Source: an uncultured Bacteroidales bacterium (GTDB taxonomy: Bacteria > Bacteroidota > Bacteroidia > Bacteroidales > WCHB1-69). Taken from it: 64,000 bases of DNA. The stretch is taken from assembly GCA_947165685.1 (NCBI GenBank), contig CAMVBK010000003.1:39299-103298 (forward strand), read 5' to 3'. The notes beneath the pieces are model-generated. The model ran no database searches, was not told where the DNA came from, and saw only the letters and a list, made by a program, of their open reading frames with translations. Position 1 is the first letter of the stretch. Each line of letters begins with the position of its first letter. This document shows positions 1 through 64,000 of the stretch, one piece after another. The position numbers were made by a program, and so were the translations under genes.

Positions 1-1
1 C

Positions 2-235
2 AAACACGAGATTGTGGAACTGCCCGAGAATATCCGCCAATTCTGTCTTGCTTTCCTGCAACGGATGAAGCTGAACTTTGGTTGCTTCGACTTCATCGTC
101 ACGCCCGAAGGCGAGTATGTCTTCCTCGAATGCAATCCCAACGGCCAGTGGCTCTGGATTGAGATGGAGACCGGCTACGACATCTCCAAAATCATGGCAA
201 AAAATCTGGCCAAATACGAAAATTTGAATTTGTAG
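2..235 (+). CDS. ATP-grasp domain protein, C-terminal fragment (5' end outside window)
   Basis: Frame is open from the window edge. FDFIVTPEGEYVFLECNPNGQWLWIE resembles the C-terminal lobe of ATP-grasp peptide ligases (RimK/MvdD-like). Confidence 0.5.
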   Translation, partial: KHEIVELPENIRQFCLAFLQRMKLNFGCFDFIVTPEGEYVFLECNPNGQWLWIEMETGYDISKIMAKNLAKYENLNL

Positions 236-294
236 GGTATGTCGCCTAATGGCATACCCTTATGTTATTTTTGTCGCCATAAAAAAAAGAAACA

Positions 295-1047
295 ATGGGA
301 AAAATCGCATTCAGAATCATCTGTGCAGTGCTTTGCATTATCGCAAGCCTTGCCGCAAATGCAACCCCTTACCGCTGTATAGCTTCCAAACTCAACATCC
401 GCGACACTGCCGACAAGTCGGGGAGAGTCATCGGACAGATAGCCCAGAACGAAACTGTTGACATTCTGTCCGCTGACGGCAAATGGGGATCGGTCTTGAT
501 TAATGGCGATACGGGGTACGTGAGTATGGATTATATGGAGCCGTTTGAAACATCCTCCAATCAAGGAGAGAGTGTGGAGAAGCCGTGGACTGATGCACAG
601 CAAGCCATATTTTGGATTTGTGTTGTCATAGCCGTTGCCATCTATGCCTTCGCCGTGGTCAAGGTACGGCAAGGCGAAATGGTGGTCATCCGAGGCTGGC
701 TCGACTTTGCGCTGCTGATGTTTCCCTGGCTTGTGGTATTTCTGCACCTTTATGACGCTTTCTTGGGTGGAGTGATTTTCGGGAAGTATGTGATTATCGC
801 GCTTTATGTCATAGCAGGACTGTGTCTCATTGGCAGTTTGGCTCTTTCGGTCATCGCTAACTGGGGCAGTCCGTTTTACGTCATCTTCTCGTTGATCATG
901 AAATTGGTGGTCATTCCCATTATGGCCTTCGGATTCTTCTATTTGATTTTCAAAATTTGGGAAAACCGCGGATTGAGCCGCAAAGCCGTCATCATCTTCC
1001 TCATCCTCGGCATCCTCATCGGCGGGCTGATGAGCTTCGAGGAGTGA
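295..1047 (+). CDS. SH3b-domain membrane protein
   Basis: ATG ORF of 250 aa with an N-terminal signal-like segment. ASKLNIRDTADKSGRVIGQI..VDILSADGKWGSVLINGDTGYVSMDYM is bacterial SH3-like. The C-terminal half has about 5 hydrophobic helices. Confidence 0.65.
   Translation: MGKIAFRIICAVLCIIASLAANATPYRCIASKLNIRDTADKSGRVIGQIAQNETVDILSADGKWGSVLINGDTGYVSMDYMEPFETSSNQGESVEKPWTDAQQAIFWICVVIAVAIYAFAVVKVRQGEMVVIRGWLDFALLMFPWLVVFLHLYDAFLGGVIFGKYVIIALYVIAGLCLIGSLALSVIANWGSPFYVIFSLIMKLVVIPIMAFGFFYLIFKIWENRGLSRKAVIIFLILGILIGGLMSFEE
1008..1047 (+). repeat. Copy A of the 30-40 bp gene-end repeat (native 3' end of the SH3 gene)
   Basis: cggcatcctcatcggcgggctgatgagcttcgaggagtga; near-identical copies at 1819-1858 and 3192-3221. 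Confidence 0.9.
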
Positions 1048-1141
1048 CTTTATTCGCCGGTGTTTCAGTGTTTTATATTATGCGTATTAGAAAAACAGAC
1101 AAATTTTATTAAATACTTGTTGGAAAAACGGACAAAAAGTG

Positions 1142-1149
1142 TATTTTTG
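1142..1149 (+). promoter_or_regulatory. Bacteroidetes -7 box (TAtTTTTG) flanked by the 19-bp direct repeat tgttggaaaaacggacaaa
   Basis: Matches TAnnTTTG 23 nt upstream of ATG 1172. Repeat copies lie at 1118-1136 and 1151-1169. Confidence 0.45.
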
Positions 1150-1171
1150 CTGTTGGAAAAACGGACAAACT

Positions 1172-1815
1172 ATGCTTGGCAGAAAGATTGACAACTATTT
1201 AGAGAATTACTACGCCACAACAAATAAAGCGTTGCTCGTCACAGGCGCACGACACAACTGAAGTTTTCCCGCTATGAAAACAGTTTCTTATGGCTTAAAG
1301 AAGCAGGTGTCGCATTGCCGGTTTACAACGTGGAAGCCCCCGTTGTTCCATTGAGATTGTCCCAGTCAAGGAACTTGTTCAAGCTGTTTCAAAACGATGT
1401 CGGACTTTTGGCCAGCCAATACGACGGCGGAATACAGATTCAACTGCTGACAGACGAGAAAAGCATCAATTTCGGCGCCGTCTATGAGAATGCCGTGGCC
1501 CAAGAACTTCACGCACACGGGTTCGACCTTTACTACTTCAACAGCAAAAAACAGGGCGAACTGGATTTCGTCATTGAAAAAAACGGGGAGGTAATGCCCA
1601 TAGAAGTCAAATCGGGCAAGGATTATCAACGTCACAACGCTTTGACAAACGTTATGGCCAACGAGGAATATCAGATTCGCAAAGCCATTGTGTTCAGCAA
1701 CACAAATGTCCGTCAATCAGGTAAAATTCTTTACCTTCCCATCTATATGACAGCATTCCTGGTGAGGGAAATCCCCGACAATATCGTTTATACTATTGAT
1801 TTGTCGGGACTTTAA
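1172..1815 (+). pseudogene. DUF4143-type AAA ATPase, internally deleted
   Basis: N-terminus MLGRKIDNYLENYYATTNKALLVTGARHN stops at 1259-1261, just where Walker A (GxxGKT) should follow. A different frame resumes with KFSRYENSFLWLKEAGVALPVYNV..., the DUF4143-like C-terminus (ORF 1315-1815). About 200 aa are missing. Confidence 0.7.
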
Positions 1816-1818
1816 CCC

Positions 1819-1858
1819 CGGCATCCTCATCGGCGGGCTGCTGAGCTTCGAGGAGTAG
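1819..1858 (+). repeat. Copy B of the gene-end repeat
   Basis: cggcatcctcatcggcgggctgctgagcttcgaggagtag. It differs from copy A by a few substitutions and keeps the frame and a stop codon. Confidence 0.9.
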
Positions 1859-1897
1859 CTTTCCACTAACTTGCATGGTTGATTCAGAAAAAAAATG

Positions 1898-1905
1898 TAT
1901 CTTTG
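1898..1905 (+). promoter_or_regulatory. -7 promoter box TAtcTTTG upstream of the AAA ATPase gene
   Basis: Matches TAnnTTTG 48 nt upstream of ATG 1954. The word tctaaagta occurs twice between the box and the ATG. Confidence 0.45.
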
Positions 1906-1953
1906 CCAAATCTAAAGTATAACTTTAATTTTGTCTAAAGTACACATAAGGCT

Positions 1954-3099
1954 ATGTATAACAGAGTGTTAGAAAATGAAGTTTTACGCTTGTCTGAACT
2001 CTTCAAGGTTGTTACCATTACGGGACCGCGGCAATCGGGCAAAACCACATTGTGCAAAAAGACTTTCCCTCACCACGATTATGTCAATCTGGAGGACGAA
2101 ACCGTTGTAGGCGAGATGGAACTCAACAAAAAGGAGTTTCTGGTGAAACACAGGAAAGGCCTGGTGATTGACGAAGTGCAAAAAATGCCCGAGATCCTCT
2201 CCGCTGTACAGGTTGTGGTGGATGAGTATCCAGACGCCGCCTTCGTTCTCACAGGAAGCAACAACCTGCTTTTGATGCAGCGCATCACTCAGTCGCTGGC
2301 TGGTCGTACCGCCGTGCTGACACTTCTTCCTTTTTCCATCGCCGAACTGACAGAAGTGGACAAGTCAGCAGGATTATACAGCATAATGTTGAACGGTTTT
2401 TATCCTGCGGTATGGGCACAGAACATACCGCCACAAGATGTTTACCGCCAATATTTCTCCACATACCTGCAACGTGATGTACGACAGGTGATGAATATTC
2501 GTCATCTTTCTGAATTCAGGAGATTTATCGTGATCTGCGCTTCGAGGATTGGCTCTGAATTCAACGCACAAGGAATCTCTAACGAATTGGGTGTGTCGAT
2601 ACCCACAATCCAGGAGTGGATGAACGTATTGGAGACTTCCTACGTGGCTTTCCGTCTGCCCCCATTTTTTCGCAATATTGGGAAACGGTTGGTCAAGACC
2701 CCTAAAATCTACTTTTACGACGTGGGACTGGTATGCTATCTGTTGGGAATTCACACACCGCAGCAGTTGGAAACCCATCCGTTAAGAGGCTCTATATTTG
2801 AAAATATGGTGGTGTGTGATTTTCTCAAGAACCAGTATAATCATGGTTTGGACAACAATCTGTATTTCTACCGCGACAAAAGCCAGCATGAGGTCGATTT
2901 GGTTGTAGAAGACGGCTTACAACTTAATGCGTATGAAATCAAACTTTCATCAAACATACACCCTGACTTCTATAAGAATCTCAACTATTTCCGCAGTCTG
3001 TTTCCCAACGAAACTGTCACTACGCAAGTGATAAACACGGGCCAAGCAGAAAATAACAGCAGTGAAAACGGACATCGCTTCTATCTGAATGTACCATAA
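1954..3099 (+). CDS. AAA+ ATPase with DUF4143 C-terminal domain (AAA_14/DUF4143 family)
   Basis: 381 aa. Walker A is GPRQSGKTTL and Walker B-like is GLVIDEVQ. The layout is typical of this multi-copy Bacteroidales family. Confidence 0.85.
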   Translation: MYNRVLENEVLRLSELFKVVTITGPRQSGKTTLCKKTFPHHDYVNLEDETVVGEMELNKKEFLVKHRKGLVIDEVQKMPEILSAVQVVVDEYPDAAFVLTGSNNLLLMQRITQSLAGRTAVLTLLPFSIAELTEVDKSAGLYSIMLNGFYPAVWAQNIPPQDVYRQYFSTYLQRDVRQVMNIRHLSEFRRFIVICASRIGSEFNAQGISNELGVSIPTIQEWMNVLETSYVAFRLPPFFRNIGKRLVKTPKIYFYDVGLVCYLLGIHTPQQLETHPLRGSIFENMVVCDFLKNQYNHGLDNNLYFYRDKSQHEVDLVVEDGLQLNAYEIKLSSNIHPDFYKNLNYFRSLFPNETVTTQVINTGQAENNSSENGHRFYLNVP

Positions 3100-3191
3100 G
3101 CACTTCTCCCCAACCTCCCCACCGGCTCCACCATCAACAACTACTAAAATATCCGCGAGGAACAACGGAAAGACATTGAGCCAGACAGCCA

Positions 3192-3221
3192 ATCGGCGGG
3201 CCGATGAGCTTCGAGGAGTGA
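3192..3221 (+). repeat. Copy C of the gene-end repeat (shorter)
   Basis: atcggcgggccgatgagcttcgaggagtga; matches the last 30 bp of copies A and B. Confidence 0.85.
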
Positions 3222-3247
3222 CGTGCGGCCGCTACTGCCCTTGACGA

Positions 3248-3754
3248 CTATCTTTTTTCCGCTATAATGTTCATCTCCAGGCCGTTGATGGTAGAAGTGG
3301 GTGCGCCGCTTTGGCTGCCGGTCCAGGTCTCCCGAAGAATCAGCGACCCGTCGCGGAAGGTTCCGCCACCCGTTGCGGTGACCCGATAGACGAGGGACGG
3401 GGTCTCGTCTTGGTTGAGGCTCGGCAGCCAGCTGGAAGAGAGTACGTTCGTGCTGAAGGTGTGCTCGTCTAACAGCAGGGAGTCGCCGCGCAGCTCGGCG
3501 GTCATCGTGTAGCCGCCGCCGTTCATCTCGTTCATCGTTATCAAATACTTGGACTTCTGAGACTTGTCGCGCAGAATTTGCATCTGGCCGATGCGGTGGA
3601 TGAGTTGGTAGGTCACCTCGCCTTCCGCGTCCCTCAGCTCCACTTCGCCCGAGAGTTTGTAGTTGTAGTCTCCGGCCAGCTTCCGGGTGTCTTTCTGGCA
3701 CGAAAGGAGCATTAAGGCGGCCAGCAGGGTTGTCAGTATGATGTTTTTGTTCAT
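3248..3754 (-). CDS. Lipoprotein of unknown function
   Basis: 168 aa. MNKNIILTTLLAALMLLSCQKD is a lipoprotein signal with a Cys lipobox. No recognisable catalytic motif. Confidence 0.6.
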   Translation of the reverse strand: MNKNIILTTLLAALMLLSCQKDTRKLAGDYNYKLSGEVELRDAEGEVTYQLIHRIGQMQILRDKSQKSKYLITMNEMNGGGYTMTAELRGDSLLLDEHTFSTNVLSSSWLPSLNQDETPSLVYRVTATGGGTFRDGSLILRETWTGSQSGAPTSTINGLEMNIIAEKR

Positions 3755-3911
3755 TTTTTTTAGTTTTGGCTTGTTTTGTGAATCGTATCTTGTTGTAATT
3801 CAGTGCCCAAAATTGCCATTGGGGCATGAAAACAACCAGGGTGCGAAGATACGTTTTTTTTGAAACCGCCGAATAGTTGTCGAAAGGACTGGTGCGGTTC
3901 AAAAAAAATCG

Positions 3912-3919
3912 TATTTTTG
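3912..3919 (+). promoter_or_regulatory. -7 promoter box TAttTTTG
   Basis: Lies 15 nt upstream of ATG 3935. Confidence 0.4.
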
Positions 3920-3934
3920 CCGAAAAATGGAACT

Positions 3935-4516
3935 ATGGAATTGTACGACGACCTGCTGCACATAGAGCCCACTGGGTTGAAGCCCGAGGCGGGACGGTTG
4001 CTGGTGTCCACGCCCTATTTCAACGACCCGTTTTTCAACCATTCGGTGGTCCTGATCACAGACTATGAGATGGAACACACGGCGGGGCTGATCATCAACC
4101 GGCAGCTCCCGCACACGGTTTACGAGGTGGTGAACGACATCAAGGTGGACGACCCGGTCTGTTTCGGCGGGCCCGTGCTGACCGAAGCGGTCTTCCTGCT
4201 TCACAGCTTCGATTCCTGCCCGGAGGCCACCCGGCTGCTCCCCGGCGTCTATGTCGGCTACAATCCGGTGCTGATCGCCCTCATCGAGCAACACGCCATC
4301 CCCAACCTCAAGAGCAAGTTCCTGCTGGGCTACGCAGGCTGGTCGCCCGGACAGCTCGAAGACGAAATCCAGCGCAATATGTGGGTCGTCGCCCCGGCCA
4401 CCAAGTCCCTCGTGTTCGACACGCCCGCCGAGCAAATCTGGCCGCGCACCGTCGCCCGCCTCGGCAAACCCTACGAGCACTGGCTGAAAATACCAAAACA
4501 TATTGCGTATAATTAG
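3935..4516 (+). CDS. YqgE/AlgH family protein (UPF0301)
   Basis: GRLLVSTPYFNDPFFNHSVVLITDYEMEHTAGLIINR and GGPV...GYAGWSPGQLEDEI are family hallmarks. ATG at 3935 is preferred over the upstream alternative start at 3860. Confidence 0.85.
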   Translation: MELYDDLLHIEPTGLKPEAGRLLVSTPYFNDPFFNHSVVLITDYEMEHTAGLIINRQLPHTVYEVVNDIKVDDPVCFGGPVLTEAVFLLHSFDSCPEATRLLPGVYVGYNPVLIALIEQHAIPNLKSKFLLGYAGWSPGQLEDEIQRNMWVVAPATKSLVFDTPAEQIWPRTVARLGKPYEHWLKIPKHIAYN

Positions 4517-4590
4517 AGCTTAGAATTTAGAATTTAGAGCTTAGAACTTTGAACTTTGAACTTGAAACCTGAAACCTGAAACTTGAAACC
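4516..4590. repeat. Intergenic tandem heptamer tract (aatttag / aactttg / aaacctg series)
   Basis: gagcttagaatttagaatttagagcttagaactttgaactttgaacttgaaacctgaaacctgaaacttgaaacc, between yqgE and xseA. Confidence 0.9.
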
Positions 4591-4622
4591 AATAAAAACC
4601 GCCCTTTACGCGAACCATCCGC

Positions 4623-6020
4623 ATGGAACGAGAGATTTTTAACAACCATACTGTTTATTCGCTGTCGGATGTGGCCATGAGCATCCACAAGGTGATCGAA
4701 CGCACGTATAACCGGCCGTATTATATCAAGGCTGAGATCTTGAAGCTGAATTATTACCCTTACAGCGGGCATTGCTATCCGGAGCTCGTGGAACGGGACG
4801 GGAATGCTATCAAGGCGGAGTTGCGCGCGGTGATTTGGTCTTCCAACTTCCAGGACATCAACCGGCGTTTCGTGCAGATTACCGGCGAGCCGCTGAAGGA
4901 GAATATCCGCATCCTTTGTCTGGCCACGGTGCAGTTCAGTCCGAAGCACGGCTTGGCCCTGCATATCGAGGACATCGAGCCGACTTACACCTTGGGCGAC
5001 ATGATGCGGAACCGGCAGGAGGTCATCGACCGGCTCAAGCAGGAGCAGGTGTTCGACCTCAACCGCAACCTCCCGATGCCGCTGCTGCCCAAGCGTGTGG
5101 CCGTCATCTCCGTGGAGACCAGCAAAGGCTACAGCGATTTCATGCAGACGCTGCAGGGCAACGAATACGGCTACCGTTTCCATACGGAGCTGTTCCCGAC
5201 GATCTTGCAAGGCGAGAAGGCCATCACGGGGATTCAGAGCCAGCTGGAGAACATCCGGCGCAGGCTTGACCAGTTCGACGTGGCGGTTCTTGTGCGCGGT
5301 GGCGGCGGCGATGTGGGCATGAGCTGTTACGACGACTACGGGTTGACCCGCAGCGTGGCGACCTTCCCGCTGCCCGTGCTCACCGGCATAGGCCATTCCA
5401 CCAACCTCTCCGTCACCGACATGGTGGCCCACGCGCGGTTCATCACCCCCACGGAGGTGGCTTTCGCCCTGTTGGACGCCTTCCGGAAGTTCGACGAACA
5501 GCTCGGGGATATGGCTCAGCGGATGACGCAGCGCGTGCAGGCGCAGCTTGCGGAGGCGAGGCAGTCGCTGACGCATACGGAAACGCTTTGCCAGTACAAG
5601 TTGCCGAAGGCACTCGACGCGCACCGGAACCGCTTGTCGGAACTCTGCGGCGACTTGGCGCTTCGGTCGAAACAACTGACCATGAACCAGATGTTTCGGC
5701 TCCGTTCGTTGTCCCAGGAGATGGACAAAGGCGTGCGGCTGCGCGGACAACGGGAGCGGCAGTCCCTGGCGCGTCTTGAGGAGGCACTTCCGCGCGAAAG
5801 CCTGGCGATGCTGCGGAAACGCGGGCTGGAGTGCGACCGGGTGGAGGAAAAGCTCCGGCTGCTCAGTCCCGAAAACGTCCTTCGACGCGGCTACAGCATC
5901 ACCCTCAAAGACGGGAAGGCGGTGACTGACGCATCCGTATTGCACCCTGGGGACGCTCTCGTGACAAGGTTTTATGCCGGGGAGGCGATTCTTCGGGTGG
6001 AAGATGGGAAAAAAATGTAA
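4623..6020 (+). CDS. xseA: Exodeoxyribonuclease VII large subunit
   Basis: 465 aa with an N-terminal OB-fold region (YWIKAEI-like YYIKAEILKLN). VISVETSKGYSDF and VLVRGGGG are XseA catalytic-core motifs. Confidence 0.9.
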   Translation: MEREIFNNHTVYSLSDVAMSIHKVIERTYNRPYYIKAEILKLNYYPYSGHCYPELVERDGNAIKAELRAVIWSSNFQDINRRFVQITGEPLKENIRILCLATVQFSPKHGLALHIEDIEPTYTLGDMMRNRQEVIDRLKQEQVFDLNRNLPMPLLPKRVAVISVETSKGYSDFMQTLQGNEYGYRFHTELFPTILQGEKAITGIQSQLENIRRRLDQFDVAVLVRGGGGDVGMSCYDDYGLTRSVATFPLPVLTGIGHSTNLSVTDMVAHARFITPTEVAFALLDAFRKFDEQLGDMAQRMTQRVQAQLAEARQSLTHTETLCQYKLPKALDAHRNRLSELCGDLALRSKQLTMNQMFRLRSLSQEMDKGVRLRGQRERQSLARLEEALPRESLAMLRKRGLECDRVEEKLRLLSPENVLRRGYSITLKDGKAVTDASVLHPGDALVTRFYAGEAILRVEDGKKM

Positions 6021-6025
6021 CTTTG
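6018..6025 (+). promoter_or_regulatory. -7 promoter box TAacTTTG upstream of tpiA
   Basis: Matches TAnnTTTG 63 nt upstream of ATG 6089. Confidence 0.4.
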
Positions 6026-6088
6026 CCCACTTTTAGAACGTACATATAGCATATTATAAAATAAAGAAAATCAGATAAATAGAAAATT

Positions 6089-6874
6089 ATGACGAAACCC
6101 AAGATTGTTATCGGAAACTGGAAAATGAACAAGGACTTCGAAGAGGCCGAAGACCTGATCTCCACCATACAGGAAAATTTGGAGGGATACCAGCTCCAGA
6201 CGGAGGTGGTGCTCTGCCCCCCGGCCGTCTATGCCGAGTTGGTGACCGACCATGCCAGCGAGGAGGGCAGCCACTTCTACGCCGGACTGCAGAATGTCAG
6301 CGAGTTCCCGAACGGCGCCTACACCGGCGAAATCTCTGCCGAGATGCTCGCGGCCATGCAGGTGGATTTCTGCATCGTGGGCCACTCCGAGCGCCGCAAG
6401 TACTTCGGCGAGACCGATGAGGTGGTGCTCAAGAAGATGCACCGGCTGCTCGACAACAACATCGTTCCCGTGATGTGCTGCGGCGAGACCCTCGAAGAAC
6501 GCAAGGCGGGCAAACATTTTGAAATTGTCCAGAAGCAGATTGAGAACACCATCTGCACGCTCAAGCCCGAGGAACTCGAGCGCACGATGATCGCCTACGA
6601 ACCCATCTGGGCCATCGGCACCGGCGAGACCGCCACGCCCGCGCAGGCGCAGGAGATGCTCGCCTTCATCCGCTCCCTTATCGAGAAGAAGTTCGGCACC
6701 GAAGCCGCCGTCTATGCCTACATCCTCTACGGCGGCAGCTGCAACGCCAAAAACGCCCTCGAACTCTTCAGCCAACCCGATGTCGATGGCGGACTCATCG
6801 GCGGCGCCTCCCTCAAGGCCGACGACTTCATCAAGATCATCGAGGCCGCGGAAACAGTGGTGAAGGAGAATTAG
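6089..6874 (+). CDS. tpiA: Triose-phosphate isomerase
   Basis: GNWKMN, IVGHSERR, AYEPIWAIGTG and GGASLK motifs. Confidence 0.95.
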   Translation: MTKPKIVIGNWKMNKDFEEAEDLISTIQENLEGYQLQTEVVLCPPAVYAELVTDHASEEGSHFYAGLQNVSEFPNGAYTGEISAEMLAAMQVDFCIVGHSERRKYFGETDEVVLKKMHRLLDNNIVPVMCCGETLEERKAGKHFEIVQKQIENTICTLKPEELERTMIAYEPIWAIGTGETATPAQAQEMLAFIRSLIEKKFGTEAAVYAYILYGGSCNAKNALELFSQPDVDGGLIGGASLKADDFIKIIEAAETVVKEN

Positions 6875-6958
6875 TTTAGAAAGTTTAGGAGGTTTAGTAT
6901 GATTAGGTGGTTTAGGAGGTTAAACATACTAAACATACTAAACATCCTAAACTACTAA
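6874..6958. repeat. Intergenic TTTAGG tandem tract arranged as an imperfect palindrome
   Basis: gtttaggaggtttagtatg (6883-6901) is the reverse complement, with 1 mismatch, of catactaaacatcctaaac (6934-6952). Confidence 0.85.
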
Positions 6959-8986
6959 ATGCAAAGAATGAACCACCTCTACTATATGGCGTTCGTGCTT
7001 CTCATGGCATTCGCCTGTGCGGGTTTCGCGCAGGACGATGATCCGTGTGTGCAGACCATGGACAAGGTCACCGAAAAGACGTTCAAGAAGGCCCGCGACT
7101 TCCATAAGTCGGGGAAGAGGGACGAGGCATATGAACTCTACGAGGAGATTCTCGACGAGCATCCGGAGTATTTGGAGGTGAACTACTACTATGCGCTGGG
7201 CTATTACCTTCCGCTCGAAAACAACGATTTCGTCTCCAAGCGGAAGGACCGTTCGGACGTGACCAAGGCCATGGCCGCCTTCAACCGGATATACGAGACA
7301 TGTCCCCATTACAAACCGAATTGCCTTTTTTATGCGGCCAAATTGGCCTACTACAACGAAATGTACGGCGAGGCGGAGAAGTTCGCCAAGGCGGTCCTCG
7401 ACAACCAGGACCTTTTCACGGGCGACAAGGGTGAGGAGAAAATCCGGAAGGCGGCGACCATCCTCAAAAAAGCGCGTTTCTACGGCGGCATCCTCAACAG
7501 CCCGGTCCCGTTCGACCCGCACCCGGTGCCGAACATCTCAACCTCAGCCGACGAATACCTCGGCACACTCTCGCCCGACGGACAGCTCTTCTACTTCACC
7601 CGTCGAAAGTATGTGGCCGACAATTCCCCTTTCGGACAGGGCGGGAAGGTGCAGCGGGAGTTCTTCAGCTGCAGCGAGAAGAAAAACGGGCAGTTCGGCG
7701 AGGGCGACGCGCTTCCCGAACCGTTCAACAAGGCGGAAGGGGAGGGTAGCCCCACGGTCAACCTCACCAACGACCTGCTGGTCTTCACGCAGCGTCACAT
7801 GGTGAAGCTGCAAGGGGGTAGTTATCCGAATTATGATCTCTATTACGCTGAGTATGATGGCTTTGACTGGTCCGCGCCGAAACCATTGCCAGGCAAAATT
7901 AACCGCAACGACTCGTGGGAGTCGCAGCCTTCGCTCAGCTCCGACGGCAAAGTGCTCTTCTTCGCCAGCGACCGGCCGGGCGGCTACGGCGGCTCCGACA
8001 TCTGGTATGCCACGCGCAAGAGCGACGGCTCCTGGAGCGACCCCGTCAACATGGGGCCGGTCATCAACACCGACCGTAACGAACGCTCGCCGTTCCTGCA
8101 CACCGACAGCAAGACCCTCTACTTCTCGTCCAATGGTCACGACGGCCTCGGCAGACAGGACATCTTTTACTCCAAGATGAACGCCAAACGGCAGTGGACG
8201 GAGCCGAAGAACATCGGCTATCCCATCAACACGGAAAACGACGAGGTCGATTTCTTTGTCAGTTTAGACGGCAAGACCGGCTACTTCTCCTCCAACAACT
8301 ATGGCGACCAAGACTGGAACATCTACCAGTTTGACCTCTACGAGGATGCGCGGCCGCATACGATGGTCATCGTGAAGGGCAAGGTGACGGTGGATGAGGG
8401 CGATTTGGAGAACGCCGTGGTCGAGATTCGCGACACCAACGCCAACGTGGTCTCCACGGGCATCGTGAGCGCGAACACGGGCAAGTACGCGGTGGCGGCG
8501 GAAATCAAGCACGATGATCCGCAGCCACTCATCGTGAATGTAAAAAAAGAGGGTTATTCGTTTGATACTCAAATTATTAAGCCAGAAGAAATCAAGGATG
8601 AGATTGTGGAGAAGGATGCGGAGGTGAAAGCCGTGGAAACCGGGAAAGTGTGTGACCTCCGCGACATTTACTACGAGACCAACGATTTCAGTCTGACGCA
8701 GGAGTCGAAGATGCTGCTGGCCCTTTTCATCGAGTTTCTGAAAGAGAACCCTACGGTGAAGGTGGAGATTCAGGGACATACGGACGACATCGGGCGCGAT
8801 GCCGACAACCTCTTGCTTTCGGAGCGCCGTGCCAAGTCGGTGTATGAATATGTGATCGCACAGGGAATCAGTGCCGATCGTTTGAGATACAAGGGTTACG
8901 GTGAGACGATGCCGATAGCCGACAACAGCACGGCCGAGGGCAGAGCCAAGAACCGCAGGACCGTTTTCTTGATTTATGAAAAATAG
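6959..8986 (+). CDS. OmpA-family protein with TPR and TolB-like beta-propeller repeats
   Basis: Has a signal peptide and repeated S.S.DG..LYF.S.R.GG.G..DI units. The C-terminal OmpA domain reads IQGHTDDIGRDADNLLLSERRAKSVYEY...NRRTVF. Confidence 0.85.
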   Translation: MQRMNHLYYMAFVLLMAFACAGFAQDDDPCVQTMDKVTEKTFKKARDFHKSGKRDEAYELYEEILDEHPEYLEVNYYYALGYYLPLENNDFVSKRKDRSDVTKAMAAFNRIYETCPHYKPNCLFYAAKLAYYNEMYGEAEKFAKAVLDNQDLFTGDKGEEKIRKAATILKKARFYGGILNSPVPFDPHPVPNISTSADEYLGTLSPDGQLFYFTRRKYVADNSPFGQGGKVQREFFSCSEKKNGQFGEGDALPEPFNKAEGEGSPTVNLTNDLLVFTQRHMVKLQGGSYPNYDLYYAEYDGFDWSAPKPLPGKINRNDSWESQPSLSSDGKVLFFASDRPGGYGGSDIWYATRKSDGSWSDPVNMGPVINTDRNERSPFLHTDSKTLYFSSNGHDGLGRQDIFYSKMNAKRQWTEPKNIGYPINTENDEVDFFVSLDGKTGYFSSNNYGDQDWNIYQFDLYEDARPHTMVIVKGKVTVDEGDLENAVVEIRDTNANVVSTGIVSANTGKYAVAAEIKHDDPQPLIVNVKKEGYSFDTQIIKPEEIKDEIVEKDAEVKAVETGKVCDLRDIYYETNDFSLTQESKMLLALFIEFLKENPTVKVEIQGHTDDIGRDADNLLLSERRAKSVYEYVIAQGISADRLRYKGYGETMPIADNSTAEGRAKNRRTVFLIYEK

Positions 8987-10310
8987 GAACATTTACTTTT
9001 TAGGCATCGGTGGCATCGGGATGAGCGCGTTGGCGCAATATTTCCTGCAAAACGGTGACCGTGTTTTCGGCTACGACCTCACGCCTTCCCCGGTTACCGA
9101 CATGTTGCGGCAGAAGGGGGCGGAAATCCATTTTGAAGGCGATGTTGCGAAAATTCCTGCTTCGGTGGATTTTGTGGTCTATACCCCTGCGGTGCCGAGG
9201 GATTTTGTTGAATATCAATATTTTGAAAAAGTCGGTGTGCCGATATACAAGCGCTCGCAGGTGCTGGGGCACATCACGGACGAACTGCGGACGATAGCGG
9301 TGGCGGGCACGCACGGCAAGACCACCACCACGTCGATGATTGCGCACTTGCTCTATCCGGAGCAGCCCCTTGCGGCTTTCATCGGCGGCATTTCCAAGAA
9401 TCTGGGCGACAACTATGTGTGCAGTATGCACCCTGACACCGCCGTGGTGGAGGCCGACGAGTTCGACCGCTCGTTCCTGACGCTACACCCCGAGGTTGCC
9501 GTCATCACCTCCATGGATGCCGACCATTTGGACATCTACCGTGATGTGGAGGACCTGCGCGGGGCGTTCCGGCAGTTCGCCGCCCAGACGCAGCGGGCGG
9601 TGATGGTGGAGGAGGCCGTTGCGCAGCATATCGACCATCCGGGCAAGCGGGTCTATGGGGTAGGGGAGCGTTGCGACTACCGCGCCTTCAACCTCAACTA
9701 CCGGCAGGAGGTCTCGAGATTCTCTCTGCACACTCCCAAAGGGGATATTGCAGATTTGGAGCTTCCGGCGCATGGTCTATATAATATATTGAATGCCACA
9801 GCCGCCATTGGAGCGGTGTTGGAGGCTTTCCCCGAAATTCCGGAAGCGCAGATCCGGCAGAAAATCCGCACTTTCGCCGGCGTGAAGCGCCGTTTCGACT
9901 ACATCGTCCGTTGTCCCGACTTTGTTTATATCGATGACTACGCGCACCATCCCAACGAGATGCGCTCGTTCATCACGGCAGTGCGGGAAATCTATCCGGA
10001 CAAGGAGATTTGCGGGGTGTTCCAACCGCATCTCTATACACGCACCCGTGACTTTGCGGACGAGTTTGCCGCCGCGCTTGCCCTGCTCGACCGGGTCATC
10101 CTGCTGCCCATCTATCCCGCGCGGGAGAAGCCGATAGAGGGGATAACGTCGGAATTTCTCCTCGGCAAAATAAAGAACCCCAACAAGTTGGTACTTCAAA
10201 AGGATGAGCTTTTCTCTCATCTACAGTCTCATCGTCCCGACGTGTTGCTTACCATCGGCGCGGGCGACATCGACCGGTTGGTGGGGACGTTGGCCGGCCT
10301 CGGCGACTGA
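8976..10310 (+). CDS. murC: UDP-N-acetylmuramate--L-alanine ligase
   Basis: IYFLGIGGIGMSALAQ and AVAGTHGKTTTTSM (Mur ligase P-loop). 444 aa; overlaps the upstream gene by 11 nt. Confidence 0.95.
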   Translation: MKNRNIYFLGIGGIGMSALAQYFLQNGDRVFGYDLTPSPVTDMLRQKGAEIHFEGDVAKIPASVDFVVYTPAVPRDFVEYQYFEKVGVPIYKRSQVLGHITDELRTIAVAGTHGKTTTTSMIAHLLYPEQPLAAFIGGISKNLGDNYVCSMHPDTAVVEADEFDRSFLTLHPEVAVITSMDADHLDIYRDVEDLRGAFRQFAAQTQRAVMVEEAVAQHIDHPGKRVYGVGERCDYRAFNLNYRQEVSRFSLHTPKGDIADLELPAHGLYNILNATAAIGAVLEAFPEIPEAQIRQKIRTFAGVKRRFDYIVRCPDFVYIDDYAHHPNEMRSFITAVREIYPDKEICGVFQPHLYTRTRDFADEFAAALALLDRVILLPIYPAREKPIEGITSEFLLGKIKNPNKLVLQKDELFSHLQSHRPDVLLTIGAGDIDRLVGTLAGLGD

Positions 10311-10364
10311 GGTTGTCGAAGTCGTAGCCAATGTTTTCGCAACCCGATTGCAGAAAATATTGTG

Positions 10365-10372
10365 TATCTTTG
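10365..10372 (+). promoter_or_regulatory. -7 promoter box TAtcTTTG
   Basis: Lies 21 nt upstream of ATG 10394. Confidence 0.45.
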
Positions 10373-10393
10373 CCGCCGGAAAATATCGAGATT

Positions 10394-10591
10394 ATGGCAC
10401 ATAAAAAATTGTATAGAACGAGGAATGATGCCAAAATCGCCGGTGTCTGCGGCGGTCTGGCTGAATATTTGGACATAGACGTCACCATTGTCAGGATTGT
10501 CTTCCTGCTGTTGCTGCTGACCGGTTCGCTGGGTTTTTGGATCTACTTGATAATTTGGATTGTGGCACCGTGGGACTATATGGCGAGGTGA
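10394..10591 (+). CDS. PspC domain-containing membrane protein
   Basis: KLYRTRNDAKIAGVCGGLAEYLDIDVTIVRIVF followed by a TM helix. ATG 10394 was chosen inside the longer ORF. Confidence 0.8.
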   Translation: MAHKKLYRTRNDAKIAGVCGGLAEYLDIDVTIVRIVFLLLLLTGSLGFWIYLIIWIVAPWDYMAR

Positions 10592-10595
10592 TTAT

Positions 10596-12884
10596 ATGAA
10601 AAAGGCAGTTCTCTTGTTGATGCTGTTGGTGGCAGTGGCAGGTTCGTTTGCCCAGTCGCTGACAGGTAAGGTGTTGCAAATCAGTGAGAATGGAGATACT
10701 ACGGCGGTGTCGAACGCGGCGGTGCAGTGGCTGCACACGTCCGTCGGCACGCACACGGATCCGAATGGGAAGTTCACCATCCCGCGCTCCAAGACCGACT
10801 CCTTGGTCATCTCCTTCCCGACCTTTCTTCCCGACACGGTGAGGATTCCCGTCGGACAGAACTATATCACGGTGTTCCTGAACACGGCGCACAGCCTCAA
10901 CGAGGTGAGCATCGTGGCTCGTGATGGTTCGTATATATCAGTGCAACCCATTTTGACCCAGGTGATTAGTACGGAAGGCCTGCGTCGTGCCGCCTGCTGC
11001 AACCTCGCCGAAAGTTTCGAGAGCAGTGTGGCCATCGACTCGGAGTTCCCCGACGCGGTGAGCGGCGCCCGGCAGATCTCCATGCTTGGACTCGCCGGCA
11101 CTTACAGCCAAATCCTGCTGGAAAATGTGCCCTACATCCGACTTCTCTCGCACCAGTTCGGCCTTGGTTTCATCCCCGGTTCGTGGATGGAGTCCATCAG
11201 TCTCTCGAAAGGCACCTCCTCCGTGGTGAACGGCTTCGAGGCCATCACCGGGCAAATCAACGTTGATTACAAGAAGCCCGAGACGAATCTCGAACGCTTC
11301 TTCATGAACTTCTATGCCAACTCGATGGGCAAGGGCGAACTCGCCATGAACACGCGCATCCCAGTGGGCAAGGACGAGAAGGTGAGCACCAACTTCCTCG
11401 TGTTCTTGGCCGACCAGTTCGTGAAAATGGACATGAACCACGACGGTTTCATGGATGTGCCGCGCAGTCGGCAAGTCAACGTGATGAACCGCTGGGACTA
11501 TAAGTCGCCTGTGGTGGAGGGCCGCACGATGGTCGATTTCGTTTGGGACAACCGTTTCGGTGGGCAGATGGATTTCCGGCCGAATTACGCGGTGCTGAAT
11601 GATCTGCCGTATGGCTTTGTTGCCGACAACAAGCGGGTGGATGCCATCACGAAAAACGGATTTTTGCTCAAAGGCAAGAACGAGAGCATCGGAACCATCC
11701 TCTCTTACACCGGCCACTGGCTTAATTCCCGCTATGGAAATAACAACGCATACGAGGGAAATCAACACAGTGTGTATGCCAATGTAATGTATTCCAACAA
11801 GTTCGGAGCATTAGAACGTCACAAGCTCACCGCAGGTGCCAGCTTGCAGTACGATTGTCTGAATGAGCGTTATTATGACGATATGGATTTGTACTACTAT
11901 GACGTGCCGCATCACCACGAGTTGATCCCCGGTCTTTTTGCGGAATACGCTTACATCATCGATCCCAAATTTGTGCTTACGGCAGGGATGCGACTGGATT
12001 ACAACCTTGTGCGCGACAGGCAATATTCGTATGTATGGGAACGAAACAACCAGCTGTTTTGGACACCGCGAATCCATGCCAAATGGCAGGTTACGAAGGA
12101 TTTGTCGTTGCGGGCATCGGCAGGCAAGGGCTATCGCAATGCCCATTTCTTCGCTGAGAACCAGTCGCTGATGCTCTCATCGCGCACGTTCCATTTCGAT
12201 GGTCTGTCTAAGCCTGAGGAGGCCTGGAATACTGGTGCAAGCGTGGTCTGGCAGTTTAACATGCCGGGAGGGAAAGCCTCGTTGGCCGTCGATTACTTCT
12301 ACACCCATTTCCTGCAGCAGATGATTGTGGATTTGGACCAGGATGTCCATGCGGTACACTACTATGCGCTGAACGGCGAATATAACGGATACCACAACCG
12401 CTCGCGTTCCCATTCCGCGCAGGTGGAGCTGACACTCAAGCCGTTGCAGCGTTTCGAGATTTTGTTGGCCTACCGTTACAACGATGTCCGCTACATGCGC
12501 CACGGGGTGATGCACCAGAAGGACATGATGAGTCCGCACAAGGCACTCGTCAACCTCAACTACAGCACGCCCTACGACAAGTGGAAGTTCAATTTGAATT
12601 GCCAGGTTTATGGTCCGATGCCGCTGCCTAACACGCAGGGCAACCCCGAGCAGTACCGTCGGCCCGACACCTCGAAACCCTACGTGCTGCTCAATGCGCA
12701 AATCACCAAGAAGTTCCGCAGATGGGAGATTTACGTCGGTGGCGAGAACCTTTTGAATGTCAAGCAGAAAGACCCGATTGTTCAGGCGGAGAATCCTTTC
12801 GGGGAATACTTCGATGCCACGATGGTCTATATGCCGGTTACGGGCATTATGGGATATTTGGGTGTTCGGGTGATACTGAAGTAG
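10596..12884 (+). CDS. TonB-dependent receptor with carboxypeptidase-regulatory-like N-domain
   Basis: Signal peptide MKKAVLLLMLLVAVAGSFAQ. The plug-like region is NLAESFESS..SGARQISMLGL, followed by a long beta-barrel ending in an aromatic-rich C-terminus. Confidence 0.8.
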   Translation: MKKAVLLLMLLVAVAGSFAQSLTGKVLQISENGDTTAVSNAAVQWLHTSVGTHTDPNGKFTIPRSKTDSLVISFPTFLPDTVRIPVGQNYITVFLNTAHSLNEVSIVARDGSYISVQPILTQVISTEGLRRAACCNLAESFESSVAIDSEFPDAVSGARQISMLGLAGTYSQILLENVPYIRLLSHQFGLGFIPGSWMESISLSKGTSSVVNGFEAITGQINVDYKKPETNLERFFMNFYANSMGKGELAMNTRIPVGKDEKVSTNFLVFLADQFVKMDMNHDGFMDVPRSRQVNVMNRWDYKSPVVEGRTMVDFVWDNRFGGQMDFRPNYAVLNDLPYGFVADNKRVDAITKNGFLLKGKNESIGTILSYTGHWLNSRYGNNNAYEGNQHSVYANVMYSNKFGALERHKLTAGASLQYDCLNERYYDDMDLYYYDVPHHHELIPGLFAEYAYIIDPKFVLTAGMRLDYNLVRDRQYSYVWERNNQLFWTPRIHAKWQVTKDLSLRASAGKGYRNAHFFAENQSLMLSSRTFHFDGLSKPEEAWNTGASVVWQFNMPGGKASLAVDYFYTHFLQQMIVDLDQDVHAVHYYALNGEYNGYHNRSRSHSAQVELTLKPLQRFEILLAYRYNDVRYMRHGVMHQKDMMSPHKALVNLNYSTPYDKWKFNLNCQVYGPMPLPNTQGNPEQYRRPDTSKPYVLLNAQITKKFRRWEIYVGGENLLNVKQKDPIVQAENPFGEYFDATMVYMPVTGIMGYLGVRVILK

Positions 12885-12911
12885 CGGGTTCAGGGTGTCA
12901 ACTGCGCAGCG

Positions 12912-14192
12912 CTATTTGCTTGTCATGATGTCGAGTACCAGATTGTCGGTAGCGGCCATGCCCAGAAGGCCGATGTCCGCCATATTGCGTACGCACTGGT
13001 CCACATCATCGTCGATGATGCCTTCCGCCGATGTAACCACTTCGTCTTCAATAGCCAGCATTGAGGAAAGGACGGCCGTGGAGACGCCAGTGGCCACTTT
13101 CAGCGAACAGCTTGGTTTCGCGCCGTCGCAGATCATGCCCGTGATGTTGGCAATCATGTTTTTCACTGCATAGACGATTTGCTCGTAGGAGCCGCCCATT
13201 AGCCAAGTGAGGCCGCAAGCGGAACCGGTGGCGGCGACTACGCATCCGCATAAGGGCGACAGTCGTCCGAAGCTCTGCTTGATGTAGATAACAGTCAAAT
13301 GACTGAGCATCAATGCTCTGGCAAGTTCCTCCTCCGTTTTCAGACGCTCCTTGGCGAACACCCAGACGGGCAGCGTGGCCGCGATGCCCTGGTTGCCGCT
13401 GCCGGAGTTGCTCATCACGGGCACCTTCACACCGGCCATACGCGCGTCGCAGGCTGCCGATGTGTAGGAGAGGATCTTGGAATAGATGCCGTTGCCGAAA
13501 AACTGGCATTTGGGTTCCATGAAAATGGTGCGGCCGAGTCCGTGTCCATAATGGTTGCTCAGCGACATTTCCGCCGCGCGTTTGTTCAGTTCCGCCGTCT
13601 CCAGGATGAAGTGGATGTCATTTTCCGGCGCAGTGGTGGCGAAATCGTAAACCATGCGCATGGTGAGCGTCAAATCGTCCGAAAAAGACGAATCTGACGT
13701 TTGGCTTTCGTCTTGCAAAAGGGGTGTCCCGTTTTTGGAGATGCGGCTGAAGTGGGTGTGTGCCCCGCTGATCACCACCGAGACGCTGTCGTCGCCGTTG
13801 TGGCACTCCACCTCGATGTAAAGTTTCTCAGCCGTGTCTTTCTTCCGAAGGATGTGGATGCGCCCTTGCGCAATGTACTCCTTGCCTTGTTCCACACTCT
13901 CAGGGGTGAGGTCTTTCAGTACCTCTAAGCTGTATTCCGACTTCCCGACCAGCGCGCCGAGGGCGATGGCGATGGGCAGGCCAATCATGCCCGTGCCCGG
14001 GATTCCTACCCCCATGGCGTTTTTCAACATATTGGTGCTCAGCCATACCGTAATCTGTTTGGGTATGCAGCCAAGTACCTCCTTGGCTTTGGCGACCGCC
14101 AGGGCCACCGCCATGGGCTCGGTGCACCCGATAGCTGGCACCACTTCCCGTTTCACTAATGCGATTATACGCTCTCGTTCCTCTTTTGTCAT
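12912..14192 (-). CDS. UPF0597/L-cysteine desulfidase (serine dehydratase alpha-like) family protein
   Basis: VPAIGCTEPMAVALAVAKA at the N-terminus and a GSGNQG motif. 426 aa. Confidence 0.75.
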   Translation of the reverse strand: MTKEERERIIALVKREVVPAIGCTEPMAVALAVAKAKEVLGCIPKQITVWLSTNMLKNAMGVGIPGTGMIGLPIAIALGALVGKSEYSLEVLKDLTPESVEQGKEYIAQGRIHILRKKDTAEKLYIEVECHNGDDSVSVVISGAHTHFSRISKNGTPLLQDESQTSDSSFSDDLTLTMRMVYDFATTAPENDIHFILETAELNKRAAEMSLSNHYGHGLGRTIFMEPKCQFFGNGIYSKILSYTSAACDARMAGVKVPVMSNSGSGNQGIAATLPVWVFAKERLKTEEELARALMLSHLTVIYIKQSFGRLSPLCGCVVAATGSACGLTWLMGGSYEQIVYAVKNMIANITGMICDGAKPSCSLKVATGVSTAVLSSMLAIEDEVVTSAEGIIDDDVDQCVRNMADIGLLGMAATDNLVLDIMTSK

Positions 14193-14252
14193 TGCAATGA
14201 ATATGAAGTTGCAAAAATACGAATTATATCGGCGCAGGGGCAGTTAAGAACA

Positions 14253-15071
14253 TCATTGCAACAATTCGCCCCAGTGCCGCTCTATTGGAATGCCGTTGTC
14301 GGGATTGAAGAAGTGATGGTTCGCCTCAATGACATGCGCCACGAAGTTCATCGCCTTCAGTACGCTGTCTTCCAGGGTGTTACCTTTCAAGTAATGCCCC
14401 ACCGTCACGGAAGAGAACACATCTCCGGTGCCGGAGAACTGCGATTCTACCTGACGGTACGGGAGCACCTTGATTCGTCCGACACCCTTGTCATACAGCA
14501 TCGTACAGGTCTGGCCCTCCATCAGCATACTGGAGATGATTACCGAATTATCGCCAATGCTTTGAAGTGTCATAAGCAAATCCACCGCCTCGTCATACGA
14601 CAAGTTAAAATTATCCAAATATTTGTCAGTCAAAAATTTAGCTTCTGTAACATTGGGGACTATGACATCCGCCACCTCGCAGGCCTTGCGCATGTAGTCC
14701 ACCGTTTCAGCCGACGCGCCATTATAGAGTTTCCCGTCATCGGCCATTATGGGATCGACAAATATGAACGTGCCTCGCGCCTTCAGGCGTCGGCAGTAGT
14801 CCGTCACAATCCGCGTTTGTTCCTCGGAGACCAGATAGCCCGTACAAACGGCATCCACCATAAAACCTTGTTCCTCCCAGATTTCAATGCTCTGTCGCAT
14901 GTATTCCGTTGTGTCCAACACTGCGAACTTGCCATAGCTGAAGTTGTTGGATACCAACGACGAAGGCAATCGGAAGATTTCGAACTTCAGGTGCGAAAGG
15001 ATTGGAGCCATCACGGACATGCCCAAGTTGCCGTAGCCGACAATGTCACCAATAAGTAAGATGCTGCTCAT
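14253..15071 (-). CDS. Pyridoxal/pyridoxamine kinase family protein
   Basis: ILLIGDIVGYGNLGMSVMAPILS, a VDPIMADDGKLY-type segment, and GTGDVFSS (ribokinase-like anion hole). Confidence 0.75.
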   Translation of the reverse strand: MSSILLIGDIVGYGNLGMSVMAPILSHLKFEIFRLPSSLVSNNFSYGKFAVLDTTEYMRQSIEIWEEQGFMVDAVCTGYLVSEEQTRIVTDYCRRLKARGTFIFVDPIMADDGKLYNGASAETVDYMRKACEVADVIVPNVTEAKFLTDKYLDNFNLSYDEAVDLLMTLQSIGDNSVIISSMLMEGQTCTMLYDKGVGRIKVLPYRQVESQFSGTGDVFSSVTVGHYLKGNTLEDSVLKAMNFVAHVIEANHHFFNPDNGIPIERHWGELLQ

Positions 15072-15130
15072 TAGGGGTTTAGGGGTTTAGAAGTTTAGAA
15101 GTTTAGAAGTTTAGAAGTTTAGGGGTTTAG
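15072..15130. repeat. Tandem octamer tract (gtttaggg x2, gtttagaa x4, gtttaggg) filling an entire intergenic spacer
   Basis: ttaggggtttaggggtttagaagtttagaagtttagaagtttagaagtttaggggtttag. It spans exactly from the COG0523 stop codon to the kinase start codon. Confidence 0.95.
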
Positions 15131-16419
15131 TTTTCTAAGCAGTTGTCGAGTTCGCGGGTGAGTTGGGGAATGTCCATGTTTTGTCCGATGAAGACGATTT
15201 TGACCATGCGGTCGCCGTATTCGGGGTCCCAGTCGCGCATGAACGAGGGGTCTTCTTGCATCAGTTGCACAAGATCTTCCTGCGGGGCGGTGGCGTACCA
15301 AAGACCCGCCTCGGTGAGCTTCTGCTGTACACCCGCTTGTTCGTAGAGGTACGACATGTCGCGGTATTCCTTGAAGTAGCACACGCCCTTGGCTCGGATG
15401 ATGTTCTTCGGGCGCTTTTTCGAGAGGAACTTGTTGAATTCGGCTATTTTAAACGGTTTCCGACGGTAATAGACGAACGTTGAAATCCCATACTCCTCCA
15501 CTTCTCCACCTTCGTGGTCATGGTGGTGGTGGTGATGGTGACCGTGATGACCATGGTCTTCTTCATCCTCGTCATCGTCATGGTGATGATGTTCGTCCTC
15601 GTGGTCATGGTGGTGATGCTCATGTTCGTCCTCCTCATCATGATGGTGGTGGTCGGCGCGGGCTTCGCGCTCCTCCTCCTCGGTGGTTTCGCGCTCGAGT
15701 TCGCGCACCCAGCCGGTGGAGACGGCCACATGCTCGTAGTCGAAGGCGTGGGTGTCAACGATGCGTTCCAGATCAACTTGCGCGTAGTTGGTTTCAATGA
15801 TAGTGGCACCGGGGTTAAGGTGGGTGATAATCTGGCGGAGGTGTGTGATTTCGCCACGGCTCACTTCATCCACTTTGTTGAGCAGCACGATGTTGCAGAA
15901 CTCAATCTGCTGGACGAGCAGGTTTTCAATGTCCTCCTCGCCGATATCCTCGCGCTCAAGGTCGCCGCCGCAGGCGAACTCGCTCTGCATCCGCAGGGCA
16001 TCGACCACCGTGACGATGCAGTCGAGGCGCGGGGTACCAAACTCCGTGTATTTGGGATTCATACGCGGGATGGTGGAGATGGTGCGGGCGATGGGCTCCG
16101 GTTCGCAGATGCCGCTGGCCTCGATGACAATGTAGTCGAACTGCTGCGACTTGACCAAATCAGACAGCTGATCGACCAAATCCATTTTCAGCGTGCAGCA
16201 TATACACCCGTTCTGCAGTGCCACAAGGCTGTCGTCCTTTTGGGCCACCACGCCGCCTTTCTGGATGAGCGAAGCATCAATGTTCACCTCGCCTATGTCA
16301 TTGACTATCACCGCAAACTTGATGCCCTTGCGGTTCGTCAGAATATGATTGACCAACGTTGTCTTTCCGCTTCCTAAATAGCCCGTCAGCAGTAACACCG
16401 GCACATCTTTCTTCGTCAT
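15127..16419 (-). CDS. COG0523 (CobW/ZigA/YeiR-like) GTPase metallochaperone with His-rich insert
   Basis: P-loop GYLGSGKTTL and CXCC motif GCICCT. A His/Asp/Glu tract covers about aa 245-306, followed by a CobW_C-like end. Confidence 0.9.
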   Translation of the reverse strand: MTKKDVPVLLLTGYLGSGKTTLVNHILTNRKGIKFAVIVNDIGEVNIDASLIQKGGVVAQKDDSLVALQNGCICCTLKMDLVDQLSDLVKSQQFDYIVIEASGICEPEPIARTISTIPRMNPKYTEFGTPRLDCIVTVVDALRMQSEFACGGDLEREDIGEEDIENLLVQQIEFCNIVLLNKVDEVSRGEITHLRQIITHLNPGATIIETNYAQVDLERIVDTHAFDYEHVAVSTGWVRELERETTEEEEREARADHHHHDEEDEHEHHHHDHEDEHHHHDDDEDEEDHGHHGHHHHHHHDHEGGEVEEYGISTFVYYRRKPFKIAEFNKFLSKKRPKNIIRAKGVCYFKEYRDMSYLYEQAGVQQKLTEAGLWYATAPQEDLVQLMQEDPSFMRDWDPEYGDRMVKIVFIGQNMDIPQLTRELDNCLEN

Positions 16420-16566
16420 AATCTCTATTTTTTTCGGGCGGCAAAGGTACTAAATATTGCCGTATCTTTGAGATTCATTCCTAAATATAACGCACAATGG
16501 TTTTGCAGGCCGCCATTCATGGGTCGTGACATTGTTTCGCTTTCAAATGACCTTGGAAACCTCGTT

Positions 16567-17346
16567 CTATCGCCTCACGGCCACATCCGACACATCGACA
16601 ATTCGTTCGAGCGGCTCCCATTCGGAGAGGATTTCGGCAGAGATGGAGCCATCCTCCTTGACAATCTGATGGAGATAGGCGCCGTTGTCCGTTTTGTGGA
16701 GGACGCAGGAAAGTGTCTCTCCGAGGTACGACTCGTGCAGCCAGTGGATGACGTAGCGGTTGGTGCGGTGTGAGAGCAGGAACTCATCGGGCACGGTTAG
16801 CATAGCGATGCTGATATAGCTGCGGTTGTTGACGTGCCCGTTGAAGTCGAGGTCGAGTTGGTTGACCTTGTGGTCTGCCCGTTTGAGGATGTTGTCGCTT
16901 TTCGGGAAGCGCACCTTCTTGTGACTATCGGTCATCATTTCGGGCAGTGTCTCGATTTTCGGGGCCACGCTGTCGGTCGGTTCCAATTTGCGCGTGTCGG
17001 CGTTCATCAGGTTCCAGCAGCTGGTGCCCTTCGCAATCAGCGCGTGCGTGTCGGCGTTGGAGATGCGGTAGTCGGCATAGACTCGCAGCGCGGTGATCTC
17101 GCTGACCCAGATTTCCACCTCGATGTCATCGCCCCAGAAAGTGTCAGAAGGAGTCATTTCCGCGCTCATCTCGGTGATAATCCACATTTTGCGTTCTTTC
17201 ACCAGGTCGAATGCGGCCAGGTGCAGGCAGCCCATATAGCGGGCGAAGCTCTCCTGGAAGTAGAGCAACACCGCAGCAGGGCTCAGCCGGTAGTCCTTGT
17301 TCATGTCTTGACACGTTATCGTGTACTTATGGGTGTATTTGTTCAT
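16567..17346 (-). CDS. Acyl-ACP thioesterase family protein
   Basis: 259 aa with a double hot-dog layout. The N-terminal pattern Y.I...D.....LSP..L..YFQE is typical of FatA/B-like bacterial thioesterases. Confidence 0.65.
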   Translation of the reverse strand: MNKYTHKYTITCQDMNKDYRLSPAAVLLYFQESFARYMGCLHLAAFDLVKERKMWIITEMSAEMTPSDTFWGDDIEVEIWVSEITALRVYADYRISNADTHALIAKGTSCWNLMNADTRKLEPTDSVAPKIETLPEMMTDSHKKVRFPKSDNILKRADHKVNQLDLDFNGHVNNRSYISIAMLTVPDEFLLSHRTNRYVIHWLHESYLGETLSCVLHKTDNGAYLHQIVKEDGSISAEILSEWEPLERIVDVSDVAVRR

Positions 17347-17379
17347 ATTTTTTTAGGGGGTTTTAAAGGATGTGCCAGA

Positions 17380-18924
17380 TTATTCCACCACTTTCCAGTC
17401 CTGAATCTTGCGGGTTTCAGAGGAGAAGTTCACTCCGATCTTGTAGAGCTTGCGCGGGTCGTGGGCGAACGGCGCGGCGTATTGCCTCTCTTCGATCTGC
17501 GCCAGCGCCTCTTCGACGGATTTGTCTAACTTGAACTCGAACAGGTAGATGTAGTCGGCGGTCTGCACCACCATGTCCATGCGGCCGTCGGAAGTGTGCC
17601 GCTCGGTCTCCGTGTAGAAACCCAACATTTGGAAGATGAGGCTCACGGCATTGTGGAAGTAGAGCTCCGCGTCTCCGGCGATTTGGTAGTCTTGGTTGGC
17701 GAACAGGGACTCCAGACGTGCCATGAACTTCAAAGGCTCCCCTGCCTCTATCTCTTGCACGAAGTTCATCACAAACAGACCGGTCTTCTCTTTCCTGAGC
17801 GGCACGTAGTATGGGAACAGGAAGAGGTTGAACCCGCGTTCCACCTCTTGGTTCGGGAATCCGAGCTGGTAGGTTCGGAAACGTGCGTTGTAACTCTTGA
17901 TGGTAAGATAGCCGCTTTGGTAGAGCAGCGGTATTGGATTGGTGTCGATAGCGTCCAAACTCCCGAGCAAATCTGCCGTTACATTTTCGCGGGTGAGCTG
18001 CTCCAGGTCGTAATTATTGCGTTTCAGGACCTCCACCAGGAACGTGGGCGTGCCCGACTGGAACCACTGGTCGCCGAACTCCTTGCGTTTTAAGGCAGAC
18101 AACAGACTGAAAGGATTATACATCCCCGCGCTGTTGGGGTGGAAGTGGTAGCCGTCGTATTGTTCTTTCAGTCTCCCGTAGCACTCCTCCTTGGTCAGGC
18201 CGTTGGCCGCCGCCAGTTCCCCGACTTGTGCATCGATGTTGTCGCGGATTTCCTGCTCGGTGATGCCGCAGATTTCGGCATACTGCTCTGACAACGAGAT
18301 GTCTTCCAGGTTGTTGAGGTCGCTGAACACGCTCACTTTCGAGAACTTGGTCACACCGGTGAAGAAGGCGAGACGGATGCACGCATCCATGGTCTTGACC
18401 ACCCCGTAGAAACCTTTCAGAATCTTGCGGTAGTCGTCCTGAAGTTTCTCGTCGCCGATGGCCTGCAACAGCGGCTTGTCGTACTCATCCACCAGAATCA
18501 CCACCTGCCTGCCGGCTTGTTCGCAGGTGCGGCGGATGACGCCTTTGAATCGTTCGGAAAGAGTGTCTTCCGCCGGTTGTTTTCCGTAGGTTTCTTCAAA
18601 ACGTCGCAGATGCCCGTCAAGGATAGAGACCAGGGCTTCCTCGCTTCTGTAGTCGGCGGCGTTGAGGTCTATATGAAACACGGGATACGGGTTCCACTCG
18701 GTCTCTAATTTGCTGATGGCCAGTCCGTCGAACAATTCCTTTCGGCCTTGGAAGTAGGCCTCTAACGTGGTGATCAGCAGACTCTTGCCGAACCTGCGGG
18801 GACGGCTCAGAAAGAAGTATTTGCCGGAATTGGCCAAGTCATACACCAACTTCGTTTTGTCAATGTACAGAAAACCTTCTTTGATGATATTCGCGAATGT
18901 CTGTATGCCGATGGGGTATTTCAT
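17380..18924 (-). CDS. AAA-ATPase-like / PD-(D/E)XK nuclease family protein (DUF1703-type), copy 1
   Basis: MKYPIGIQTF...YIDKT...RPRRFGKSL (N-terminal ATPase-like domain). The C-terminal GRMDMVVQT..YIYLFEFK is a PD-(D/E)XK-like motif. Paralog at 28209-29753. Confidence 0.8.
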   Translation of the reverse strand: MKYPIGIQTFANIIKEGFLYIDKTKLVYDLANSGKYFFLSRPRRFGKSLLITTLEAYFQGRKELFDGLAISKLETEWNPYPVFHIDLNAADYRSEEALVSILDGHLRRFEETYGKQPAEDTLSERFKGVIRRTCEQAGRQVVILVDEYDKPLLQAIGDEKLQDDYRKILKGFYGVVKTMDACIRLAFFTGVTKFSKVSVFSDLNNLEDISLSEQYAEICGITEQEIRDNIDAQVGELAAANGLTKEECYGRLKEQYDGYHFHPNSAGMYNPFSLLSALKRKEFGDQWFQSGTPTFLVEVLKRNNYDLEQLTRENVTADLLGSLDAIDTNPIPLLYQSGYLTIKSYNARFRTYQLGFPNQEVERGFNLFLFPYYVPLRKEKTGLFVMNFVQEIEAGEPLKFMARLESLFANQDYQIAGDAELYFHNAVSLIFQMLGFYTETERHTSDGRMDMVVQTADYIYLFEFKLDKSVEEALAQIEERQYAAPFAHDPRKLYKIGVNFSSETRKIQDWKVVE

Positions 18925-19008
18925 AGGGATATATTTTCAGGCTGCAAAGATAGGATTTATTTCCGATAGCGGATGCCTTGTCGCTATGCTTTTGTGGTGT
19001 TTGGAATT

Positions 19009-19091
19009 ATGGCGCGAAGATAATGTTTTTTCGGGTTGGGGCGACAATTAAGATATTTTTTTGACGACAACAGAGACAACTTGGACAACAT
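19009..19091 (-). repeat. Inverted extra copy of the about-85-bp orphan-cassette leader element
   Basis: The reverse complement aligns at about 85% by eye with 23134-23216 (gttgtc..gttgtcgtcaaaaaa..atcttaattgt..ccaacccgaaaaaa..ttatcttcgcgccat). No toxin ORF follows it. Confidence 0.75.
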
Positions 19092-19164
19092 GATTGCCCC
19101 ATGGCGGGACGGGAGGATTTTGTCGGGTATGTGTCGGTGTGGATCATGGCGCGAACTATATTCA

Positions 19165-20415
19165 TCATCGTTTCGTAATAACAAATTCCACCCGCCGGTT
19201 CAGCCTGAAGTCATCATTGCCGAAACATTTCCTACATCCCTCTCCTGACAACTTGTTGCAATCGATTAAGGGATAGTAATCATAGCATTGCTTTCCCGTA
19301 ACGTAGGACGTGTCCACACCTTTATTCCCCAAATAGAAAATAATCTCTTCGTACATATACAACAACAAGCTTATAGAATAGGAGTCATCATATTCTTTAA
19401 GTGACAGGTGTATGTCAACCTCTACGGATTTCACATCTTTATGTGAGATCAAGTAAGCCGCAATCGAATCCAAGAGAACGCGATTCTGATAGTCGTTGGT
19501 GTCCAAATGCAGAGTTACAAACTGAAAACAAATATCATGCGTTCTGAGCATCACCTTTTTAGAATCAGAATGAGCCAGCTCGTGAACGGTTTTGACCACG
19601 GGAATGGTATCGTCTCGCAAAGTCGTCTGCGCACTTCTTTTGTTTGTTGATGAAAGACTATCGGCAACCGTCACCATTATGCGACTATTGTATTTCATCG
19701 CCTTGGATTTTTCATCTGCGGGGAGATTGCGTATAAACTCCTCGTCCAAAAGGTCCTTAAAATGAAAATAGTTGTCAAATTCCTCCGGATATACTATTTG
19801 ATAAGGTTCAAAAGGATGCATAAGGACATCTATCTTTGAAGAATCCACACCATGTTGTAACAATATGTTTTTCACGCAATTTATTCTTTGTTCGCACAGT
19901 GTCTGGTCTTCTGAAATACAAAAAGCATTTAGTTGTATGATGAAATTGTTGGCTTTCTGAATTTTCCCCAACCACAAAACCGGGTATGTATAAATAGTGT
20001 TGAAATTTGTGTCGGGAACGATGCTTGCACTGTCGAAAAAGAATGCAGGCAGTTGCGGTTCTGAAAAAATGTAGTTCATTTTAACATGAATAGTTGTATC
20101 AGATAAGTTTTTTGGAATCTTTAAGTCAAAGACTTTGTCATGATAGTGGAATTTGTGAACTCTGATTCTGAATGCGTGGTCTATGGCATTGTCCAACACG
20201 AAGTGTGCGACATGGGGTTCATCAAAAGAAGGGAATACAATAGAGTCGTCGATATAAACACTATAACTGGTAACAATCTCTTCTGTCAAAGAGTCTGTGG
20301 CAAATAACGTTAATTTAACCGATTGTGTTCTTGCTATACCTGGCAATATCAACAAGATGCTTAATCCAATCCATGCAAAGATACTATTGATTTGATTCCT
20401 GCTCATATAACGCAT
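19165..20415 (-). CDS. Exported protein with two degenerate OmpA-like (peptidoglycan-binding) regions
   Basis: Has an N-terminal signal/TM segment and ends in FRLNRRVEFVITKR (OmpA C-terminal signature). A second OmpA-like stretch lies around FFFDSASIV...LCEQRINCVKNILLQHGVD. The gene is AT-rich. Confidence 0.5.
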   Translation of the reverse strand: MRYMSRNQINSIFAWIGLSILLILPGIARTQSVKLTLFATDSLTEEIVTSYSVYIDDSIVFPSFDEPHVAHFVLDNAIDHAFRIRVHKFHYHDKVFDLKIPKNLSDTTIHVKMNYIFSEPQLPAFFFDSASIVPDTNFNTIYTYPVLWLGKIQKANNFIIQLNAFCISEDQTLCEQRINCVKNILLQHGVDSSKIDVLMHPFEPYQIVYPEEFDNYFHFKDLLDEEFIRNLPADEKSKAMKYNSRIMVTVADSLSSTNKRSAQTTLRDDTIPVVKTVHELAHSDSKKVMLRTHDICFQFVTLHLDTNDYQNRVLLDSIAAYLISHKDVKSVEVDIHLSLKEYDDSYSISLLLYMYEEIIFYLGNKGVDTSYVTGKQCYDYYPLIDCNKLSGEGCRKCFGNDDFRLNRRVEFVITKR

Positions 20416-20723
20416 TCCTTTCTGTTTGCTCTTTTTCCTTCATCTCTATCATATCAGATGGCGTTTCAACAAAATCAGAGTTACTTTAATCCCGTATATT
20501 TCTTTCAATTTTAGCTGTTGATAAACCAGCAAATCATTGTTGATAAATAAATTAGCAACAACTTGCTGTTCTCGTGTCTTTCACCTGTTTTTGCGATTGC
20601 TTACTACAACAAACAATTGGCGAGAAATAAACACGGCAGCAAAAATACAAATTAAAAACGACAGAATCAACAGTTTCGTTTTTTTTCATCATCGATCAAT
20701 TTCGTTCATCCAGGCTTGCCGAA

Positions 20724-22511
20724 TTGGCTAACAAGTCATTGGGAATCAAATGGATAAATGCGGGCAGCAACTATTTCAACGATTATTCGCAGGAGGCCGT
20801 TCCCCTTTACAACGGGAACATTTCCGCCCTTTCCGAAAGTATCTATAACTTATGGAACAGAGGGATTCTAAAACTTTTCCGTTACGACAAGTTGAACAGG
20901 ATCAAAAGGATGCGAACGGCCGCACATCATTTCGAGGGGTCTGGATGGGAGACACCCTCCGACAACTTTGCCACGGATTACACCTACGACTGGAACGGAA
21001 ATTTGCTATCTTTGCGGCGCAAAAACCAATACGGCGAGGAGATGCACGATATCCGATATACGTACCCGAATGGCAACAATCGCCTGGGAAGCATAGCTGC
21101 CACCGGTATTTCATCCAGTGTCTATCAGTACGATGCGTTGGGCAACCTGGTGCGCGACAATGCCGAGGGTTTGACCGTGGGCTGGAACGCCTTGGGAAAA
21201 GTGGATACCATCCGCAGGAACGGTAACCTCCTGTCCGCATTCCGCTACAGTCCCACGGGCCAGCGGCAGGTGAAGACCGACTCCTCGGGCACGGCCTTCT
21301 ACATCCACGACGCCACGGGCAACGTGATGTGCATTTACCGGCAGGATGGCGACACCCTGAGAGCCACGGAGCGGTATCTATATGGCAGCAAGCGTTTAGG
21401 CATGTTGGAGCAACAGGTGTGGATTGCCGCGGGCGGCGTGGCACGATTGCAGGATGCCAGCACCATAGGGGCCCGTGTTTACGAGTTTACCGACCATTTG
21501 GGCAATGTGACCTACACGGCACAAGACCGGAAATACCTTGTGCCGGACAGTTATGGCCAACTTCAATATCTCCCTTCCACGGTCACCTACACCGACTACT
21601 ACCCCTTCGGCTACCCCATGCCAGGCCGAAGTTCCTACATGGGGGGTTATCGGTACTTCTTCAATGGGCAGGAGTCTGATAATGAGGTGTTTGGGGAAGT
21701 GATGAGTTTGACCGCTGAATTCTGGCAGTACGATACGAGGTTGGGCCGGAGGTGGAATGTGGACCCCGTGTTCAAGGAGTACGAGAGTCCGTATGCGTGC
21801 TTCGCGGGGAATCCGGTGCGGTTTGCGGATCCGAGAGGAAAGGATGGACGCGTTACTTATACTGAGACTGAAAATGGAGGAGACATTGTTGTTGAAACAA
21901 AATTCTTCGTTTATGGCAAAGGTGCAGAGATTGCTGTAGAAAACGCGAACAAACAGTTTGCTAAGTTAAACACATCCACTTCTGTTGTGATTGATGGAAA
22001 GACATACAATATCAGGCTGAATATCACATGGGAGGTTCGTCAAGATCTTGCAGACATGGACATTGAGAATATGGATTATGCCGATCTTCAATCAATAGAA
22101 GGGTATCAGGAAGGGGACAATTTCCTAAAAGTAGGGGTTCCCGTAGGAGGAGGAAGAACTGGTTTCCTCGGTGAAGGATACAAGGGCGGAAATACAGGTT
22201 ATTCTTTGGTAACATCCGCAGATGCGGTACTCCATGAATCTTTCCACAATCTGGGATTTAAAGATACGTATTATCAAAAAGGATTCGAACGCGACGTAAT
22301 GTCAAGTGGAGCACTTGCGGGACAAGAAATCAATCAAATTCATTACGAGGCTTTGATTCCTATTATTTTGCAAAACTATAATTACATCAAAGAACGTGTC
22401 ATTGCCAATCAGACGTTGGGGACTAACTGGCCTGTCCATAAATTGGGACTGGACATTAACAATCCGAAACAGTTTCATATTTTGCTACGAAGTATCTATC
22501 TGGATTATTAA
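20724..22511 (+). CDS. RHS repeat-associated core protein, 5'-truncated, with an HExxH C-terminal toxin domain
   Basis: YD repeats YTYDWNGNLLSL and YQYDALGNLV, plus DHLGN and YYPFG. The core end is GGYRYFFNGQESDNE..RLGRRWNVDPV..FADPRGKDG, followed by an unrelated tail containing HESFH. An in-frame stop sits at 20628 and the first start is TTG, so the usual long N-terminal shell is absent. Confidence 0.8.
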   Translation: MANKSLGIKWINAGSNYFNDYSQEAVPLYNGNISALSESIYNLWNRGILKLFRYDKLNRIKRMRTAAHHFEGSGWETPSDNFATDYTYDWNGNLLSLRRKNQYGEEMHDIRYTYPNGNNRLGSIAATGISSSVYQYDALGNLVRDNAEGLTVGWNALGKVDTIRRNGNLLSAFRYSPTGQRQVKTDSSGTAFYIHDATGNVMCIYRQDGDTLRATERYLYGSKRLGMLEQQVWIAAGGVARLQDASTIGARVYEFTDHLGNVTYTAQDRKYLVPDSYGQLQYLPSTVTYTDYYPFGYPMPGRSSYMGGYRYFFNGQESDNEVFGEVMSLTAEFWQYDTRLGRRWNVDPVFKEYESPYACFAGNPVRFADPRGKDGRVTYTETENGGDIVVETKFFVYGKGAEIAVENANKQFAKLNTSTSVVIDGKTYNIRLNITWEVRQDLADMDIENMDYADLQSIEGYQEGDNFLKVGVPVGGGRTGFLGEGYKGGNTGYSLVTSADAVLHESFHNLGFKDTYYQKGFERDVMSSGALAGQEINQIHYEALIPIILQNYNYIKERVIANQTLGTNWPVHKLGLDINNPKQFHILLRSIYLDY

Positions 22512-22515
22512 AACC

Positions 22516-23130
22516 ATGAGACTGACTACGTTAATTTTATATTTGCTGTTACCCATATTCTGTATTGGGCAAAGCAGTGCTGAACAAAAGTTCTGTTTCT
22601 GCTTTTTTGACAAATTTGGAGCAGAAGTAACCCCTTCTGAAATGCTGGTGCTGGACAACACAGGGGGTGTTTTTAATTTAGACAGTTCCAAATGTTTTCG
22701 TCATAAGGCCGACACGTCTTATTCTTTTATTTTGCAGGTGATAGACAGAAATTATTACTTTTCCCAAAAACAGTATGATGCCAATGAGATGTCGGGCTGT
22801 GACACGGTTCGATTGGAAAACATGGAGTGTATTAACAAACTCGCCTTCAGCTCTCACCGATTGAAACTGAACAACCGTCAGAAAAAGCAGATCGCCTCCT
22901 TCTTCTCAAACAGTAGGCGCGGGTTCCATCGCATTGCCATTCTTGTAGGGAAACCAACACGTGCGAAAACAGAAGCGAAACAGTGCGTCAACGATATCAT
23001 CAGATTATACGAAAAGGATTTGAAAGCAAGAAACATTCAGCAAACGCCCGAAGTGATGGTGCATTTCTACAATTTGCCTGAGGGGGGAAATACTTTTACG
23101 TTTGAGATTGAAGCGTATGATTACAAATAA
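22516..23130 (+). CDS. Putative immunity protein 1 (exported)
   Basis: Starts 5 nt after the toxin stop. Signal peptide MRLTTLILYLLLPIFCIGQSS. AT-rich with no known motif; assigned by position. Confidence 0.5.
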   Translation: MRLTTLILYLLLPIFCIGQSSAEQKFCFCFFDKFGAEVTPSEMLVLDNTGGVFNLDSSKCFRHKADTSYSFILQVIDRNYYFSQKQYDANEMSGCDTVRLENMECINKLAFSSHRLKLNNRQKKQIASFFSNSRRGFHRIAILVGKPTRAKTEAKQCVNDIIRLYEKDLKARNIQQTPEVMVHFYNLPEGGNTFTFEIEAYDYK

Positions 23131-23201
23131 CTGTTGTTCCGCGTTGTCCCCGTTGTCGTCAAAAAACACATCTTAATTGTTTCACCAACCCGAAAAAAAC
23201 T

Positions 23202-23209
23202 TATCTTCG
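23202..23209 (+). promoter_or_regulatory. -7-like box TAtcTTCG 4 nt upstream of the orphan-1 ATG
   Basis: cttatcttcgcgccATG. The same arrangement occurs at 25152-25159, with a degenerate version at 26585-26594. Confidence 0.4.
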
Positions 23210-23213
23210 CGCC

Positions 23214-24155
23214 ATGAACCACACCTCCACATACCCGCCAAAATTCCCCCGTCCCGCCATGGGGGGTTATCGGTACTTCTTCAACGGGCAGGAGGCTGAT
23301 AATGAGGTGCTTGGAGAAGGGATGAGTTTGGCCGCTGAATTTTGGCAGTACGACACGAGATTGGGCAGGAGGTGGAATGTGGACCCTGTGTTCAAGGAGT
23401 ACGAGAGTCCGTATGCGTGCTTCGCGGGGAATCCGGTATGGTTTGCGGACAGATTTGGAGCGGATACCGCATTCGACGATAACATAGCTAGAAATAATTT
23501 CTTAGAAAGTTATCAGTGGATTATTGGCCAAATATCATCAATCGAGAATAAAACTGCTGCTATTCGAGCGCAAGCTGCCCAGAAAGGATGGAATGACAAT
23601 AAAACAAATAGTAAAATCGACAAATTATTTGGTAAATACGACTACAACACGCTTCTTGAGATGAGGCAAGGATTTGAGGAAATCATGAGAGATCCTAACA
23701 TAATCGTCACATATTCAACAAACGAAGATATGATAGAAGACTTTACCGGGGGGCACACAAAACATGTTGACGACCTACATGTGAATGTATATTTCCGACG
23801 AAACAAGTTAGGGACCCTCATTCATGAATCCCGTCACGCATGGGGAGTGATAAGAAAAGAGTGGTCATTTAGAGGCGGATATGATACCACAGACGAACTA
23901 GTTGCTTTCACTTGGCAAAGTGTTAAAGATCCGACCGCAGTGAATTTATTTAAAGAAACCGTTTCAAAAATATACTATCGGAATGATTTGAGCCAAATGA
24001 TTGAAATGAGCTTGAGCAGTGCCATCAACTATTATTACATTGAAGTCTTGCATAAGAACATGACCAGAAGTGCTATACCTATACCAGAACCCTTCACTCA
24101 AATAAAAAACATTCAAACCGCAGGTTCTTATATCAGAAAACTCCTGAAAAGATAA
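23214..24155 (+). CDS. Orphan RHS C-terminal module 1 (core end plus an HExxH-containing tail)
   Basis: MNHTSTYPPKFPRPAMGGYRYFFNGQEADNE..RLGRRWNVDPVFKEYESPYACFAGNPVWFADRFG, then a unique tail containing LIHESRHAWG. Confidence 0.75.
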   Translation: MNHTSTYPPKFPRPAMGGYRYFFNGQEADNEVLGEGMSLAAEFWQYDTRLGRRWNVDPVFKEYESPYACFAGNPVWFADRFGADTAFDDNIARNNFLESYQWIIGQISSIENKTAAIRAQAAQKGWNDNKTNSKIDKLFGKYDYNTLLEMRQGFEEIMRDPNIIVTYSTNEDMIEDFTGGHTKHVDDLHVNVYFRRNKLGTLIHESRHAWGVIRKEWSFRGGYDTTDELVAFTWQSVKDPTAVNLFKETVSKIYYRNDLSQMIEMSLSSAINYYYIEVLHKNMTRSAIPIPEPFTQIKNIQTAGSYIRKLLKR

Positions 24156-24203
24156 CTTTAGTTTAGAAGAAGTATTCAATGTCCTCAAATAGTCACATAT
24201 AAA

Positions 24204-25151
24204 ATGAAACGTGCTCTTTATAATCTTGTAACATTCCTCTGTTTTCTAAACTTGCCATCGCTGCATGCACAAAACCAACCACCCGTTTGGATAGAAATTG
24301 TTCAGGGTGGCTTCCCCAATTACATAATCTTTTCACGTTATGGGGTGATTGTGTCAACGTTTGATTATAATCTCAATGACCGCTTGCACCTTTTTAATAC
24401 CTCATACTACCCGACAAGGACATTAGGTAACAGTCACATAGATAGTCTGCTTGAATATGTCGTTTTTCAGTATCAAAACTCAGAGCACAAAAAATTTATC
24501 ACTCATGATGTGTTGATATTGGATGGCTCTTATACAGAAATCAGAATCCATAACGGTCATTCAATTAACACATTAAGGACAACCGAAGAGTGCTACAGCA
24601 AAGAGATGGATATTATTGAACGAATGGCAAATCAAATCCTTAGCGAATTATCGGACTCTAACAGAATAGATCTCGGTGGGTATTGCGATCATTGTGAAAT
24701 CGTCAAAGCATCGCCTTATTGTCATTTCAAAACAATGGAGAATCCGACATTCTATGGATTTTTCTTCCAAATGATTGTTGATGACGAAGTTCTTCTTACT
24801 CTTCATGATGACCTTGGCATATTATATCAAGATACCGATGTGATTTTCATACCACGATTCCCGAACCGCGTCAAAAGGCATGAGTTCATGAATTGGAGAA
24901 AGCTGCTTTATCAAACGATAAGAACGGATATCCTCCAAAGTCAATTTGACACAACACCTTCATATACAGGTGGCTATTTGTTGGTTCGACTTGATGACAA
25001 GTGGGCATATATGAATCACGTGGACAGAAAAGTTATTAATAAATGGCTGAACAAAATGGAATGCGTCGTGCCACGCGCTTATCGCAAATCCTTCAAACGC
25101 AAAAAAACAATGATACTCCAATCGTGGAATAAAAATGTATCTAATATTTAG
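24204..25151 (+). CDS. Putative immunity protein 2 (exported)
   Basis: Signal peptide MKRALYNLVTFLCFLNLPSLHAQ. Assigned by its position after the orphan toxin. AT-rich. Confidence 0.5.
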   Translation: MKRALYNLVTFLCFLNLPSLHAQNQPPVWIEIVQGGFPNYIIFSRYGVIVSTFDYNLNDRLHLFNTSYYPTRTLGNSHIDSLLEYVVFQYQNSEHKKFITHDVLILDGSYTEIRIHNGHSINTLRTTEECYSKEMDIIERMANQILSELSDSNRIDLGGYCDHCEIVKASPYCHFKTMENPTFYGFFFQMIVDDEVLLTLHDDLGILYQDTDVIFIPRFPNRVKRHEFMNWRKLLYQTIRTDILQSQFDTTPSYTGGYLLVRLDDKWAYMNHVDRKVINKWLNKMECVVPRAYRKSFKRKKTMILQSWNKNVSNI

Positions 25152-25159
25152 TATCTTCG
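25152..25159 (+). promoter_or_regulatory. -7-like box TAtcTTCG 4 nt upstream of the orphan-2 ATG
   Basis: agtatcttcgcgccATG. Confidence 0.4.
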
Positions 25160-25163
25160 CGCC

Positions 25164-26219
25164 ATGATCCGCACCGCCACATACCCGCCCCAGCCCCCTC
25201 GTTACTATAAGGGGGGGTATCGGTACTTTTTCAACGGGCAAGAGGGAGATAACGAGGTGCTTGGGGAGGGGACTCTGCACGCCTTCGAGTACCGCATGCA
25301 CGACACGCGCACCGGGCGGTTCTGGAGCGTTGATCCCTTGGCGGGGAAGTTCCCGTGGTGGTCCACTTATCAGTTCGCAGGACTTATGCCAACATGGAGC
25401 AGAGAGCTGGAAGGGTTGGAACCGCTTAATAAAGGGAGTTATAATGGTCAAGGTGCTTATGCTCCTGTATTGGACGAAAACAATAATCCCGTTGATGGTA
25501 CAGAAGACCAAACTTGGATATGGAACAACGACACTTGGAATCAATCTGAATATGCCATTGTATATGAAATAATGAACAGTGTTTTCAAAAACGCCAAACC
25601 CTCGTTATTGAGAGGTGCCGAAGTCGCAGTAAATTTGTATGGCTCCACGTTTGGCATAAATAATCGGGAGGCTATTTGTCATTTCTTTGCGCAAGCAGGA
25701 CATGAAAGTGCTGGATTCACTAAAGTCGAAGAGAGTTTCAATTACACTGTCAAAGGTCTGTTGGGAACCTTCGGTAAATATTTCTACGTAGGAGCTCCTG
25801 TGGAAGGCAAATTTAATGCTGAAGAATATGGCCGAACAAACGATCATCCGGCAAACTATGAAGGTATTGCCAATATTGTTTATGACAATCGAATGGGTAA
25901 TGGGAAAAATGAAGGCTATTTGTATCGAGGTCGAGGATTAATACAATTAACAGGAAAGTCAAATTATCAAGCTTTTACGAACTACTTGAATAAAACGTTC
26001 ACGAACAATACAGTTGATTTTGTCCAATCACCTCAACTGGTGGCAACAGATCAATATGCGGTATTAAGTGCCATGTGGTTTTTCAAAAAGAACGTTATTG
26101 ACAAGATTGACATTGATAATGCAAGTGTAAAAGATGTGACGAAAATTGTTAATGGAGGGTATAATGGGTTGAAAGACCGCGAGAGTAAATATGAACAACT
26201 AAAAAACACTCTAAAGTGA
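25164..26219 (+). CDS. Orphan RHS C-terminal module 2 with a GH19/COG3179-like peptidoglycan hydrolase (chitinase/lysozyme) tail
   Basis: The core end is diverged: GGYRYFFNGQEGDNE..TRTGRFWSVDPLAGKFPWWSTYQFAG. The tail has ICHFFAQAGHESAGF, YRGRGLIQLTGKSNYQAF and LSAMWFF, which are GH19-type motifs. Confidence 0.75.
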   Translation: MIRTATYPPQPPRYYKGGYRYFFNGQEGDNEVLGEGTLHAFEYRMHDTRTGRFWSVDPLAGKFPWWSTYQFAGLMPTWSRELEGLEPLNKGSYNGQGAYAPVLDENNNPVDGTEDQTWIWNNDTWNQSEYAIVYEIMNSVFKNAKPSLLRGAEVAVNLYGSTFGINNREAICHFFAQAGHESAGFTKVEESFNYTVKGLLGTFGKYFYVGAPVEGKFNAEEYGRTNDHPANYEGIANIVYDNRMGNGKNEGYLYRGRGLIQLTGKSNYQAFTNYLNKTFTNNTVDFVQSPQLVATDQYAVLSAMWFFKKNVIDKIDIDNASVKDVTKIVNGGYNGLKDRESKYEQLKNTLK

Positions 26220-26581
26220 AACAATACATCTTCATTTTATTTTGGACATTAATTGGGGTATTCGTTTCTTCTGCTCAAGTCAGGATAGATTGCAATACAA
26301 AAGATTTGTATGATAATATTCAAGGCGTGTGGAGGCAAACTGATGGTTCTGGAAATGCTCTGGCAATAGTAGATAGCAATGCGTATTTTTTGTATGGCAC
26401 AGATCAAAGTGTTTGGCAAGATGATGTTGGAAACTTATTCAGCATAGTGAAAAATGACAAAGAAGAATCATTTTTTATATGGTGGTTAGATATGTTAGTT
26501 CAAGAATTTGTTTTGGAAAAAGATACATTGCTGCTGTTGGATTTTAAAGGACGTTCTGAAACGTATATTCGAATTAAGTAA
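26216..26581 (+). CDS. Putative immunity protein 3 (exported)
   Basis: GTG start overlaps the toxin stop (gtga). Signal peptide MKQYIFILFWTLIGVFVSSAQ. Confidence 0.5.
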   Translation: MKQYIFILFWTLIGVFVSSAQVRIDCNTKDLYDNIQGVWRQTDGSGNALAIVDSNAYFLYGTDQSVWQDDVGNLFSIVKNDKEESFFIWWLDMLVQEFVLEKDTLLLLDFKGRSETYIRIK

Positions 26582-26594
26582 AAACTATCGCGCC

Positions 26595-27517
26595 ATGAAT
26601 TTCACGACCACATACCCGCCAAAATCCTCCCGTTCCGCTATGGGGGTATATTGGTATTTCTTCAACGGGCAGGAGGCTGATAATGAGGTGCTTGGAGAGG
26701 GGCGAGTTTGACCGCGGAATTCTGGCAGTACGACACGAGGCTGGGCCGGAGGTGGAATGTGGACCCTGTTTTCAAGGAGTATGAAAGTCCGTATGCGTGC
26801 TTTGCAGGGAACCCGGTGTGGTTTGCGGATCCGAATGGAGACAGTAGTGTTGTTGATGCTAAAGGGTACATGATTTATTATGATGAGAACGACAAGGATT
26901 TGCGAGTTTTCATTAATGAGAACGGTAAGTTAAGACAAATTGGAGAATTAGGAAAGACAATTGAAGCAGACACTTGGTTCGCTAATTTGCTAAAAGAAAA
27001 TGCTGCCGCCGCGAAAGATTCTTGGAATCCTGTTAGCTTCAGGAACAAAGTGAAGCAGTATGGTGAGTGGGATTATAAATATGCTAGTAAAGGCAATAAA
27101 GAAAATGAGAACATCCGTTATCACTTGTTAGGCATTGCCTTTTACAGAAAAGACAAAAACAACAAGGACGCTGATTTGCCAGAGACCTATTTCTCGTTTA
27201 ATGGAATGATAGGAAGAGCCGAAGATTTGAACAACTTTCACTTTGGTGTTGTTGGCAAAGCATTCGGATGGTTCCCTGAGACCTTTATGCTAAAACAGGC
27301 TGGAAAAGCCGAAATGGATAAATGGGCGGAAGAAGGGCGGACTGTTCCTGCTGAATGGACCCCAAGAATAGAAGTTATCAAATTTCGAGGCGGAATGATA
27401 CCAACCTCTTATACCACAACAAAGTTACTGCCTCCTTACGGGGATAACCCTATTGACCATGAGTGGATAAAACGCGGATTTGAATATTATAATAATATGA
27501 CACTATCAAATGACTGA
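26595..27517 (+). pseudogene. Orphan RHS C-terminal module 3, frameshifted
   Basis: MNFTTTYPPKSSRSAMGVYWYFFNGQEADNEVLGEG stops at 26709-26711. The core continues in another frame (AEFWQYDTRLGRRWNVDPV...FADPNGDS). Compared with orphan 1, 1 nt is missing near 26697-26702. Confidence 0.7.
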
Positions 27518-27520
27518 AAG

Positions 27521-28132
27521 ATGAACCGTATCCCACGTATAATCGTCCTATCAATTCTGATTGTCATAGGTGTCGTAGGTGTAGCTTATGTGGCAATTAT
27601 GGCGTATATACACTATGATGTGTTCGGAAAAAGTCCGTCGTATGAAGGGACCAGACAAAATTTCATCAATAATGAGTTATATTTTCAGAAGACAGAAGAT
27701 TGTTTTCAGAAAATTTTCCAATGCTGTTCTTCCGTCGATTCAACAATGGAACTCATTAGATTCACTATTGACAATTCTAGCAACAATTTTGTGTTTTTTC
27801 AATATTTTTCGATAGAAGACAGAAGGCAACTTCTATTCCCGATTAGGGATTCTGGTCTTGAAATAAGCCAAAATCAAAAAGAAACATTGCAGTCCAACGG
27901 CATCACTCCTCAAATGATAGAAACACTTTATTCTAATCTAAAAAAAACAAATTGTCGTTCGGTGGAGAAAGATAAACTAAATTCTAACAACACGATATTT
28001 ATGACTTTTAAAATACTCGATTATTGTTCTATTCAATATATGTTTTATCCTCAACCTTTTGAAGAAGATTCCATTAAGAGTCATATCTCCAACACGCCAC
28101 TCGGTCGGCGAGTAAGGATCTATGTCGAATAA
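27521..28132 (+). CDS. Putative immunity protein 4 (N-terminal membrane anchor)
   Basis: Starts 3 nt after the toxin stop. TM helix IIVLSILIVIGVVGVAYVAIMAY. Confidence 0.45.
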   Translation: MNRIPRIIVLSILIVIGVVGVAYVAIMAYIHYDVFGKSPSYEGTRQNFINNELYFQKTEDCFQKIFQCCSSVDSTMELIRFTIDNSSNNFVFFQYFSIEDRRQLLFPIRDSGLEISQNQKETLQSNGITPQMIETLYSNLKKTNCRSVEKDKLNSNNTIFMTFKILDYCSIQYMFYPQPFEEDSIKSHISNTPLGRRVRIYVE

Positions 28133-28181
28133 TTCCACAAATGTTGTCCAAGTTGTCCAAGTTGTCTTTCTAAATAAATTG

Positions 28182-28189
28182 TATCTTTG
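28182..28189 (+). promoter_or_regulatory. -7 promoter box TAtcTTTG for ATPase copy 2
   Basis: Lies 19 nt upstream of ATG 28209. Confidence 0.45.
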
Positions 28190-28208
28190 CGGCAAAAATT
28201 TTGTCATT

Positions 28209-29753
28209 ATGAAATACCCCATCGGTATACAGACATTCGCCGAAATTATCGACAAAGGATACGTCTATATAGATAAAACGGCATTGGTGTATAAACTGGC
28301 CAACAGCGGATGCTACTATTCCCTGCATCGTCCCCGCAGGTTCGGCAAGAGTCTGCTGATCACCACGTTGGAGGCCTACTTCCAAGGCCGAAAGGAATTG
28401 TTCGACGGACTGGCCATCAGCAAGTTAGAGACCGAGTGGAACCCGTATCCCGTGTTTCATATAGACCTCAACGCCGCCGACTACAGAAGCGAGGAAGCCC
28501 TGGTCTCTATCCTTGACGGGCATCTGCGACGTTTTGAAGAAACCTACGGAAAACAACCGGCGGAAGACACTCTTTCCGAACGATTCAAAGGCGTCATCCG
28601 CCGCACCTGCGAACAAGCCGGCAGGCAGGTGGTGATTCTGGTGGATGAGTACGACAAGCCGCTGTTGCAGGCCATCGGCGACGAGAAACTTCAGGACGAC
28701 TACCGCAAGATTCTGAAAGGTTTCTACGGGGTGGTCAAGACCATGGATGCGTGTATCCGTCTCGCCTTCTTCACCGGTGTGACCAAGTTCTCGAAAGTGA
28801 GCGTGTTTAGTGATCTTAACAACCTGAAAGACATTTCGTTGGACAACAGGTATGCTGAGATTTGCGGTATCACGGAGAAAGAAATCCATGACAACATTGA
28901 CGCGGAGGTGGAAAGCATGGCCTCGGCTAACGGGATGAGCAAGGACGAGTGCTATGAGAAACTGAAAAAACAGTACGACGGCTACCATTTCAGCAAGAAC
29001 GGCACAGGAATGTACAATCCTTTCAGCCTGCTTAACGCGCTTGACAGCCAAGAGTTCGGCGACCAGTGGTTCCAGTCAGGTACGCCCACATTCTTAGTGG
29101 AGGTGATGAAGCGCAACCACTATGACCTGGAACAGCTCGCCCGCGAGGAGGCCACGGCCGACCTGTTGGGCAGTCTGGATGCCATCGACACCAACCCGAT
29201 CCCGCTGCTTTATCAGAGCGGCTATCTCACCATAAAAGGCTATGACCCTGAGTTTTGCACCTATCGACTGGGGTTCCCAAACCAAGAGGTGGAACGAGGC
29301 TTTTCCCGTTTTCTATTCCGATACTACACCCCTGCTTCCCAAGGACAGGGCAGCTTTGTAAAGGATTTCGTCTTGGCGGCGCGAGCCGGCCAGACCGACG
29401 AGTTCATGAAACGGCTGGAGACATTATTCGCCGGACAAGACTACCAGATAGCGGGTGACGCGGAGCTCTACTTCCACAACGCCGTCGCGCTCATCTTCAA
29501 GATGGTGGGCTTCTACACGGAGACCGAGCGGCACACTTCCGACGGCCGCATGGACATGGTGGTGCAGACCGCCGACTACATCTACCTGTTCGAGTTCAAG
29601 TTAGACAAATCCGTCGAAGAGGCGCTGGCGCAGATCGAAGAGAGGCAATACGCCGCGCCGTTCGCCCACGACCCGCGCAAGCTCTACAAGATCGGAGTGA
29701 ACTTCTCCTCTGAAACCCGCAAGATTCAGGACTGGAAAGTGGTGGAGCGGTAA
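28209..29753 (+). CDS. AAA-ATPase-like / PD-(D/E)XK nuclease family protein (DUF1703-type), copy 2
   Basis: Colinear with copy 1 and starts with the same MKYPIGIQTF. The 28122 start of the ORF track was rejected because it runs through the promoter box. Confidence 0.8.
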   Translation: MKYPIGIQTFAEIIDKGYVYIDKTALVYKLANSGCYYSLHRPRRFGKSLLITTLEAYFQGRKELFDGLAISKLETEWNPYPVFHIDLNAADYRSEEALVSILDGHLRRFEETYGKQPAEDTLSERFKGVIRRTCEQAGRQVVILVDEYDKPLLQAIGDEKLQDDYRKILKGFYGVVKTMDACIRLAFFTGVTKFSKVSVFSDLNNLKDISLDNRYAEICGITEKEIHDNIDAEVESMASANGMSKDECYEKLKKQYDGYHFSKNGTGMYNPFSLLNALDSQEFGDQWFQSGTPTFLVEVMKRNHYDLEQLAREEATADLLGSLDAIDTNPIPLLYQSGYLTIKGYDPEFCTYRLGFPNQEVERGFSRFLFRYYTPASQGQGSFVKDFVLAARAGQTDEFMKRLETLFAGQDYQIAGDAELYFHNAVALIFKMVGFYTETERHTSDGRMDMVVQTADYIYLFEFKLDKSVEEALAQIEERQYAAPFAHDPRKLYKIGVNFSSETRKIQDWKVVER

Positions 29754-29833
29754 AAGTTTGTCATCGCGCCAAGACTCCCACAATCACTGAGCGTGGACAA
29801 CTTCTGTTTTCAGACCTGCAAGGCCAGAATCCC

Positions 29834-32800
29834 TTATTTCAGCTTCTTCGACTGCTCCTTCAACTGCTTGGTGAGTTTGGCAATCTCGGCGGTGTTGGCG
29901 GCCTTGTCCTTTCCGAGGATCTCGATGAGCTGGGCGAGGGCGGCAACGTAGGCAGCGGAGACTTCGCCGGACTCAATCTTCTCACCGTATTCGATGGCCG
30001 TGCGGAGGTTCTGGATGGCCTTCTCCTCGTTGTTGACCTCCTGATAGACTACCCCCTTGAGGAAGTAATTTTGGATGATGTCGTCCTCCACTTCGGCCTT
30101 GTACTCGCTGTTGTAGAGCATCAGCAGCAGCTCGTTGGATTTGTCGAAGTAGTCTTGTGCAGATGGGACCATGTCGAGTTTGTAGAAGAGGGCGCCGTTG
30201 TTACGGTATTGCACGGCGGTGCGGTAGGTCAGGTTCACGTCGCCGTCGTTGTTGAGTTCCTTCATCAGGTCGATGAGGGTGTCGCGGGTGTCGATAGCGC
30301 GGTAGTACCAGTTCTCGGAATGGGCGGTGTCCACCTCCTCGGCCATCATCTCGTAGCAGGATGCCAGCTTCGAATAGACCTCGGCCATGTTCCCTTGGTA
30401 GGTGCTCATAGCCGTGTCTTTGAACATGAACTCGTTGATGTTCAGGCAGTCTTTGTAGAGGTCGATGGCCTGCTGCACGGAGTCGTTATCGACATAGACG
30501 CGGGCGAGGTTGAACAGGCTGCGCAAGTAGGGGAGGTCCACCTCCTCGCCGGCATCGTTCAGCTCGATGATGCCGTTGGTGATGTCGTGGGCGTAAGTCA
30601 GGGCCTCCTCCTTGGAGATGTTTTCGCTGCCGAGCATGATTTCCGCGTTCTGCACCAGTCCCACGGCATAGTCGCTGCCGTATTCATAGAACTTGCGGTA
30701 ATAGTCGGTAAGACCGGCGATGGTGCGGTAGTAGCCGGCGACATTCTTCTCTTCCTTGTAGAAGTCGCCCATGATGGACTTGGCGCGCTCGTAGGTTTTC
30801 AGCGGTATGCGGAGATCGGTGCCTTCGTAGCAGGCCACCGACTTCTCCACCATCTGGCGGCACTTCTTGAGATCCTTGTTCTGGGCAGCCACCACGGCTT
30901 TGCCCCAGTACATCTCGCCCATTGAGGCGTTGGCATCCGTGTAGCCCAAGGCCACTGCCTTCCTGAAGAGTTTTTCGGCCTGCTTGTACTCCTTTTCGGC
31001 GGCGGTCATGTCGCCGGTGGCCTTGCGCACGTCGCCGATGTAGTAGTGCACGTTGCCCTTCATGCGGATATACTGCGGCATCATGCTGGTGGGGATTTGC
31101 GACTCGAAGTCGAGGATTTTCTGGTAAGTCATTACCGCTTTGTCGTATTGGTTCTGGTAGAGGTGCGCATCGCCCATTTGCAGGTAGTTGCGCAGGTAGG
31201 GCTCCCACAGGTCGGGGTCGTTCGGGATGGCTTTTTCATAAAACTCGCAAGCCTGCATATAATAGCCCACGGCCTCGTCGTAGGCCTCCTCCTTGTAGAG
31301 CGACTCGGCCAGTCCGTTGGCGTATTCGGCCTTGCTCACGAGGAACTTCTGCGGGTCGTTTCCGGTCTGGATGCGCAGCAGCCGGTCGGTGAAATCGGTG
31401 AATTCATCAGTGAGTATGAACTGCTGGCTGGCGGTCAGATAGCCGTCAACCATGGCGTTGAAGCGCTGGTAGGTCCTGACGAAAGTCCCGGGGTAGAGGG
31501 CGTTCACGGCGTCGAAGCTGCGCTCGTAGCGGCGGAAGGCCTCCAAGGTCTTTTCATTGTCGCACTGCAGCATCAGGCAGGAGGCGAGCAACTGCGAGGC
31601 AACCTGCACGTTCTGCAGTGTGAAGAGGTCTGGGAAGTCCTTTGACAGGCTGGTCGCCACGTCGTTGAGTTGCCGGATAATCTCCATCCGGCGGTTCTCG
31701 CCACCCTCCATCTGCGGAGCCTCTTGCAGCCAGGCGAGGGCGGTCTCGGCCAGCTGGAGTTTCTGGAACAGGCTGGCGGTGTCGCGGTCGTAGTTCGCCT
31801 TGGCGGCGTTGTAAATCCCGTTGCACAGTTCAGACACGATGGAATCCGAGATATATTTCGGGAAATCCTTCACCATATTCAGCATGTGGCGATAGTTGTC
31901 GATAATCTCTTGGTTGTGAATGTAAGAATCTGATTCATAATGCTTCAGATATTGCTTCAGGTCGGTCTTGGAGGCCTCTATCGTGTGGGTGGCCGACACG
32001 CTGTCTTCTAAAAGGCTATAGACGGCGTAGAGGTTTTTCTGTAGCCAGTAGAGGTTGCCCAGCGTCTTGTAGTGCGGATAATCGTGGTAGGACTTCTGGC
32101 TCGCGTTCAGCTGCATTTCGGCAGTGGATTTCAGCATGGCCTTGTCCAATGGTGCCATATACTGCGCGGGTGAAGGCTGGAAGACGGTGGAGAAGCGTGG
32201 GTTGCGGTTCTTGGGCCGTTCAATTTGAGCGATAGAGTCCGCGAGGTTGTAATGCAGGTTGCCTCTCAGGTCGAGGATGTATTCAACTGCCGCATCTGGG
32301 TTGTAGTGGTTTTCGTACAGGAGGCGGGTGTAGTCGCTGAGCTGTCCGTCATCCTTGGTGCCGAGGTTCAGTTCCTTCAGTTTGCGGTACAGGGAAATCC
32401 ATTCGAGGTTCGCGCGGCTGTTGTCGGTGGTGTCGATTTGTCTCCTGACCATGGCCACTGCGCTATCGACATCGCCGGTGCGGAGCACGCGCAGCGCTTC
32501 GGCGAATTGCGGTTTCTCAAACATATAGCAGGAGTAACGGCTCACGTCGTTGTTCACGTCTATCCAGCGCCACCAAAGCTGGGTGCCGGTGCCCATGACC
32601 GCCGACACGAGGTCGTTGTCGAGAGTGAGCCCTTCGTCTGGATGATTGCGGATGGAGTCCTTCACTTTGTTGAGGTAGTCCATCACCGCATCGTCGTACC
32701 AGAAACGGTAGAACTGCACCGACAGGTCCTCCACTTCCTTGCGGTATTTGTCCCTTTCGGCCAGATAGTATTTGATGGTGTCCGTCGTTTGGAATTCGGT

Positions 32801-33079
32801 GTAGTAAGACTCCGGCGTGCGGCCAATCTGGACGTATCCGTCGAGTTTCCACTGTTCCAACGGCAGGTAGGCCCCTTTCTTGTCAACAGTGAGGTTGGCC
32901 ACGGCCACGCCCTTAGCATTGGTGGTGAGTTGCTGCCCGTAAAGCGAGGAGACGGCCCCCGCAATGGGTTGCCTGGTGTCGAAGTCCAGCACTTGATATA
33001 CCTGTTTGACCTGGGCGGAGGCGGTCATCGCCAGCGCTGAAAGTGCCAACACTATGATTGCTTTTGCCATGTTTTTCAT
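29834..33079 (-). CDS. Large exported TPR-repeat protein
   Basis: 1081 aa. Signal peptide MKNMAKAIIVLALSALAMTASAQ. Many TPR-like A..Y..A / Y..G.Y.eA units. Confidence 0.65.
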   Translation of the reverse strand: MKNMAKAIIVLALSALAMTASAQVKQVYQVLDFDTRQPIAGAVSSLYGQQLTTNAKGVAVANLTVDKKGAYLPLEQWKLDGYVQIGRTPESYYTEFQTTDTIKYYLAERDKYRKEVEDLSVQFYRFWYDDAVMDYLNKVKDSIRNHPDEGLTLDNDLVSAVMGTGTQLWWRWIDVNNDVSRYSCYMFEKPQFAEALRVLRTGDVDSAVAMVRRQIDTTDNSRANLEWISLYRKLKELNLGTKDDGQLSDYTRLLYENHYNPDAAVEYILDLRGNLHYNLADSIAQIERPKNRNPRFSTVFQPSPAQYMAPLDKAMLKSTAEMQLNASQKSYHDYPHYKTLGNLYWLQKNLYAVYSLLEDSVSATHTIEASKTDLKQYLKHYESDSYIHNQEIIDNYRHMLNMVKDFPKYISDSIVSELCNGIYNAAKANYDRDTASLFQKLQLAETALAWLQEAPQMEGGENRRMEIIRQLNDVATSLSKDFPDLFTLQNVQVASQLLASCLMLQCDNEKTLEAFRRYERSFDAVNALYPGTFVRTYQRFNAMVDGYLTASQQFILTDEFTDFTDRLLRIQTGNDPQKFLVSKAEYANGLAESLYKEEAYDEAVGYYMQACEFYEKAIPNDPDLWEPYLRNYLQMGDAHLYQNQYDKAVMTYQKILDFESQIPTSMMPQYIRMKGNVHYYIGDVRKATGDMTAAEKEYKQAEKLFRKAVALGYTDANASMGEMYWGKAVVAAQNKDLKKCRQMVEKSVACYEGTDLRIPLKTYERAKSIMGDFYKEEKNVAGYYRTIAGLTDYYRKFYEYGSDYAVGLVQNAEIMLGSENISKEEALTYAHDITNGIIELNDAGEEVDLPYLRSLFNLARVYVDNDSVQQAIDLYKDCLNINEFMFKDTAMSTYQGNMAEVYSKLASCYEMMAEEVDTAHSENWYYRAIDTRDTLIDLMKELNNDGDVNLTYRTAVQYRNNGALFYKLDMVPSAQDYFDKSNELLLMLYNSEYKAEVEDDIIQNYFLKGVVYQEVNNEEKAIQNLRTAIEYGEKIESGEVSAAYVAALAQLIEILGKDKAANTAEIAKLTKQLKEQSKKLK

Positions 33080-33093
33080 ATCGACGTGTTTTT

Positions 33094-33115
33094 AATGTAC
33101 AATGTATAATGTATA
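33094..33115. repeat. Left arm of the inverted repeat flanking the four-helix-bundle gene
   Basis: aatgtacaatgtataatgtata. Its reverse complement matches 33443-33462 over 20 nt. Confidence 0.85.
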
Positions 33116-33120
33116 GGGGG

Positions 33121-33384
33121 TTATTGATGCGTTTGTCTGGATTTAGTTTCTTTTTTCAAGGATTCGCGTGCAGACTTGATGATGGATATGTTCATTTTGG
33201 CAATAAACGCAGCCTTGGACTGTGCCAGCGACGCTTCCTTTGCATTCGCACCAATGCTCAATCCCGAACGCACTATTTGTTTCGAAATGACAAACTCCTT
33301 TTTCTCCTTCTGCAAATATTCGTACAACCTAATCATTCTCAAAGCAAACGCCTTGCTCTTTCCCAAAATCAAATTCTCTCTCAT
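33121..33384 (-). CDS. Four-helix-bundle protein (23S rRNA intervening-sequence protein family), probably C-terminally truncated
   Basis: MRENLILGKSKAFALRMIRLYEYL....SKQIVRSGLSIGANAKEA...SK..FIAKMNIS...ARES matches this family. At 87 aa it lacks the usual ETxYWL end. Confidence 0.7.
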   Translation of the reverse strand: MRENLILGKSKAFALRMIRLYEYLQKEKKEFVISKQIVRSGLSIGANAKEASLAQSKAAFIAKMNISIIKSARESLKKETKSRQTHQ

Positions 33385-33440
33385 TTCTCAAACCTTTTAG
33401 TTTTTTACAAGCCAAACATTGAACATTGCTCATTATTCAC

Positions 33441-33462
33441 TGTACATTATACATTGTACATT
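33441..33462. repeat. Right arm of the inverted repeat
   Basis: tgtacattatacattgtacatt. Confidence 0.85.
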
Positions 33463-33464
33463 GA

Positions 33465-34199
33465 TCACCTCCTCAGCTCGAAGTTCGATCCGAGATAGAC
33501 CTTTTTCACCACGGGGTCGGCGGCAAGTTCCTCGGCGGTGCCGTCCTTGAGCACGCGGCCTTCGAACAGGAGGTAGGCGCGGTCGGTGATGGAGAGGGTT
33601 TCGTGGACGTTGTGGTCGGTGATGACGACCCCGATGTGACGTTCCTTCAGTTTGCGGATGATGCCCTGGATGTCCTCCACGGCGATGGGATCGACCCCGG
33701 CGAAGGGCTCGTCGAGGAGGATGAACTTGGGGTCGGAGGCGAGGCAGCGGGCGATCTCCACGCGCCGGCGCTCACCGCCGGAAAGGTTGTTTCCCTTGTT
33801 CTTGCGCACTTTTTCGATGTTGAACTCCGCGATCAGGCTCTCCAGTTTCTCCTTTTGCTGGGCCTTGGTCATGCCGCTGAACTCGAGGATGGCCCGGATG
33901 TTGTCCTCCACGGTCAGCTGCCGGAACACCGATGCCTCCTGCGGCAGGTAGGCGATGCCCATCTGCGCGCGCTTGTACATCGGTTCCTCCGAAATGTCCT
34001 TGTCGTCGAGGAAGATGCGGCCCGAGAATGGTTTGATCAGCCCCACGATCATGTAGAACGAGGTGGTCTTGCCCGCGCCGTTCGGTCCGAGCAGCCCCAC
34101 GATCTCGCCCTGCGTGAAGTTGATGGAGACCTCGTTGACGACTGTCCTGCTCTTGTATTTCTTGACTAACTTGTCGGTGCGGATGACGTGGTTTTCCAT
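33465..34199 (-). CDS. lptB: LPS export ABC transporter ATP-binding protein
   Basis: Walker [10 protein letters not shown], signature [13 protein letters not shown], Walker [13 protein letters not shown]. 244 aa. Confidence 0.9.
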
Positions 34200-34200
34200 A

Positions 34201-34605
34201 TCAGTTCTTTTCGATATACGTCTTCAGATATTGCAGGGCGGTGTCCATGAACTTGTCCACCAGCCCTTTGACCATGGGCTTCAGGAAGAACGGCACGTCG
34301 ATGTCGGCCTGTCCCCACAGACGGCTTTCCTCGCCGCACGGGGCGATGTCGAACGTCACTTTCGCCGAGACGGGCTTGTCGGTTTCCGCCATATAGACGA
34401 CCCGGCTGCAGGGCACCTGTTCGGCGAGGGTGAGCTGGCATTGGATTTGGTCCTGCACGTTGAAGCGGCAGCCGTTCTCCAGCCGCTCGAACCCCGTGAC
34501 CCCGGGGATGTTGTCCAACGGGTTTTGGAAGAACTGTGTCAGCACCCGATAGACCTTTTCGGCGCTGGCCTCGATGACCTGTTCTGAACTGTTGATTTGA
34601 AGCAT
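34201..34605 (-). CDS. Small SRPBCC-like protein (function unknown)
   Basis: 134 aa, tightly coupled upstream of lptB. The fold guess comes only from length and the alternating beta/alpha pattern. Confidence 0.35.
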
Positions 34606-34746
34606 ATCTTACTCGTTAAATGAACTTGCAAAAATACATTTTTTTCGAGGTGGAACGGCACAAGGGGATTTTTCCGCAGGGCTTGCGCGTCGTTTTTTTT
34701 GACTTGGACTATTGACGATGGCTCAAACTTCTGTGAACGCCTTTTT

Positions 34747-35211
34747 TTATTGCCTTTTTGGGCGAGCCGTCACAGGGGGGCGGCGCTTCCAAGCGTCGCC
34801 AAAATTACTAATTTCTAATTGCGGCAGCTTGTTGTTCGAGACCCTCCCGTCGGCGTAGTAGTAGCGCATCTCGCCGTTGCTGGAGAACACGCCCTCGTTG
34901 CCGAGAAATTGTCCTGACCCCGGCATGTCGTCCACCGAGCCAATCCCGTGCACAAAACCGACAAAGTCACGGTACCACGGAAAAAATACCTCCTCCCCGC
35001 TCGGGTCCACCCACTGCAGCGGGTTGTTCAAACAGTACGAGTACCGGTTGTAGCTCTGCGTGAAGTCGGGCAGTTGCACGAAATTGTCGGGGGAGAAGAA
35101 GCGGGCGATCACGGGGTCGTACAGGCGGCCGTTCATGTTGATGACCTTCAGGCCGTCGTAGTGCTCGTGGCCGGTGAAGTTATGTGTGTGATTTCTAACA
35201 ACTTTATTCAT
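34747..35211 (-). CDS. Orphan RHS core-end fragment with a short truncated tail
   Basis: FTGHEHYDGLKVINMNGRLYDPVIARFFSPDNFVQ..NRYSYCLNNPLQWVDPSGE. About 187 bp are near-identical to 37592-37778. The tail shares SSNGEMRYYxADGRVSNNKLPQ with ORF 35671-36384. Confidence 0.7.
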   Translation of the reverse strand: MNKVVRNHTHNFTGHEHYDGLKVINMNGRLYDPVIARFFSPDNFVQLPDFTQSYNRYSYCLNNPLQWVDPSGEEVFFPWYRDFVGFVHGIGSVDDMPGSGQFLGNEGVFSSNGEMRYYYADGRVSNNKLPQLEISNFGDAWKRRPPVTARPKRQ

Positions 35212-35216
35212 TTCCT

Positions 35217-35669
35217 TTATAAGACTTTCGCATTGATTAATAACGACAGCATAAAGAAAGCAACAATTATCATAGTATGTAAGAGGGCAATGGCTACAAC
35301 GAGAACCATCGGTAAGACTCTTTTCAAGTTTTCAATAGATTTAACAAAAGATTCCCCGGCATAAGACAAGAACACTTCCTTTTTTTTTGCTGATGATTTT
35401 ATGGTGTAATGATCGATTACAGACAGTGAAATTACAACTAAAAGCACACCTATAAAAACAAAAAGGTAATATTCACTGTAATATTGCAATACAAGATTTG
35501 GAAAGAAAAAAGGAACAATACTCCACAACACGATCCAAATATGAAATCCCAATAATCCCAAAGCACTTGATAGTGTGGAATACATTATTTCAAGAGAAAG
35601 CCATTGATACGCTCTACTAAGCCATTTCAACCACCATGAAAAGTGAATATTTTTTGCTTGAGAATCCAT
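35217..35669 (-). CDS. Putative immunity protein (polytopic membrane protein)
   Basis: Its ATG lies 2 nt after the upstream toxin stop. It has 3-4 hydrophobic helices and is AT-rich. Confidence 0.45.
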   Translation of the reverse strand: MDSQAKNIHFSWWLKWLSRAYQWLSLEIMYSTLSSALGLLGFHIWIVLWSIVPFFFPNLVLQYYSEYYLFVFIGVLLVVISLSVIDHYTIKSSAKKKEVFLSYAGESFVKSIENLKRVLPMVLVVAIALLHTMIIVAFFMLSLLINAKVL

Positions 35670-35670
35670 G

Positions 35671-36384
35671 TTAATACATCTTTCCAAAACCGCCGAAGCT
35701 ATCTGTTGATACGTCTAATATAAAATATGTAGTACTAATTGCAAATCCTAAAGGACCGCCAAAGACACCTAAACAAGTCATGGCAAAATCTATCCCGAAT
35801 TTTGTTGTTGCCTCCCATGAAAATCCATGATTGTTGGTATATGTAAATAAATCATATCCTTCAAGACCAATAGATACAGCTGCCAATCCATTTCCTGTCC
35901 ACTTTGCCACGCTTTTGAGTGCTTTACCTGACTGTCCGATAGAATGGTTATATCTCCATGTCCTTTTAGATTCAGAAAGATTTTTAAACTTACGCCATGT
36001 CCTAGCAGATTTATACTTGCTCCTGGCTGCAAATTCAATCAGATGATACTGCGTTCCAACAGAGACTGATAACCCGTTCAACCCGTTGATATATCCGGGA
36101 TTTATGGGAGCCATATATTGGAAAGTGGTAGAGAAGCTGCCCGTCTGTCCGGAGGGGTCGCCGATGCGGTAGAAGCCCGCGCCGCGCATGGGGAAAGAGG
36201 GGAAGGCAAGCTCCGATGGATTCCCCCGGTCGATGAACACCTGCGGCAGCTTGTTGTTCGAGACCCTCCCGTCGGCGAAGTAGTAGCGCATCTCGCCGTT
36301 GCTGGAGAAGCCGTGTGTCTCCGCGTATCGCACGGATCGCGCGGATAATTCCTCAGGGCTGTATGTTCGGGGCGGGTTCGTCAT
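35671..36384 (-). CDS. Orphan toxin module with a Gly-rich hydrophobic C-terminus (putative membrane-active toxin)
   Basis: The N-terminus shares the linker SSNGEMRYYFADGRVSNNKLPQ. The C-terminus GLAAVSIGLEG...FAMTCLGVFGGPLGFAISTTYFIL..FGGFG is glycine-zipper-like. ATG 36384 was chosen, with a -7 box upstream. Confidence 0.55.
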   Translation of the reverse strand: MTNPPRTYSPEELSARSVRYAETHGFSSNGEMRYYFADGRVSNNKLPQVFIDRGNPSELAFPSFPMRGAGFYRIGDPSGQTGSFSTTFQYMAPINPGYINGLNGLSVSVGTQYHLIEFAARSKYKSARTWRKFKNLSESKRTWRYNHSIGQSGKALKSVAKWTGNGLAAVSIGLEGYDLFTYTNNHGFSWEATTKFGIDFAMTCLGVFGGPLGFAISTTYFILDVSTDSFGGFGKMY

Positions 36385-36402
36385 TTTTCTACAATTCCGT
36401 CG

Positions 36403-36410
36403 CAAAAGTA
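36403..36410 (-). promoter_or_regulatory. -7 promoter box TActTTTG (minus strand) for the orphan toxin
   Basis: The plus strand reads caaaagta, 18 nt upstream of ATG 36384. Confidence 0.4.
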
Positions 36411-36525
36411 CGATTTATTTGGTTTGATGTGCGAAATTTGTAGCGTAATATATGAACACTTCTGATGGCTTCTGATGATTCGGTTGATTCTTCTGGCAAT
36501 TATGGCATTGACCACTCGTTTTGCA

Positions 36526-37197
36526 TTAAGGTTCAAAGATGTCATCGTCAAATTCAATGTCAAAGATATTACCTTGAGGAGATGTTGGGTCGTCTGATGT
36601 TTGTGTTTTAATCAACCACCGTTCGTCGAAAGAGGTTGGATAAGGACAGCGTTTTCTGTATTTCAATTTATCTTTTTCATAATATGGGGCTTTAAGAGTG
36701 TTGTATTTGAGAATCTCATATTCATTTGTTTTTTCATCAAAATAAAGCAGGGAGATGGAACCTTTCAATATTGAAATAATTTTGTTGCTGGCCAGTTTTA
36801 TATCTTCTATGATAATTTTTTTATCACAAGGAAGAACTTCATCTGAAAATGCCGCCACTAACCAAGCTGAAGACACACTGTTTGATTTTCGAATTGTTTC
36901 ATCACAAGTAATAAAGGGTATTGTGTCCTTGCTGTTGTTAAAAAGAAGGAAAAAAGGAGTCTTGTCGTTGTCTAACAATGATGAGTCTTCAGTTTGGATT
37001 TTCATATATAATAGGTGGTAATAGATTTGGTACAAATTAATGTTGAGTCTCACGGATGATTCCCCGATATAATTTACCCTATCGAATTCATCGTTTACAT
37101 ATACAACTTCTTTTACGGTTATTGCTGCTTGAGCATTCACTCGAACAGATAATACTGAAACAATAGACGCCATCAGCGCAACCAAGATCCTGTTCAT
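36526..37197 (-). CDS. Putative immunity protein (exported)
   Basis: Signal peptide MNRILVALMASIVSVLSVRVNAQA. Lies directly downstream of the RHS tail. AT-rich. Confidence 0.5.
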   Translation of the reverse strand: MNRILVALMASIVSVLSVRVNAQAAITVKEVVYVNDEFDRVNYIGESSVRLNINLYQIYYHLLYMKIQTEDSSLLDNDKTPFFLLFNNSKDTIPFITCDETIRKSNSVSSAWLVAAFSDEVLPCDKKIIIEDIKLASNKIISILKGSISLLYFDEKTNEYEILKYNTLKAPYYEKDKLKYRKRCPYPTSFDERWLIKTQTSDDPTSPQGNIFDIEFDDDIFEP

Positions 37198-37208
37198 ACG
37201 ACAATTGC

Positions 37209-37427
37209 TTAATACTTTTTATATAATTGAGGATTTCCACTGACGACTTTTTTGAATTTTGCACTGGTTTTGGCATATATTTCTTGTGCTCGTTGATAAG
37301 CGACAGCATAAGATTCTCTTTGGAAAGGTGTCAAATTATTGAATTCCACTATGCCTAATTCCTTACATTGTTTCATGTGCCCTATTTCATTATCATAACT
37401 GCTTTTTATATCGTAATAGTTGTCCAA
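37209..37427 (-). other. Out-of-frame continuation of the RHS toxin tail (72 codons)
   Basis: Starts (TTG) inside the T6 run at the end of ORF 37406-38188 and ends 11 nt before the immunity ATG. One extra T would fuse the two frames. Confidence 0.5.
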
Positions 37428-38188
37428 AAAAGAAAATTGCGAGAAATCATTCGCACACCATCGTTACCTACCCAAGACATGTTGTCCTTGATTTGATTCC
37501 AAAAATCACGATTGATGATGTGAATTTTACCATCATCAATCCCATCTGTGCCTAAAAACACGCCATATTGGTCAAAATAATCCCCAAACATCTCCCCGCT
37601 CGGGTCCACCCACTGCAGCGGGTTGTTCAAACAGTACGAGTACCGGTTGTAGCTCTGCGTGAAGTCGGGCAGTTGCACGAAATTGTCGGGGGAGAAGAAG
37701 CGGGCGATCACGGGGTCGTACAGGCGGCCGTTCATGTTGATGACCTTCAGGCCGGCGTAGTGCTCGTGGCCGGTGAAGCCGCGGTCGAAACGGAAGGTCT
37801 CTGCCAATTGGCCTGGCTCGCCCTCTGCAAACACCGTCCAGTCGGCATCGGTCTTCACGTTGCCCCACGGGTCGAAGTGCAAAGCGCGGACCACCTGCTT
37901 GCCGCTGTTGGTGATGTGCGTGTAGCTGCCGAAACGGTCGGGATGCACGTAGTACATACTGTCAATGCCGTTGCGGCGCACGCAGATGGCGGCGAGGCCG
38001 TTTACACCATAGACGTAGTTGTAATGGGTGGTCACCCCGCCGGCTTCCACCTCCTTCTCGTAGTTGGAGCTGATGTGGTAGCGGGTGCGCACCACATGCC
38101 CGTGGTATTTGAACACTGCCTTCACCCGCTGTCCGTCGGCACCGTACTCCAACAGGAACGGCTGCTTGATTACGTGTCGTGTTTTCAT
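37406..38188 (-). CDS. RHS repeat-associated core fragment plus short tail (probably frameshifted toxin gene)
   Basis: YYVHPDRFGSYTHITN..LHFDPWGN..FTGHEHYAGLKVINMNGRLYDPVIARFFSPDNF..NRYSYCLNNPLQWVDPSGE. Only about 200 aa of the shell are present. Confidence 0.75.
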   Translation of the reverse strand: MKTRHVIKQPFLLEYGADGQRVKAVFKYHGHVVRTRYHISSNYEKEVEAGGVTTHYNYVYGVNGLAAICVRRNGIDSMYYVHPDRFGSYTHITNSGKQVVRALHFDPWGNVKTDADWTVFAEGEPGQLAETFRFDRGFTGHEHYAGLKVINMNGRLYDPVIARFFSPDNFVQLPDFTQSYNRYSYCLNNPLQWVDPSGEMFGDYFDQYGVFLGTDGIDDGKIHIINRDFWNQIKDNMSWVGNDGVRMISRNFLFWTTITI

Positions 38189-38195
38189 GACTATG

Positions 38196-38525
38196 CTACT
38201 TTTTCACGATTTTCCAGGTCTCCGTTTTTCCGTTCAATGCGATGGTCAGCATATAAACTCCTGTTTTATACGCTGAAAGATCTATGGTTATCGTTGTTCC
38301 GGTAATCCACGCCTCTGAAAGCAGCTGTCCTGCCAGATTGGAAAGCCGGTAATAGCTGCCGGCAACAGGCTGCCCGAACTGCAACGATTTAGCATCGACC
38401 TCAATCGTGGATCGCAGAATGCGGTTGCCTGCGGCGTCGTAGTCATAGGTGCGGGGGAGGTTTTCCTGGGCGAGGCACGAAAGAACGATAAACGATGCCA
38501 GCGACAACACGATGATTTTCTTCAT
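38196..38525 (-). CDS. Mini-protein: signal peptide + single YD repeat + T9SS type-A C-terminal sorting domain
   Basis: MKKIIVLSLASFIVLSCLAQ, then TYDYDAAGNRILR, then YRLSNLAGQLL...IDLSAYKTGVYMLTIALNGKTETWKIVKK (Por secretion tail pattern). Its stop lies 7 nt before the RHS fragment ATG. Confidence 0.55.
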   Translation of the reverse strand: MKKIIVLSLASFIVLSCLAQENLPRTYDYDAAGNRILRSTIEVDAKSLQFGQPVAGSYYRLSNLAGQLLSEAWITGTTITIDLSAYKTGVYMLTIALNGKTETWKIVKK

Positions 38526-38741
38526 TGTTTCTTATTTCTTGAGATTTAATTGGGTGAGCTCCCGTAGGGGAAATTCCGCATATTCACCTTTCACCCAGTC
38601 TCCGGCAACAGTGCGAAGCCCACCAAACAGTATGAAAGAAAAATATCGCGGCAAAATTAATACAAAATACAATACACTAAGCCAAGCATTTTTCGAAAAA
38701 TTTCATACCAACAGCAACGGAGTGCTGTGCGGCCTTTCCGT

Positions 38742-40931
38742 TCAGCGGGTCACCACTACCCGTACGACTTCGCCCAGTGACGACCGCAGAAAATACACTC
38801 CCGCAGGAAGCCTCGACACGTCCAGCACCGCCGCTGTCTGCGCCGCGCCAGAAGCCATCACCAGCCGGCCATAAAGGTCGTAAACGGCAATCTGCTGCAG
38901 CGGGCGGTCGCTCTCGACATGCAACACGCCGCTTGACGGGTTTGGATAGACACGCAGCGAAGCCTGTTTTTCATACGTCCCCGCGGACGTGTGCGCTGGA
39001 GGAATCGCCCCGCGGAAAAAGGCCGCTCCGCCGGCATAGTTGCCGATTAACAGCTCGGGTCGCCCGTCGCCGTTGAGGTCGGCCGCTGCCGGAGCCGTTC
39101 TCCTGCCCTCACGGAAACCGTGCGCAGTTCCGGCAATGGTCTCTGCCAAGTTCGCCTCCGACTTCTCGAAAACACCCGACAGATTGCCGTCAATTTGCTT
39201 GTAATAAGCGATTTCGCCCTGCTCGCCCCCGCAGAACAACACGGTTCCGCGCTGCGCGTCCCGATAGAGGCACGGCACGCTGTAACCGAAATAGGACTGC
39301 GTGAAGTCGCGCATGTCAACCCCCCCAAGTGTGTCGGTGATCTTTTGGAAGACACTGGCTGCCGAGCCGTCACCCCGATAATAGGACAGCAGTCCGCGCC
39401 TGTTGCCTATGACCAAGTCCGCATTCCCGTCCCCGTCCAAATCGAAGCACTGCGGGGTTGCGCATTCGCCGACATCCACTCCCGCATAGTTCATCACCAC
39501 CGAAGCGTCCCCGAACAGCAGACGGTCGTGCGGCACCAACATTAAGGAGCCGTCTTGCAACCCGCAGAGCATATCCGGCTGCCCGTCTCCGTCAAAATCT
39601 CCGAAAGTGGGATGCAATGCATTGAGACCCATTGTTTTCAGATTCCCGAAGTCGCGGGTCTGCAACGAAAATGCCGGCATGGAGGATGTCCCGACATTCC
39701 GATAGTAGCTCACCGATGCCGAGAAATGGGAGGTCAGCCACCCGTTCACCACCTGTGCGCTGTCGAACCGGCCGTAGTTCCCGACAAACAAGTCCAGAAG
39801 CCCGTCTCCGTCAAAGTCGTAAAGCACGGGATGGCAGCCGCTGCCCACATCCAGCATCTCCCGTTGCAGGAAATCCGTCTGGGTGAGAATGTACTGCTGA
39901 ATCTGCGTGTCGTAATCGAAGACCCACACGCTGTTCAGATCCTGCGACTTGGTGAGGGAAGGGTCCGACGGCGACACCACAAGCGACGGGGCGTCATGTC
40001 CGGGCAGTGACACGAAGGATGCCGCCGGCATGGAGTAGAGCTTGATGGGCGTGAAAGTCGGAAACGCCGTGTCCTGCTCGGTCATCCGCGCATCCGAAAG
40101 CGTGCCGTGGTTATATAATAATATATTGTAAGGGGAATCGACATCGCCAAGCAGCAGGTCGGGCAGGCCGTTGCCGTCGAAGTCGTGCAACAGCATGGAG
40201 GAGCCGGTGTGCCGTGTAGGACCGTCGCCGGACTTGTCGGCGCAATCCGTGAAAAGGGTGACGACGTTGTTGTCGGCCGCCTCCGAAAAATGGCCCCAGC
40301 ATTCATTTTCCAAGCGGAAGTCAAACGGTTCGCCGTCGGAGGCGTAATTTCGCAGCTGATGGACATATCTGCCTAAAACCCAGAAGTTCAGGATGTCCAA
40401 GTGGCCGTCATCATCCACATCGTCCACCACCAAATAGTCGTCGGGGGAGGCGTAGATGTTAGTATAGCCGTTATAGTAGTAGGCCTGTAAGGCATCCGTG
40501 ACCGGGCGGAAGCGCAGCGTGTCTGTGGAAATGTTCTCGAAGACGCGGATGGAGGCGAGTCCGTAGGTGAAGATGTCGGGCTTGCCGTCATGGTTGTAGT
40601 CGTGGAGGATGGCCCAATCATGCAAATCCGGGAAACAATGCGCATACTGCGGCGCAAACACATAGTCATCGTCCCTGCGGAGAAACGGCAGAAGCCGGTT
40701 GCCGTGCTTCTCGAAGCCGAGGAGGTCGGGGGTGCCGTCCAAATCCAGGTCTATTTCCGAGAAACGCACGGAGTTGAGGCCGCCTGCCCACGGGAACTTC
40801 AACACGCGACAATTCTCTTCCACTTGGACGTGTCCGTCCCGCTCAAAGCCAAAGTCGTAAAAGGTATTCTGCGCGGCGAGGAAGCCCGGCAGAAGACAAA
40901 GGAGGAGACCAAAAAGGAGAGTCCGGCCCAT
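38742..40931 (-). CDS. FG-GAP/VCBS repeat protein with T9SS C-terminal sorting domain
   Basis: Signal peptide MGRTLLFGLLLCLLPGFLAAQ. Repeats include DFDGDGLLDLFVGN, DLDGDGNADLVIGN and DLNGDGRPELLIGN. The CTD is LRVYPNPSSGVLHVE...VYDLYGRLV...LPAGVYFL. Confidence 0.8.
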   Translation of the reverse strand: MGRTLLFGLLLCLLPGFLAAQNTFYDFGFERDGHVQVEENCRVLKFPWAGGLNSVRFSEIDLDLDGTPDLLGFEKHGNRLLPFLRRDDDYVFAPQYAHCFPDLHDWAILHDYNHDGKPDIFTYGLASIRVFENISTDTLRFRPVTDALQAYYYNGYTNIYASPDDYLVVDDVDDDGHLDILNFWVLGRYVHQLRNYASDGEPFDFRLENECWGHFSEAADNNVVTLFTDCADKSGDGPTRHTGSSMLLHDFDGNGLPDLLLGDVDSPYNILLYNHGTLSDARMTEQDTAFPTFTPIKLYSMPAASFVSLPGHDAPSLVVSPSDPSLTKSQDLNSVWVFDYDTQIQQYILTQTDFLQREMLDVGSGCHPVLYDFDGDGLLDLFVGNYGRFDSAQVVNGWLTSHFSASVSYYRNVGTSSMPAFSLQTRDFGNLKTMGLNALHPTFGDFDGDGQPDMLCGLQDGSLMLVPHDRLLFGDASVVMNYAGVDVGECATPQCFDLDGDGNADLVIGNRRGLLSYYRGDGSAASVFQKITDTLGGVDMRDFTQSYFGYSVPCLYRDAQRGTVLFCGGEQGEIAYYKQIDGNLSGVFEKSEANLAETIAGTAHGFREGRRTAPAAADLNGDGRPELLIGNYAGGAAFFRGAIPPAHTSAGTYEKQASLRVYPNPSSGVLHVESDRPLQQIAVYDLYGRLVMASGAAQTAAVLDVSRLPAGVYFLRSSLGEVVRVVVTR

Positions 40932-40933
40932 GG

Positions 40934-41887
40934 CTAACGCACGCGCAGCCGCTGGCCCTCACGGATGAAATCGCCGCGCAGGCGATTGAGTTTCTTGATT
41001 TTCGAGACCGTGGTGTGGTACTTGATGGCAATCCTGCCCAAGTTTTCTCCTTTGCGCACCCTGTGGTATTGCGCCGAGGCAGCCGGTTTCTTGGGCTTCT
41101 GTTGCTGTTGGATGTCCTGTGCGGTCGGGTTCGGCACGGAGACCGTGTATCCGGAGATGAACAGGGTGTCGTACTTCACCTTGAAGTTGTCGAAGTCGAT
41201 GAGGCGGTTGGGGTTGATGTCGTTGCCGAGATAGCGGACCTCGAAATGGAGGTGCGAGCCGTAAGAGCGGCCGGTGTTGCCGCCGAGGCCGATGATGTCG
41301 CCGGCCTTCACCATTTGTCCGGGGTTGACCAGGCGGCGGGAGAGGTGGCCGTAGTAGGTCTCCAAGCCGTTTTCGTGGCGGATGACCACCAGGTTGCCGT
41401 AGCCGCCGGTGTTGGCCGTGCCTTTGGAGATGCGGACGATGCCGTCCCAGGCGGCCGCCACGGGGGTGCCCTCCGGGTAGCCGAGATCGACGCCGCGGTG
41501 CATGCGGCGGTGACGGTAGCCGTAGTTGGAGGTGATGCGGTATTGGGCCGGATGGTGGTAGCCCGTCAGGTCGATGGTGTCACGCGCCGCCGAACCCGTG
41601 TGACGGTAGTGGATGGTCACGATGTCGAAGTTCTGGTACAGGTTGAAGCCTGGCATCCAGTTGAAGTAGGTGAACAGCAGGCCGTTGCCGTGGTCCACGT
41701 TGTCAAGGTTGGAGTCATACATCGAGTTGATGAGGTTGCCTAAGGAATCCTCCTCAATGTCGGCATCAATGTGCGCGGTGTCGTTCACCACGTTGAACTG
41801 GATAATGTTCTCCTGCGCCGACATCTGTCCGAAAAGAAGCAGGCACAGCGGCAACAGGAGGATATAACGGATTAACATTCTGCTCAT
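40934..41887 (-). CDS. M23 family metallopeptidase with C-terminal LysM domain
   Basis: HRGVDL, GNTGRSYGSHLHFEV, and a LysM YHRVRKGENLGRIAIKYHTTVSKIKKLN. Confidence 0.85.
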   Translation of the reverse strand: MSRMLIRYILLLPLCLLLFGQMSAQENIIQFNVVNDTAHIDADIEEDSLGNLINSMYDSNLDNVDHGNGLLFTYFNWMPGFNLYQNFDIVTIHYRHTGSAARDTIDLTGYHHPAQYRITSNYGYRHRRMHRGVDLGYPEGTPVAAAWDGIVRISKGTANTGGYGNLVVIRHENGLETYYGHLSRRLVNPGQMVKAGDIIGLGGNTGRSYGSHLHFEVRYLGNDINPNRLIDFDNFKVKYDTLFISGYTVSVPNPTAQDIQQQQKPKKPAASAQYHRVRKGENLGRIAIKYHTTVSKIKKLNRLRGDFIREGQRLRVR

Positions 41888-41890
41888 AGA

Positions 41891-42175
41891 CTAACGTTTG
41901 CTGGTTTTGCCGGGACGGCGCTGGTTTTTCTTGTTTGCCTTGTGCTTGATCGTCTTCCCGTCGTGGCTCTTGCGCGTGGAGCGCTTCTTGATGTAGTAGG
42001 TCGTGTTCTGCGAGGTGGTGGCGTTGCGCTTGGGCGTGTGGTTGGTGCGAACCTTTTGATAACGGGTAGATTTATGTACGTGGTTGCGAGAGCTATTGCA
42101 CGCGCACAGCGACAACACCAGCATGGTGCAGAGGAACAAGACAACGCTCTTCAAATATCTGTTTTTTGCATTCAT
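41891..42175 (-). CDS. Small, highly basic lipoprotein
   Basis: Lipobox LSLCAC. Of 94 aa, about one third are K/R/H. Confidence 0.45.
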   Translation of the reverse strand: MNAKNRYLKSVVLFLCTMLVLSLCACNSSRNHVHKSTRYQKVRTNHTPKRNATTSQNTTYYIKKRSTRKSHDGKTIKHKANKKNQRRPGKTSKR

Positions 42176-42288
42176 TTTCCTGAGAATTTAAGCCGCAAAG
42201 ATACACTTTTTCACAACAGCCTCGGCGAAAAAACGAAAATAAAACTGGAAAAAACTAAGAATCAAACACTTAAAAATCTTACCCGCAA

Positions 42289-42350
42289 TAATCTTTCTAA
42301 TCTTTCTAATCTTTCTAAACCTCCTAAACCTCCTAAACTTCCTAAACCTC
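42289..42350. repeat. Tandem nonamer tract (aatctttct x3, then aaacctcct-type x4)
   Basis: taatctttctaatctttctaatctttctaaacctcctaaacctcctaaacttcctaaacctc, 40 nt upstream of the MFS start. Confidence 0.9.
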
Positions 42351-42389
42351 AAAATTTCGTATTTTTGCCGCCCGAAAATAAAGAAAGAA

Positions 42390-43577
42390 ATGTCGGAGAC
42401 CAAAGAAGTTTTATGGAATCGGGAATACATCAAGGTGATGGTGGCGAATTTCTCGCTTTTTTTTGCTTTCTACATCCTCACGCCGTTGCTCCCGATTTAC
42501 CTTAGCGAGCATTTCGGGGCCAGCAAGGATGTGATCGGGCTGGTGCTGTCGGGCTACACGGTGGCGGCGCTGCTGTTCCGCCCGTTCAGCGGCTATGTGG
42601 TCGATTCCTTTGACCGGAAAAAGGTGCTGGTGTTCTTCATGCTGCTGAGCTTCCTGTTCTACGGCCTTTACCTGCTGGCGGGCACGCTGCTGCTCTTCGC
42701 CCTGGTGCGCACGCTCCACGGCGGGCCGTTCGGGGGGTGCACCGTCGCCAACTCCACCGTCGCCATCGACGTGCTGCCCTCCTCGCGCCGCAACGAGGGC
42801 ATCGGCTACTACGGGCTGAGCAACAACATCGCCACGGCCATCGCCCCGACGGCCGGCATCGCCCTCTACAAATACTTCGACGACTTCAACATCCTGTTCG
42901 TCGTCGCCCTGCTCTTCGCTCTGCTCAGCACAGTCGTCGCCGCATCCGTGAAACTGCCCACACGTCCAGTCCTCGCCGACAAGAAGAAGCTGTCGCTCGA
43001 CCGGTTCTTCCTCATCCGGGGCTGGTTCATTGGCGCCAACATGATTTTCTTCGCCATCTGCTACGGCGTGATGAGCAATTATTTGGCCATCTACGCCAAG
43101 GAGACGCTGGGCATTACCAGTGGCTCGGGTACCTTCTTCCTGCTGCTCTCCATCGGGCTGATTCTGTCTCGATTGCAAGGAGGTAAGTCTTTGAGGGAAG
43201 GGAAGTTGGTGCGAAATGCCGGCGTCGGCATCCTCATCTCCACCGTTGGCTACACCGTTTTCATCATCTCGCCGCACCCGGTCTGCTTCTACGCCTCCGC
43301 CCTGTTGGTGGGGCTCGGCAACGGGCACCTCTGGCCGGCTTTCCAGAACATGATCATCTCGGTGGCGCACCACAACGAGCGCGGCACCGCCAACTCGACG
43401 CTGCTCACCAGCTGGGACCTCGGCATGGGGATTGGCATCGTCCTCGGAGGAGTCATCGCTGAATACCTCGGCTACGCTGCGGCCTTCTGGACCGTGGTGG
43501 CCGTGCACGTCGCCGGCGTGGCCATGTTCTTCTCCACCACACGGAAAATGTTCGTACAACGTAGATTAGATATATAA
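42390..43577 (+). CDS. MFS transporter
   Basis: 395 aa with about 12 TM helices. The loop 2-3 motif is PFSGYVVDSFDRKKV. Confidence 0.85.
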   Translation: MSETKEVLWNREYIKVMVANFSLFFAFYILTPLLPIYLSEHFGASKDVIGLVLSGYTVAALLFRPFSGYVVDSFDRKKVLVFFMLLSFLFYGLYLLAGTLLLFALVRTLHGGPFGGCTVANSTVAIDVLPSSRRNEGIGYYGLSNNIATAIAPTAGIALYKYFDDFNILFVVALLFALLSTVVAASVKLPTRPVLADKKKLSLDRFFLIRGWFIGANMIFFAICYGVMSNYLAIYAKETLGITSGSGTFFLLLSIGLILSRLQGGKSLREGKLVRNAGVGILISTVGYTVFIISPHPVCFYASALLVGLGNGHLWPAFQNMIISVAHHNERGTANSTLLTSWDLGMGIGIVLGGVIAEYLGYAAAFWTVVAVHVAGVAMFFSTTRKMFVQRRLDI

Positions 43578-43621
43578 GTGATAACGCCGTCGTATTACGG
43601 TATCCAAAAAATGATAAGATT

Positions 43622-45964
43622 ATGATGACAACGCGTAAATGGACAGGCAGGCGGATGCTGCCGGTGTTCTTTGTCTTAAGCCTTATGGCAGGTCTTCTCG
43701 AAGGGTATGGCCAGAATTCCATGCTGGTCAACCAAAGCTACGACCCAGTCGCTGACTCGCTCTTCTTCAAGGAGATGCAGGAGCGGATGGCGAAGATCCG
43801 CCGCACCCAGCACCGTCCGACCGTGGCCTTGGCACTGGCGGGCGGCGGGGCGCGCGGCACCGCCCACATCGGCGTGCTGCAATATTTGGAGGAGAAGGGC
43901 ATCCCTGTGGACTTTGTCGTCGGCACCAGCATGGGCGGACTGATGGGCGGCCTCTATTCCCTCGGCTACAGTGTGCATGAAATCGACTCCCTCATCCGCG
44001 GCATCGACTGGAATGTGATGATGAGCGACGAGATTCCGGCGGAGTACTACTCCTACGACCAGAAACGCTACAAATCCACTTACCTGCTGGACTTCCCCTT
44101 TGACCGGAAGAAATTTGTCAAGAGCCTCCCGTCCGGCATCAAATACGGGTTGAACATCTATAACTTGATGAGTTCCAAGACCGTGGATTATCAGGGCAAA
44201 ATCGATTTCGCCGACCTCCCGTTGCCCTTCTGCTGTGTGGCCACGGAGATCGTGACCCAAACCGAGAAGCACTGGAGCTCCGGCGACCTGATCAGTGCGC
44301 TGCGCTCCACCATGTCCATCCCGGGCTACTTCCGCCCTGTGCGGGTCGATTCCATGATCCTGTCGGACGGCGGCACCAAGAACAACTTCCCTGCGGATGT
44401 CGCTAAGGCTGCCGGCGCGGACGTCATCATCGGCGTGGAGCTCTATATGCCTCGCGACTACGACGAGGTGAACAACATTGCGGAGGTGCTGATGCAGACC
44501 ACCCAATACTCCGGCAGTTTGGAGGCGCACAAGCGCAACGTGCAATACTCCACAATCTATGTCACACCGAATCTGGCCGGCTACGGCTCGCTGAGCTTCA
44601 GTACCGAGGAAATCGACAAGATGATCCGCATCGGATACGCGGCGGCGGCGCAGCACGAGCGGGAGTTCGACAGCCTGGCCGACATCGTGGGCCATGGCGG
44701 GAGAGTGCTGCAAAGTCCCAAGGCCATAGACCTCGCCACCACGAAGGTGCTGATCTCCAAAGTGCGGTTCGACGGTCTCAGTGACAAGGAGATGAACTAT
44801 TTCAAAGACAAGCTCCGCATAGTTCCGGGCACGCGCTACGGCAAGCACGAGATCGAGATTGCGCAGTCGGTCATCTACAGCACCATGGCCTTCTCGCAGG
44901 TCACCTACGAACTCGTGGCCGACAGCACCGGCGAGGGCTACTCGCTGGTTTACGACTGCGTGAAGCGTCCGATCAACGCCTTGGGCATCGGCATCAGGGC
45001 GGACACGGAGGAGTGGATGGCCATCCTGCTGAACGGCGGCTTCGGCCGCAACCGCATCTTCGGTCCAAGGCTCGATGTTACGGCGCGGTTCTCCATCTCC
45101 CCCTACCTGCGCCTCGACTTCTGCTACATCCCCGTCCGCGGACCCATGTTCGGCATCGCGCTGAAGTCGCAGTACCGCACCCTGAACGGCGCCTTCAGCT
45201 TTGACTTCGACGGTATAGGGGACGACCCCGACGCGGAATACGAGCCCGCCCAATACTACCAGAAAACCTGGCGCAACGTCCTCGACATCTACGGGGCCGA
45301 CACCCACTGGAGCCGCCTCGACCTGCGGGTGGGCTTCCGTCTCGAACACACCCCCTATTACAACATTTTCTCGACCTTCGGGCTGGTGAAGGGCTGGGAT
45401 TGGGCGAACTTCCACCCCTACCTCTATTTCCGGCTCACGTTCGACAACCAGAGCGACCGCTACTTCCCGGACAAAGGCCTCCGCGTCACCGCCAGCTACG
45501 ACTACAAGCCGGTCAATACACATTACGCGGCGGCCAGCATACAGGGCACCATCCCCGTGTGCCGCTTCTTCCACATCATCCCCTCGCTGAGAGGCCGCTA
45601 CATCCTGGGACATGCTGACGGCAACGACTACATGTACAACTTCGTGGGCGGCGTGTTGGAAGGACGGTATTTTGACCACCAGATGCCGTTCATCGGCTTC
45701 AACGGGAGCACCAACTGCCAGGACTTCCTTACGATGGTCGATGTCGATTTCCGTTTCAAGGTCTATAAGAACCTGTACCTCTCCCTCGTGGGTGCGGCGA
45801 TGCACGACGGCAACGTAAACGGGATGAGCGAGCACGCCATCTACGCCGCCGGGCTGAAGGTCGCCTACAAGAGCAAGATAGGGCCGATACAGGCCAATGC
45901 CCACTGGAACAGCAAGAACAAGAAACGGGTGGGATTCTATGTGGGGGTAGGGTATGACTTCTGA
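43622..45964 (+). CDS. Patatin-like phospholipase with C-terminal Omp85/surface-antigen-like beta-barrel
   Basis: ALALAGGGARGTAHIGVL (oxyanion GGGxRG), GTSMGG (GxSxG) and DGG. The long C-terminal beta-rich region ends in GVGYDF. Confidence 0.85.
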   Translation: MMTTRKWTGRRMLPVFFVLSLMAGLLEGYGQNSMLVNQSYDPVADSLFFKEMQERMAKIRRTQHRPTVALALAGGGARGTAHIGVLQYLEEKGIPVDFVVGTSMGGLMGGLYSLGYSVHEIDSLIRGIDWNVMMSDEIPAEYYSYDQKRYKSTYLLDFPFDRKKFVKSLPSGIKYGLNIYNLMSSKTVDYQGKIDFADLPLPFCCVATEIVTQTEKHWSSGDLISALRSTMSIPGYFRPVRVDSMILSDGGTKNNFPADVAKAAGADVIIGVELYMPRDYDEVNNIAEVLMQTTQYSGSLEAHKRNVQYSTIYVTPNLAGYGSLSFSTEEIDKMIRIGYAAAAQHEREFDSLADIVGHGGRVLQSPKAIDLATTKVLISKVRFDGLSDKEMNYFKDKLRIVPGTRYGKHEIEIAQSVIYSTMAFSQVTYELVADSTGEGYSLVYDCVKRPINALGIGIRADTEEWMAILLNGGFGRNRIFGPRLDVTARFSISPYLRLDFCYIPVRGPMFGIALKSQYRTLNGAFSFDFDGIGDDPDAEYEPAQYYQKTWRNVLDIYGADTHWSRLDLRVGFRLEHTPYYNIFSTFGLVKGWDWANFHPYLYFRLTFDNQSDRYFPDKGLRVTASYDYKPVNTHYAAASIQGTIPVCRFFHIIPSLRGRYILGHADGNDYMYNFVGGVLEGRYFDHQMPFIGFNGSTNCQDFLTMVDVDFRFKVYKNLYLSLVGAAMHDGNVNGMSEHAIYAAGLKVAYKSKIGPIQANAHWNSKNKKRVGFYVGVGYDF

Positions 45965-46012
45965 TGTTGAAAAATATTTTTCAACAACCCTTGACAATAT
46001 CAAAAAAAAGTC

Positions 46013-46020
46013 TATTTTTG
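46013..46020 (+). promoter_or_regulatory. -7 promoter box TAttTTTG upstream of rplM-rpsI
   Basis: Matches TAnnTTTG 111 nt upstream of ATG 46132. The leader contains the hairpin at 46081-46106. Confidence 0.4.
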
Positions 46021-46131
46021 CGCGCTTAAAAAAACTCGATTATTATCCTTAAGTTAGCAAAGGAAAAAAATTAAAAATCAGAGAGATATGGGTGAAGATA
46101 TCTCTCGCAAAAAAAAGACAAAACTGAAAAA

Positions 46132-46587
46132 ATGGATGCAGTAAGTTACAAAACAATTTCGGCGAATGAGAAAATCGTCAAGAAAGAATGGGTGGTCGTT
46201 GACGCCCAGGAGATGGTTGTGGGCCGCCTTGCTACACAGGTGGCGCGCATTCTGAAAGGCAAGAACAAGCCTTATTACACGCCTCACTTCGACTGCGGCG
46301 ACAATGTGATCATCATCAACGCGGAGAAGGTGAAGTTCACGGGCCACAAGTGGACGGACAAGCAGTATGTCCACCACACCACGTATCCCGGCGGACAGCG
46401 TTTCGCGACCCCGCGGGAGCTGATGCGCAAGGACCCGAGACGCATTCTGGAACACGCCATCAAGGGCATGCTCCCGAAAAACAGACTCGGTGCCCAACTG
46501 TTCCGCAACCTCCACGTCTATGTGGGACCCAACCATCCGCACGAGGCCCAGCAACCCAAAGTCATTAACATTAAGGATATTAAATAA
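46132..46587 (+). CDS. rplM: 50S ribosomal protein L13
   Basis: WVVVDAQEMVVGRLA and the HTTYPGG pattern. 151 aa. Confidence 0.95.
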   Translation: MDAVSYKTISANEKIVKKEWVVVDAQEMVVGRLATQVARILKGKNKPYYTPHFDCGDNVIIINAEKVKFTGHKWTDKQYVHHTTYPGGQRFATPRELMRKDPRRILEHAIKGMLPKNRLGAQLFRNLHVYVGPNHPHEAQQPKVINIKDIK

Positions 46588-46589
46588 CA

Positions 46590-46976
46590 ATGGAAGTAAT
46601 CAATACATTAGGCAGAAGAAAAACCGCCGTCGCGCGCTTGTACATGAAACCCGGCAGCGGCCAAATCACGGTCAACAACCGCGACTATAAGGAATATTTT
46701 TGCGTTCCCACCCTGCAGTACAAGGTCGAGCAACCCCTCCAGGTGGCCAACCTGATGGGTCAGTATGACATCAAGGCTAACCTCGACGGCGGCGGCGTGA
46801 CCGGCCAGGCCGAGGCCCTCCGCATGGCCATCGCCAAGGCGCTCACCCAAATCGACCCCGAACTCCGCCCCGCACTGAAAGCCCAGGGCTTCCTGCGCCG
46901 CGACCCGCGTATGGTGGAACGTAAGAAACCCGGTCAGCCCAAGGCCCGTAAGAGATTCCAATTCTCCAAACGTTAA
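46590..46976 (+). CDS. rpsI: 30S ribosomal protein S9
   Basis: GRRKTAVARLYMKPGSG...GGGVTGQAEALR...RRDPRMVERKKPG..KARKRFQFSKR. Confidence 0.95.
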   Translation: MEVINTLGRRKTAVARLYMKPGSGQITVNNRDYKEYFCVPTLQYKVEQPLQVANLMGQYDIKANLDGGGVTGQAEALRMAIAKALTQIDPELRPALKAQGFLRRDPRMVERKKPGQPKARKRFQFSKR

Positions 46977-47082
46977 TCGGAATTTCACTTGGACAGTGTT
47001 TAGTATCGAAACGGTGAAGATTCCCGCTTAGAGACTACTCCACCGTTGCTTTCAAGAATGTAAACAAATCAAAAAAAAGAAA

Positions 47083-47895
47083 ATGTCAAACGTACAATTT
47101 GAAGAACTTTTAGAAGCTGGTTGTCACTTCGGACACCTGAAAAGAAAATGGAACCCCGCCATGGCTCCCTACATCTTCATGGAGAAGAATGGCATCCACA
47201 TCATCGACCTCTACAAGACGATGGACAAGCTTGAGGAAGCCTGCAGCGCCGCCAAGAGCATCGCACGCTCCGGCCGCAAGATCCTCTTCGTCGCCACCAA
47301 GAAACAAGCTAAGGAAACCGTAGCCAGCATGGTCAAGGAAGTGAACATGCCCTACGTGACCGAGCGCTGGCCCGGCGGCATGCTCACCAACTTCTTCACC
47401 ATCCGCAAGGCTGTCAAGAAAATGAGCGACATCGACCGTCTGATCGAAAGCCCCCAATTCCAGAACATCTCCAAACGCGAGCGCCTGCAAATCAGCCGCG
47501 AGCGCGCTAAACTGGAAAAGAACCTCGGCTCCATCAGCGACCTGTCTCGCCTTCCTGCAGCCGTCTTCATCGTGGATATCATGAAAGAGCACATCGCCCT
47601 GGCCGAGGCCCGCAAACTCGCCATCCCCACCTTCGCCATCGTCGATACCAACTCCGACCCGCGCATGGTCGATTTCCCCATCCCGGCCAATGACGACGCA
47701 TCCAAGTCAATCGCCGTGGTCCTCAAAGCCATCTGCGACAGCATCCGCGAAGGACAGGCCGAGCGCGAGATGAACAAGGACCGCATGGAAGAGGAAATCG
47801 CTGAGATGAACGCCGAGAACGACGGCGAAGAGCGCGAGAACGACGACCGCGACGGCGGCAGACGCAGAAGAGTGTCCCGCAAAAACAACGAATAA
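47083..47895 (+). CDS. rpsB: 30S ribosomal protein S2
   Basis: LLEAGCHFGHLKRKWNPAMAPYIF, ILFVATKKQAK, with an acidic C-terminal extension. Confidence 0.95.
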   Translation: MSNVQFEELLEAGCHFGHLKRKWNPAMAPYIFMEKNGIHIIDLYKTMDKLEEACSAAKSIARSGRKILFVATKKQAKETVASMVKEVNMPYVTERWPGGMLTNFFTIRKAVKKMSDIDRLIESPQFQNISKRERLQISRERAKLEKNLGSISDLSRLPAAVFIVDIMKEHIALAEARKLAIPTFAIVDTNSDPRMVDFPIPANDDASKSIAVVLKAICDSIREGQAEREMNKDRMEEEIAEMNAENDGEERENDDRDGGRRRRVSRKNNE

Positions 47896-47925
47896 TTTTT
47901 AATCACGAAAAAAACTTACAACAAT

Positions 47926-48933
47926 ATGGCTAATATTACCGCAGCTGATGTTAACAAACTCAGACAAGAGACCGGTATCGGCATGATGGACTGCAAGAAA
48001 GCCCTCGTGGAAGCCGACGGCGACTTCGAGAAAGCACGCGACATCCTCCGCAAGAAAGGACAGAAAGTGGCCGCCAAGCGCGCCGACCGCGCCTCCAACG
48101 AAGGACGCATCATCGCCAAGACCAACGCCGACAGAACTAAGGGCTACATGCTCGCCATGGCCTGCGAGACTGACTTCGTGGGCAAGGGCGAGGAATTCGT
48201 CAACTTCACTGACAGCGTCCTCGACAAAGCTATGGCCGCTGACATCAAGACCAAGGACGAACTGCTCAACATGAACTTCGACGGACAAACCGTGGCCGAG
48301 AAACTGATCGAGATGACCGGCAAGACCGGCGAGAAGATCGAATGCCCCGACTATGAGGTGATCGAGGCCGCCTACGTGGAGGCTTACAACCACATGGGCA
48401 ACCACAAAGCCACCCTCGTGGGCTTCAACAAGACTGGCGAAAAGGTTGCCGAAGTAGCCCACAACGTCGCTATGCATATCACTGCCATGGCTCCCGTCGC
48501 CCTCGACGAGAATGCCATCCCGCAAGATGTGAAAGACCGCGAACTCGCCATCGGCATCGAGAAGACCCGTCTCGAAATGATCCAAAGAGCCGTTGATTCC
48601 GCCCTGCACAAAGCCGGCATCAACCCCGCCCACGTCGATAGCGACGACCATATCAACTCCAATATGGCCAAGGGTTGGATCACCGAGGAACAGGCTGAAC
48701 TGGCCCGCAAAATCAAGGCTGAGGAAGCCGAAAAGGCTGCCGCTAACCTTAACGAGAAACAAATCCAGCAAATCGCACAAGGCCGCTTGGTGAAGTTCTT
48801 CAAGGAAAGCACCCTCACCTATCAAGTGCTCGTGATGGGCAGCGACGGCAAAGAAAGCGTCGGTGACTACATCAAGAGAATGGAAAAAGGATTGGCCTGC
48901 ACAGGTTTTATCCGCAGACAAATTGGTGAATAA
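47926..48933 (+). CDS. tsf: Elongation factor Ts
   Basis: ITAADVNKLRQETGIGMMDCKKALVEADGDFEKARDILRKKG is the UBA-like N-domain. Confidence 0.95.
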   Translation: MANITAADVNKLRQETGIGMMDCKKALVEADGDFEKARDILRKKGQKVAAKRADRASNEGRIIAKTNADRTKGYMLAMACETDFVGKGEEFVNFTDSVLDKAMAADIKTKDELLNMNFDGQTVAEKLIEMTGKTGEKIECPDYEVIEAAYVEAYNHMGNHKATLVGFNKTGEKVAEVAHNVAMHITAMAPVALDENAIPQDVKDRELAIGIEKTRLEMIQRAVDSALHKAGINPAHVDSDDHINSNMAKGWITEEQAELARKIKAEEAEKAAANLNEKQIQQIAQGRLVKFFKESTLTYQVLVMGSDGKESVGDYIKRMEKGLACTGFIRRQIGE

Positions 48934-48965
48934 TAATCGCCAATTGTTTTGGTAATATGATGGAA

Positions 48966-48990
48966 GCGCGAAGAGATTCGCGCTTTTTTT
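48966..48990 (+). terminator. Rho-independent terminator after tsf
   Basis: Stem gcgcgaa / ttcgcgc with a short loop, followed by T7. Confidence 0.7.
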
Positions 48991-49015
48991 ATGGAATACC
49001 TAATCGAAAAAAAAG

Positions 49016-49023
49016 TATCTTTG
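49016..49023 (+). promoter_or_regulatory. -7 promoter box TAtcTTTG upstream of fba
   Basis: Matches TAnnTTTG 63 nt upstream of ATG 49087. Confidence 0.45.
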
Positions 49024-49086
49024 CCACCCAATTAGCATTCATTGAACATAGAACAATAAACAGTAATTAGTAAACAATAAACAGAC

Positions 49087-50166
49087 ATGTCAGAGAAAAT
49101 CTTATCCAAAGTGAAACCCGGTGTGGTTTATGGCAAGGATCTCCAGGAGATCTTCCACATTGCAAAAGCTAACAAGTTCGCTCTTCCGGCAGTGAACGTG
49201 GTCGGTACCGACTCGATCAACGCCGTCATGGAGGCCGCCAAGGCGGTGAACTCCCCGGTGATGATCCAGTTCTCGAACGGCGGCGGCGTGTTCTGCGCCG
49301 GCAAATCGTTGAGCAACGACGGCCAGGCGGCTGCCATCGCCGGTTCCATCTCCGGAGCCATGCACATCCACCGCATGGCCGAGATGTATGGCATTCCCGT
49401 GGTCGTGCACACCGACCATGCCGCCAAGAAACTCCTCCCCTGGATCGACGGGCTGCTCGACGCAGGTGAGAAATACTACGCCGAGAATGGCAAACCGCTC
49501 TTCAGCTCCCACATGCTCGACCTCTCGGAAGAGCCTCTGAAAGAGAATATTGAAATCTGCAAGAAGTATCTGGCCCGCATGGCCAAGATCGAGATGACTC
49601 TCGAAATCGAGCTCGGCATCACCGGTGGCGAGGAAGACGGTGTCGATAACACCGGCATCGACAGCGCACGTCTCTACACTCAACCTGAAGATGTGGCCTA
49701 CGCCTACGAAGAACTCAGCAAGATCAGCCCCAACTTCACCATCGCCGCCTCCTTCGGCAACGTCCATGGTGTCTATAAACCCGGCAATGTGAAGCTGGAG
49801 CCCATCATCCTGCACAACTCCCAGGAATACATCCAGAAGAAGTTCAACACCGAAGCGAATCCTGTGAACTTCGTTTTCCACGGCGGCTCCGGATCCGAAC
49901 CCGCCAAAATCAAGGAGGCTATCAGCTACGGTGTCATCAAGATGAATATCGACACCGACACGCAATGGGCGTTCTGGGAAGGCGTGATGAACTACTACAA
50001 GAAAAACGAAGCCTACCTGCAAAGTCAGATTGGCAACCCTGAAGGCGAAGACAAACCCAACAAGAAGTACTACGACCCGCGCATGTTCCTGCGTGAAGGC
50101 GAAAAGTCCATGGTCGAGCGCCTCAAAGTGGCGTTCAGCGATTTGAACTGCATCGACAGACTGTAG
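49087..50166 (+). CDS. fba: Class II fructose-bisphosphate aldolase
   Basis: FALPAVNVVGTDSINAVMEAA, VVVHTDHAAK, LEIELGITGGEEDGV, FHGGSGS. Confidence 0.95.
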   Translation: MSEKILSKVKPGVVYGKDLQEIFHIAKANKFALPAVNVVGTDSINAVMEAAKAVNSPVMIQFSNGGGVFCAGKSLSNDGQAAAIAGSISGAMHIHRMAEMYGIPVVVHTDHAAKKLLPWIDGLLDAGEKYYAENGKPLFSSHMLDLSEEPLKENIEICKKYLARMAKIEMTLEIELGITGGEEDGVDNTGIDSARLYTQPEDVAYAYEELSKISPNFTIAASFGNVHGVYKPGNVKLEPIILHNSQEYIQKKFNTEANPVNFVFHGGSGSEPAKIKEAISYGVIKMNIDTDTQWAFWEGVMNYYKKNEAYLQSQIGNPEGEDKPNKKYYDPRMFLREGEKSMVERLKVAFSDLNCIDRL

Positions 50167-50167
50167 T

Positions 50168-50222
50168 CGGCTGTTGGCTGTTGGCTGTTGGCTGTTGGCA
50201 GATATGCCAAACGCCAACAGCT
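50168..50222. repeat. Tandem heptamer (ggctgtt x4) plus inverted copy, forming a hairpin between convergent genes
   Basis: cggctgttggctgttggctgttggctgttggcagatatgccaaacgccaacagc. gctgttggc pairs with gccaacagc. Probably a bidirectional terminator for fba and rnhA. Confidence 0.8.
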
Positions 50223-50238
50223 AATGGCTAAAAGCCCA

Positions 50239-50880
50239 TTATTTCCTTCCGAAATCCGCCGGAATTTCGCCCCATAGCGTCGTATTCCACTTGTAGATGG
50301 GGGTGTCGTAGGTGTTGCTGCGCAGCCAATTCTCGGCACGGGCCAACAGGTTGATGACTTCCGCCGTCTCAGCGGTGGGGCGAATCACGGAGTTGTGTTT
50401 CTTCTTGCGCACCCACGACAGGGCGGTCATGCTGTCGGTATAAATCGGAATGTCAAAGCCTTGCTGTTTGATTAGCGCAAGGCCATGCACGATGGCCAGG
50501 AACTCGCCCACGTTGTTGGTGGCATGGGGGAACGGCCCCTTGTGGAACCACTCCTTGCCGGTCTCGGTATAGACTCCGCGGTACTCCATCACTTTCGTCA
50601 CGGAATTCCACGCCGCGTCCACGGAGAGACTCCGCAAGATGGGTTTCTGCTGGTCCTGGAGCAGAAGCAACTGTTTCGCGGAATTGTTCGGGGATGGATT
50701 CTCCTTGTAGAACTTCTTGTAACCCTGCTTGAAAGCCGCCATCGCGTCAGCGCGGCTCTCAAACGACTTGTACTTGGCGTTCTCGAAATGATAGACCTGG
50801 TTCTTGCAGTCATTCCAGTTGTCGTAAACCCCAGGCGTCACCCCTTCCCACACCACATAGTATTTTTGTTGCTTTGCCAT
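50239..50880 (-). CDS. rnhA: Ribonuclease HI with N-terminal hybrid-binding (viroplasmin-like) domain
   Basis: N-domain YYVVWEGVTPGVYDNWNDCKNQV..F.NAKYKSFESRADA. RNase H core SVDAAW...TNNVGEFLAIVHGL...IYTDS. ATG 50880 was chosen. Confidence 0.8.
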   Translation of the reverse strand: MAKQQKYYVVWEGVTPGVYDNWNDCKNQVYHFENAKYKSFESRADAMAAFKQGYKKFYKENPSPNNSAKQLLLLQDQQKPILRSLSVDAAWNSVTKVMEYRGVYTETGKEWFHKGPFPHATNNVGEFLAIVHGLALIKQQGFDIPIYTDSMTALSWVRKKKHNSVIRPTAETAEVINLLARAENWLRSNTYDTPIYKWNTTLWGEIPADFGRK

Positions 50881-51037
50881 CTTAAAAATGTTATTTTTGC
50901 CGTTGCTTTTTTTCGTTTTTTGGGGTGGCAAAAGTACACAAATTTCGAATACGGGAAAAAGCAACGGAAGAGAAGCGAATCAGCGTGTTATGGCTGTGTA
51001 AATTATTGACAATAAAACAATTAAAATAGCAATTAGT

Positions 51038-51556
51038 ATGAAGAAGATAGGTTTTCAACGAGGGATTTGTGCGGCTTTCACCGCGGTCTTTCTGCTTTTT
51101 GGCATCGCTGCGTGCGACAGCTTGTCCAACCGGCGCGGCGGCAACGACATTCAGGAGGTGCGCCATGAGTTCCCGAACACCAACTGGGCTTTCGAGGAAG
51201 AGGTGCTGGACTTCAACTTTACCATCGAAGACACCGCCAAATACTATGACGTGTCCGTCGCATTGGTTTACGACACCACCGTGGCCGCTTTGCCGGACAT
51301 CCCGCTCTCCCTCACCTTGAGCACCCCCGACGGCATGAAATCATTCTCCACCAGCCATTTCCTGCTCAACCGAAAAGAGAATCCGGGCATCAAGCCCACG
51401 GGAGACGGCAACAATGCGGAAATCGACGTGGTCGTTTATCCGCGGCGCAAGTTCAAAGTCCCCGGCACCTACACCCTCACCGTCTATCGCCGCGCCGACA
51501 AAGCTGACAATTTCGGATTCGTCAGTTTGAGCGCGAAAGTCCGTGCCGTTAAATAG
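51038..51556 (+). CDS. Lipoprotein, GldH-like (tentative)
   Basis: Lipobox FGIAAC. Size and pattern (W.f...l.F.F.i.D....Y.v.v.l.......P.G) resemble gliding-motility lipoprotein GldH. Not verifiable here. Confidence 0.4.
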   Translation: MKKIGFQRGICAAFTAVFLLFGIAACDSLSNRRGGNDIQEVRHEFPNTNWAFEEEVLDFNFTIEDTAKYYDVSVALVYDTTVAALPDIPLSLTLSTPDGMKSFSTSHFLLNRKENPGIKPTGDGNNAEIDVVVYPRRKFKVPGTYTLTVYRRADKADNFGFVSLSAKVRAVK

Positions 51557-51589
51557 CATGTCATTGAATCCTGAACCTTGAACCAGCCA

Positions 51590-53194
51590 ATGCGTACCAA
51601 ATTCAACATCCCCCATACTTTCACCATTGTCTTCGGCATCATCGCCGTGTGCGCGGTCCTGACTTGGATTGTGCCTGCCGGACAATTTGACCGTCAGACG
51701 GTTACAGTTGATGGACACGAGCGCAACGTGGTGGTGGCCGACTCCTACCATCGCGTGGATTCCGCGCCCCAGACTTGGCAGGTTTTCACCGCCTTTTTCA
51801 AAGGGTTTGAGCGCACCTCCGGCATCATCGTCTTCATTTTGATGATCGGTGGCGCATTCTGGGTGATGAACGAAACCGATGCCATCAACCGGGGCATCTG
51901 GCTTTTCTTGGACAAAACCCAGCGGATGCAGCAGCACGTCCTTTTCCGAAAGGTCGGGGTCAATAATCTGTTGATTATTGCCATAATGCTGATGTTCAGT
52001 CTGTTCGGGTCGGTGTTCGGGATGAGCGAGGAGACCATCGCCTTCATTGTAGTCTTTGTACCGCTGGCCGTCTCGATGGGCTACGATTCCATCACGGGCG
52101 TACTGATGTGCTACGTGGCCGCGCACGTGGGCTTCGCGGGCGCCATGCTCAACCCCTTCACCATCGGCATTGCGCAGGGACTGTCCGGGCTGCCCACTTT
52201 CTCGGGCCTCGGCTATCGGCTGCTCTGTTGGATCATCCTGACGGTTATCGCCATTGTCTTCACGCTGATATATGCCAATTACATCAAGAAAAATCCCGAA
52301 AAGTCGCTGACATACAGCATCGACAGCTATTGGCGCGAGAAAACGGCCGTGACGGATTCGCAACGCGAGATGGTGAAATCCGGCATTCCCGCCTGGATCG
52401 TCTATGGCTGCATTTCCGCAGTCTTGATATACTGCGCCGTCGCGATGCCCTACACCGACATCACCGTCGGCATGGGCAGCCGTCGCGTGATGCTTTTCCC
52501 GATTTGGGCGGCTTTGTTCGTCGTTATCGGCTTCTTCGCAACCCGGAAATCCGTCCACCATCTGATACTTACGCTGTTGCTGTTCACGATTCTGATTCTC
52601 GTGACGGGCGTGTTGGGTTATGGCTGGTATGTGATGGAGATTGCGGGCCTCTTCTTCGCGATGGGCGTCTCCGCTGGCATCGCCTTCGGGATGAAATTCG
52701 ACAAGGTGGTCCGCAGCTTCCTGGAAGGTTGCAAAGACATTCTCGTGGCCGCGCTCGTGGTCGGTTTGGCCGGCGGCATCATCATCATTCTGGAAGACGG
52801 TCACATCATCGACACCATCCTTTACGCCGTGGCGCAGGGGATGCAAGGGGCCGGCCGCGTCGGCAGCACGGCCACCATGTACGTGATGCAGAACCTGTTG
52901 AACCTGATTATCCCGTCAGGCTCCGCCAAGGCCGCGCTCACCATCCCGATGATGGCCGAATGGTCGGATCTGATGGAGATTCCGCGGCAGCTGACGGTCC
53001 TGGCCTTCCAGTTCGGCGATGGTTTCACCAACATGATTACCCCCACGTCCGGTGTGCTTATCGGCGTGCTCGGCGTGGCGCGGATTCCCTATGCCACTTG
53101 GTTCAAGTTCATCTGGAAGTTCCTTTTGGTGCTTATCGTGTTGGGCTTCCTCTTGTTGCTCCCGCCGCTGTTCATGCCGTTCGCAGGTTTCTGA
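51590..53194 (+). CDS. YfcC family (DcuC-like) membrane transporter
   Basis: About 534 aa and polytopic. The opening MRTKFNIPHTFTIVFGIIAV..LTWIVPAGQFDR is typical of YfcC. ATG 51590 is preferred over TTG 51578. Confidence 0.8.
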   Translation: MRTKFNIPHTFTIVFGIIAVCAVLTWIVPAGQFDRQTVTVDGHERNVVVADSYHRVDSAPQTWQVFTAFFKGFERTSGIIVFILMIGGAFWVMNETDAINRGIWLFLDKTQRMQQHVLFRKVGVNNLLIIAIMLMFSLFGSVFGMSEETIAFIVVFVPLAVSMGYDSITGVLMCYVAAHVGFAGAMLNPFTIGIAQGLSGLPTFSGLGYRLLCWIILTVIAIVFTLIYANYIKKNPEKSLTYSIDSYWREKTAVTDSQREMVKSGIPAWIVYGCISAVLIYCAVAMPYTDITVGMGSRRVMLFPIWAALFVVIGFFATRKSVHHLILTLLLFTILILVTGVLGYGWYVMEIAGLFFAMGVSAGIAFGMKFDKVVRSFLEGCKDILVAALVVGLAGGIIIILEDGHIIDTILYAVAQGMQGAGRVGSTATMYVMQNLLNLIIPSGSAKAALTIPMMAEWSDLMEIPRQLTVLAFQFGDGFTNMITPTSGVLIGVLGVARIPYATWFKFIWKFLLVLIVLGFLLLLPPLFMPFAGF

Positions 53195-53290
53195 GGCAGC
53201 GTGAACAATAAATTGGAAAGCGTCACCGACTGGATATTTCCCCAAAAAACTACCAAAACAAACGCAACCTGAAAAATCTTCCAACTGATT

Positions 53291-54220
53291 ATGAAGAAGA
53301 AACTGAAACTTAAAGAGAAAATCCAGAAGTTCCGGGCATGGCGCGAGCGGCCCTGCAAGGTCGCGCCGATGTCAACCGAAGAGCACGAGTGCCTGAACTG
53401 TCATGACCATTATATCGGAAAGTACTGTCCCCGTTGTGGGCAGGCCGCAACCACACAGCGCTTTTCCATGAAGGTGGCGGCAGAGAATTTTGTCAATGAA
53501 TACGGCATGGGCGAGCGCGGAATGTTCCGTACCATCCGGGACATTATCCTGCGCCCCGGCTTTTTGATTCTCGATTACCTCCGCGGCATGAGAATGTCCT
53601 ATTTTGCCCCCTTCAAGATGTATTTTCTGCTCGCCGCCATCTCCCTCCTCGTAACCCACGGGCTGAACATCACGGGCCAGCCTCTCCAAGACGATTCCGA
53701 AGCCGACAAAGTGGAGGTGTCTGCGGGAAAGGATGCGGAAGGAACTGACAAAACGGAAACAGATGCCGCTAAAAGCTTCAAAGAAGAATATCCAAGACAA
53801 GCGAAAATACATTCCATTGTGTATGGAGTGGTAAACAAAATGGAACGTTTCGCGCAAAAATACCCCAGCATAAACATCTTGCTGATACTGATGCTCATTT
53901 CGGGAAACCTATATTTCTTTTTCCGCCACAGCCCGAACATCCCCGACCTGCGCTATCCCGAGTTGTTCATCTCGTTGGTTTATATCGCCAACATGTACAC
54001 CATCTATTCTATCGTGTTTAGTTTCTTCGGCCTGACAAAGCTGACCTCGTACGCCATTTTTCTCACGATAATCCCTCTCAAACAGATGAGCGGCTACAGC
54101 TGGTGGCGCACTATCCTGAAGACCGTGACCGCCTTCACCATCATGTTTGTACTTTTTGTCCTGTTCGTCGTAATAGCGGTGTTCTGCATCTCTATGCTCG
54201 TGAGAGCATTCGGAAGTTGA
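53291..54220 (+). CDS. DUF3667-like zinc-ribbon membrane protein
   Basis: N-terminal CLNCHDHYIGKYCPRCGQ followed by several TM helices. Confidence 0.65.
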   Translation: MKKKLKLKEKIQKFRAWRERPCKVAPMSTEEHECLNCHDHYIGKYCPRCGQAATTQRFSMKVAAENFVNEYGMGERGMFRTIRDIILRPGFLILDYLRGMRMSYFAPFKMYFLLAAISLLVTHGLNITGQPLQDDSEADKVEVSAGKDAEGTDKTETDAAKSFKEEYPRQAKIHSIVYGVVNKMERFAQKYPSINILLILMLISGNLYFFFRHSPNIPDLRYPELFISLVYIANMYTIYSIVFSFFGLTKLTSYAIFLTIIPLKQMSGYSWWRTILKTVTAFTIMFVLFVLFVVIAVFCISMLVRAFGS

Positions 54221-54243
54221 GGCCTGTGCCTCCTCCATATCCC

Positions 54244-56703
54244 TTAATTTCCCATTCCGCCGCCACTGCCTTCGCTGGCCGCGCCCTGGCGTGCCTGCTG
54301 CTCCAGCTCCATCTTGCCGAATCGCAGCGTGAAGCCCAACGACACTGAACGGGAGTTGTACTTGTAGGTGCTGTGCGAGACATAGTACGGACTGTCGTTG
54401 TTCTGGCCCCAGCGGTTCCAGTTGAAGATGTCGTTGGCGTTCAGATAGACCGACAGCTTCTTGTCGAAGAAGTCGCAACGCAGTCCCGCGTTAATGCTGT
54501 AGTAGGGCAGGGTTGTGCTGAACAACGACAAGGAGGGCGACTGATAATATCCGGACACGCTGATTTCCAGACGTTTCCATAGCTTCGCCCACACGCTGGC
54601 ATTGAAGCTGTAGGTCCACTTGTCGGCCTTGTACATCTCGCCGTTATACATCGTCTCCAAATAGGAGTAATAGACGTTCGCGTAGAAGCGGACGTTGAGC
54701 ATGGCGTTCGGGCGGTACATCGTGTTGAACTCCAGTCCCGTGTTCGACGATTTGCCGACATTCACCGGATAGGAGTAACGCACCAGTTCGCCGTAGAGGT
54801 CGTGGTAGGCGGGGACGCTGATGGTGTTGATGTCGCGGTCTTTGGCGCGGAAGTAGAGGGTGAGGCCCACTGAGCCGTACTTGGTCCAGTATTTCTGCCA
54901 GCCGGCCTCCAAGGAGTGCGTCAGGATGGACTTCAACTCCGGGTTGCCGCTGCTGAAGTCCTCCTCGTCGAATTCCACGAAGCGCGTGAGCTGGTCGGCG
55001 TCGGGGTTGCTGCTGCGGAAAGTGTAGCTCAGGCGGAAGTTGTGCATCGACTTGGTGCGGTACGACAGGTGCAGCGACGGCCGGATGTGGAAATAGTGCT
55101 TGCGGATGCCGAAGGTGTCGGGCACGATGTCGGGATAGCGCAACGTGACGTATGTGTGTTCGAGGCGCACGCCCGGCTTGATGGTGAAGTTGCCGAACTT
55201 GTGCTGCAGCGTGAAGAAGACTTGGTTTTCGAACTGCGGCGACAGGTGGAAATAGCTGCGGACAGAATCGCGCACCCACGCGCCCGCCTGCATCGTATCG
55301 ACATAGTTATAGCCTTTGTCACGCTCTATGGCGCCGTAGTAGCCCAAGGAAATCTCGCCATTCTCGGAGTAGGGCCGGTTGTAGGTCAGCTCGCCCGAGA
55401 CATTGAACGAGCTGCCGTCGTAGTCCATGAGGCGGTCGCGCTTGCTCTCGACCGGCTGGAGGAAGAGCTTGTGTAGCTCCGACTTGCTCATCCAGCCCCA
55501 CGTGCTGCCGTTCAGATCCACGGAGAGGTTGTGCCCCTTGTTGTCGAACTTGTGCTGGTAGTATGCGCCGAAACCGCCCCAGTGGCTGCGGTTACGCCCC
55601 GTTGCGTTCTCTTTGTAGAAAACGGTGTCCGGGATCAGGAAGAATTCCTGCAACTGCTCGTTGTAGCCCTTGCTGTCTCCCCAGCTCGGCCAATAGCTGC
55701 CCCAGAAGGAGAGGGTGTTCGCCGTGTCAATGTCATAGTCGAGGCTGAAGTGGATGCCGGCGCCGTACCGGTTGCCCTTGGAATAGGTCGAGTCTGTCTC
55801 GAAACTCACCATCTCGCGGCCCTCTTCGCCGGGTTGGTAGATGGTCTGGTCTCCCTTCCCGAAGTGCTTGTCCATCGAGTAGGAGAAGTTGCTGTAGAGG
55901 TTGATGGATATCTTGTCGTTGCTCCAGACGTAGGAAATCCACGGGCTCACGTATGGTTTGATGGAGGCGTTGGCACCGAAGCTGATGAACTGGTTCTTCT
56001 TGATTTTGCTGTTCGTCACGATGTTGATGATGCCGTCGGCCTTGGAACCGTAGCGGGCCGACGGGTTGGTGATGACCTCCACGTGGTCGATGCTGTTGGC
56101 GGGCATCTGCTGGAGGTAGGTCTTGAGGTTTTCTTCCGTGAGGTGCGACGGCTTGTCGTTGATCCAGACCTCGACGCTGGAGGTGCCGCGCAGGGTGACG
56201 TTGCCCTCCACGTCCACCGACACGCCCGGCGCGTTCTGCAGCACGTCGGAGGCGGTACCGGTCTGCACGGTCGGGTCCTCGGCGGTGTTGTAGTAGGTCT
56301 TCTCGCCATCCACCGCGAACAGCGGCCGCTCGCCCTTCACCACCACCTCGCCGATGGTGGCTGTCCCCGGGGTGATCTTGAGCGTGCCGAGGTCAACGTC
56401 CTTTTTGACGGAAATCATCTGCACGTAATTCTCGTAGCCCACGAAAAAGACCACCAGGCGGTAGTCGTCGTTCGGGACCATCTGCAGCTGGAAAGCGCCC
56501 TTCTCGTCGGCGGAAGTGTAGCCCACCAGCACGCTGTCGCTCTGCCGCAGCAGGCTCACATTCGCGTACTGCACGGGCTTCCCGGTTTTTACGTCCTGTA
56601 TCACGCCGGAAATTGTGTTTTGAGAAAATGCTGACAAACAGAAAGTTGTTGTTAGCAAAAAGAGGACAACTGCTTTTGAAACTGCTTTTCTTTGTTGTGT
56701 CAT
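54244..56703 (-). CDS. Outer-membrane beta-barrel (TonB-dependent-receptor-like) protein with carboxypeptidase-regulatory-like domain
   Basis: Signal peptide, then ISGVIQDVKTGKPVQYANVSL (CarbopepD_reg). The plug-like region is DVLQNAPGVSVDVEGNVTLRG, and the barrel ends in FTLRFGK. ATG 56703 was chosen. Confidence 0.8.
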   Translation of the reverse strand: MTQQRKAVSKAVVLFLLTTTFCLSAFSQNTISGVIQDVKTGKPVQYANVSLLRQSDSVLVGYTSADEKGAFQLQMVPNDDYRLVVFFVGYENYVQMISVKKDVDLGTLKITPGTATIGEVVVKGERPLFAVDGEKTYYNTAEDPTVQTGTASDVLQNAPGVSVDVEGNVTLRGTSSVEVWINDKPSHLTEENLKTYLQQMPANSIDHVEVITNPSARYGSKADGIINIVTNSKIKKNQFISFGANASIKPYVSPWISYVWSNDKISINLYSNFSYSMDKHFGKGDQTIYQPGEEGREMVSFETDSTYSKGNRYGAGIHFSLDYDIDTANTLSFWGSYWPSWGDSKGYNEQLQEFFLIPDTVFYKENATGRNRSHWGGFGAYYQHKFDNKGHNLSVDLNGSTWGWMSKSELHKLFLQPVESKRDRLMDYDGSSFNVSGELTYNRPYSENGEISLGYYGAIERDKGYNYVDTMQAGAWVRDSVRSYFHLSPQFENQVFFTLQHKFGNFTIKPGVRLEHTYVTLRYPDIVPDTFGIRKHYFHIRPSLHLSYRTKSMHNFRLSYTFRSSNPDADQLTRFVEFDEEDFSSGNPELKSILTHSLEAGWQKYWTKYGSVGLTLYFRAKDRDINTISVPAYHDLYGELVRYSYPVNVGKSSNTGLEFNTMYRPNAMLNVRFYANVYYSYLETMYNGEMYKADKWTYSFNASVWAKLWKRLEISVSGYYQSPSLSLFSTTLPYYSINAGLRCDFFDKKLSVYLNANDIFNWNRWGQNNDSPYYVSHSTYKYNSRSVSLGFTLRFGKMELEQQARQGAASEGSGGGMGN

Positions 56704-56747
56704 AATCCAAAATAATAAGATTGTTGCAAACAATTGTTTGTAATCGG

Positions 56748-56755
56748 CAAAGATA
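56748..56755 (-). promoter_or_regulatory. -7 promoter box TAtcTTTG (minus strand) with a downstream 14-bp palindrome
   Basis: The plus strand reads caaagata. The palindrome caaacaattgtttg at 56727-56740 lies between the box and ATG 56703. Confidence 0.4.
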
Positions 56756-56815
56756 TAATTTTTACCTATACGGACCGTTTCCGTTTATCCCGAAAAATTG
56801 ATCTGGGGAAATCAA

Positions 56816-57004
56816 TTAGCGTTTTCTGGGGATTCCGAGCTGTTTGCAGATTGCGTCTGCCAGCTCTTCGTCAATGTCAGCGTGCCTCGGAATGGTCGTT
56901 TTCACTTTTGTTTCCGTGTTGATGTAAACATCGTGTTTTTTGCCGTGGTTTAGAAATTCGCACTTGTATGCTTTCAGATGGTTGATGAGGACTTTTCTTT
57001 TCAC
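56816..57004 (-). CDS. hicA: Type II toxin HicA
   Basis: 62 aa. LINHLKAYKCEFLNHGKKHDVY....KTTIPRH.DI is the HicA/YcfA mRNA interferase pattern. Confidence 0.85.
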   Translation of the reverse strand: MKRKVLINHLKAYKCEFLNHGKKHDVYINTETKVKTTIPRHADIDEELADAICKQLGIPRKR

Positions 57005-57216
57005 AGTATGGCTATTTTCTTTCGGATGAATTTGTTGCCCTTTGATTTCTTTTGCGTTTCTTCTGTTTCTGTTTCCAAGATGAGGTCTATGGCGTCATGC
57101 AGGTTCTCCATGGCTTCTTCCTCCGTGTCTCCCTGGGTGAGCGCCGCCGGTAGCTGCTCACATTGGGCTATGTAATGCCCGCTTTTGGTCTTTTTCACGA
57201 TGGCTGTATATTCCAT
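57001..57216 (-). CDS. hicB: Type II antitoxin HicB
   Basis: MEYTAIVKKTKSGHYIAQCEQLPAALTQGDTEEEAMENLHDAI. Overlaps hicA by 4 nt. Confidence 0.8.
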   Translation of the reverse strand: MEYTAIVKKTKSGHYIAQCEQLPAALTQGDTEEEAMENLHDAIDLILETETEETQKKSKGNKFIRKKIAIL

Positions 57217-57294
57217 ATTTTTGCTTTTTATTAAAGAATTATTTTACGGCTGCAAAAATAATATTTTTTCATTTCAGTGCCTCAAATCTTTTTG

Positions 57295-57302
57295 TATCTT
57301 TG
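57295..57302 (+). promoter_or_regulatory. -7 promoter box TAtcTTTG
   Basis: Lies 21 nt upstream of ATG 57324. Confidence 0.45.
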
Positions 57303-57323
57303 TCCCGTTAAAATTTCAATACG

Positions 57324-58265
57324 ATGCCCCGAGGAAAATCCACATGCAAGGTCCTGAAGGAGGTGCGGCGGAGGGTCGCCGAAGCCAACAACATCCCGCT
57401 GCAGGAGCGCGAATGCACTCACACGGGCGACTGCGCGGGCACGTGCCCCTACTGCGAGTCGGAGGTGCGCTACCTCGAACGCGAACTGTCGAAACGCCGC
57501 GCCCTCGGCAAGGCCGTCGCAGTGGCGGGCATCGCGATGCTGTCGGTGGCACCGGCGGTCGCGCAGACACCGGAGACCCCTGAAGCCGGCACCGGACCGC
57601 AAAAACACGCCGGCCCGACTATCCCTGCGGCTCCGGATTCCGCGAAACCCTGCGACACCTACCGGATGATGGGCATCGTCCCGAAAGAGGTTGCTGAACA
57701 GGAAGTTGACACAGCCGCTGAATCAGACCTCCCGACAAGTTTGGACACTATAGAGGTGGTTTTTGAACCGCCTGAATTTGCTATGGACGGCACGGTGTCG
57801 GCCCCACGATCGGTCAGAAAAGACGTGTGGCGTTTCCCTTCTGAATATGGCACATTCAAGTCTTTCATGCACCGTCAATTGAAAAACAATCCGGAATTGC
57901 GGAAGTGGCTCAAGGGAAAAACGAAACTGGATCATGCAAAACGGTCAGAAATAAAACACTCCCGTGATCCTATTGAGCGTATGATGGAAAAACAATGGAA
58001 AAAAGAAAGACGTCAATATCGGAAAGAGGAGCGTTCCTCGAAGTACAAATCCGTCAATGACAATGCTTTCCTTCTGGAATTCAATCAAGACGGCGAGGTG
58101 GTGGATGTCCGTCTGCGTTTTGCGATTTCAGGAGAAGAGGACGAGCGCATGTTTGGCGCCTTTTACCGTATTATCGACAACATGCCCCGTTGGACACTCA
58201 ACCCCAAGATGTCCCCACCTACGGATATGATATTCCAGGAATATCCTTATTGGATCTTGCGGTGA
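57324..58265 (+). CDS. Cys-rich N-terminal domain / single TM / TonB-C-like periplasmic domain protein, paralog 1
   Basis: MPRGKSTCKVLKEVRRRVAEANNIPLQERECTHTGDCAGTCPYCESEVRYLE, then TM AVAVAGIAMLSVAPAVA. The C-terminus LLEFNQDGEVVDV....MPRWT resembles the TonB_C fold pattern. Confidence 0.55.
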   Translation: MPRGKSTCKVLKEVRRRVAEANNIPLQERECTHTGDCAGTCPYCESEVRYLERELSKRRALGKAVAVAGIAMLSVAPAVAQTPETPEAGTGPQKHAGPTIPAAPDSAKPCDTYRMMGIVPKEVAEQEVDTAAESDLPTSLDTIEVVFEPPEFAMDGTVSAPRSVRKDVWRFPSEYGTFKSFMHRQLKNNPELRKWLKGKTKLDHAKRSEIKHSRDPIERMMEKQWKKERRQYRKEERSSKYKSVNDNAFLLEFNQDGEVVDVRLRFAISGEEDERMFGAFYRIIDNMPRWTLNPKMSPPTDMIFQEYPYWILR

Positions 58266-58379
58266 TTATCCCGGCAGAAAAAGCGCCTTTAAACGCCATT
58301 CTTGTGTTAAAATCGGTTAAAAGTGTGGTTTGGGACGGTTTTTGAAGGAACTGGAGAAGAGTTGTGTGAGAAAAATTTA

Positions 58380-58387
58380 TACTTTTG
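58380..58387 (+). promoter_or_regulatory. -7 promoter box TActTTTG for the TA pair
   Basis: Lies 36 nt upstream of ATG 58424. Confidence 0.4.
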
Positions 58388-58423
58388 CGGCATCATTATA
58401 TCGAACGACAAAATAAACATATT

Positions 58424-58627
58424 ATGTGTACGGTAACCATTACATACGACAACAATGACACTGTCATTGCGGACTTGATTGCCAAAATCAAAAGCAGAGG
58501 GGCCGTTGTGGTGTCAAATGATGAACTGGAATATAATCCAGAATTTGTGGCAAAGGTCCAACGGGGACACGCGGCTTATTTGAACGGAGAATGTGTGAAA
58601 GTTGATGTGGATAACCTATGGAGTTAA
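58424..58627 (+). CDS. Putative antitoxin partner of the YoeB/Txe toxin
   Basis: 67 aa; overlaps the toxin start by 10 nt. No Phd/YefM motif recognised, so it is assigned by position. ATG 58424 was chosen. Confidence 0.55.
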   Translation: MCTVTITYDNNDTVIADLIAKIKSRGAVVVSNDELEYNPEFVAKVQRGHAAYLNGECVKVDVDNLWS

Positions 58628-58890
58628 TGTTTTCACCCGATGCGTTGGATGATTTGAACTATTGGAAACAATCCGGAGCGGTCATAAACCAGCGAAAAAT
58701 ACAAAAGATTTTGAAGTCCATGAAAACTGACGCGTGTTCAGGGTTAGGTCATCCGGAGCCATTGACGGGTAATTTATCCCGATATTGGTCTCGCAGGATA
58801 GATAAGAAAAACCGCATTGTGTACGAAATCTTCGAAGAGGAACAGGTAATCAACGTGGTCTCATTACGAGGTCATTATTTTGACAAGTAG
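58618..58890 (+). CDS. Txe/YoeB family type II toxin
   Basis: FSPDALDDLNYWKQSG...GLGHPEPLTGNLSRYWSRRIDKKNRIVYEI....INVVSLRGHY. Confidence 0.85.
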   Translation: MELMFSPDALDDLNYWKQSGAVINQRKIQKILKSMKTDACSGLGHPEPLTGNLSRYWSRRIDKKNRIVYEIFEEEQVINVVSLRGHYFDK

Positions 58891-58899
58891 TTATTAACG

Positions 58900-59838
58900 A
58901 TGCCCCGAGGAAAATCCACATGCAAAGTACTGAAGGAGGTGCGGCGGAGGGTCGCCGAAGCCAACAACATCCCGCTGCAGGAGCGCGAATGCACTCACAC
59001 GGGCGACTGCGCGGGCACGTGCCCCTACTGCGAGTCGGAGGTGCGCTACCTCGAGCGCGAGCTGTCGAAACGGCGCGCCCTCGGCAAGGCCGTGGCGGTG
59101 GCGGGCATCGCCCTCTCGGCGGTGACGATGGCCGGTTGCGCGACTTCCGAGCCCGTGAGTTCCGATTCTTCGAACAACCCCAGAAAGACTCCTTTCCGGG
59201 ATATAAAGTCTGCTCTTTCTTGGATGGGCGCCATTGTTGTAGAAAACAATGACAAGCCGGACGCTTGTAATCCGGAAAAGAACAAGTCGAAGAAAAAGAA
59301 GCGGCAGGAAAATTGCGATACCTTGCAGTTGCGGGGAATTGTACTCGACCCTGAATCAAGGCACGATACGGCCCAAAAGGAGATCACTTTCGATGAAAGT
59401 CTTCTGCTCGATGAGGGTGAGGATAAGCAAAAAACGGGAAATGACGAAGTCATTGTTGGCTTGGTGGATGATCAGGGTTTTCAAAATCGGATCTTCAACG
59501 AAGAACAACGAATTGCTTCTGAGTCAATTCCGGGTTTTACACCGGCCGTTTTCATGGAAGGCCAGTTCGAGGAATGGCTGCGCGGCCAGCTTCAAAAGTT
59601 CCAGTCTTACATGCAGGATCCGCGTCTTGATCCCGTGGAAATCCGCTTTTTCGTGGAAGAAGACGGTTCCGTGTCGTTGATCAACGTCCAGAACATGCCG
59701 GAAATTTACAAACAGGAAGACGAGGCGTTCCGCGCGAAAGTTACCGCAGTGGTCAGCGGTTCCGAATGGACACCGGCGACCGTTTCAGGCAAGCCCATCT
59801 CCTCCATCGTCACCGTCCACCTGCGGGATCTTCGGTAA
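58900..59838 (+). CDS. Cys-rich N-terminal domain / TM / TonB-C-like protein, paralog 2
   Basis: The first 212 nt are near-identical to 57324-57535. The C-terminus AVFMEGQFEEWLRGQL....VEIRFFVEEDGSVSLINV....EAFRAKV...SEWTPATVSGKPISS is TonB_C-like. Confidence 0.55.
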   Translation: MPRGKSTCKVLKEVRRRVAEANNIPLQERECTHTGDCAGTCPYCESEVRYLERELSKRRALGKAVAVAGIALSAVTMAGCATSEPVSSDSSNNPRKTPFRDIKSALSWMGAIVVENNDKPDACNPEKNKSKKKKRQENCDTLQLRGIVLDPESRHDTAQKEITFDESLLLDEGEDKQKTGNDEVIVGLVDDQGFQNRIFNEEQRIASESIPGFTPAVFMEGQFEEWLRGQLQKFQSYMQDPRLDPVEIRFFVEEDGSVSLINVQNMPEIYKQEDEAFRAKVTAVVSGSEWTPATVSGKPISSIVTVHLRDLR

Positions 59839-59855
59839 TCAGCAAATTGTTACAT

Positions 59856-59890
59856 AAACTCCTAAACTCCTAATCTCCTAAACTCCTAAT
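59856..59890. repeat. Tandem aaactcct/aatctcct octamer tract (CYYCTAAA family)
   Basis: taaactcctaaactcctaatctcctaaactcctaa. Overlaps the last codons of the minus-strand gene 59878-60288. Confidence 0.85.
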
Positions 59891-60288
59891 TCACGAATCC
59901 TCCCATTCTCAAAATCAATCTCAAACACCTTCTTCTCCAGCCCGTTCGTCACGCACAGCAGAGGGGCCTTTAGGACGCTGTTGTAGCGGGCGGCCTGTTC
60001 CGCTACCTTCTGCGTGAGCTTCACATGCGGGGCCTTGCATTCCACCACCATGTACGGCTGCAACGCATCATCGAAGATCACCAGGTCGTAACGCTGGGTC
60101 ATCCCGTTGACCGTCACGGCGTGCTCGACGGAGAGGTGCGACAACGGGAACCCCTTGACATTCAGCAGGTAGAGGATGAAAATCTGTCGGACACGCTCCT
60201 CGGGCGTGAGCACGACCCACTTCTGCCGCACGGGGTCGAAAACCTCCTGCTGTGCATCGTTTTCCCGTATTTTCAATGTAAATGCCAT
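59878..60288 (-). CDS. Type I restriction enzyme HsdR N-terminal domain-like stand-alone protein
   Basis: 136 aa. PEERVRQ.F..YL......P...L.VE.......RYDLVIFD....YMVVECKAP is the HsdR_N (PD-(D/E)XK-like) pattern common as a solo gene in Bacteroidota. Confidence 0.7.
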   Translation of the reverse strand: MAFTLKIRENDAQQEVFDPVRQKWVVLTPEERVRQIFILYLLNVKGFPLSHLSVEHAVTVNGMTQRYDLVIFDDALQPYMVVECKAPHVKLTQKVAEQAARYNSVLKAPLLCVTNGLEKKVFEIDFENGRIRELGV

Positions 60289-60334
60289 TTCTGCTGTCCT
60301 CTATCCTTGTTTATTTACCATTCCTAATTCATAG

Positions 60335-61486
60335 TTACCCTAATTTCGCCTTGTACGAGGCGTAGTCGCCGGGTTGCGCGAGCATCTCGAACTGGCCGTC
60401 CTGGTGGATGACCCCGATGGCGGGATGCGCCACCCCGTTGAAGAAGGTGGTTTTCACCATCGTGTAGTGGATCATGTCGTCGAAGACGATGCGGTCGCCG
60501 ATCTCCAACGGCTCCTTGAAGGCGAAGTCGCCCATGCCGATGAAGTCGCCGGCGAGGCAGGAGCAGCCGCCTAAACGATAGACGTACTTGCTGTGTTCGT
60601 CGGGTTCGGAGGCGTCCAAGACCGTCGGCTTGTAGGGCATTTCAAGGCAGTCGGGCATGTGGCAGGCGAAGGAGACGTTGAGCATTGCGATTTTGATGCC
60701 CTTGTTCACCACGATGTCCTCCACGGTGGAGGTCAGCACGCCGGTCTGCCAGCCCACGGCCTCGCCCGGTTCGAGAATCACCTCTTGGAGGTTGGGGTAG
60801 CGTTTTCGGAAGTCCTGCAGCAGGCCGATGAGGTGCGGGATGTCGTAGTCGGCGCGGGTGATGTGGTGGCCGCCGCCCATGTTGAACCACTTGCACTGCC
60901 GGATGAGGTCGGAGAATTTCTCCTCCACGGCCTTCAGGCAGCGTTCGAGGGCGTAGCTGTCGTTTTCGCAGAGCACGTGGAAATGCAGCCCCTCGATGCC
61001 TTCGGGCAGCGTGTCGGGCATGTCCTCGCGCAGGATGCCTAAGCGCGACCCGGGCACGGCGGGGTTGTAGAGATCGGTCTCGATTTCCGAATATTCGGGG
61101 TTGATGCGCAGTCCGAGCGAGACCTTCTTGGAAAAGGCCATCGCCTGTTCGCGGAACCTCTCGTACTGTCCCAACGAGTTGAACGTCAGGTGACTGCTGT
61201 ACATGAGCAGCTGTTCGAAGTCTTGGTCGGTATAGACGGGGGCGTAGGTGTGGGCCTCGCAGCCCATCTCCTCGGCGATGAGCCTCGCTTCGTTGAGGGA
61301 GCTGGCGGTGGCGCCGCTGAGCCACTCGCGGATGAGCGGGAACGACGGCCAGAAAGCGTAGCCTTTGAGGGCGCAGATGATCCTCACGCCGGCCTCTTTC
61401 TGCACGAGGTCCAGCAGTTGCAGGTTGGCTAACAAGGCTTCCTCCGAGAGGATGTAGCACGGGGAGGGTAGGGTGTTGTAATTCAT
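60335..61486 (-). CDS. nspC: Carboxynorspermidine/carboxyspermidine decarboxylase
   Basis: 383 aa. TLPSPCYILSEEALLANL, ICALKGYAFW, and HFHVLCEN...FNMGGGHHIT is an Orn/DAP/Arg decarboxylase fold lacking the PLP lysine context of LysA. Confidence 0.8.
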   Translation of the reverse strand: MNYNTLPSPCYILSEEALLANLQLLDLVQKEAGVRIICALKGYAFWPSFPLIREWLSGATASSLNEARLIAEEMGCEAHTYAPVYTDQDFEQLLMYSSHLTFNSLGQYERFREQAMAFSKKVSLGLRINPEYSEIETDLYNPAVPGSRLGILREDMPDTLPEGIEGLHFHVLCENDSYALERCLKAVEEKFSDLIRQCKWFNMGGGHHITRADYDIPHLIGLLQDFRKRYPNLQEVILEPGEAVGWQTGVLTSTVEDIVVNKGIKIAMLNVSFACHMPDCLEMPYKPTVLDASEPDEHSKYVYRLGGCSCLAGDFIGMGDFAFKEPLEIGDRIVFDDMIHYTMVKTTFFNGVAHPAIGVIHQDGQFEMLAQPGDYASYKAKLG

Positions 61487-61706
61487 AAATCAGGAATTAT
61501 ATGGGGTTCTGGGATTGGGGGAGGGGAGTTGGGCGAGTTTGACGGGGCGGCAAAGATAGCATATTTTTGTATTGAATAATTGTGTAGTTTTGCACGTTGA
61601 TATTCCGGCTCTTTTGGCGGGGCGGCAACCTCCGGAAATTCAGGAGGCCGCCAGAATAACCGGGACTGGATAAATGGCAATTTTTAACATCAAATAATAA
61701 TATCGT

Positions 61707-62939
61707 ATGAGACAAGAAAAACTCTTCAACGGCAAAACATTGGCGATTCTTTCCGGCGGCGGCGACACCCCGGCCATCAATTCCAGCATCGAGGCGGTGC
61801 GCAACCGTGCCTCCATGCTCGGCTTCCGCGTCTATGGCGTGCTGCGCGGCTGGAAGGGCCTGCTCGGCGACGGCGACATCGTCGATTTGACCAATATCCC
61901 CTACAACGGCCTCTACGGCGGCACCGCGCTGCTCTCCTCCCGCACCAACCCCTTCCCGAGCAAGAAGAGCCCCGAGGACCGTTCCCAGCAGATTCTCCGC
62001 AACATCGAACGCTACAAGATCGACGTTTTGGTGACCATCGGCGGTGACGACACCAACGGCGCGGCCAAGAAGATGTACGAGAAATACGGCATCCCGGTCA
62101 TCGGCTTCCCGAAGACCATCGACAACGACCTTCGCACCCACACCTACCACCACTACAACGGTCAGCAGCACGAGACGGTGCTCTGTCCGGGTTTCCCGTC
62201 CGGTGCCATGGCCATCAAGAAGCTGACCGCCAAGCTGCACACCACCAACGAGTCGCACCAGCGCATCATGGTGCTTGAGGTGATGGGCCGCGACGCGGGT
62301 TGGCTCACCGGCACGGCCTCCTTCGGCGGCGCCCAGCTGGCCCTCGTGCCCGAGGTGGAGATGACCAAGGAACGTAAGGAGTTCTTCTTCGAGACGGTCA
62401 AGGAGATGTACATGCGTTCCCCGAAGCACAGCCTCATCATCGCCGCCTCCGAGGGTGTGCGCTGGTGGGATGACGAGAAGGAGGAACTCGGCATGGTGTA
62501 TGCCAGCTCCGATCTTGACGAGTACGGTCATCCGCGCTTCGGCGGTGTGAGCGGCGTCATCGCATCGGAAATCAACAAGAAGCTCGGCATCGAGGCCCGC
62601 GGCCAGATCTCCGGCTACATCCCGCGCTCCGGCAAGTGCTACGAGTACGACCGCCGGCTGACCTCCACGTTGGCCGACAAGGTCGTCGATCTGCTGCTCC
62701 GCGAGGACTACGGCAAGATGCCCGTTTTGCGCGACATCGTGCCCTACGACGAGCTTGAGGAGTTCCACACCGACGCCATCGAGATGGGCAACGTCGGCAA
62801 CTTCCCGCTGCCCGCCGCCTACTACGACCCCAACAAGTTCATGTTCACCGACCAATACACCGACTTCCTGACCAACATCATCGGTGCACCCTACCGCATG
62901 GAGTTCACGCAGAATTTCCCGATTGTAATCCCGGAATAA
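61707..62939 (+). CDS. pfp: Pyrophosphate-dependent phosphofructokinase (PPi-PFK)
   Basis: ILSGGGDTPAIN, IGGDDTNG (Asp where ATP-PFKs have Gly), GFPKTIDNDL (Lys where ATP-PFKs have Gly), and MGR.AGW. Confidence 0.8.
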   Translation: MRQEKLFNGKTLAILSGGGDTPAINSSIEAVRNRASMLGFRVYGVLRGWKGLLGDGDIVDLTNIPYNGLYGGTALLSSRTNPFPSKKSPEDRSQQILRNIERYKIDVLVTIGGDDTNGAAKKMYEKYGIPVIGFPKTIDNDLRTHTYHHYNGQQHETVLCPGFPSGAMAIKKLTAKLHTTNESHQRIMVLEVMGRDAGWLTGTASFGGAQLALVPEVEMTKERKEFFFETVKEMYMRSPKHSLIIAASEGVRWWDDEKEELGMVYASSDLDEYGHPRFGGVSGVIASEINKKLGIEARGQISGYIPRSGKCYEYDRRLTSTLADKVVDLLLREDYGKMPVLRDIVPYDELEEFHTDAIEMGNVGNFPLPAAYYDPNKFMFTDQYTDFLTNIIGAPYRMEFTQNFPIVIPE

Positions 62940-62973
62940 GTGATTGGTGATTAGTGATTGGTGATTAGTGAAT
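62940..62973. repeat. Tandem heptamer tract gtgattg/gtgatta x4
   Basis: gtgattggtgattagtgattggtgattagtgaat, immediately after the pfp stop. Confidence 0.9.
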
Positions 62974-63079
62974 AAAACAATTAACTTAAAAATAATTCCT
63001 TGAGCAGCCCTGTAAGGGCAAGATATGTCAGCCCAGAGTAAAGCCGGAGGCCGCAGCCCTGGGTTAAAATGAAAAAGTC

Positions 63080-64000
63080 ATGGCAGAATTTATCATCGAA
63101 GGCGGCCATCGGTTGCACGGCGAGATCACCCCGCAGGGCGCGAAGAACGAAGCCCTGCAGGTGCTCTCGGCCGTCTTGCTGACGCGTGAGCCCGTCACCA
63201 TTTCCAATATCCCCGACATCCTCGACACGCGGCGTTACATGGACATCCTGAAGCTGATGGGGGTGAAAGTGACCCGCATTGACGCGCACACGTTCACTTT
63301 CCAGGCCGAGGACGTCGATTTCGAGCAGTTGCACACGGAAGAGTTTGTGCGGCTGTCGGCCAAGATCCGTGCCTCCATCATGGTGCTCGGCCCGCTGTTG
63401 GGCCGATACGGCAAGGCCTACTCTGGCAAGCCCGGCGGCGACCAGATCGGGCGCCGCCCGCTGACCACCCACTTCGAAGGCTTGGAGAAGTTAGGCGCAG
63501 TGATTTCCACTTCGCCCGACGAGAAGTTCTTCGAGTTGGAGGCCAAGCAATTGAAAGGCTGCTATATGCAGCTGAACGAGCCCTCCGTGACGGGCACCGC
63601 CAACATTGTGATGGCGGCGGTGCTGGCGGAAGGGGAGACCACCATCTTCAACGCCGCCTGCGAACCCTATCTCTACCAGCTTTGCACCATGCTCAACAAG
63701 ATGGGCGCGAGGATTGAAGGTATCGGTTCTAATCTGCTCAAAATAAAGGGCGTCAAGGAGTTGCACGGATGCGAACACCGCATCTTCCCCGACATGATCG
63801 AGGTGGGCAGCTTTATCGGCATGGCTGCGATGACCCAGTCGGAGCTTACCATCAAGGAGTGCGCCTGCGACCATCTCGGGCTCATCCCCTACACGTTTGC
63901 GAAGATGGGCGTGAAGTTCGACCGGGTGGGCGACGACCTCGTGGTGCACGGGCAGGAGCCGTACAGCATCTACACCAACCCGATGGATGCCTCCATCCTG
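63080..64000 (+). CDS. murA: UDP-N-acetylglucosamine 1-carboxyvinyltransferase, 3' end outside window
   Basis: Absent from the ORF track because no stop falls in the window. MAEFIIEGGHRLHGEITPQGAKNEALQVLSAVLLT...KPGGDQIGRRPLTTH. The frame stays open to 64000. Confidence 0.9.
   Translation, partial: MAEFIIEGGHRLHGEITPQGAKNEALQVLSAVLLTREPVTISNIPDILDTRRYMDILKLMGVKVTRIDAHTFTFQAEDVDFEQLHTEEFVRLSAKIRASIMVLGPLLGRYGKAYSGKPGGDQIGRRPLTTHFEGLEKLGAVISTSPDEKFFELEAKQLKGCYMQLNEPSVTGTANIVMAAVLAEGETTIFNAACEPYLYQLCTMLNKMGARIEGIGSNLLKIKGVKELHGCEHRIFPDMIEVGSFIGMAAMTQSELTIKECACDHLGLIPYTFAKMGVKFDRVGDDLVVHGQEPYSIYTNPMDASIL

What the first reader, a model, noticed from the sequence alone, without database searches (positions are those of the whole stretch)
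1008..3221. Two DUF4143 AAA ATPase cassettes, each bounded by a copy of the last 30-40 bp of the upstream gene (serial site-specific insertion?)
The 3' end of the SH3-membrane gene (cggcatcctcatcggcgggctgatgagcttcgaggagTGA, 1008-1047) reappears at 1819-1858 (..gggctgCtgagcttcgaggagTAG) and, shortened, at 3192-3221 (atcggcgggcCgatgagcttcgaggagTGA). Exactly one AAA/DUF4143 ATPase gene with its own TAnnTTTG promoter lies between consecutive copies. The first (1172-1815) has an internal deletion that removes the Walker A region; the second (1954-3099) is intact. The copies have diverged by point substitutions, so these are old, successive events. Target-end duplication is what integrative elements leave behind, yet no recombinase is present and the cargo is a single gene. 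This very abundant, functionally obscure Bacteroidales ATPase family may move as minimal cassettes into a preferred att-like site.
Basis: seen in the sequence. Interest (0 to 1): 0.6.

Follow-up and report, generated by a model that had tools for sequence, protein, structure and literature searches.

The report
Recombinase-less gene-cassette array behind SH3 gene
Two single-gene ATPase cassettes sit behind a membrane-protein gene, each ending in a copy of that gene's last 30-45 bases; related rumen bacteria carry 0 to 6 such cassettes in shuffled orders, so this is an integron-like array of candidate phage-defence genes with no recombinase gene in the contexts examined.

Summary
The last 30 nt of the SH3-membrane gene (1018-1047) recur at 1829-1858 and 3192-3221, with 0 matches expected by chance. 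One DUF4143 ATPase gene lies in each interval: the first is a deletion remnant, the second is intact.

Sixty related loci from rumen Bacteroidales show a polymorphic cassette array.
- SH3 is followed directly by its neighbour gene in some strains (0 cassettes).
- Other strains carry 1, 2, 3 or 6 cassettes.
- The same cassettes occur in different orders, behind different head genes (SH3, an ion-channel gene, an LRR gene) and before different right flanks.
- Every junction examined in the core-bounded arrays carries the core, always in direct orientation.

Each cassette consists of its own promoter, operator-like repeats, usually one gene, and a relic of variable length. The relic is cassette-borne, not a local target duplication.

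Cargo is not only DUF4143. It also includes ATPase_2 (PDC-S27) and RhuM (PDC-S05) genes and larger islands. DUF4143 corresponds to PADLOC candidate PDC-S01.

No recombinase gene was found in the contexts examined.

My best reading is serial insertion and shuffling of circularisable cassettes by recombination at the 30-bp core. I infer, but have not shown, a recombinase acting in trans. RecA-driven recombination is a serious rival. I rate it a new variant of known accretion and integron-like systems.

The parts
295..1047 (+). SH3_3-domain membrane protein gene. It heads the array in this genome; its last 30 nt are the recombination core.
   Evidence: Pfam SH3_3 E 6.7e-10. 34 orthologues share the conserved C-terminus ..ILIGGLMSFEE. 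Against L005 the 3' third of the gene is 90-98% identical, while the 5' two thirds are 39-85% identical.
1018..1047 (+). Core copy 1 (ATCGGCGGGCTGATGAGCTTCGAGGAGTGA), the functional end of the SH3 ORF. An imperfect dyad, CTCATC-N8-GATGAG, spans 1015-1034.
1048..1828 (+). Cassette 1 (cas1). Contents: left end; three 19-nt operator-like direct repeats at 1085-1169; promoter motif at 1142-1149; DUF4143 ATPase remnant (N-terminus 1172-1255, C-terminus 1255-1815); 13-nt SH3-type relic at 1816-1828.
   Evidence: The same deletion allele occurs in L019, L032 and L056-58. The intact 448-aa version sits at the same array position in L060.
1829..1858 (+). Core copy 2 (C at position 13, stop TAG).
   Evidence: The TAG variant goes with the cas2 left-end allele 'ctttccactaac' in the window and in L056-59.
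1859..3191 (+). Cassette 2 (cas2). Contents: promoter motif at 1898-1905; two operator-like repeats (aatctaaagta / tgtctaaagta, roughly 1910-1945); intact AAA_14 + DUF4143 gene at 1954-3099 (PADLOC PDC-S01); ~89-nt relic of an Ion_trans gene 3' end at 3103-3191.
   Evidence: The protein is 99-100% identical in many rumen contigs. The arm aligns to the end of the intact 277-aa Ion_trans ORF in L014.
3192..3221 (+). Core copy 3 (C at position 11), followed by the chromosomal right flank.
   Evidence: The same junction with this flank occurs in L012, L022-L031.
3248..3754 (-). Convergent lipoprotein-like gene, the right flank of the array. AlgH-like, xseA and the triose-phosphate isomerase (TIM) gene follow.

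Best explanation
The locus is a tandem array of small, circularisable gene cassettes. It was built and reshuffled by recombination at a ~30-bp core, which is the 3' end of the SH3 gene.

A cassette in linear form runs as follows: the right part of the core with the stop codon; a cassette-specific promoter with 2-3 operator-like repeats; usually one gene; then a relic of the end of a former head gene, running up to the core. The relic is either 1-34 nt of SH3 or 83-97 nt of an Ion_trans gene.

Insertion at any resident core regenerates the head gene's end on the left and leaves a second core on the right. Repeating this stacks cassettes. Recombination between cores deletes, moves or reorders them.

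Shown: the anatomy, the presence/absence polymorphism, the shuffled orders, the cassette-borne relic, and the absence of a recombinase gene in the contexts examined.

Inferred: the reaction is conservative site-specific recombination by a recombinase encoded elsewhere in the genome. Spread between strains is helped by homologous recombination that uses the SH3 gene as an anchor.

The cargo consists mainly of single-gene phage-defence candidates.
For: 1. Occupancy states.
- 0 cassettes: L013 and L015 have SH3 then a 70-nt spacer then the PLD gene.
- 1 cassette: L002, L003.
- 2 cassettes: the window and L001.
- 3 cassettes: L005.
- 6 cassettes: L060.

2. The same cassettes appear in different orders and flanks.
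- LRR5|cas2|flank (L027-31)
- LRR5|cas4|cas2|flank (L022-26)
- LRR5|c|cas2|flank (L012)
- LRR5|cas1del|cas2|c'|cas4 (L019)
- LRR5|cas1del|cas2|PLD, next to gcvP (L056-58)
- SH3|cas1del|cas2|flank (window)

3. cas1 and cas4 keep their SH3-type relics (13 and ~27 nt upstream of the core) even when they are inserted behind an Ion_trans-type arm. The relic therefore belongs to the cassette. In those cases the partners share only the 30-nt core.

4. L021 has a 55-nt SH3 relic at the end of an island, with no SH3 gene within 12 kb upstream.

5. The stop codon and nearby bases go with the right-hand cassette. TAG precedes the e-type cassette in 5 contexts spanning 2 left-neighbour classes. CGA precedes cas1 in L056 and L060.

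6. All cores in a locus are in direct orientation.

7. The core sits in an imperfect dyad, CTCATC-N8-GATGAG. In L014 a relic is broken inside the core after position 14.

8. No integrase or transposase Pfam domain is listed in any context returned with precomputed Pfam hits.

9. Contigs start or end at the core (L054, L055, L059, L003). That is what assemblers do at a branching repeat.
Against: - No recombinase has been identified.
- The dyad is short (6 bp arms). The region does not fold better than shuffled sequence (z between -0.8 and +1.1).
- Positions 6 and 13 of the core show all four combinations upstream of cas2. The Ion_trans-type arms are mosaics. Exchange therefore also occurs at several points, as homologous recombination or gene conversion would give.
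- With 40 unique junctions, the tendency of the core to resemble cores that share the right neighbour (1.61 vs 2.08 differences) is not significant (permutation P = 0.21).
- The core is not clearly more conserved than the arm (pi 0.121 vs a median of 0.137).
- Relic lengths vary, so each cassette type needed its own illegitimate 'birth' event.
- The near-coincident left joints of the arms (-83 to -97) in at least 4 cassette types are unexplained.
Confidence: 0.45

Rival explanations
1. Homologous and illegitimate recombination only. Each cassette type arose once, by an illegitimate joint that captured 30-127 nt of the end of the gene upstream. The resulting direct repeats then let RecA excise circles, or integrate transferred linear DNA, by Campbell-type or double crossover. 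The SH3 gene serves as the long left anchor. No dedicated recombinase exists.
For: - The arms are mosaic, and neighbouring arms are partly homogenised.
- All four combinations of positions 6 and 13 occur inside the core.
- SH3 identity to L005 jumps from 39-85% to 90-98% in the 3' third, which points to a crossover inside the gene.
- In L004 the 105-nt repeat around a DUF4143 gene is built from two different PLD alleles: the left copy is L010-like, the right copy is L016-like. It therefore joins two haplotypes and is not a simple duplication.
- L027 has a 47-nt internal PLD fragment left behind after the DnaB-like gene.
- No recombinase gene was found in the contexts examined.
Against: - cas1 and cas4 were inserted where only a 30-nt core of ~93-97% identity was shared. 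That is at the lower limit for RecA-dependent exchange.
- All junctions end at the same point, the stop codon plus or minus a few nt, in more than 15 cassette types.
- The clustering of 'birth' joints is unexplained: -1 to -34 for SH3, -83 to -97 for Ion_trans.
Confidence: 0.33
2. Decayed remains of larger integrative elements. Integrase-bearing islands would have inserted one after another into the 3' end of SH3, each carrying a replacement gene end. They then lost everything but a cargo gene.
For: - Duplicated target-gene ends of element-specific length are typical of integrase-mediated islands (established knowledge).
- Larger, multi-gene units with the same relic exist in L009, L011 and L021.
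Against: - No integrase remnant appears in any of the arrays read.
- The same minimal cassettes (cas2, cas1del, c, cas4) keep the same tight boundaries in many different neighbourhoods. In cas2 the stop codon is followed by the arm after 3 nt. That is not what independent decay gives.
- The larger islands encode surface proteins and a kinase-like protein, not mobility genes. This was judged by eye from the sequences and was not scanned against Pfam.
Confidence: 0.1
3. Self-mobilising cassettes. The AAA ATPase / PD-(D/E)XK-like protein encoded by most cassettes would itself cut and insert the cassette. The upstream repeats would serve as its binding sites, and insertion would generate long target duplications.
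For: - Most of the cassette types seen encode DUF4143/AAA_14 or ATPase_2 proteins.
- Each has its own set of 2-3 direct repeats at its left end.
- A DUF4143 cassette sits in the 5' end of the PLD gene between 105-nt repeats; L010 shows the empty site.
- An identical DUF4143 protein (P0082) occurs in at least 4 different neighbourhoods as a discrete promoter-gene-terminator unit.
Against: - The relic is cassette-borne, not a copy of the local target.
- The two PLD repeat copies are different alleles.
- The cas1 remnant, which lacks Walker A, still changed neighbourhoods. RhuM, LRR_5 and ion-channel cassettes use the same junctions.
- No terminal inverted repeats were seen.
- Homologues in other genera have no long flanking repeats.
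Confidence: 0.07

Closest known systems
SCC / pseudo-SCC composite islands at the 3' end of rlmH (orfX) in staphylococci; likewise ICE-CIME accretion at the 3' end of fda in Streptococcus thermophilus (from my own knowledge)
   Same: - Elements are stacked in tandem behind one conserved gene.
- Every junction carries a direct repeat that copies the last bases of that gene.
- Many elements lack a recombinase and depend on one supplied in trans.
   Different: - Units here are 0.8-1.7 kb and mostly single genes, not 3-60 kb islands.
- No Ccr-like or integrase-bearing member has been seen.
- The repeat left of the core varies in length from 1 to 97 nt.
- The repeat also works away from the original gene, behind LRR_5 or Ion_trans genes.
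Integron gene cassettes, especially chromosomal integrons that store phage-defence cassettes (from my own knowledge)
   Same: - An array of mostly one-gene cassettes, mostly in the same orientation.
- Each cassette ends in a recombination site that is split on integration.
- Orders are shuffled between strains.
- The cargo is defence-like.
   Different: - No IntI gene next to the array.
- The repeat is not a folded attC: z-scores are near 0 and there is no covariation.
- Cassettes carry their own promoters.
- The site derives from the coding end of a host gene.
Xer-dependent elements (IMEX) and pdif modules of Acinetobacter plasmids (from my own knowledge)
   Same: - Small modules without a recombinase, bounded by ~28-30-bp sites.
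- Moved by host recombinases encoded elsewhere.
   Different: - The core has only a 6-N8-6 dyad, not the 11-6-11 layout of dif.
- It lies inside a coding sequence.
- All copies are direct, whereas pdif modules have alternating orientation.
PADLOC phage-defence candidates PDC-S01, PDC-S27 and PDC-S05, genes found 'embedded' inside RM, BREX and DISARM loci (bioRxiv 10.1101/2024.01.29.577857; PMC13356809)
   Same: The cassette genes match these models: E 1.5e-93 for window ATPase2, 5.9e-201 for intact ATPase1, 2e-199 for c, 1.3e-107 for RhuM. PDC-S01 is the most frequent single locus called in rumen genomes (PMC13356809).
   Different: Those papers describe the genes and where they lie. In the passages I read they do not describe a cassette structure, a repeated junction or a way of moving.

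Membership tests
Integron | Tyrosine recombinase IntI encoded next to the insertion site | tested here: not met
   No integrase Pfam domain is listed in the contexts returned with precomputed Pfam hits.
Integron | attC sites: imperfect palindromes that fold as single strands | tested here: not met
   DNA folding z-scores lie between -0.8 and +1.1 on both strands. The RNAalifold covariation term is -0.35, and 1 of 16 pairs has compensatory changes.
Integron | Array of cassettes, each ending in a recombination site, with variable content between strains | tested here: met
   0 to 6 cassettes, shuffled orders.
Site-specific accretion at a gene 3' end (SCC-like, CIME-like) | A copy of the target gene's 3' end at every element junction, in direct orientation | tested here: met
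Site-specific accretion at a gene 3' end (SCC-like, CIME-like) | A cognate recombinase (in some array member or elsewhere) that acts on the repeat | not testable with these tools
   None was found within 10-20 kb. Whole genomes of the carriers could not be screened.
Xer/dif-dependent modules | 28-bp site with two 11-bp arms around a 6-bp centre, resembling the host dif | tested here: inconclusive
   Only a 6-N8-6 dyad is present. The host dif sequence is unknown.
Transposon with target-site duplication | A duplication of fixed length copied from the local target, terminal inverted repeats, and a transposase | tested here: not met
   Repeat length ranges from 30 to 127 nt. The relic differs from the local target in L019, L022 and L056. 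No terminal inverted repeats or transposase were seen.
AAA_14 / DUF4143 ATPases (PADLOC PDC-S01) | Match to the Pfam AAA_14 and DUF4143 profiles and to the PDC-S01 models | tested here: met
   1954-3099 matches AAA_14 at 98 bits and DUF4143 at 175.6 bits, and PDC-S01 at E 1.5e-93. 1315-1815 matches only the DUF4143 C-terminal part.

The most novel reading that the evidence does not exclude
Rumen Bacteroidales possess a previously undescribed cassette system that is functionally like an integron. Single-gene defence candidates (PDC-S01, S27, S05), each with its own promoter, are captured, stacked and exchanged at a 30-bp site derived from a host gene end. The catalyst would be either an unrecognised trans-acting recombinase or the ATPase-nuclease proteins themselves. 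That would explain how the most abundant 'defence candidate' genes of the rumen come to be embedded between other genes.
Probability: 0.3. Interest if true: 0.85.

Novelty: new variant of a known kind. Interest (0 to 1): 0.65.

Why it matters
DUF4143/AAA_14 (PDC-S01) genes are the most frequently called single 'defence' locus in rumen genomes (PMC13356809). They were proposed as defence candidates because they lie embedded inside other defence systems (bioRxiv 10.1101/2024.01.29.577857). Nothing I found says how they get there.

This locus gives a concrete and testable anatomy:
- a minimal unit of promoter, gene and split copy of a host gene end;
- a defined 30-bp junction;
- natural empty and filled sites, and a six-cassette array.

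If a dedicated recombinase exists, it would be a second, independent invention of an integron-like gene-capture platform, in a phylum where integrons are not prominent. If the process is RecA-driven, it shows how short portable repeats turn a chromosomal site into a defence-gene exchange point.

Tried and rejected
1. Target-site duplication made at insertion. Sister-like arms around c (L012), c' (L019) and RhuM (L005), and the 105-nt PLD repeat, at first suggested this. I rejected it for two reasons. cas1 and cas4 carry SH3-type relics behind Ion_trans-type sites. The two PLD copies are different alleles.

2. attC-like folded site or known RNA. No significant folding, no covariation and no Rfam match.

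3. A phage or provirus attachment site. The core gave 0 matches in viral contigs.

4. The arm as a diverged longer copy of the SH3 end. I compared them by eye only and saw no convincing similarity. The arm is instead the 3' end of an Ion_trans gene.

5. The core being statistically tied to the right-hand cassette, or under stronger constraint than the arm. A first count looked positive (1.26 vs 2.34 differences, which wrongly included L021). With 40 junctions and a permutation test it is not significant (P = 0.21), and core diversity lies within the range of the arm windows.

6. Generality across the DUF4143 family. Two sets of ten contexts of more distant homologues showed no long flanking repeats. 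There was only a 23-nt terminator-like hairpin repeated in L044 and a 14-nt motif in L037-40.

7. Literature. Searches for DUF4143, for cassette arrays in Bacteroidales and for PDC-S01 found no description of this structure. One search failed on syntax.

8. Structure prediction and fold search were not used. The proteins' families were clear from sequence, and structure would not have told the mechanisms apart.
Full report
**Observation**

The window begins with the end of an ATP-grasp gene. The SH3_3-domain membrane protein gene follows at 295-1047.

- Its last 47 nt (1005-1051) recur at 1816-1862 with 91% identity. Its last 30 nt recur at 3192-3221 with 29 of 30 identical.
- A degenerate 28-nt pattern with up to three mismatches hits only these three sites in 64 kb. 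No hits are expected by chance.
- Between copies 1 and 2 lies a DUF4143 remnant. It aligns to residues 1-28 and 263-448 of an intact 448-aa homologue, and 704 nt including Walker A are missing.
- Between copies 2 and 3 lies an intact AAA_14 + DUF4143 gene at 1954-3099.
- Both genes have a Bacteroidetes-type TAnnTTTG motif. Both have short direct repeats just upstream of the start codon: three 19-nt repeats spaced 33 nt apart at 1085-1169, and two repeats at roughly 1910-1945.
- G+C falls from about 60% in the flank to 40-47% in the cassettes.

**Where it comes from**

The SH3 protein has 34 relatives in a narrow clade. The genomes that hold it are rumen Bacteroidales MAGs. The C-terminus ..ILIGGLMSFEE is conserved in the protein family, so copy 1 is the original sequence.

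**The locus in relatives**

I read 60 loci in total. They came from a genome scan with the SH3 protein, a metagenome scan with the core motif and look-ups of cas2 homologues.

Arrays headed by SH3:
- L013 and L015: SH3 is followed after 70 nt by a PLD-family gene. This is the zero-cassette state.
- L002 and L003: one ATPase_2 gene lies between SH3 and PLD.
- L005: SH3, then an 88%-identical cas2, then a RhuM gene on the other strand, then a third ATPase, with a core at every junction.

Arrays headed by an LRR_5 gene:
- LRR5|cas2|flank (L027-31)
- LRR5|cas4|cas2|flank (L022-26)
- LRR5|c|cas2|flank (L012)
- LRR5|cas1del|cas2|c'|cas4 (L019)
- LRR5|cas1del|cas2|PLD, next to gcvP (L056-58)
- L060: six cassettes in a row, namely intact ATPase1, cas2, c', cas4, an ATPase_2 gene, and a DUF4143 gene before PLD

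In L014 the head gene is an intact Ion_trans channel gene whose last codons read into the core.

All cores within a locus point the same way. The deletion allele of cas1 found in the window is the same one as in L019, L032 and L056-58. The cas1del-cas2 block has therefore changed both its left and its right neighbour since the deletion arose.

**Anatomy of a cassette**

To the right of each core, after the stop codon, the sequence is cassette-specific. To the left of each core lies a relic whose length is characteristic of the cassette that it ends.

- For SH3-type relics the length is about 1, 2, 7, 13, 24, 27 or 33-34 nt of SH3 sequence.
- For Ion_trans-type relics (the 'arm') it is 83-97 nt. 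Window 3103-3191 is an arm of this kind.

The decisive point concerns cas1 and cas4. They keep their SH3-type relics when they sit behind an Ion_trans-type site (L019, L022, L056, L060). In L021 a 55-nt SH3 relic ends an island with no SH3 gene within 12 kb upstream. The relic therefore belongs to the cassette and is not copied from the local target at insertion.

The stop codon and adjacent bases go with the cassette to the right:
- TAG precedes the e-type ATPase_2 cassette in five contexts, which span two left-neighbour classes.
- CGA precedes cas1 in L056 and L060.
- TAG or TGA goes with the two cas2 left-end alleles.

A cassette thus behaves as a unit whose two ends together make one copy of the head gene's end. 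That is what a circular intermediate recombining at the core would give.

**Mechanism**

I could not find a recombinase.
- No integrase, resolvase or transposase domain is listed among the called genes of the contexts that came with precomputed Pfam hits.
This is a weak test.

In favour of a site-specific reaction:
- Insertions occurred where only the 30-nt core was shared.
- The right boundary is constant across more than 15 cassette types.
- All cores are in direct orientation.
- An imperfect dyad, CTCATC-N8-GATGAG, is centred on the core.
- One relic (L014) is broken inside the core.

In favour of homologous recombination:
- The arms are mosaics of a few variant blocks, and neighbouring arms share blocks.
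- All four combinations of core positions 6 and 13 occur upstream of cas2.
- The SH3 gene of L005 is 39-85% identical to the window gene in its 5' two thirds but 90-98% identical in its 3' third.

Two quantitative tests that might have favoured a dedicated site were negative:
- Linkage of core variants to the right-hand rather than the left-hand neighbour gave 1.61 vs 2.08 differences, P = 0.21.
- Diversity of the core against the arm gave 0.121 against a median of 0.137.

I therefore rank a recombinase acting in trans first (0.45) and RecA-driven exchange second (0.33). In support of the first, my own knowledge is that Bacteroides recombinases such as Mpi act on sites scattered around the genome, so a missing neighbouring recombinase gene is weak evidence against it.

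**A related event at another gene**

In L004 a 1,490-bp DUF4143 cassette sits between two copies of a 105-nt segment. The segment runs from 5 nt upstream of the PLD start codon to about codon 33. L010 shows the uninterrupted arrangement, with the ATPase_2 stop followed after 12 nt by the PLD start.

The left copy matches the L010 allele. The right copy, and the rest of the PLD gene, match the L016 allele. This repeat therefore joins two haplotypes. L054 and L055 show the DUF4143-PLD adjacency without the upstream relic. L027 has a 47-nt internal PLD fragment after the DnaB-like gene.

Gene-end relics are thus a general by-product of recombination in this island and are not confined to SH3.

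**Cargo**

By Pfam and PADLOC the cassette genes are:
- DUF4143/AAA_14 (PDC-S01)
- ATPase_2 (PDC-S27)
- RhuM (PDC-S05)
- LRR_5
- an ion channel
- several genes of unknown family

Larger units with the same relic carry surface proteins. The surrounding region holds GmrSD, WYL, Fic, Mrr_cat, TerB and AbiEii genes, which makes it a defence island.

PDC-S01 is the most frequent single locus called in 6,530 rumen genomes (PMC13356809). The PDC families were defined as genes embedded within RM, BREX and DISARM loci (bioRxiv 10.1101/2024.01.29.577857).

**Generality**

An identical cas2-family protein (P0082) occurs in at least four neighbourhoods as a discrete promoter-gene-terminator unit. Neither those contexts nor the P0114 contexts have long flanking repeats. 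The split-gene-end structure is so far a property of this clade's array and not of the whole protein family.

**Unexplained**

- The left joints of the Ion_trans-type arms fall within about 14 nt of each other (-83 to -97) in at least four unrelated cassettes.
- How each cassette first acquired its relic is not known.

**Verdict**

The details change in four ways:
1. The repeat is cassette-borne.
2. The junction is used by several gene families.
3. The third copy is part of a longer, composite relic.
4. The mechanism is open between a recombinase acting in trans and homologous recombination.

Noticed in passing
window 1085-1169 and roughly 1910-1945; L004 10110-10205; L012 and L016 cassette c left end: Every ATPase cassette has its own set of 2-3 short direct repeats between the promoter motif and the start codon. 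Example: 3 x TGTTGGAAAAACGGACAAA spaced 33 nt apart. They look like operators for autoregulation by the encoded protein.
   Followed up: partly
L004 9981-10085 and 11576-11680; empty site in L010 (reverse strand, oriented coordinates 2611-2624): A DUF4143 cassette is inserted in the 5' end of a PLD-family gene between 105-nt direct repeats. The two repeat copies derive from different PLD alleles.
   Followed up: yes
L027 499-545 and 2888-2934: A 47-nt internal fragment of the PLD gene's 3' region recurs (85% identity) downstream of a DnaB_C-like gene. It is another gene-fragment relic in the same island.
   Followed up: partly
window 295-1047 compared with L005 7983-8744: DNA identity of the SH3 gene rises from 39-85% in the 5' two thirds to 90-98% in the 3' third. 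This is a recombination breakpoint inside the gene.
   Followed up: partly
window 17380-18924 (-) and 28122-29753 (+): Two long ORFs share the motif MKYPIGIQTFA near the N-terminus. They are probably another abundant Bacteroidales AAA-ATPase/nuclease family. I judged this by eye and did not scan them.
   Followed up: no
window 20910-27500 and 34747-38525: Clusters of ORFs with RHS/YD-repeat-like sequences (e.g. YDYDAAGNR) are followed by small low-GC3 ORFs. They look like polymorphic toxin tips with immunity genes. Not scanned.
   Followed up: no
window 57324-58265 and 58900-59838: Two adjacent ORFs of 312-313 aa have identical first 40 residues (MPRGKSTCKVLKEVRRRVAEANNIPLQERECTHTGDCAGT). This is a tandem gene duplication.
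   Followed up: no
L044, about 2240, 3763-3785 and 5160-5182: In an unrelated AT-rich contig, two tandem DUF4143 genes are each followed by nearly the same terminator-like hairpin (aaaacCGCCtcacaaGGGCGgtt), and the same hairpin also precedes the first gene. This may be a faint parallel to the repeat-bounded cassettes.
   Followed up: partly
L047, about 3560-3890: A ~330-nt insertion is flanked by a 9-nt direct repeat (atgattaaa), compared with L045. It looks like a small non-autonomous transposable element.
   Followed up: no
L054 and L055 1390-1700: This haplotype holds heavily deleted remnants of an e-type ATPase_2 cassette and of a DUF4143 cassette, fused upstream of PLD. It shows that cassettes decay in place by internal deletion, as cas1 did in the window.
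   Followed up: partly

Follow-up and report, generated by a model that had tools for sequence, protein, structure and literature searches.

The DNA analysed here (the window) is a stretch of 64,000 nt from an uncultured Bacteroidales bacterium of the rumen (GCA_947165685.1 CAMVBK010000003.1:39299-103298). It carries an island flanked by a TPR gene on one side and an acyl-ACP thioesterase gene on the other. Each end of this island is formed by one copy of a DUF1703 ATPase-nuclease gene, the two copies, inverted relative to each other, being referred to as the arms WL and WR (Table 1). The enclosed DNA is AT-rich, as had been stated in the original prediction, with a GC content of 0.416 (35-57% per 500-bp interval), whereas the flanks and the ATPase genes on either side have 0.53-0.54; the arms themselves, at 0.537-0.539, are host-like. 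It is also a toxin island, as had been stated, in the sense that its interior is an array of Rhs-type orphan toxin and putative immunity genes. The TPR and thioesterase genes are adjacent in 11 of 11 related species, relative to which the island is an insertion. (The site is not empty in the closest related species, L023, which has one internally deleted ATPase relic there, in the orientation of WL.)

Table 1. Features of the island and its arms (positions in the window)
Feature	Position	Strand	Remarks
WL, left DUF1703 ATPase-nuclease paralog	17380..18924	-	adjoins thioesterase gene; upstream segment u1, 5' segment a, centre c
Block B, left copy	17384..17619	-	last 236 nt of WL, PD-(D/E)XK domain; identical to 29511-29746
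Block A, left copy	18326..18804	-	codons 41-198; near-identical to 28329-28807
Cassette-junction relic	19009..19090	-	GTTGTC repeats, degenerate toxin start (ATG->ATA); directly upstream of WL promoter
Relic of orphan Rhs toxin 5' end	19097..19155	-	59 nt; 90% match to 23206-23264, inverted
AT-rich 416-aa gene	19165..20415	-	ORF; signal-peptide-like N-terminus
5'-truncated Rhs/YD-repeat protein	20724..22511	+	595 aa: last ~300 aa of shell, core, C-terminal toxin
Putative immunity gene 1	22531..23130	+	signal peptide; position and ORF, no family match
Orphan toxin 2	23214..24155	+	Rhs core N-terminus (TIGR03696 20.8 bits); C-terminal domain outside known families
Putative immunity gene 2	24204..25151	+	exact protein indexed in 54 blocks of a public collection
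Orphan toxin 3	25164..26219	+	core match; weak GH19/lysozyme-like C-terminus (PF00182 22.6 bits, cutoff 25.5)
Putative immunity gene 3	26216..26581	+	by position only
Orphan toxin 4 (Ntox44)	26595..27517	+	PF15607 38.5 bits (cutoff 24); core frameshift near 26700
Putative immunity gene 4	27521..28132	+	by position only; exact protein also in L012, L013
Three tandem copies of 9-nt GTTGTCCAA	28143..28166	+	third copy ends at GTTGTC; directly upstream of WR promoter
WR, right DUF1703 paralog	28209..29753	+	convergent with TPR gene; upstream segment u2, 5' segment b, centre d
Block A, right copy	28329..28807	+	near-identical to 18326-18804
Block B, right copy	29511..29746	+	outer end of the inverted homology; identical to 17384-17619
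Degenerate orphan toxin-start relic	29754..29787	+	right after WR stop; L042 homology continues 34 nt past the stop

WL and WR are intact 514-aa ORFs, and full-length alignment (84.5% identity over 1583 nt) bears out their description as colinear paralogs in inverted orientation. Both have the DUF1703 architecture, consisting of an N-terminal PF09820 domain (AAA-ATPase_like; 241.9 bits in WL and 236.3 bits in WR, gathering cutoff 26.1) and a C-terminal PF08011 domain (PDDEXK_9; 77.3 and 76.5 bits, gathering cutoff 25.5). The residues of the Walker A (G46-K47-S48) and Walker B (D146-E147) motifs and of the nuclease triad (D450, E463-x-K465) do not vary across an alignment of 34 sequences and occur in WL as well as in WR, whose dN/dS of about 0.08-0.16 indicates purifying selection on coding paralogs. 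The WL protein is identical to database protein P0001. A start of WR at the upstream ATG 28122 was rejected in favor of 28209, because the MKYPIG start is conserved and because a TATCTTTGCGG box upstream of WR (~28180-28195) falls within the longer ORF. The 64-kb window holds no third copy of the gene. As to a composite transposon or IS-bounded element, the terminal genes match no transposase family in Pfam or NCBIfam, and no target-site duplication is seen by eye between 17347-17383 and 29747-29833.

The interior comprises three orphan toxin-immunity pairs, the 5'-truncated Rhs gene and relics of an array on the opposite strand. Nine genes in 20724-28132 are co-directional, with GC-rich Rhs shell and core stretches among them, and core repeat families D1 and D2 recur in 3-4 copies, at 21582, 23202, 25152 and 26583. 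The window thus combines a repeated 5' core, variable C-terminal toxins and small downstream genes with a putative immunity function. The TIGR03696 core scores in three cassettes (25.3, 20.8 and 25.0 bits) are consistent but all under the 32.5 cutoff. The first of these belongs to the truncated Rhs protein, which also stays below threshold for RHS_repeat (20.3 bits, cutoff 22); its YD motifs are visible, and its gene is 89% identical in nucleotide sequence to L035 6530-7611, within the full-length 2257-aa Rhs gene that sister strains have. Homology to that gene starts abruptly at 20760. Orphan toxin 2 corresponds to residues 15-312 of the L031 copy, with 100% identity.

On the minus strand, the cassette-junction relic upstream of WL is an inverted match to 23132-23215, and the neighboring toxin 5'-end relic marks a former array that read toward WL. 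The AT-rich 416-aa gene has neither a Pfam or NCBIfam match nor a homolog in any locus compared; its position directly upstream of the toxin-start relic suggests that it fills the immunity slot of this relic array. The island is, then, decayed in this genome: a full-length Rhs gene with a delivery domain is absent from the window (the 595-aa fragment being all that is present), no recombinase is encoded, one toxin carries a frameshift, and the opposite-strand array persists only as relics. The present value of the island most plausibly lies in the putative immunity genes that it has kept.

The island resembles Rhs/YD-repeat polymorphic toxin loci that have orphan toxin-immunity cassettes downstream (Zhang et al. 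2012, PMC3482391; Salmonella orphan rhs, PMC7043789). As in such loci, every cassette begins with a conserved core repeat, the toxins vary C-terminally (Ntox44, lysozyme-like and unassigned domains) and are each followed by a small gene, and the cassette set differs between strains. Orphan toxin domains can displace the main Rhs toxin domain, and main-toxin replacement is seen in L039/L040, where the Rhs shell is fused directly to the tox2 toxin domain. Unlike such loci, the island has two oppositely oriented arrays (one of them only as relics in this genome), and both its ends are capped by inverted copies of an ATPase-nuclease gene unrelated to Rhs; further differences are inversion of the main-Rhs central segment via the core repeat in sister strains, and a window copy that lacks full-length Rhs. 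The best overall explanation, given a probability of about 0.68, is that 17384-29746 is a strain-variable Rhs-family polymorphic-toxin/immunity cassette island whose arms are passive substrates of homologous recombination.

The similarity of the arms is mosaic. Nucleotide alignment of one arm against the other defines two sharply bounded blocks: block A, 479 nt with 3 mismatches, all synonymous, 0 nonsynonymous and a longest exact run of 329 nt (18708-18380 = 28425-28753), and block B, 236 nt with zero mismatches and zero nonsynonymous changes. Both had been predicted to within a few bases (18330-18805/28331-28805 and 17383-17622/29511-29750). The prediction that the N-terminal 40 aa and the central third are only about 60-70% identical was right as to divergence but put the similarity slightly too low and the extent too small: the N-terminal 40 aa are 72% identical, and the divergent centre (codons 199-440; 72-75% amino acid identity) is almost half of the protein. 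Divergence at synonymous sites is saturated in the 5' segment (1.53) and the centre (2.35) but only 0.028 for block A and 0 for block B, a similarity well past what chance or constraint would give. Near-zero dS beside saturated dS implies recent homologous exchange and rules out purifying selection, for which, acting alone, diverged synonymous sites would be expected in the blocks. Constraint is further disfavored by a third paralog locus at which the block A region is the gene's most divergent part (76% nucleotide identity). Recent homologous exchange or gene conversion between paralogs, as originally proposed for the arms, is thus a well-supported interpretation of these alignments. WL and WR are old paralogs, made into real recombination substrates by the recent swap of two stretches.

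It is highly improbable that the blocks reflect an assembly artefact (a chimeric or repeat-collapsed contig) or strong purifying selection, the latter for the synonymous-site reasons just given. The window source is, to be sure, apparently a metagenome-derived contig, and in other samples the majority of short-read contigs end within the ATPase gene, so that the orientation of the interior rests on the window contig. Against an artefact, both outer junctions, and blocks A and B on both sides, recur at 93-100% identity in independent contigs of other samples, and L001/L002, L029 and L031 each assemble through one whole arm. Contigs L011 and L012 (run SRR21639186, an independent assembly) are 100% identical to the window and end precisely 30 nt into block B (L011, in the right copy) and block A (L012), as expected of true repeats; on our assumption that this run was assembled with k = 31, we read these ends as branching of the assembly graph at true repeats.

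According to the passive-substrate explanation, the ancient paralogs WL and WR would undergo homologous recombination, presumably of the RecA type, limited to stretches with enough remaining similarity for pairing. Branch migration would be blocked by the 5' and central segments, which have diverged to about 72% nucleotide identity, and blocks A and B would thereby get their sharp edges. Exchange might take the form of non-reciprocal conversion, reciprocal crossover, or both. One reciprocal crossover between the arms would invert all the DNA between them; two in succession (one in A, one in B) would swap the central segments and restore the orientation. The ~200-bp Rhs core repeat at each cassette head would be a second substrate, through which cassettes could be replaced, deleted or inverted.

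Inverted repeated genes (such as rrn operons, IS copies, hsdS shufflons of type I restriction-modification systems) give rise to chromosomal inversions and gene conversion. The arms resemble these in that a segment able to flip lies between inverted homologies, each a few hundred bp long, and conversion tracts homogenise parts of the repeats. They differ in that this genome has no dedicated invertase, that the repeats are coding paralogs under purifying selection, and that no phenotype switch is evident if the whole island flips. A site-specific invertible element of the shufflon/invertase type was considered and rejected: the window has no recombinase, and the homologous stretches are coding sequence 236-479 bp long, not short sites.

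Comparison with other strains draws on contigs that are all short-read metagenome assemblies, prone to mis-joins at repeats. Typed by 5' and central segment, the thioesterase-side ATPase gene is a-c in the window and a-d in L001/L002, with centre c also in L003-6 and L010; the TPR-side gene is b-d in the window, a-d in L029, and b-d with u1 upstream in L031/32. Across strains, each of the three segments (upstream, 5', central) assorts independently of the others between the two sides. (The reciprocal b-c product of a block A crossover was not found on the thioesterase side; P0003, a protein with a b-type N-terminus and a c-type centre, is encoded at a different locus from the island.) A tox312-imm214-ATPase module adjoins the thioesterase gene in L001/L002 and the TPR gene in L029/L031, the L001 module being 97% identical to that of L029 and 94% to that of L031. 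Its presence on either side fits arm-mediated inversion and, equally, copies on both arms. Among the contigs compared, the window contig alone spans both arms, so that no alternative orientation of the island was observed.

An inversion associated with the Rhs core repeat is found in one case, between near-identical strains. Positions 1-771 of L035 are the reverse complement of L032 1-771 (100%), and 9055-12904 are colinear (99.6%), implying, from the sequences as assembled, a central inversion of ~17.3 kb that carries the full Rhs gene and an XerD-like recombinase gene. On the right, the breakpoint maps to the Rhs core repeat of tox2 and not to an ATPase arm; on the left, it falls beyond the compared DNA. 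The proposal that the arms can flip the island therefore fares unevenly: there are inverted homologies of >200 bp and a module that occurs on both sides, which make flipping via the arms plausible, but the one mapped breakpoint is in the Rhs core. The synteny comparison that had been called for likewise shows a strain-variable island and flanks that are adjacent in 11 species, but not an orientation switch of the whole island.

The DUF1703 family is multi-copy, as had been noted, with discrete ATPase segment types reassorting across at least six loci. Mosaicism is thus family-wide, and exchange, occurring among dispersed paralogs, need not be strictly arm-to-arm. At L014-17, L047-49 and L050 the paralogs are solitary genes among housekeeping genes; tblastn finds no Rhs core near those at L014/L017 and L047-49, and the gene and Pfam table for L050 lists no Rhs. 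The paralog at L042, between an ABC/GntR operon and MutS2, carries Rhs cassettes: an intact orphan Rhs toxin gene starts 5 nt after the ATPase stop, followed by an immunity gene and a second toxin stub. Together with the toxin-start relic after WR, this suggests that the ATPase-Rhs association may not be purely passive.

The DUF1703 protein might then be an active component of the cassette system, a boundary or anchor or a recombination-starting nuclease that nucleates or mobilises Rhs orphan arrays. The recurrence of one arrangement at L042, an unrelated locus, and behind WR would fit this, as would a GTTGTC-repeat element that is common to b-type ATPase promoters and some cassette junctions (5 exact matches in the window, all in the island, vs 0.3 expected) and that two rearrangement junctions abut. 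(The GTTGTCCAA tandem element also precedes the L042 paralog, and one GTTGTC precedes the L023 relic.) The insertion is, moreover, bounded by the 3' ends of both ATPase genes, and TnsC and Hjc resolvase are weak matches by fold. These matches, on the other hand, have E-values of 1e-3 to 1e-2 with a poor structure model (pLDDT 64), and the arms are host-like in GC and have no match in PADLOC or NCBIfam searches. The published rAID definitions consulted mention no such ATPase. Association with Rhs is found at 2 of 5 sites in a non-random sample (the thioesterase/TPR pair counting as one site), 3 of the 4 other loci sampled showing no Rhs, and L023 has a lone deleted copy. An active part is unlikely, and the role in island mobility or defence that had been suggested for the ATPase is unsupported. 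An extended version, also unlikely, takes the complete island to be a reversible 'Rhs shufflon': two inverted arrays, each capped by DUF1703, around a flipping Rhs/XerD-like/LytTR centre, with the ATPases as dedicated anchors or initiators at several sites and GTTGTC as a shared control or recombination site. The flipping centre would let either array be read into, or donate a toxin domain, with no DNA lost.

rAIDs are recombinase-headed, AT-rich co-directional arrays in Bacteroidales (Ross et al. 2019, bioRxiv 10.1101/471110; PMC12247911), rAID-1 being defined in part by at least two co-directional downstream genes with GC <=41% (Ross et al. 2019). The window has the nine co-directional genes and an interior GC of 41.6% overall; a recombinase at the array head is found in sister strains. 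In L031-L036 a 267-268-aa Phage_integrase gene (PF00589 90 bits; best NCBIfam matches XerA/integron integrase and XerD) adjoins the AT-rich co-directional array at its 5' end, beside a LytTR regulator; recombinase and LytTR homologs are absent from the window, in which tblastn with the L031 integrase finds nothing. The island is thus rAID-like in its AT-rich co-directional array of short genes in a Bacteroidales host, in its repeated junction sequences and, in sister strains only, in the XerD-like tyrosine recombinase immediately 5' of the array. It is unlike rAIDs as described in that the window has no recombinase, cassettes are not just immunity genes but keep long Rhs-core toxin ORFs, a DUF1703 gene terminates the arrays, and the host is an uncultured rumen lineage. 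Rearrangement might accordingly be site-specific and integron- or rAID-like, made by the XerD/XerA-like recombinase with the ATPase arms as incidental neighbors. The recombinase-headed layout matches the rAID definition, and the GTTGTC repeats could serve as recombination sites. This explanation is decidedly unlikely: the arms hold identical tracts in a window that lacks the recombinase, the breakpoints mapped lie in extended homologous sequence (the core, ~200 bp, and the ATPase blocks, 236-479 bp) and not at short defined sites, most cassette junctions lack the GTTGTC element, and family-wide mosaicism at island-free loci is left unexplained.

How Bacteroidales orphan toxin-immunity arrays are built and reshuffled is called unresolved in the rAID literature (PMC12247911). 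The locus provides a natural series of closely related strains from which a 17-kb inversion, cassette replacement and fusion of a toxin domain to the main Rhs can be read directly; the core repeat of Rhs and the blocks shared by the DUF1703 genes are two defined candidate substrates. The ATPase-Rhs association, if true (that is, non-random), would be the first functional context for DUF1703. An abundant, uncharacterised Bacteroidales gene family evolves here by combinatorial exchange of discrete segments; assemblies consequently break at these genes, and a single DUF1703 copy should not be taken as a simple ortholog.

Intragenic recombination of DUF1703 genes was previously reported in Cardinium (Siozios et al. 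2019, PMC6387759). The expansion in Cardinium cCpun (PMC6387759) has the same domain architecture, is multi-copy and functionally uncharacterised, and likewise consists of paralogs that recombine readily without homogenisation. In contrast to cCpun, there is no sign of secretion here, a toxin island is enclosed by two of the copies in inverted orientation, and the paralogs, between which discrete segment types are exchanged, are far more similar to one another.

The two arms of the island, WL and WR, are both intact DUF1703 ATPase-nuclease genes with matches far over threshold to PF09820 (AAA-ATPase_like) and PF08011 (PDDEXK_9), and no third copy of the ATPase was found in the window. That they are inverted paralogs sharing the near-identical blocks A and B is confirmed: they are colinear and 84.5% identical across 1583 nt, and the block limits, set by a 50-nt sliding comparison together with an exact-run scan, bear out both the mosaic and the coordinates of the original prediction. 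(The remaining parts diverge, as had been said, at a measured 72-75% protein identity rather than 60-70%, and the divergent "central third" takes up nearly half of the protein.) Segment-wise Nei-Gojobori estimates place dS close to zero in the blocks and high alongside them, so that constraint cannot account for the blocks and purifying selection is ruled out as their source; in a third paralog no part of the gene is less conserved than block A (76% nucleotide identity). Recent homologous exchange between WL and WR, the origin that had been proposed, is strongly supported. The intact catalytic motifs of the two genes and their dN/dS of ~0.08-0.16 mark both as functional genes. GC content is ~0.54 in both arms, matching the flanks, versus 0.416 in the island interior.

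Features of the window and of comparison contigs (positions are those of the window unless a contig is named)
Feature	Position	Strand	Remarks
WL	17380-18924	-	intact 514-aa gene; ORF listing and Pfam scan
WR	28209-29753	+	intact 514-aa gene; ORF listing and Pfam scan
5' part of arms	codons 1-40		dS 1.53
Block A	18804-18326 = 28329-28807; codons 41-198		479 nt, 3 mismatches, longest exact run 329 nt; dS 0.028; 3 synonymous, 0 nonsynonymous changes
Centre of arms	codons 199-440		dS 2.35, dN 0.18
Block B	17619-17384 = 29511-29746; codons 441-513		236 nt, 0 mismatches; dS 0
Cassette-start relics near WL	19097-19155, 19009-19090	-	
AT-rich 416-aa gene	beside WL	-	in immunity slot, by position
5'-truncated Rhs	20724-22511		RHS_repeat and TIGR03696 matches, both sub-threshold
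Three orphan modules	starts 23214, 25164, 26595		downstream of truncated Rhs
Split Ntox44 toxin	26595-26711 / 26708-27517		1-nt deletion in core
GTTGTC tandem repeats	19066-19089	-	9-nt period
	23143-23157, 28143-28166	+	9-nt period
	L042 7930-7960; L023 ~3740		
Toxin-start strings	23199-23216, 25149-25166, 26583-26597; L042 9551-9565		
Spacer tandem repeats	L019 4860-4990; L024 9885-10000; L025 9955-10000; L020 6180-6220		
1997-aa protein gene	L032 139-6132	-	
	L035 1499-8272	+	
334-aa protein gene	L042 13257-14261	+	
CobW-family GTPase gene	15127-16419	-	

The family is multi-copy, as predicted: ~8000 database clusters match at E <1e-100. Genomic contexts were sampled for four further paralog loci. 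Rhs sequence lies near one of these (L042-46, beside an ABC/GntR operon and MutS2); tblastn found none at L014-17 (sigma factor and acyltransferase neighbours; L014 and L017 screened) or at L047-49 (M48 peptidase, chromate transporter), and the gene and Pfam table, the sole screen applied to L050 (C25 peptidase), lists none there. Segment typing of 44 homologs resolves five segments, each of a few discrete types, that are almost freely combined. (In protein P0005, for example, an L042 N-terminus and block A are joined to a WL centre; P0016 combines an L014 N-terminus with an L042 block A and a centre whose first half is that of WL and second half that of L042.) The segment boundaries appear to fall at conserved motifs, e.g. 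Walker A and FTGVTKFSK. This mixing makes the mosaic of the window one case of a family-wide habit, and it fits the DUF1703 paralogs of Cardinium, which readily recombine without homogenisation (PMC6387759). The solitary orthologous alleles at the third paralog locus, L014 and L017, are 92-100% identical in most 50-nt windows and fall to 50-76% over ~150 nt of the block A region (equivalent to WL 18652-18503), so that segment replacement takes place at island-free loci too.

Neither a PDB sequence search, which would have identified a solved homolog, nor NCBIfam yielded a match for the ATPase, and PADLOC gave only a sub-threshold hit to RNaseH_pPIWI_RE (E ~5e-3), so that membership of a known defence system was discarded. 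A poor AlphaFold2 model (pLDDT 64, pTM 0.42) drew weak Foldseek matches (E 1e-3 to 1e-2) to Apaf-1, ORC, TnsC and RdrA, and at the C-terminus to Hjc and HincII. These fold classes (AAA+ of the ORC, STAND, TnsC and RdrA kinds; Hjc-like nuclease) support a generic AAA+ plus PD-(D/E)XK protein and nothing beyond.

Exact-protein look-up recovered contigs from other strains of the species, with 96-100% identity to the flanks of the window. Every sequence used for comparison is a contig from short-read metagenome assembly, and most of the strain contigs end within the ATPase, as a repeat would cause; L001/L002 run through an arm on the thioesterase side, and L029 and L031/L032 on the TPR side. Arms were typed by their upstream (u1, u2), 5' (a, b), A, centre (c, d) and B segments. 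On the thioesterase side WL is u1-a-c, L001/L002 are u1-a-d, and L003-6 and L010, whose coverage leaves out the upstream and 5' segments, have centre c; on the TPR side WR is u2-b-d, L029 u1-a-d and L031/32 u1-b-d. Blocks A and B are common to all typed copies at 93-100%. Segments are thus reshuffled between the thioesterase and TPR sides as well as across the boundaries of both blocks. (A reciprocal b-c recombinant on the thioesterase side was sought and discarded, the sole protein with a b N-terminus and c centre, P0003, sitting at another locus.)

A module of orphan toxin (312 aa), immunity protein (214 aa) and ATPase adjoins the thioesterase gene in L001/L002 and the TPR gene in L029 and L031; over 3.2 kb the copies on opposite sides are 97% (L029) and 94% (L031) identical, about as divergent as the flanks are between strains. 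The simplest route would be a single crossover in block B, flipping the whole interior; the module could alternatively have been copied onto both arms. Either way the arms serve as recombination substrates. Arm-mediated flipping of the island, as originally predicted, is plausible and indirectly supported by the module lying on either side in different strains; the flip itself was not observed. The interior of the window is given in the orientation in which it was assembled, which is provisional. (Chaining the cassettes of L001/L002 to L037/L038, which would have put tox2-imm2 on the side of the thioesterase, failed, the shared 178-aa gene being only 67% identical in nucleotide sequence.)

The island is much fuller in sister strains, as look-up of imm2 shows. 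The order in L032/L034 is 283 aa (-), 1997 aa (-), 168 aa (-), LytTR regulator (+), XerD/XerA-like tyrosine recombinase (+), tox2, imm2, tox312, imm214, ATPase, TPR (-); in L035 it is 1997 aa (+), 283 aa (+), Rhs of 2257 aa (+), a 187-aa immunity protein, tox2, imm2, tox312 and immunity gene, the contig ending 270 nt into the ATPase. Positions 1-771 of L035 match L032 1-771 exactly in reverse complement, and 9055-12904 are colinear at 99.6%, which implies that a central segment of ~17.3 kb is inverted between the two. The right breakpoint lies within the core repeat heading tox2; the left one, beyond the compared DNA, presumably sits in an inverted core. With L039 and L040, in which the Rhs shell is fused directly to the tox2 toxin domain, this breakpoint makes the core repeat a demonstrated rearrangement site, and the full architecture would have an invertible centre lying between two inverted arrays. 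The 2257-aa Rhs gene (faint DUF6443 match) adjoins the genes of the 1997-aa and 283-aa proteins, and the three likely form a delivery operon; none of them is present in the window. The N-terminus of the 1997-aa protein bears an ITGGPSQPE motif, and a Pfam scan of its first 1167 aa, taken from L031, gave no match.

What the arms enclose in the window is a polymorphic-toxin array of the Rhs type rather than a generic toxin island. Its truncated Rhs gene is 89% identical in nucleotide sequence to the distal part of the 2257-aa gene of L035, the homology beginning abruptly at 20760. Each orphan module is headed by a conserved core repeat of ~120-240 nt (families D1 and D2), and behind each toxin a small gene takes the immunity position. 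The toxins include an Ntox44 (over cutoff) and a weakly GH19-like one. The split Ntox44 core reads EGRV* versus EGMSLAAEF in tox2, and contig L012 is called with the identical split; the gene is either a pseudogene or frameshift-dependent. The minus-strand cassette-start relics and the 416-aa gene are the remnant of a second array that ran toward WL. Homologs of the recombinase, the LytTR regulator and the giant protein are all absent from the window, whose strain has lost the central segment. Exact-protein look-up found no match for the 416-aa product or WR, and for immunity-4 only contigs of <2 kb. A tRNA-targeted integrative island is ruled out, as the window has no tRNA.

Among known systems, Rhs orphan arrays and rAID-1 clusters come closest; the window has the toxin-immunity cassettes but no recombinase and no full-length Rhs. 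Its layout, with two inverted arrays that DUF1703 paralogs cap, is a new variant of these kinds; a literature search found nothing specific on inversion-based switching of Rhs toxins.

Species-representative genomes scanned with the thioesterase protein gave 11 uncultured rumen Bacteroidales, and the synteny comparison suggested with the original prediction found the TPR gene immediately upstream of the thioesterase gene, co-directional and free of any island, in 11/11. The closest (L023; TPR protein 88% identical) retains one ATPase relic between them, in which ~44 N-terminal codons run out of frame into the final 8; it is oriented like WL, and its promoter and 5' end are b-type, resembling those of WR. 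One DUF1703 copy was thus resident at the site before the two species split. The insert in the window measures 12.4 kb and is bounded by the 3' ends of the two ATPase genes. The 34 nt past the WR stop codon are a degenerate orphan-toxin start, and GTTGTCCA, kept just beyond in the TPR-proximal spacer, may be a vestige of the ancestral promoter region. Short tandem repeats particular to each species (AACCGTAAAT-, TAACCCTT- and CATAATT-type) make up the short TPR-thioesterase spacers of related species, so that the site seems intrinsically unstable.

An active role of the ATPase in island mobility or defence, which had also been suggested, is not supported. That the DUF1703 genes are more than bystanders has a low probability: in L042 an intact orphan Rhs toxin begins 5 nt past the ATPase stop, with an immunity gene and a further toxin stub behind it, and WR retains a relic of this arrangement; on the other hand, some ATPase loci are solitary, the GC of the arms is host-like, and the ATPase is without any recombinase-like feature. 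Also in favor is a shared element, a GTTGTC tandem repeat (GTTGTCCAAGTTGTC...; unit GTTGTCCAA), located upstream of the b-type promoters of WR, L042 and L023 and of some cassette junctions, with 5 exact matches in the window, all within the island (0.3 expected); two rearrangement junctions abut it. The repeats could be an operator (sister islands encode a LytTR regulator, and AlgR-type sites are similar) or a recombination site.

Nearly all orphan toxin ORFs begin inside a conserved TATCTTCGCGCCATGA (variant CTATCGCGCCATGA in tox4), and the Rhs-cassette junction string is TATCTTCGCGCCATG. The toxin-start string is similar to the TAnnTTTG -7 box known from Bacteroidetes promoters but directly abuts the ATG; TATCTTTGCGG or TATCTTTGCAG lies ~12-18 nt before the ATG of the ATPase genes. 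Transcription of the orphan modules may be independent and perhaps leaderless. A scan for σ70 promoters and terminators is not informative in Bacteroidetes. At L042, ~2 kb from the ATPase/orphan-toxin mini-array, lies a gene whose 334-aa product has an EQGIEQGREQG repeat at its C-terminus and looks like an Rpn/YhgA-type PD-(D/E)XK "recombination-promoting nuclease". Unrelated to the island, a CobW-family GTPase in the window has an extreme His/Asp/Glu-rich insert (HHHHDEEDEHEHHHHDHEDEHHHH...), which suggests a protein of the metal-chaperone type.

Follow-up and report, generated by a model that had tools for sequence, protein, structure and literature searches.

A 64,000-nucleotide stretch of an uncultured Bacteroidales genome (the window) carries the end of an RHS toxin gene followed by a row of orphan toxin and immunity-like genes, which raises the question of whether this array can still deliver a toxin. 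A first-pass annotation had left two options, a silent toxin archive or a delivery route not yet described. The lead ORF (20724-22511, + strand, 595 aa) has a TTG start; an in-frame TAA is located upstream at 20628-20630, and there is no ATG, GTG or TTG between this stop and position 20724, as had been annotated. Its RHS stub (20760..21833, + strand) retains ~358 aa at the end of the YD shell plus a core end running GGYRYFFNGQE...NPVRFADPRG. Pfam RHS_repeat (E 7e-4, 20.3 bits; cutoff 22 bits) and the TIGR03696 RHS core (profile positions 1-75/76 aligned to lead-ORF residues 292-372; E 1.6e-5, 25.3 bits; cutoff 32.5 bits) score below their cutoffs, and the profile matches are therefore sub-threshold. 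The homology of the ORF to long RHS proteins, by contrast, is overwhelming: a protein search returned 29,740 relatives, and the 2249-aa protein P0121 (E 4e-179) shares 77.6% identity with the stub over residues 1678-2048 (tblastn). The earlier description of an RHS 3' fragment thus stands, with every annotated element recovered in place.

Intact relatives of ~2250 aa consist of a Sec signal peptide, DUF6443, a Cys-rich region, the YD shell and the toxin, and in P0121 and six genomic alleles the reading frame stays open for ~1670-1725 aa ahead of the window-homologous region. The window match starts only at P0121 residue 1678, which corresponds to nucleotide 20760 and not to the start codon at 20724, and residues 1-1677 have no tblastn match in the 64-kb window. 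The lead gene really is 5'-truncated, as had been proposed, but the breakpoint lies at 20760 rather than within 20630-20724. The preceding 36 nt (20724-20759) are a non-RHS leader, part of a strandless filler at the head-to-head junction (20484..20759) that matches same-locus contigs only (L004, L005, L006 and L085). Ahead of the lead gene, the + strand of 20416-20723 contains no TAnnTTTG promoter box. Only the last ~17% of the pre-toxin region is kept in the window; the signal peptide, DUF6443, the Cys-rich regions and the partner genes are gone, as is about 80% of the shell. In intact relatives, an unannotated ~1980-aa gene always precedes the RHS gene. We find it before the full-length gene in L007, L008, L010, L011, L012, L021 and L024, and likewise before the RHS gene in Chitinophagaceae and Flavobacteriales loci; most rumen relatives add a 251-aa gene. 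The ~1980-aa partner has no sequence match in Pfam, NCBIfam or PDB, and tblastn with the 1981-aa and 251-aa proteins located neither partner gene in the window. T6SS, PAAR and VgrG domains are missing from the 40 window ORFs scanned against Pfam, in line with the annotated orphan array without nearby delivery genes. This absence had been regarded as telling, but it carries no weight, because the intact members have a Sec signal peptide and no PAAR match.

The core end of the lead gene is repeated in the array far beyond chance. A 199-nt family occupies 21631-21829, 23251-23449 (92%) and 26631-26829 (70% ungapped, 85-88% with one indel), and a 121-nt family adds a further copy at 25152-25272 (81%), corresponding to the recurring block and diverged copy already noticed. 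The lead-gene block and its three further copies are each followed by a different tail and then, as annotated, by a small ORF that begins with a signal-peptide-like sequence (22516, 24204 and 26216) or a membrane anchor (27521); these signals were called by eye from the translations. All four cassettes are on the + strand, and their tails differ from one another. Tail 1 (21834..22511, 224 aa) carries an HExxH motif with invariant H133, E134 and H137, has no match in Pfam, PDB or fold searches, and may represent a metallopeptidase-like toxin. It forms an orphan cassette in L004 (7882-8553, 99.6% aa identity) and L060 (92%), and immunity-like gene 1 (22516..23130, 204 aa, signal peptide) co-travels with it in L004, L005 and L060. 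Orphan 2 (23214..24155) consists of a conserved junction (J-box), the core end and tail 2, which again has an HExxH motif (HESRH) and no family match. A longer RHS fragment in L009 carries this orphan at 97% identity, and it is the C-terminus of P0013 as well; immunity-like gene 2 (24204..25151, 315 aa, signal peptide) lies behind tail 2 in L009 (100% over 113 aa) and L010. Orphan 3 (25164..26219) combines a J-box and a diverged (type B) core end with a weakly GH19/lysozyme-like tail (Glyco_hydro_19, E 5.5e-5, below cutoff). In L007, the intact gene is followed by a 70% homologue as its first orphan, and immunity-like gene 3 (26216..26581, 121 aa, signal peptide) pairs with tail 3 in L007 and L018. 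Orphan 4 (26595..27517) contains a J-box, the core end and an Ntox44 tail (E 1.2e-9). It has a 1-nt deletion at about 26700, so that its junction (ATG at 26595) is out of frame with the toxin (26708-27517). In L012, the full-length RHS gene ends in a tail that is 75% identical to tail 4. Immunity-like gene 4 (27521..28132, 203 aa, N-terminal membrane anchor) has 99.5% aa identity to a copy in L064 and 57% to one that follows the intact RHS gene in L012; its L004 and L005 copies carry a frameshift. All five immunity-like ORFs of the window, including the one described below, are intact, as are orphans 2 and 3. Toxin-immunity pairs are kept together across genomes, and tail 4 and immunity gene 4 occur on the intact L012 RHS gene.

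The orphan junction is a conserved ~65-nt segment with its own conserved ATG. An inter-cassette element (23131..23213, + strand) contains GTTGTCC repeats, an A-rich stretch and then TATCTTCGCGCC, which directly precedes the ATG of orphan 2; an inverted copy is found at 18993-19062. We collected 43 orphan-type junctions, some of them from non-J-box fragments; five have an exact Bacteroidetes -7 box TAnnTTTG 4 nt upstream of the orphan ATG, and a further 20 carry TATCTTCG.

The remnant of a fifth cassette, in inverted orientation, precedes the lead gene; it had been overlooked in the first-pass annotation, together with the inverted AAA-ATPase-like boundary genes and the frameshift in orphan 4. 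It includes an immunity-like gene without a toxin (19165..20415, - strand, 416 aa, signal peptide) that has no Pfam match, is 99% identical in L004, L005 and L085, and has 42 relatives, all in Bacteroidales metagenomes; its L064 homologue is directly downstream of an orphan RHS toxin. Upstream of this gene, a short stub (20416..20483, - strand) holds the 3' end of the lost toxin gene and a spacer, and the blastn match between window 19653-20483 and L064 8194-9034 (83%) stops at 20483. On its other side are two J-box scars (18993..19155, - strand; 19155-19097 and 19062-18993), then GTTGTC repeats. Judged by inverted repeats and their sequence, the scars are the terminal junction of a minus-strand array tail, and the order of junction and then AAA gene recurs in L010. 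The left boundary gene (17380..18924, - strand; AAA-ATPase_like and PDDEXK_9 family) is an inverted copy of the right one (17806-18937/28196-29327, 84%; 17384-17729/29401-29746, 93%). The right array terminus (28143..29753, + strand) comprises GTTGTCCAA x2.7, a TATCTTTG box and the AAA-ATPase_like and PDDEXK_9 gene, from which both Pfam matches came and whose true start is probably 28209. This gene family also ends arrays in L001 and L010. Two array tails, arranged as mirror images and bounded by inverted AAA-ATPase-like genes, make up the island; GC is 0.37-0.44 in the array versus 0.53-0.58 in the flanks.

We compared the locus between strains. Strains that are 97.5-99% identical in the flanks differ in their cassette sets: window 21638-23321 matches an orphan cassette in L004 (7683-9365, 98%), window 23322-26587 is missing from L004, and L085 has another cassette set and a second RHS fragment, which is longer than the stub and matches it at 99.6% identity over 942 nt. 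Cassettes are exchanged between strains, and the lead tail and immunity gene of the window, which another strain carries as an orphan cassette, show that recombination takes place at the core-end repeats. The core-end region is itself mosaic at 21665-21720. Variable sites in the stub across same-locus copies are mostly synonymous (11 versus 3 non-synonymous; pN/pS 0.04-0.12), which is unlike free decay and thus points to constraint or to gene conversion from intact copies; the pattern hints that an intact copy elsewhere converts the stub or makes use of it. The frameshifts in orphan 4 and, in two strains, in immunity gene 4 are signs of decay. Orphan fragments of many lengths and inverted fragments are common, as are arrays without a full-length gene within 10 kb. 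Fragments cut at many different points are common across Bacteroidota, and truncation points vary between genomes (residues 1460, 1678, 1722, 1749 and 1758, among others).

We consider it probable that the locus represents a known type of RHS orphan array, here headless, that is maintained for immunity and as material for recombination; this comes close to the archive option of the first-pass annotation. It would be the remnant of a toxin system made of a Sec-exported ~2250-aa RHS protein and its upstream ~1980-aa partner. Given the losses outlined above, the lead gene is therefore best seen as a long orphan fragment that would not deliver a toxin from this locus. The island may have formed from two array tails placed head to head, each ending at an AAA-ATPase-like gene, presumably with deletion or inversion along the way. 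Homologous recombination would add and remove cassettes of toxin tip and immunity gene and transfer them to the lead stub, with the ~200-bp core-end repeat and the ~65-nt orphan junction supplying the homology. The array would be transcriptionally silent, and the downstream ORFs would act in immunity: selection most likely keeps the exported or membrane-bound proteins for protection against neighbours' RHS toxins, and the array as a reservoir with which any intact copy could recombine.

It is possible, if doubtful, that the array is a working archive in trans, in which an intact signal-peptide/DUF6443 RHS operon elsewhere in the genome swaps sequence with it, so that a deliverable gene periodically receives the stub and orphans. 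This reading overlaps with the preferred one, the sole difference being that it requires a resident intact copy, which may exist outside the window. The purifying-selection pattern of the stub, the mosaic core end and the two near-identical L085 fragments, which point to ongoing conversion, are consistent with it, as are the window tails on full-length or longer RHS genes elsewhere (L012, P0013) and the Salmonella precedent (PMC3967940). Against it, no full-length allele in the protein and genome searches exceeded 83% identity to the stub, and the 64-kb window contains none. The low GC, co-directional genes and repetitive inter-cassette elements of the array, and a tyrosine recombinase heading the RHS orphan array in the related loci L014 and L011, would fit an array of the rAID-1 type, in which a recombinase drives the immunity cassettes. 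We regard this as very unlikely: tblastn with the L014 enzyme and Pfam scans detect no tyrosine recombinase in the window, and homologous recombination within coding repeats explains the strain differences.

Hardly any probability attaches to an undescribed route by which the lead protein in its truncated form, or orphan products initiated at their own ATG, would be made and reach their targets. Intact ORFs, the conserved junction ATG, the promoter-like motifs at the junctions and the low pN/pS of the stub could be cited for it, but the protein has no signal peptide, little of the pre-toxin region and no partner genes, its TTG start lies in a non-homologous leader without a promoter box, truncation points differ between genomes and orphan 4 is frameshifted; the route once proposed is unsupported at this locus. 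Equally improbable are internal toxin-antitoxin modules, with tips made from internal promoters and neutralised inside the producer cell. Such a function has been reported for Salmonella rhs (PMC7043789), and the junction has a promoter-like box, yet all five immunity-like proteins begin with a signal peptide or membrane anchor and would therefore not meet a cytoplasmic toxin, and tail 3 resembles a cell-wall hydrolase acting outside the cytoplasm. An assembly chimera might be suspected in a repeat-rich region where related contigs break at the AAA-ATPase-like genes, but can be virtually dismissed: the junction at 20760 and the upstream inverted cassette are identical in five independent metagenome assemblies from five different samples (L004, L005, L006, L085 and L086; 97.5-99% identity), so the truncation is not an assembly artefact.

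The preferred reading, an orphan array, has known counterparts. E. coli K-12 rhsE is a defective chromosomal Rhs element with only the 3' part of the core and an extension; our locus belongs to a different phylum and RHS family, and adds a multi-cassette array with strain-to-strain turnover. The Tc (ABC) toxin BC cocoon and T6SS Rhs effectors share the YD-repeat shell, DPxG core end and variable C-terminal toxin, but the window lacks TcA, TcB, PAAR and VgrG, and the stub is far too short for a shell. AID/rAID-1 loci of gut Bacteroidales are low-GC, co-directional orphan immunity arrays with repetitive inter-gene sequences, proposed to defend against neighbours' toxins (bioRxiv 10.1101/471110). 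The window shares these features but lacks the defining XerD-like recombinase and keeps toxin tips, and its toxins are of an RHS family whose intact members have a signal peptide, rather than T6SS effectors. In Salmonella, orphan rhs fragments without translation or export signals are activated by recombination with the main gene, and the LT2 STM0291/STM0292 rhs-CT/rhsI modules are likewise 5'-truncated with core homology kept (PMC3967940). As in the window, each enterobacterial orphan has a distinct toxin tip and immunity gene and no export signals, and shared-core recombination moves its tip onto another rhs gene. Unlike those loci, the window has no full-length main gene upstream, the 'main' gene being itself a fragment; its parent family has a Sec signal peptide, no PAAR match and the ~1980-aa partner gene, and its short orphans have a fixed ~65-nt junction with its own ATG instead of variable core lengths. 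As the front 80% of the toxin gene and its partner genes have been lost, the array is probably an ordinary orphan store of immunity genes and spare parts, and not a new toxin delivery route.

The lead gene of the array is an open reading frame at 20724-22511 (+) that encodes 595 amino acids and initiates with a TTG codon. An in-frame TAA lies at 20628-20630, with no start codon between it and position 20724. The 199-nucleotide core-end block at 21631-21829 has further copies at 23251-23449 (92%) and 26631-26829, and a 121-nucleotide repeat family brings in an additional copy at 25152-25272. Every copy leads into a distinct tail and then a small open reading frame. The HMM searches proposed by the first-pass annotation identified an Ntox44 domain in tail 4 (E = 1e-9), but for the lead protein they returned sub-cutoff matches, to the YD repeats of Pfam PF05593 (RHS_repeat; 20.3 bits, cutoff 22, E = 7.3e-4) and, weakly, to TIGR03696 (25.3 bits, cutoff 32.5, E = 1.6e-5, profile positions 1-75 of 76 aligned). 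The motif NPVRFADPRG can be read in the lead protein (the TIGR03696 core end is PxxxxDPxG), and its homologues P0003, P0004 and P0125 contain PF05593. In tblastn, the RHS stub of the lead gene (20760-21833) shares 77.6% identity with residues 1678-2048 of the homologous protein P0121 (E = 4e-179), and a further homologue, P0007, has 29,740 relatives, the majority of them 2000-3000 residues long. It is this direct homology to RHS proteins that is decisive for the RHS membership of the lead gene. The repeats and the full-length homology together bear out the initial description of an RHS fragment with a recurring core end, varied tails and small open reading frames.

By the same comparison the lead gene is truncated at its 5' end, as had been claimed: homology to P0121 starts only at residue 1678, corresponding to nucleotide 20760, and full-length relatives exist. 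The remainder of P0121 has no tblastn match anywhere in the 64 kb; N-terminal RHS sequence is absent from the window, and an inverted cassette occupies the upstream side instead. Alignment to related genomes recovered the anticipated full-length relatives, and RHS homology starts at 20760 and not at 20724; the breakpoint had been expected near 20630-20724. The stub retains about 358 of roughly 2020 pre-toxin residues, and the complete shell and the N-terminal plug/trafficking region are absent. Five other samples yielded contigs (L004, L005, L006, L085 and L086) that share, at 97.5-99% identity, this breakpoint and the genes upstream of it; the junction in the window is therefore no assembly error. 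Close homologues in a large protein collection are mostly 400-1000 residues long with differing N-termini, and an exhaustive search with the 893-residue P0007 yielded proteins of 2200-3000 residues. P0121 itself has 2249 residues. From the N-terminus it comprises a signal peptide (MIMKKLSLFILMLFGLLMSSNAS, assigned by eye), a region that weakly matches DUF6443, a Cys-rich stretch of some 1000 residues, the YD shell, the core end and an Ntox44 tail. Six rumen Bacteroidales genomes contain about 1670-1725 open codons upstream of the stub-homologous region.

In the related locus L007, a 1981-residue gene and a 251-residue gene precede the full-length RHS gene. Wherever a full-length rumen locus extends far enough, the large partner gene is conserved immediately ahead of the RHS gene, and it is likewise present in Chitinophagaceae and Flavobacteriales loci. 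Full-length RHS genes with a signal peptide and DUF6443, such as that at 2329-9137 in L007, always have the ~1980-residue gene ahead of them, also in L008, L010, L011, L012, L021, L022, L024, L037, L038, L042, L045, L049 and L084; the 251-residue gene is present in most rumen relatives, with L021 as an exception. Scans of the partner against Pfam, NCBIfam and PDB sequences were without match, and its N-terminus resembles SpvB/TcB motifs by eye. The PDB sequence search also returned nothing for the lead protein or P0121. A literature search turned up no full-text paper mentioning DUF6443. The signal-peptide RHS protein and its partner form a conserved, apparently uncharacterized RHS system across Bacteroidota that is without T6SS features. 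The partner gene and the 251-residue gene are both absent from the window.

Among the 40 open reading frames scanned in the window we found no PAAR domain, VgrG-binding N-terminus or T6SS gene. The first-pass annotation had reported this absence and given it weight for delivery; the absence stands, but it is uninformative on delivery, because intact relatives carry a signal peptide and lack any PAAR match. T6SS Rhs effectors carry a PAAR/VgrG-binding N-terminus, whereas the intact relatives here have a signal peptide and a weak DUF6443 match only. Linkage to a T6SS was rejected, as the scanned window frames have no T6SS features. A Tc toxin pairs TcB (SpvB plus mid domains) with a TcA translocator, whereas the window is without any partner gene.

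The array sits in a low-GC stretch (18925-28208) with an AAA-ATPase_like + PDDEXK_9 gene on either side, the two copies being inverted relative to each other. On the minus strand, ahead of the lead gene, come a 416-residue immunity-like gene (19165-20415), a pair of scars (19155-19097 and 19062-18993) of the sequence that opens the orphan cassettes, and GTTGTC repeats that run from the scars into the left AAA gene. In L064, an orphan RHS toxin is followed by a homologue of the 416-residue gene, and homology to this locus ends at 20483. The order of junction, GTTGTCCAA repeats and AAA gene also terminates the intact array in L010 and recurs on the right-hand side of the island. With this terminus at both island ends as in L010, the island is a pair of array tails that mirror each other and meet head to head over 276 nucleotides (20484-20759). 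Deletion or inversion would have removed the head of one array or of two. Inverted fragments adjoin a truncated plus-strand fragment, as in the window, in L014 and, next to a transposase remnant, in L001; RHS fragments in opposite orientation also occur in L034, L064, L082 and L083. No tRNA gene is present as the mark of an integration site.

In several species, RHS arrays terminate downstream in AAA-ATPase_like + PDDEXK_9 genes (17380-18924 (-) and 28209-29753 (+) in the window, 19358-20570 in L001, around 17660 in L010) and share a junction sequence there. With 84-93% identity, the inverted pair in the window could allow the entire 9.3-kb island to flip. The right-hand copy of L004 is close to the left-hand one of the window (95%), suggesting that conversion has taken place between the two copies. 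In L001, a truncated 893-residue RHS gene is immediately preceded by the transposase remnant (9415-9699 (-), by eye of the IS5 type). RHS-homologous sequence extends about 25 codons above the ATG of this gene, so that here a mobile element truncated an RHS gene independently. A short minus-strand open reading frame at 20640-20700 contains a poly-A tract (ATGAAAAAAAAACG...), and after a one-nucleotide slip it would encode a signal or membrane peptide. A TATTTTTG box lies nearby on the minus strand. The frame may be a remnant, or it may serve the 416-residue gene as a phase-variable leader. The window also holds a second truncated RHS array of a different core family (34747-38525 (-); TIGR03696 62.9 bits, core end WVDPSGE), with a 260-residue stub, a core-end repeat at 34747-35211 and small membrane or secreted open reading frames. 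Immediately upstream of it lie a 109-residue open reading frame, in which a signal peptide is combined with a single YD repeat and a weak T9SS sorting domain, and a 729-residue protein that has FG-GAP and a T9SS C-terminal domain. At 1315-3099 (+), in another low-GC patch, an AAA_14 + DUF4143 ATPase gene adjoins a 5'-truncated duplicate of the same family.

Short orphans in at least 10 loci from different rumen and gut Bacteroidales open with the same sequence of about 65 nucleotides, TATCTT(C/T)G CGCC ATG A.. C.C ACC.CC ACA TAC CCG CCA AAA ... ATG GGG GGT TAT CGG, a diverged copy of the lead-gene codons for YTDYYPFGYPMPGRS..MGGYRYFF. This junction is found at 23202-23267, 25152-25217, 26583-26648 and 19155-18993 (-), and also in L001, L004, L007, L011-L014, L060, L064, L065 and L075. 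We read it as a homology arm carried over whenever a cassette is inserted. The junction carries its own ATG and TATCTT(C/T)G box, and the box and the GTTGTCC repeats ahead of it resemble the promoter region of the AAA-ATPase-like gene at 28143-28208. As the TAnnTTTG box is exact in 5 of 43 junctions only, a promoter role is a lead and not a result.

Besides the Ntox44 domain of tail 4, tail 3 shows a weak likeness to Glyco_hydro_19, and tails 1 and 2 have HExxH motifs as their sole feature. Tail 1 has five homologues in all; its AlphaFold model is poor (pLDDT 59), and a Foldseek search against the PDB gave nothing meaningful (best E 0.036, TM ≤0.19). We dropped the assignment of a function to tail 1, for which HExxH is the one remaining clue. 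In orphan 4, a one-nucleotide deletion parts the junction from its toxin. The downstream frames at 22516, 24204 and 26216 open with signal-peptide-like sequence and that at 27521 with a membrane anchor, in agreement, by eye, with the earlier reading. Pfam and NCBIfam gave nothing significant for immunity genes 1, 2 and 4 or for the partner, 251-residue and 416-residue proteins. Each tail and its downstream frame form a candidate toxin-immunity pair, by co-occurrence across genomes only: putative pairs recur together in L004, L007, L009, L012, L060 and L064, and tail 4 with immunity 4 sits on an intact RHS gene in L012. Immunity protein 4 (27521-28132) is 99.5% identical to its counterpart in a horse-faeces MAG (L064 2598-3206), the toxin just 91%, and its gene is frameshifted in L004 and L005. 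The putative immunity proteins are modular: in a 448-residue L064 protein (7629-8960 (-)), the N-terminal 253 residues of the 416-residue protein (19165-20415) are fused to a domain that shares 76% identity with immunity protein 1 (22516-23130).

Comparison with L004 reveals how cassettes turn over. Window 18618-21694 corresponds to L004 1-3078 (99%), while 21638-23321, holding tail 1 and immunity 1, corresponds to the fourth L004 cassette (7683-9365; 98%). L004 lacks orphans 2 and 3 of the window and has orphan 4 in common with it. The switch falls inside 21638-21725, and the stretch 21665-21720 matches neither L004 copy, implying a third donor in its history. Tip swapping through recombination in the shared core is borne out by this alignment, and enterobacterial orphans show the same recombination behaviour (PMC3967940). 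L085 differs again in its cassettes and has, as a second RHS fragment, the longer P0003 (784 residues), which is 99.6% identical to the stub across 942 nucleotides. The rAID-1 class is defined by a XerD-like tyrosine recombinase at the 5' end and at least two co-directional genes with GC ≤41% and repetitive intergenic sequence. The array resembles it in being co-directional, with a GC of 0.37-0.44 over 22-28 kb and a repetitive inter-cassette element. However, tblastn with the L014 enzyme found no tyrosine recombinase in the window, nor do the 40 open reading frames contain an integrase domain, and we thus rejected a rAID-1 identity. Arrays of rAID-like layout in L014 and L011 do have a 268-residue tyrosine recombinase (7664-8470 (-) and 13005-13808 (-), respectively) at the head of co-directional RHS orphan toxin/immunity genes, for which the window has no counterpart.

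The locus is a headless orphan RHS array of a known kind, unable to deliver a toxin on its own. Of the two uses initially envisaged, a silent archive or an undescribed export route, the latter finds no support at the locus; the former is favoured in the form of recombination stock and immunity. Between the window and L004, L005, L006, L085 and L086, the variable sites of stub positions 20760-21637 comprise 11 synonymous and 3 non-synonymous ones (pN/pS 0.04-0.12), and nearby non-coding divergence is about 1%. This mostly synonymous variation runs contrary to the expectation of free decay and is unexpected in a dead fragment. The likeliest source is gene conversion by intact copies, or intermittent selection after recombination into an intact gene. 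The same bias keeps alive the alternative that an intact RHS operon elsewhere in the same genome exchanges sequence with the array. An alternative that we consider rather unlikely is that headless arrays function in rumen and gut Bacteroidales as immunity islands sufficient in themselves. The weapon they would guard against is a Sec-dependent DUF6443-RHS protein that needs no T6SS and works with the uncharacterized ~1980-residue partner. Their junction, made up of GTTGTCC repeats, TATCTT(T/C)G box and ATG, would have two jobs, as a portable homology arm that moves cassettes between arrays and onto any RHS gene, and as a cassette-borne promoter and start from which immunity genes would be expressed without the main gene.

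We favour the reading that the value of the array likely lies in its exported immunity proteins (signal peptides by eye) and its stock for recombination. Its open reading frames should be annotated as RHS orphan fragments and immunity genes, rather than as an active toxin, and the locus is not to be taken as evidence for a new secretion route. Array turnover is fast, with strains 1-2.5% apart in their flanks holding different cassette sets, and the widespread Bacteroidota system of a signal-peptide RHS protein and a ~1980-residue partner merits its own study.
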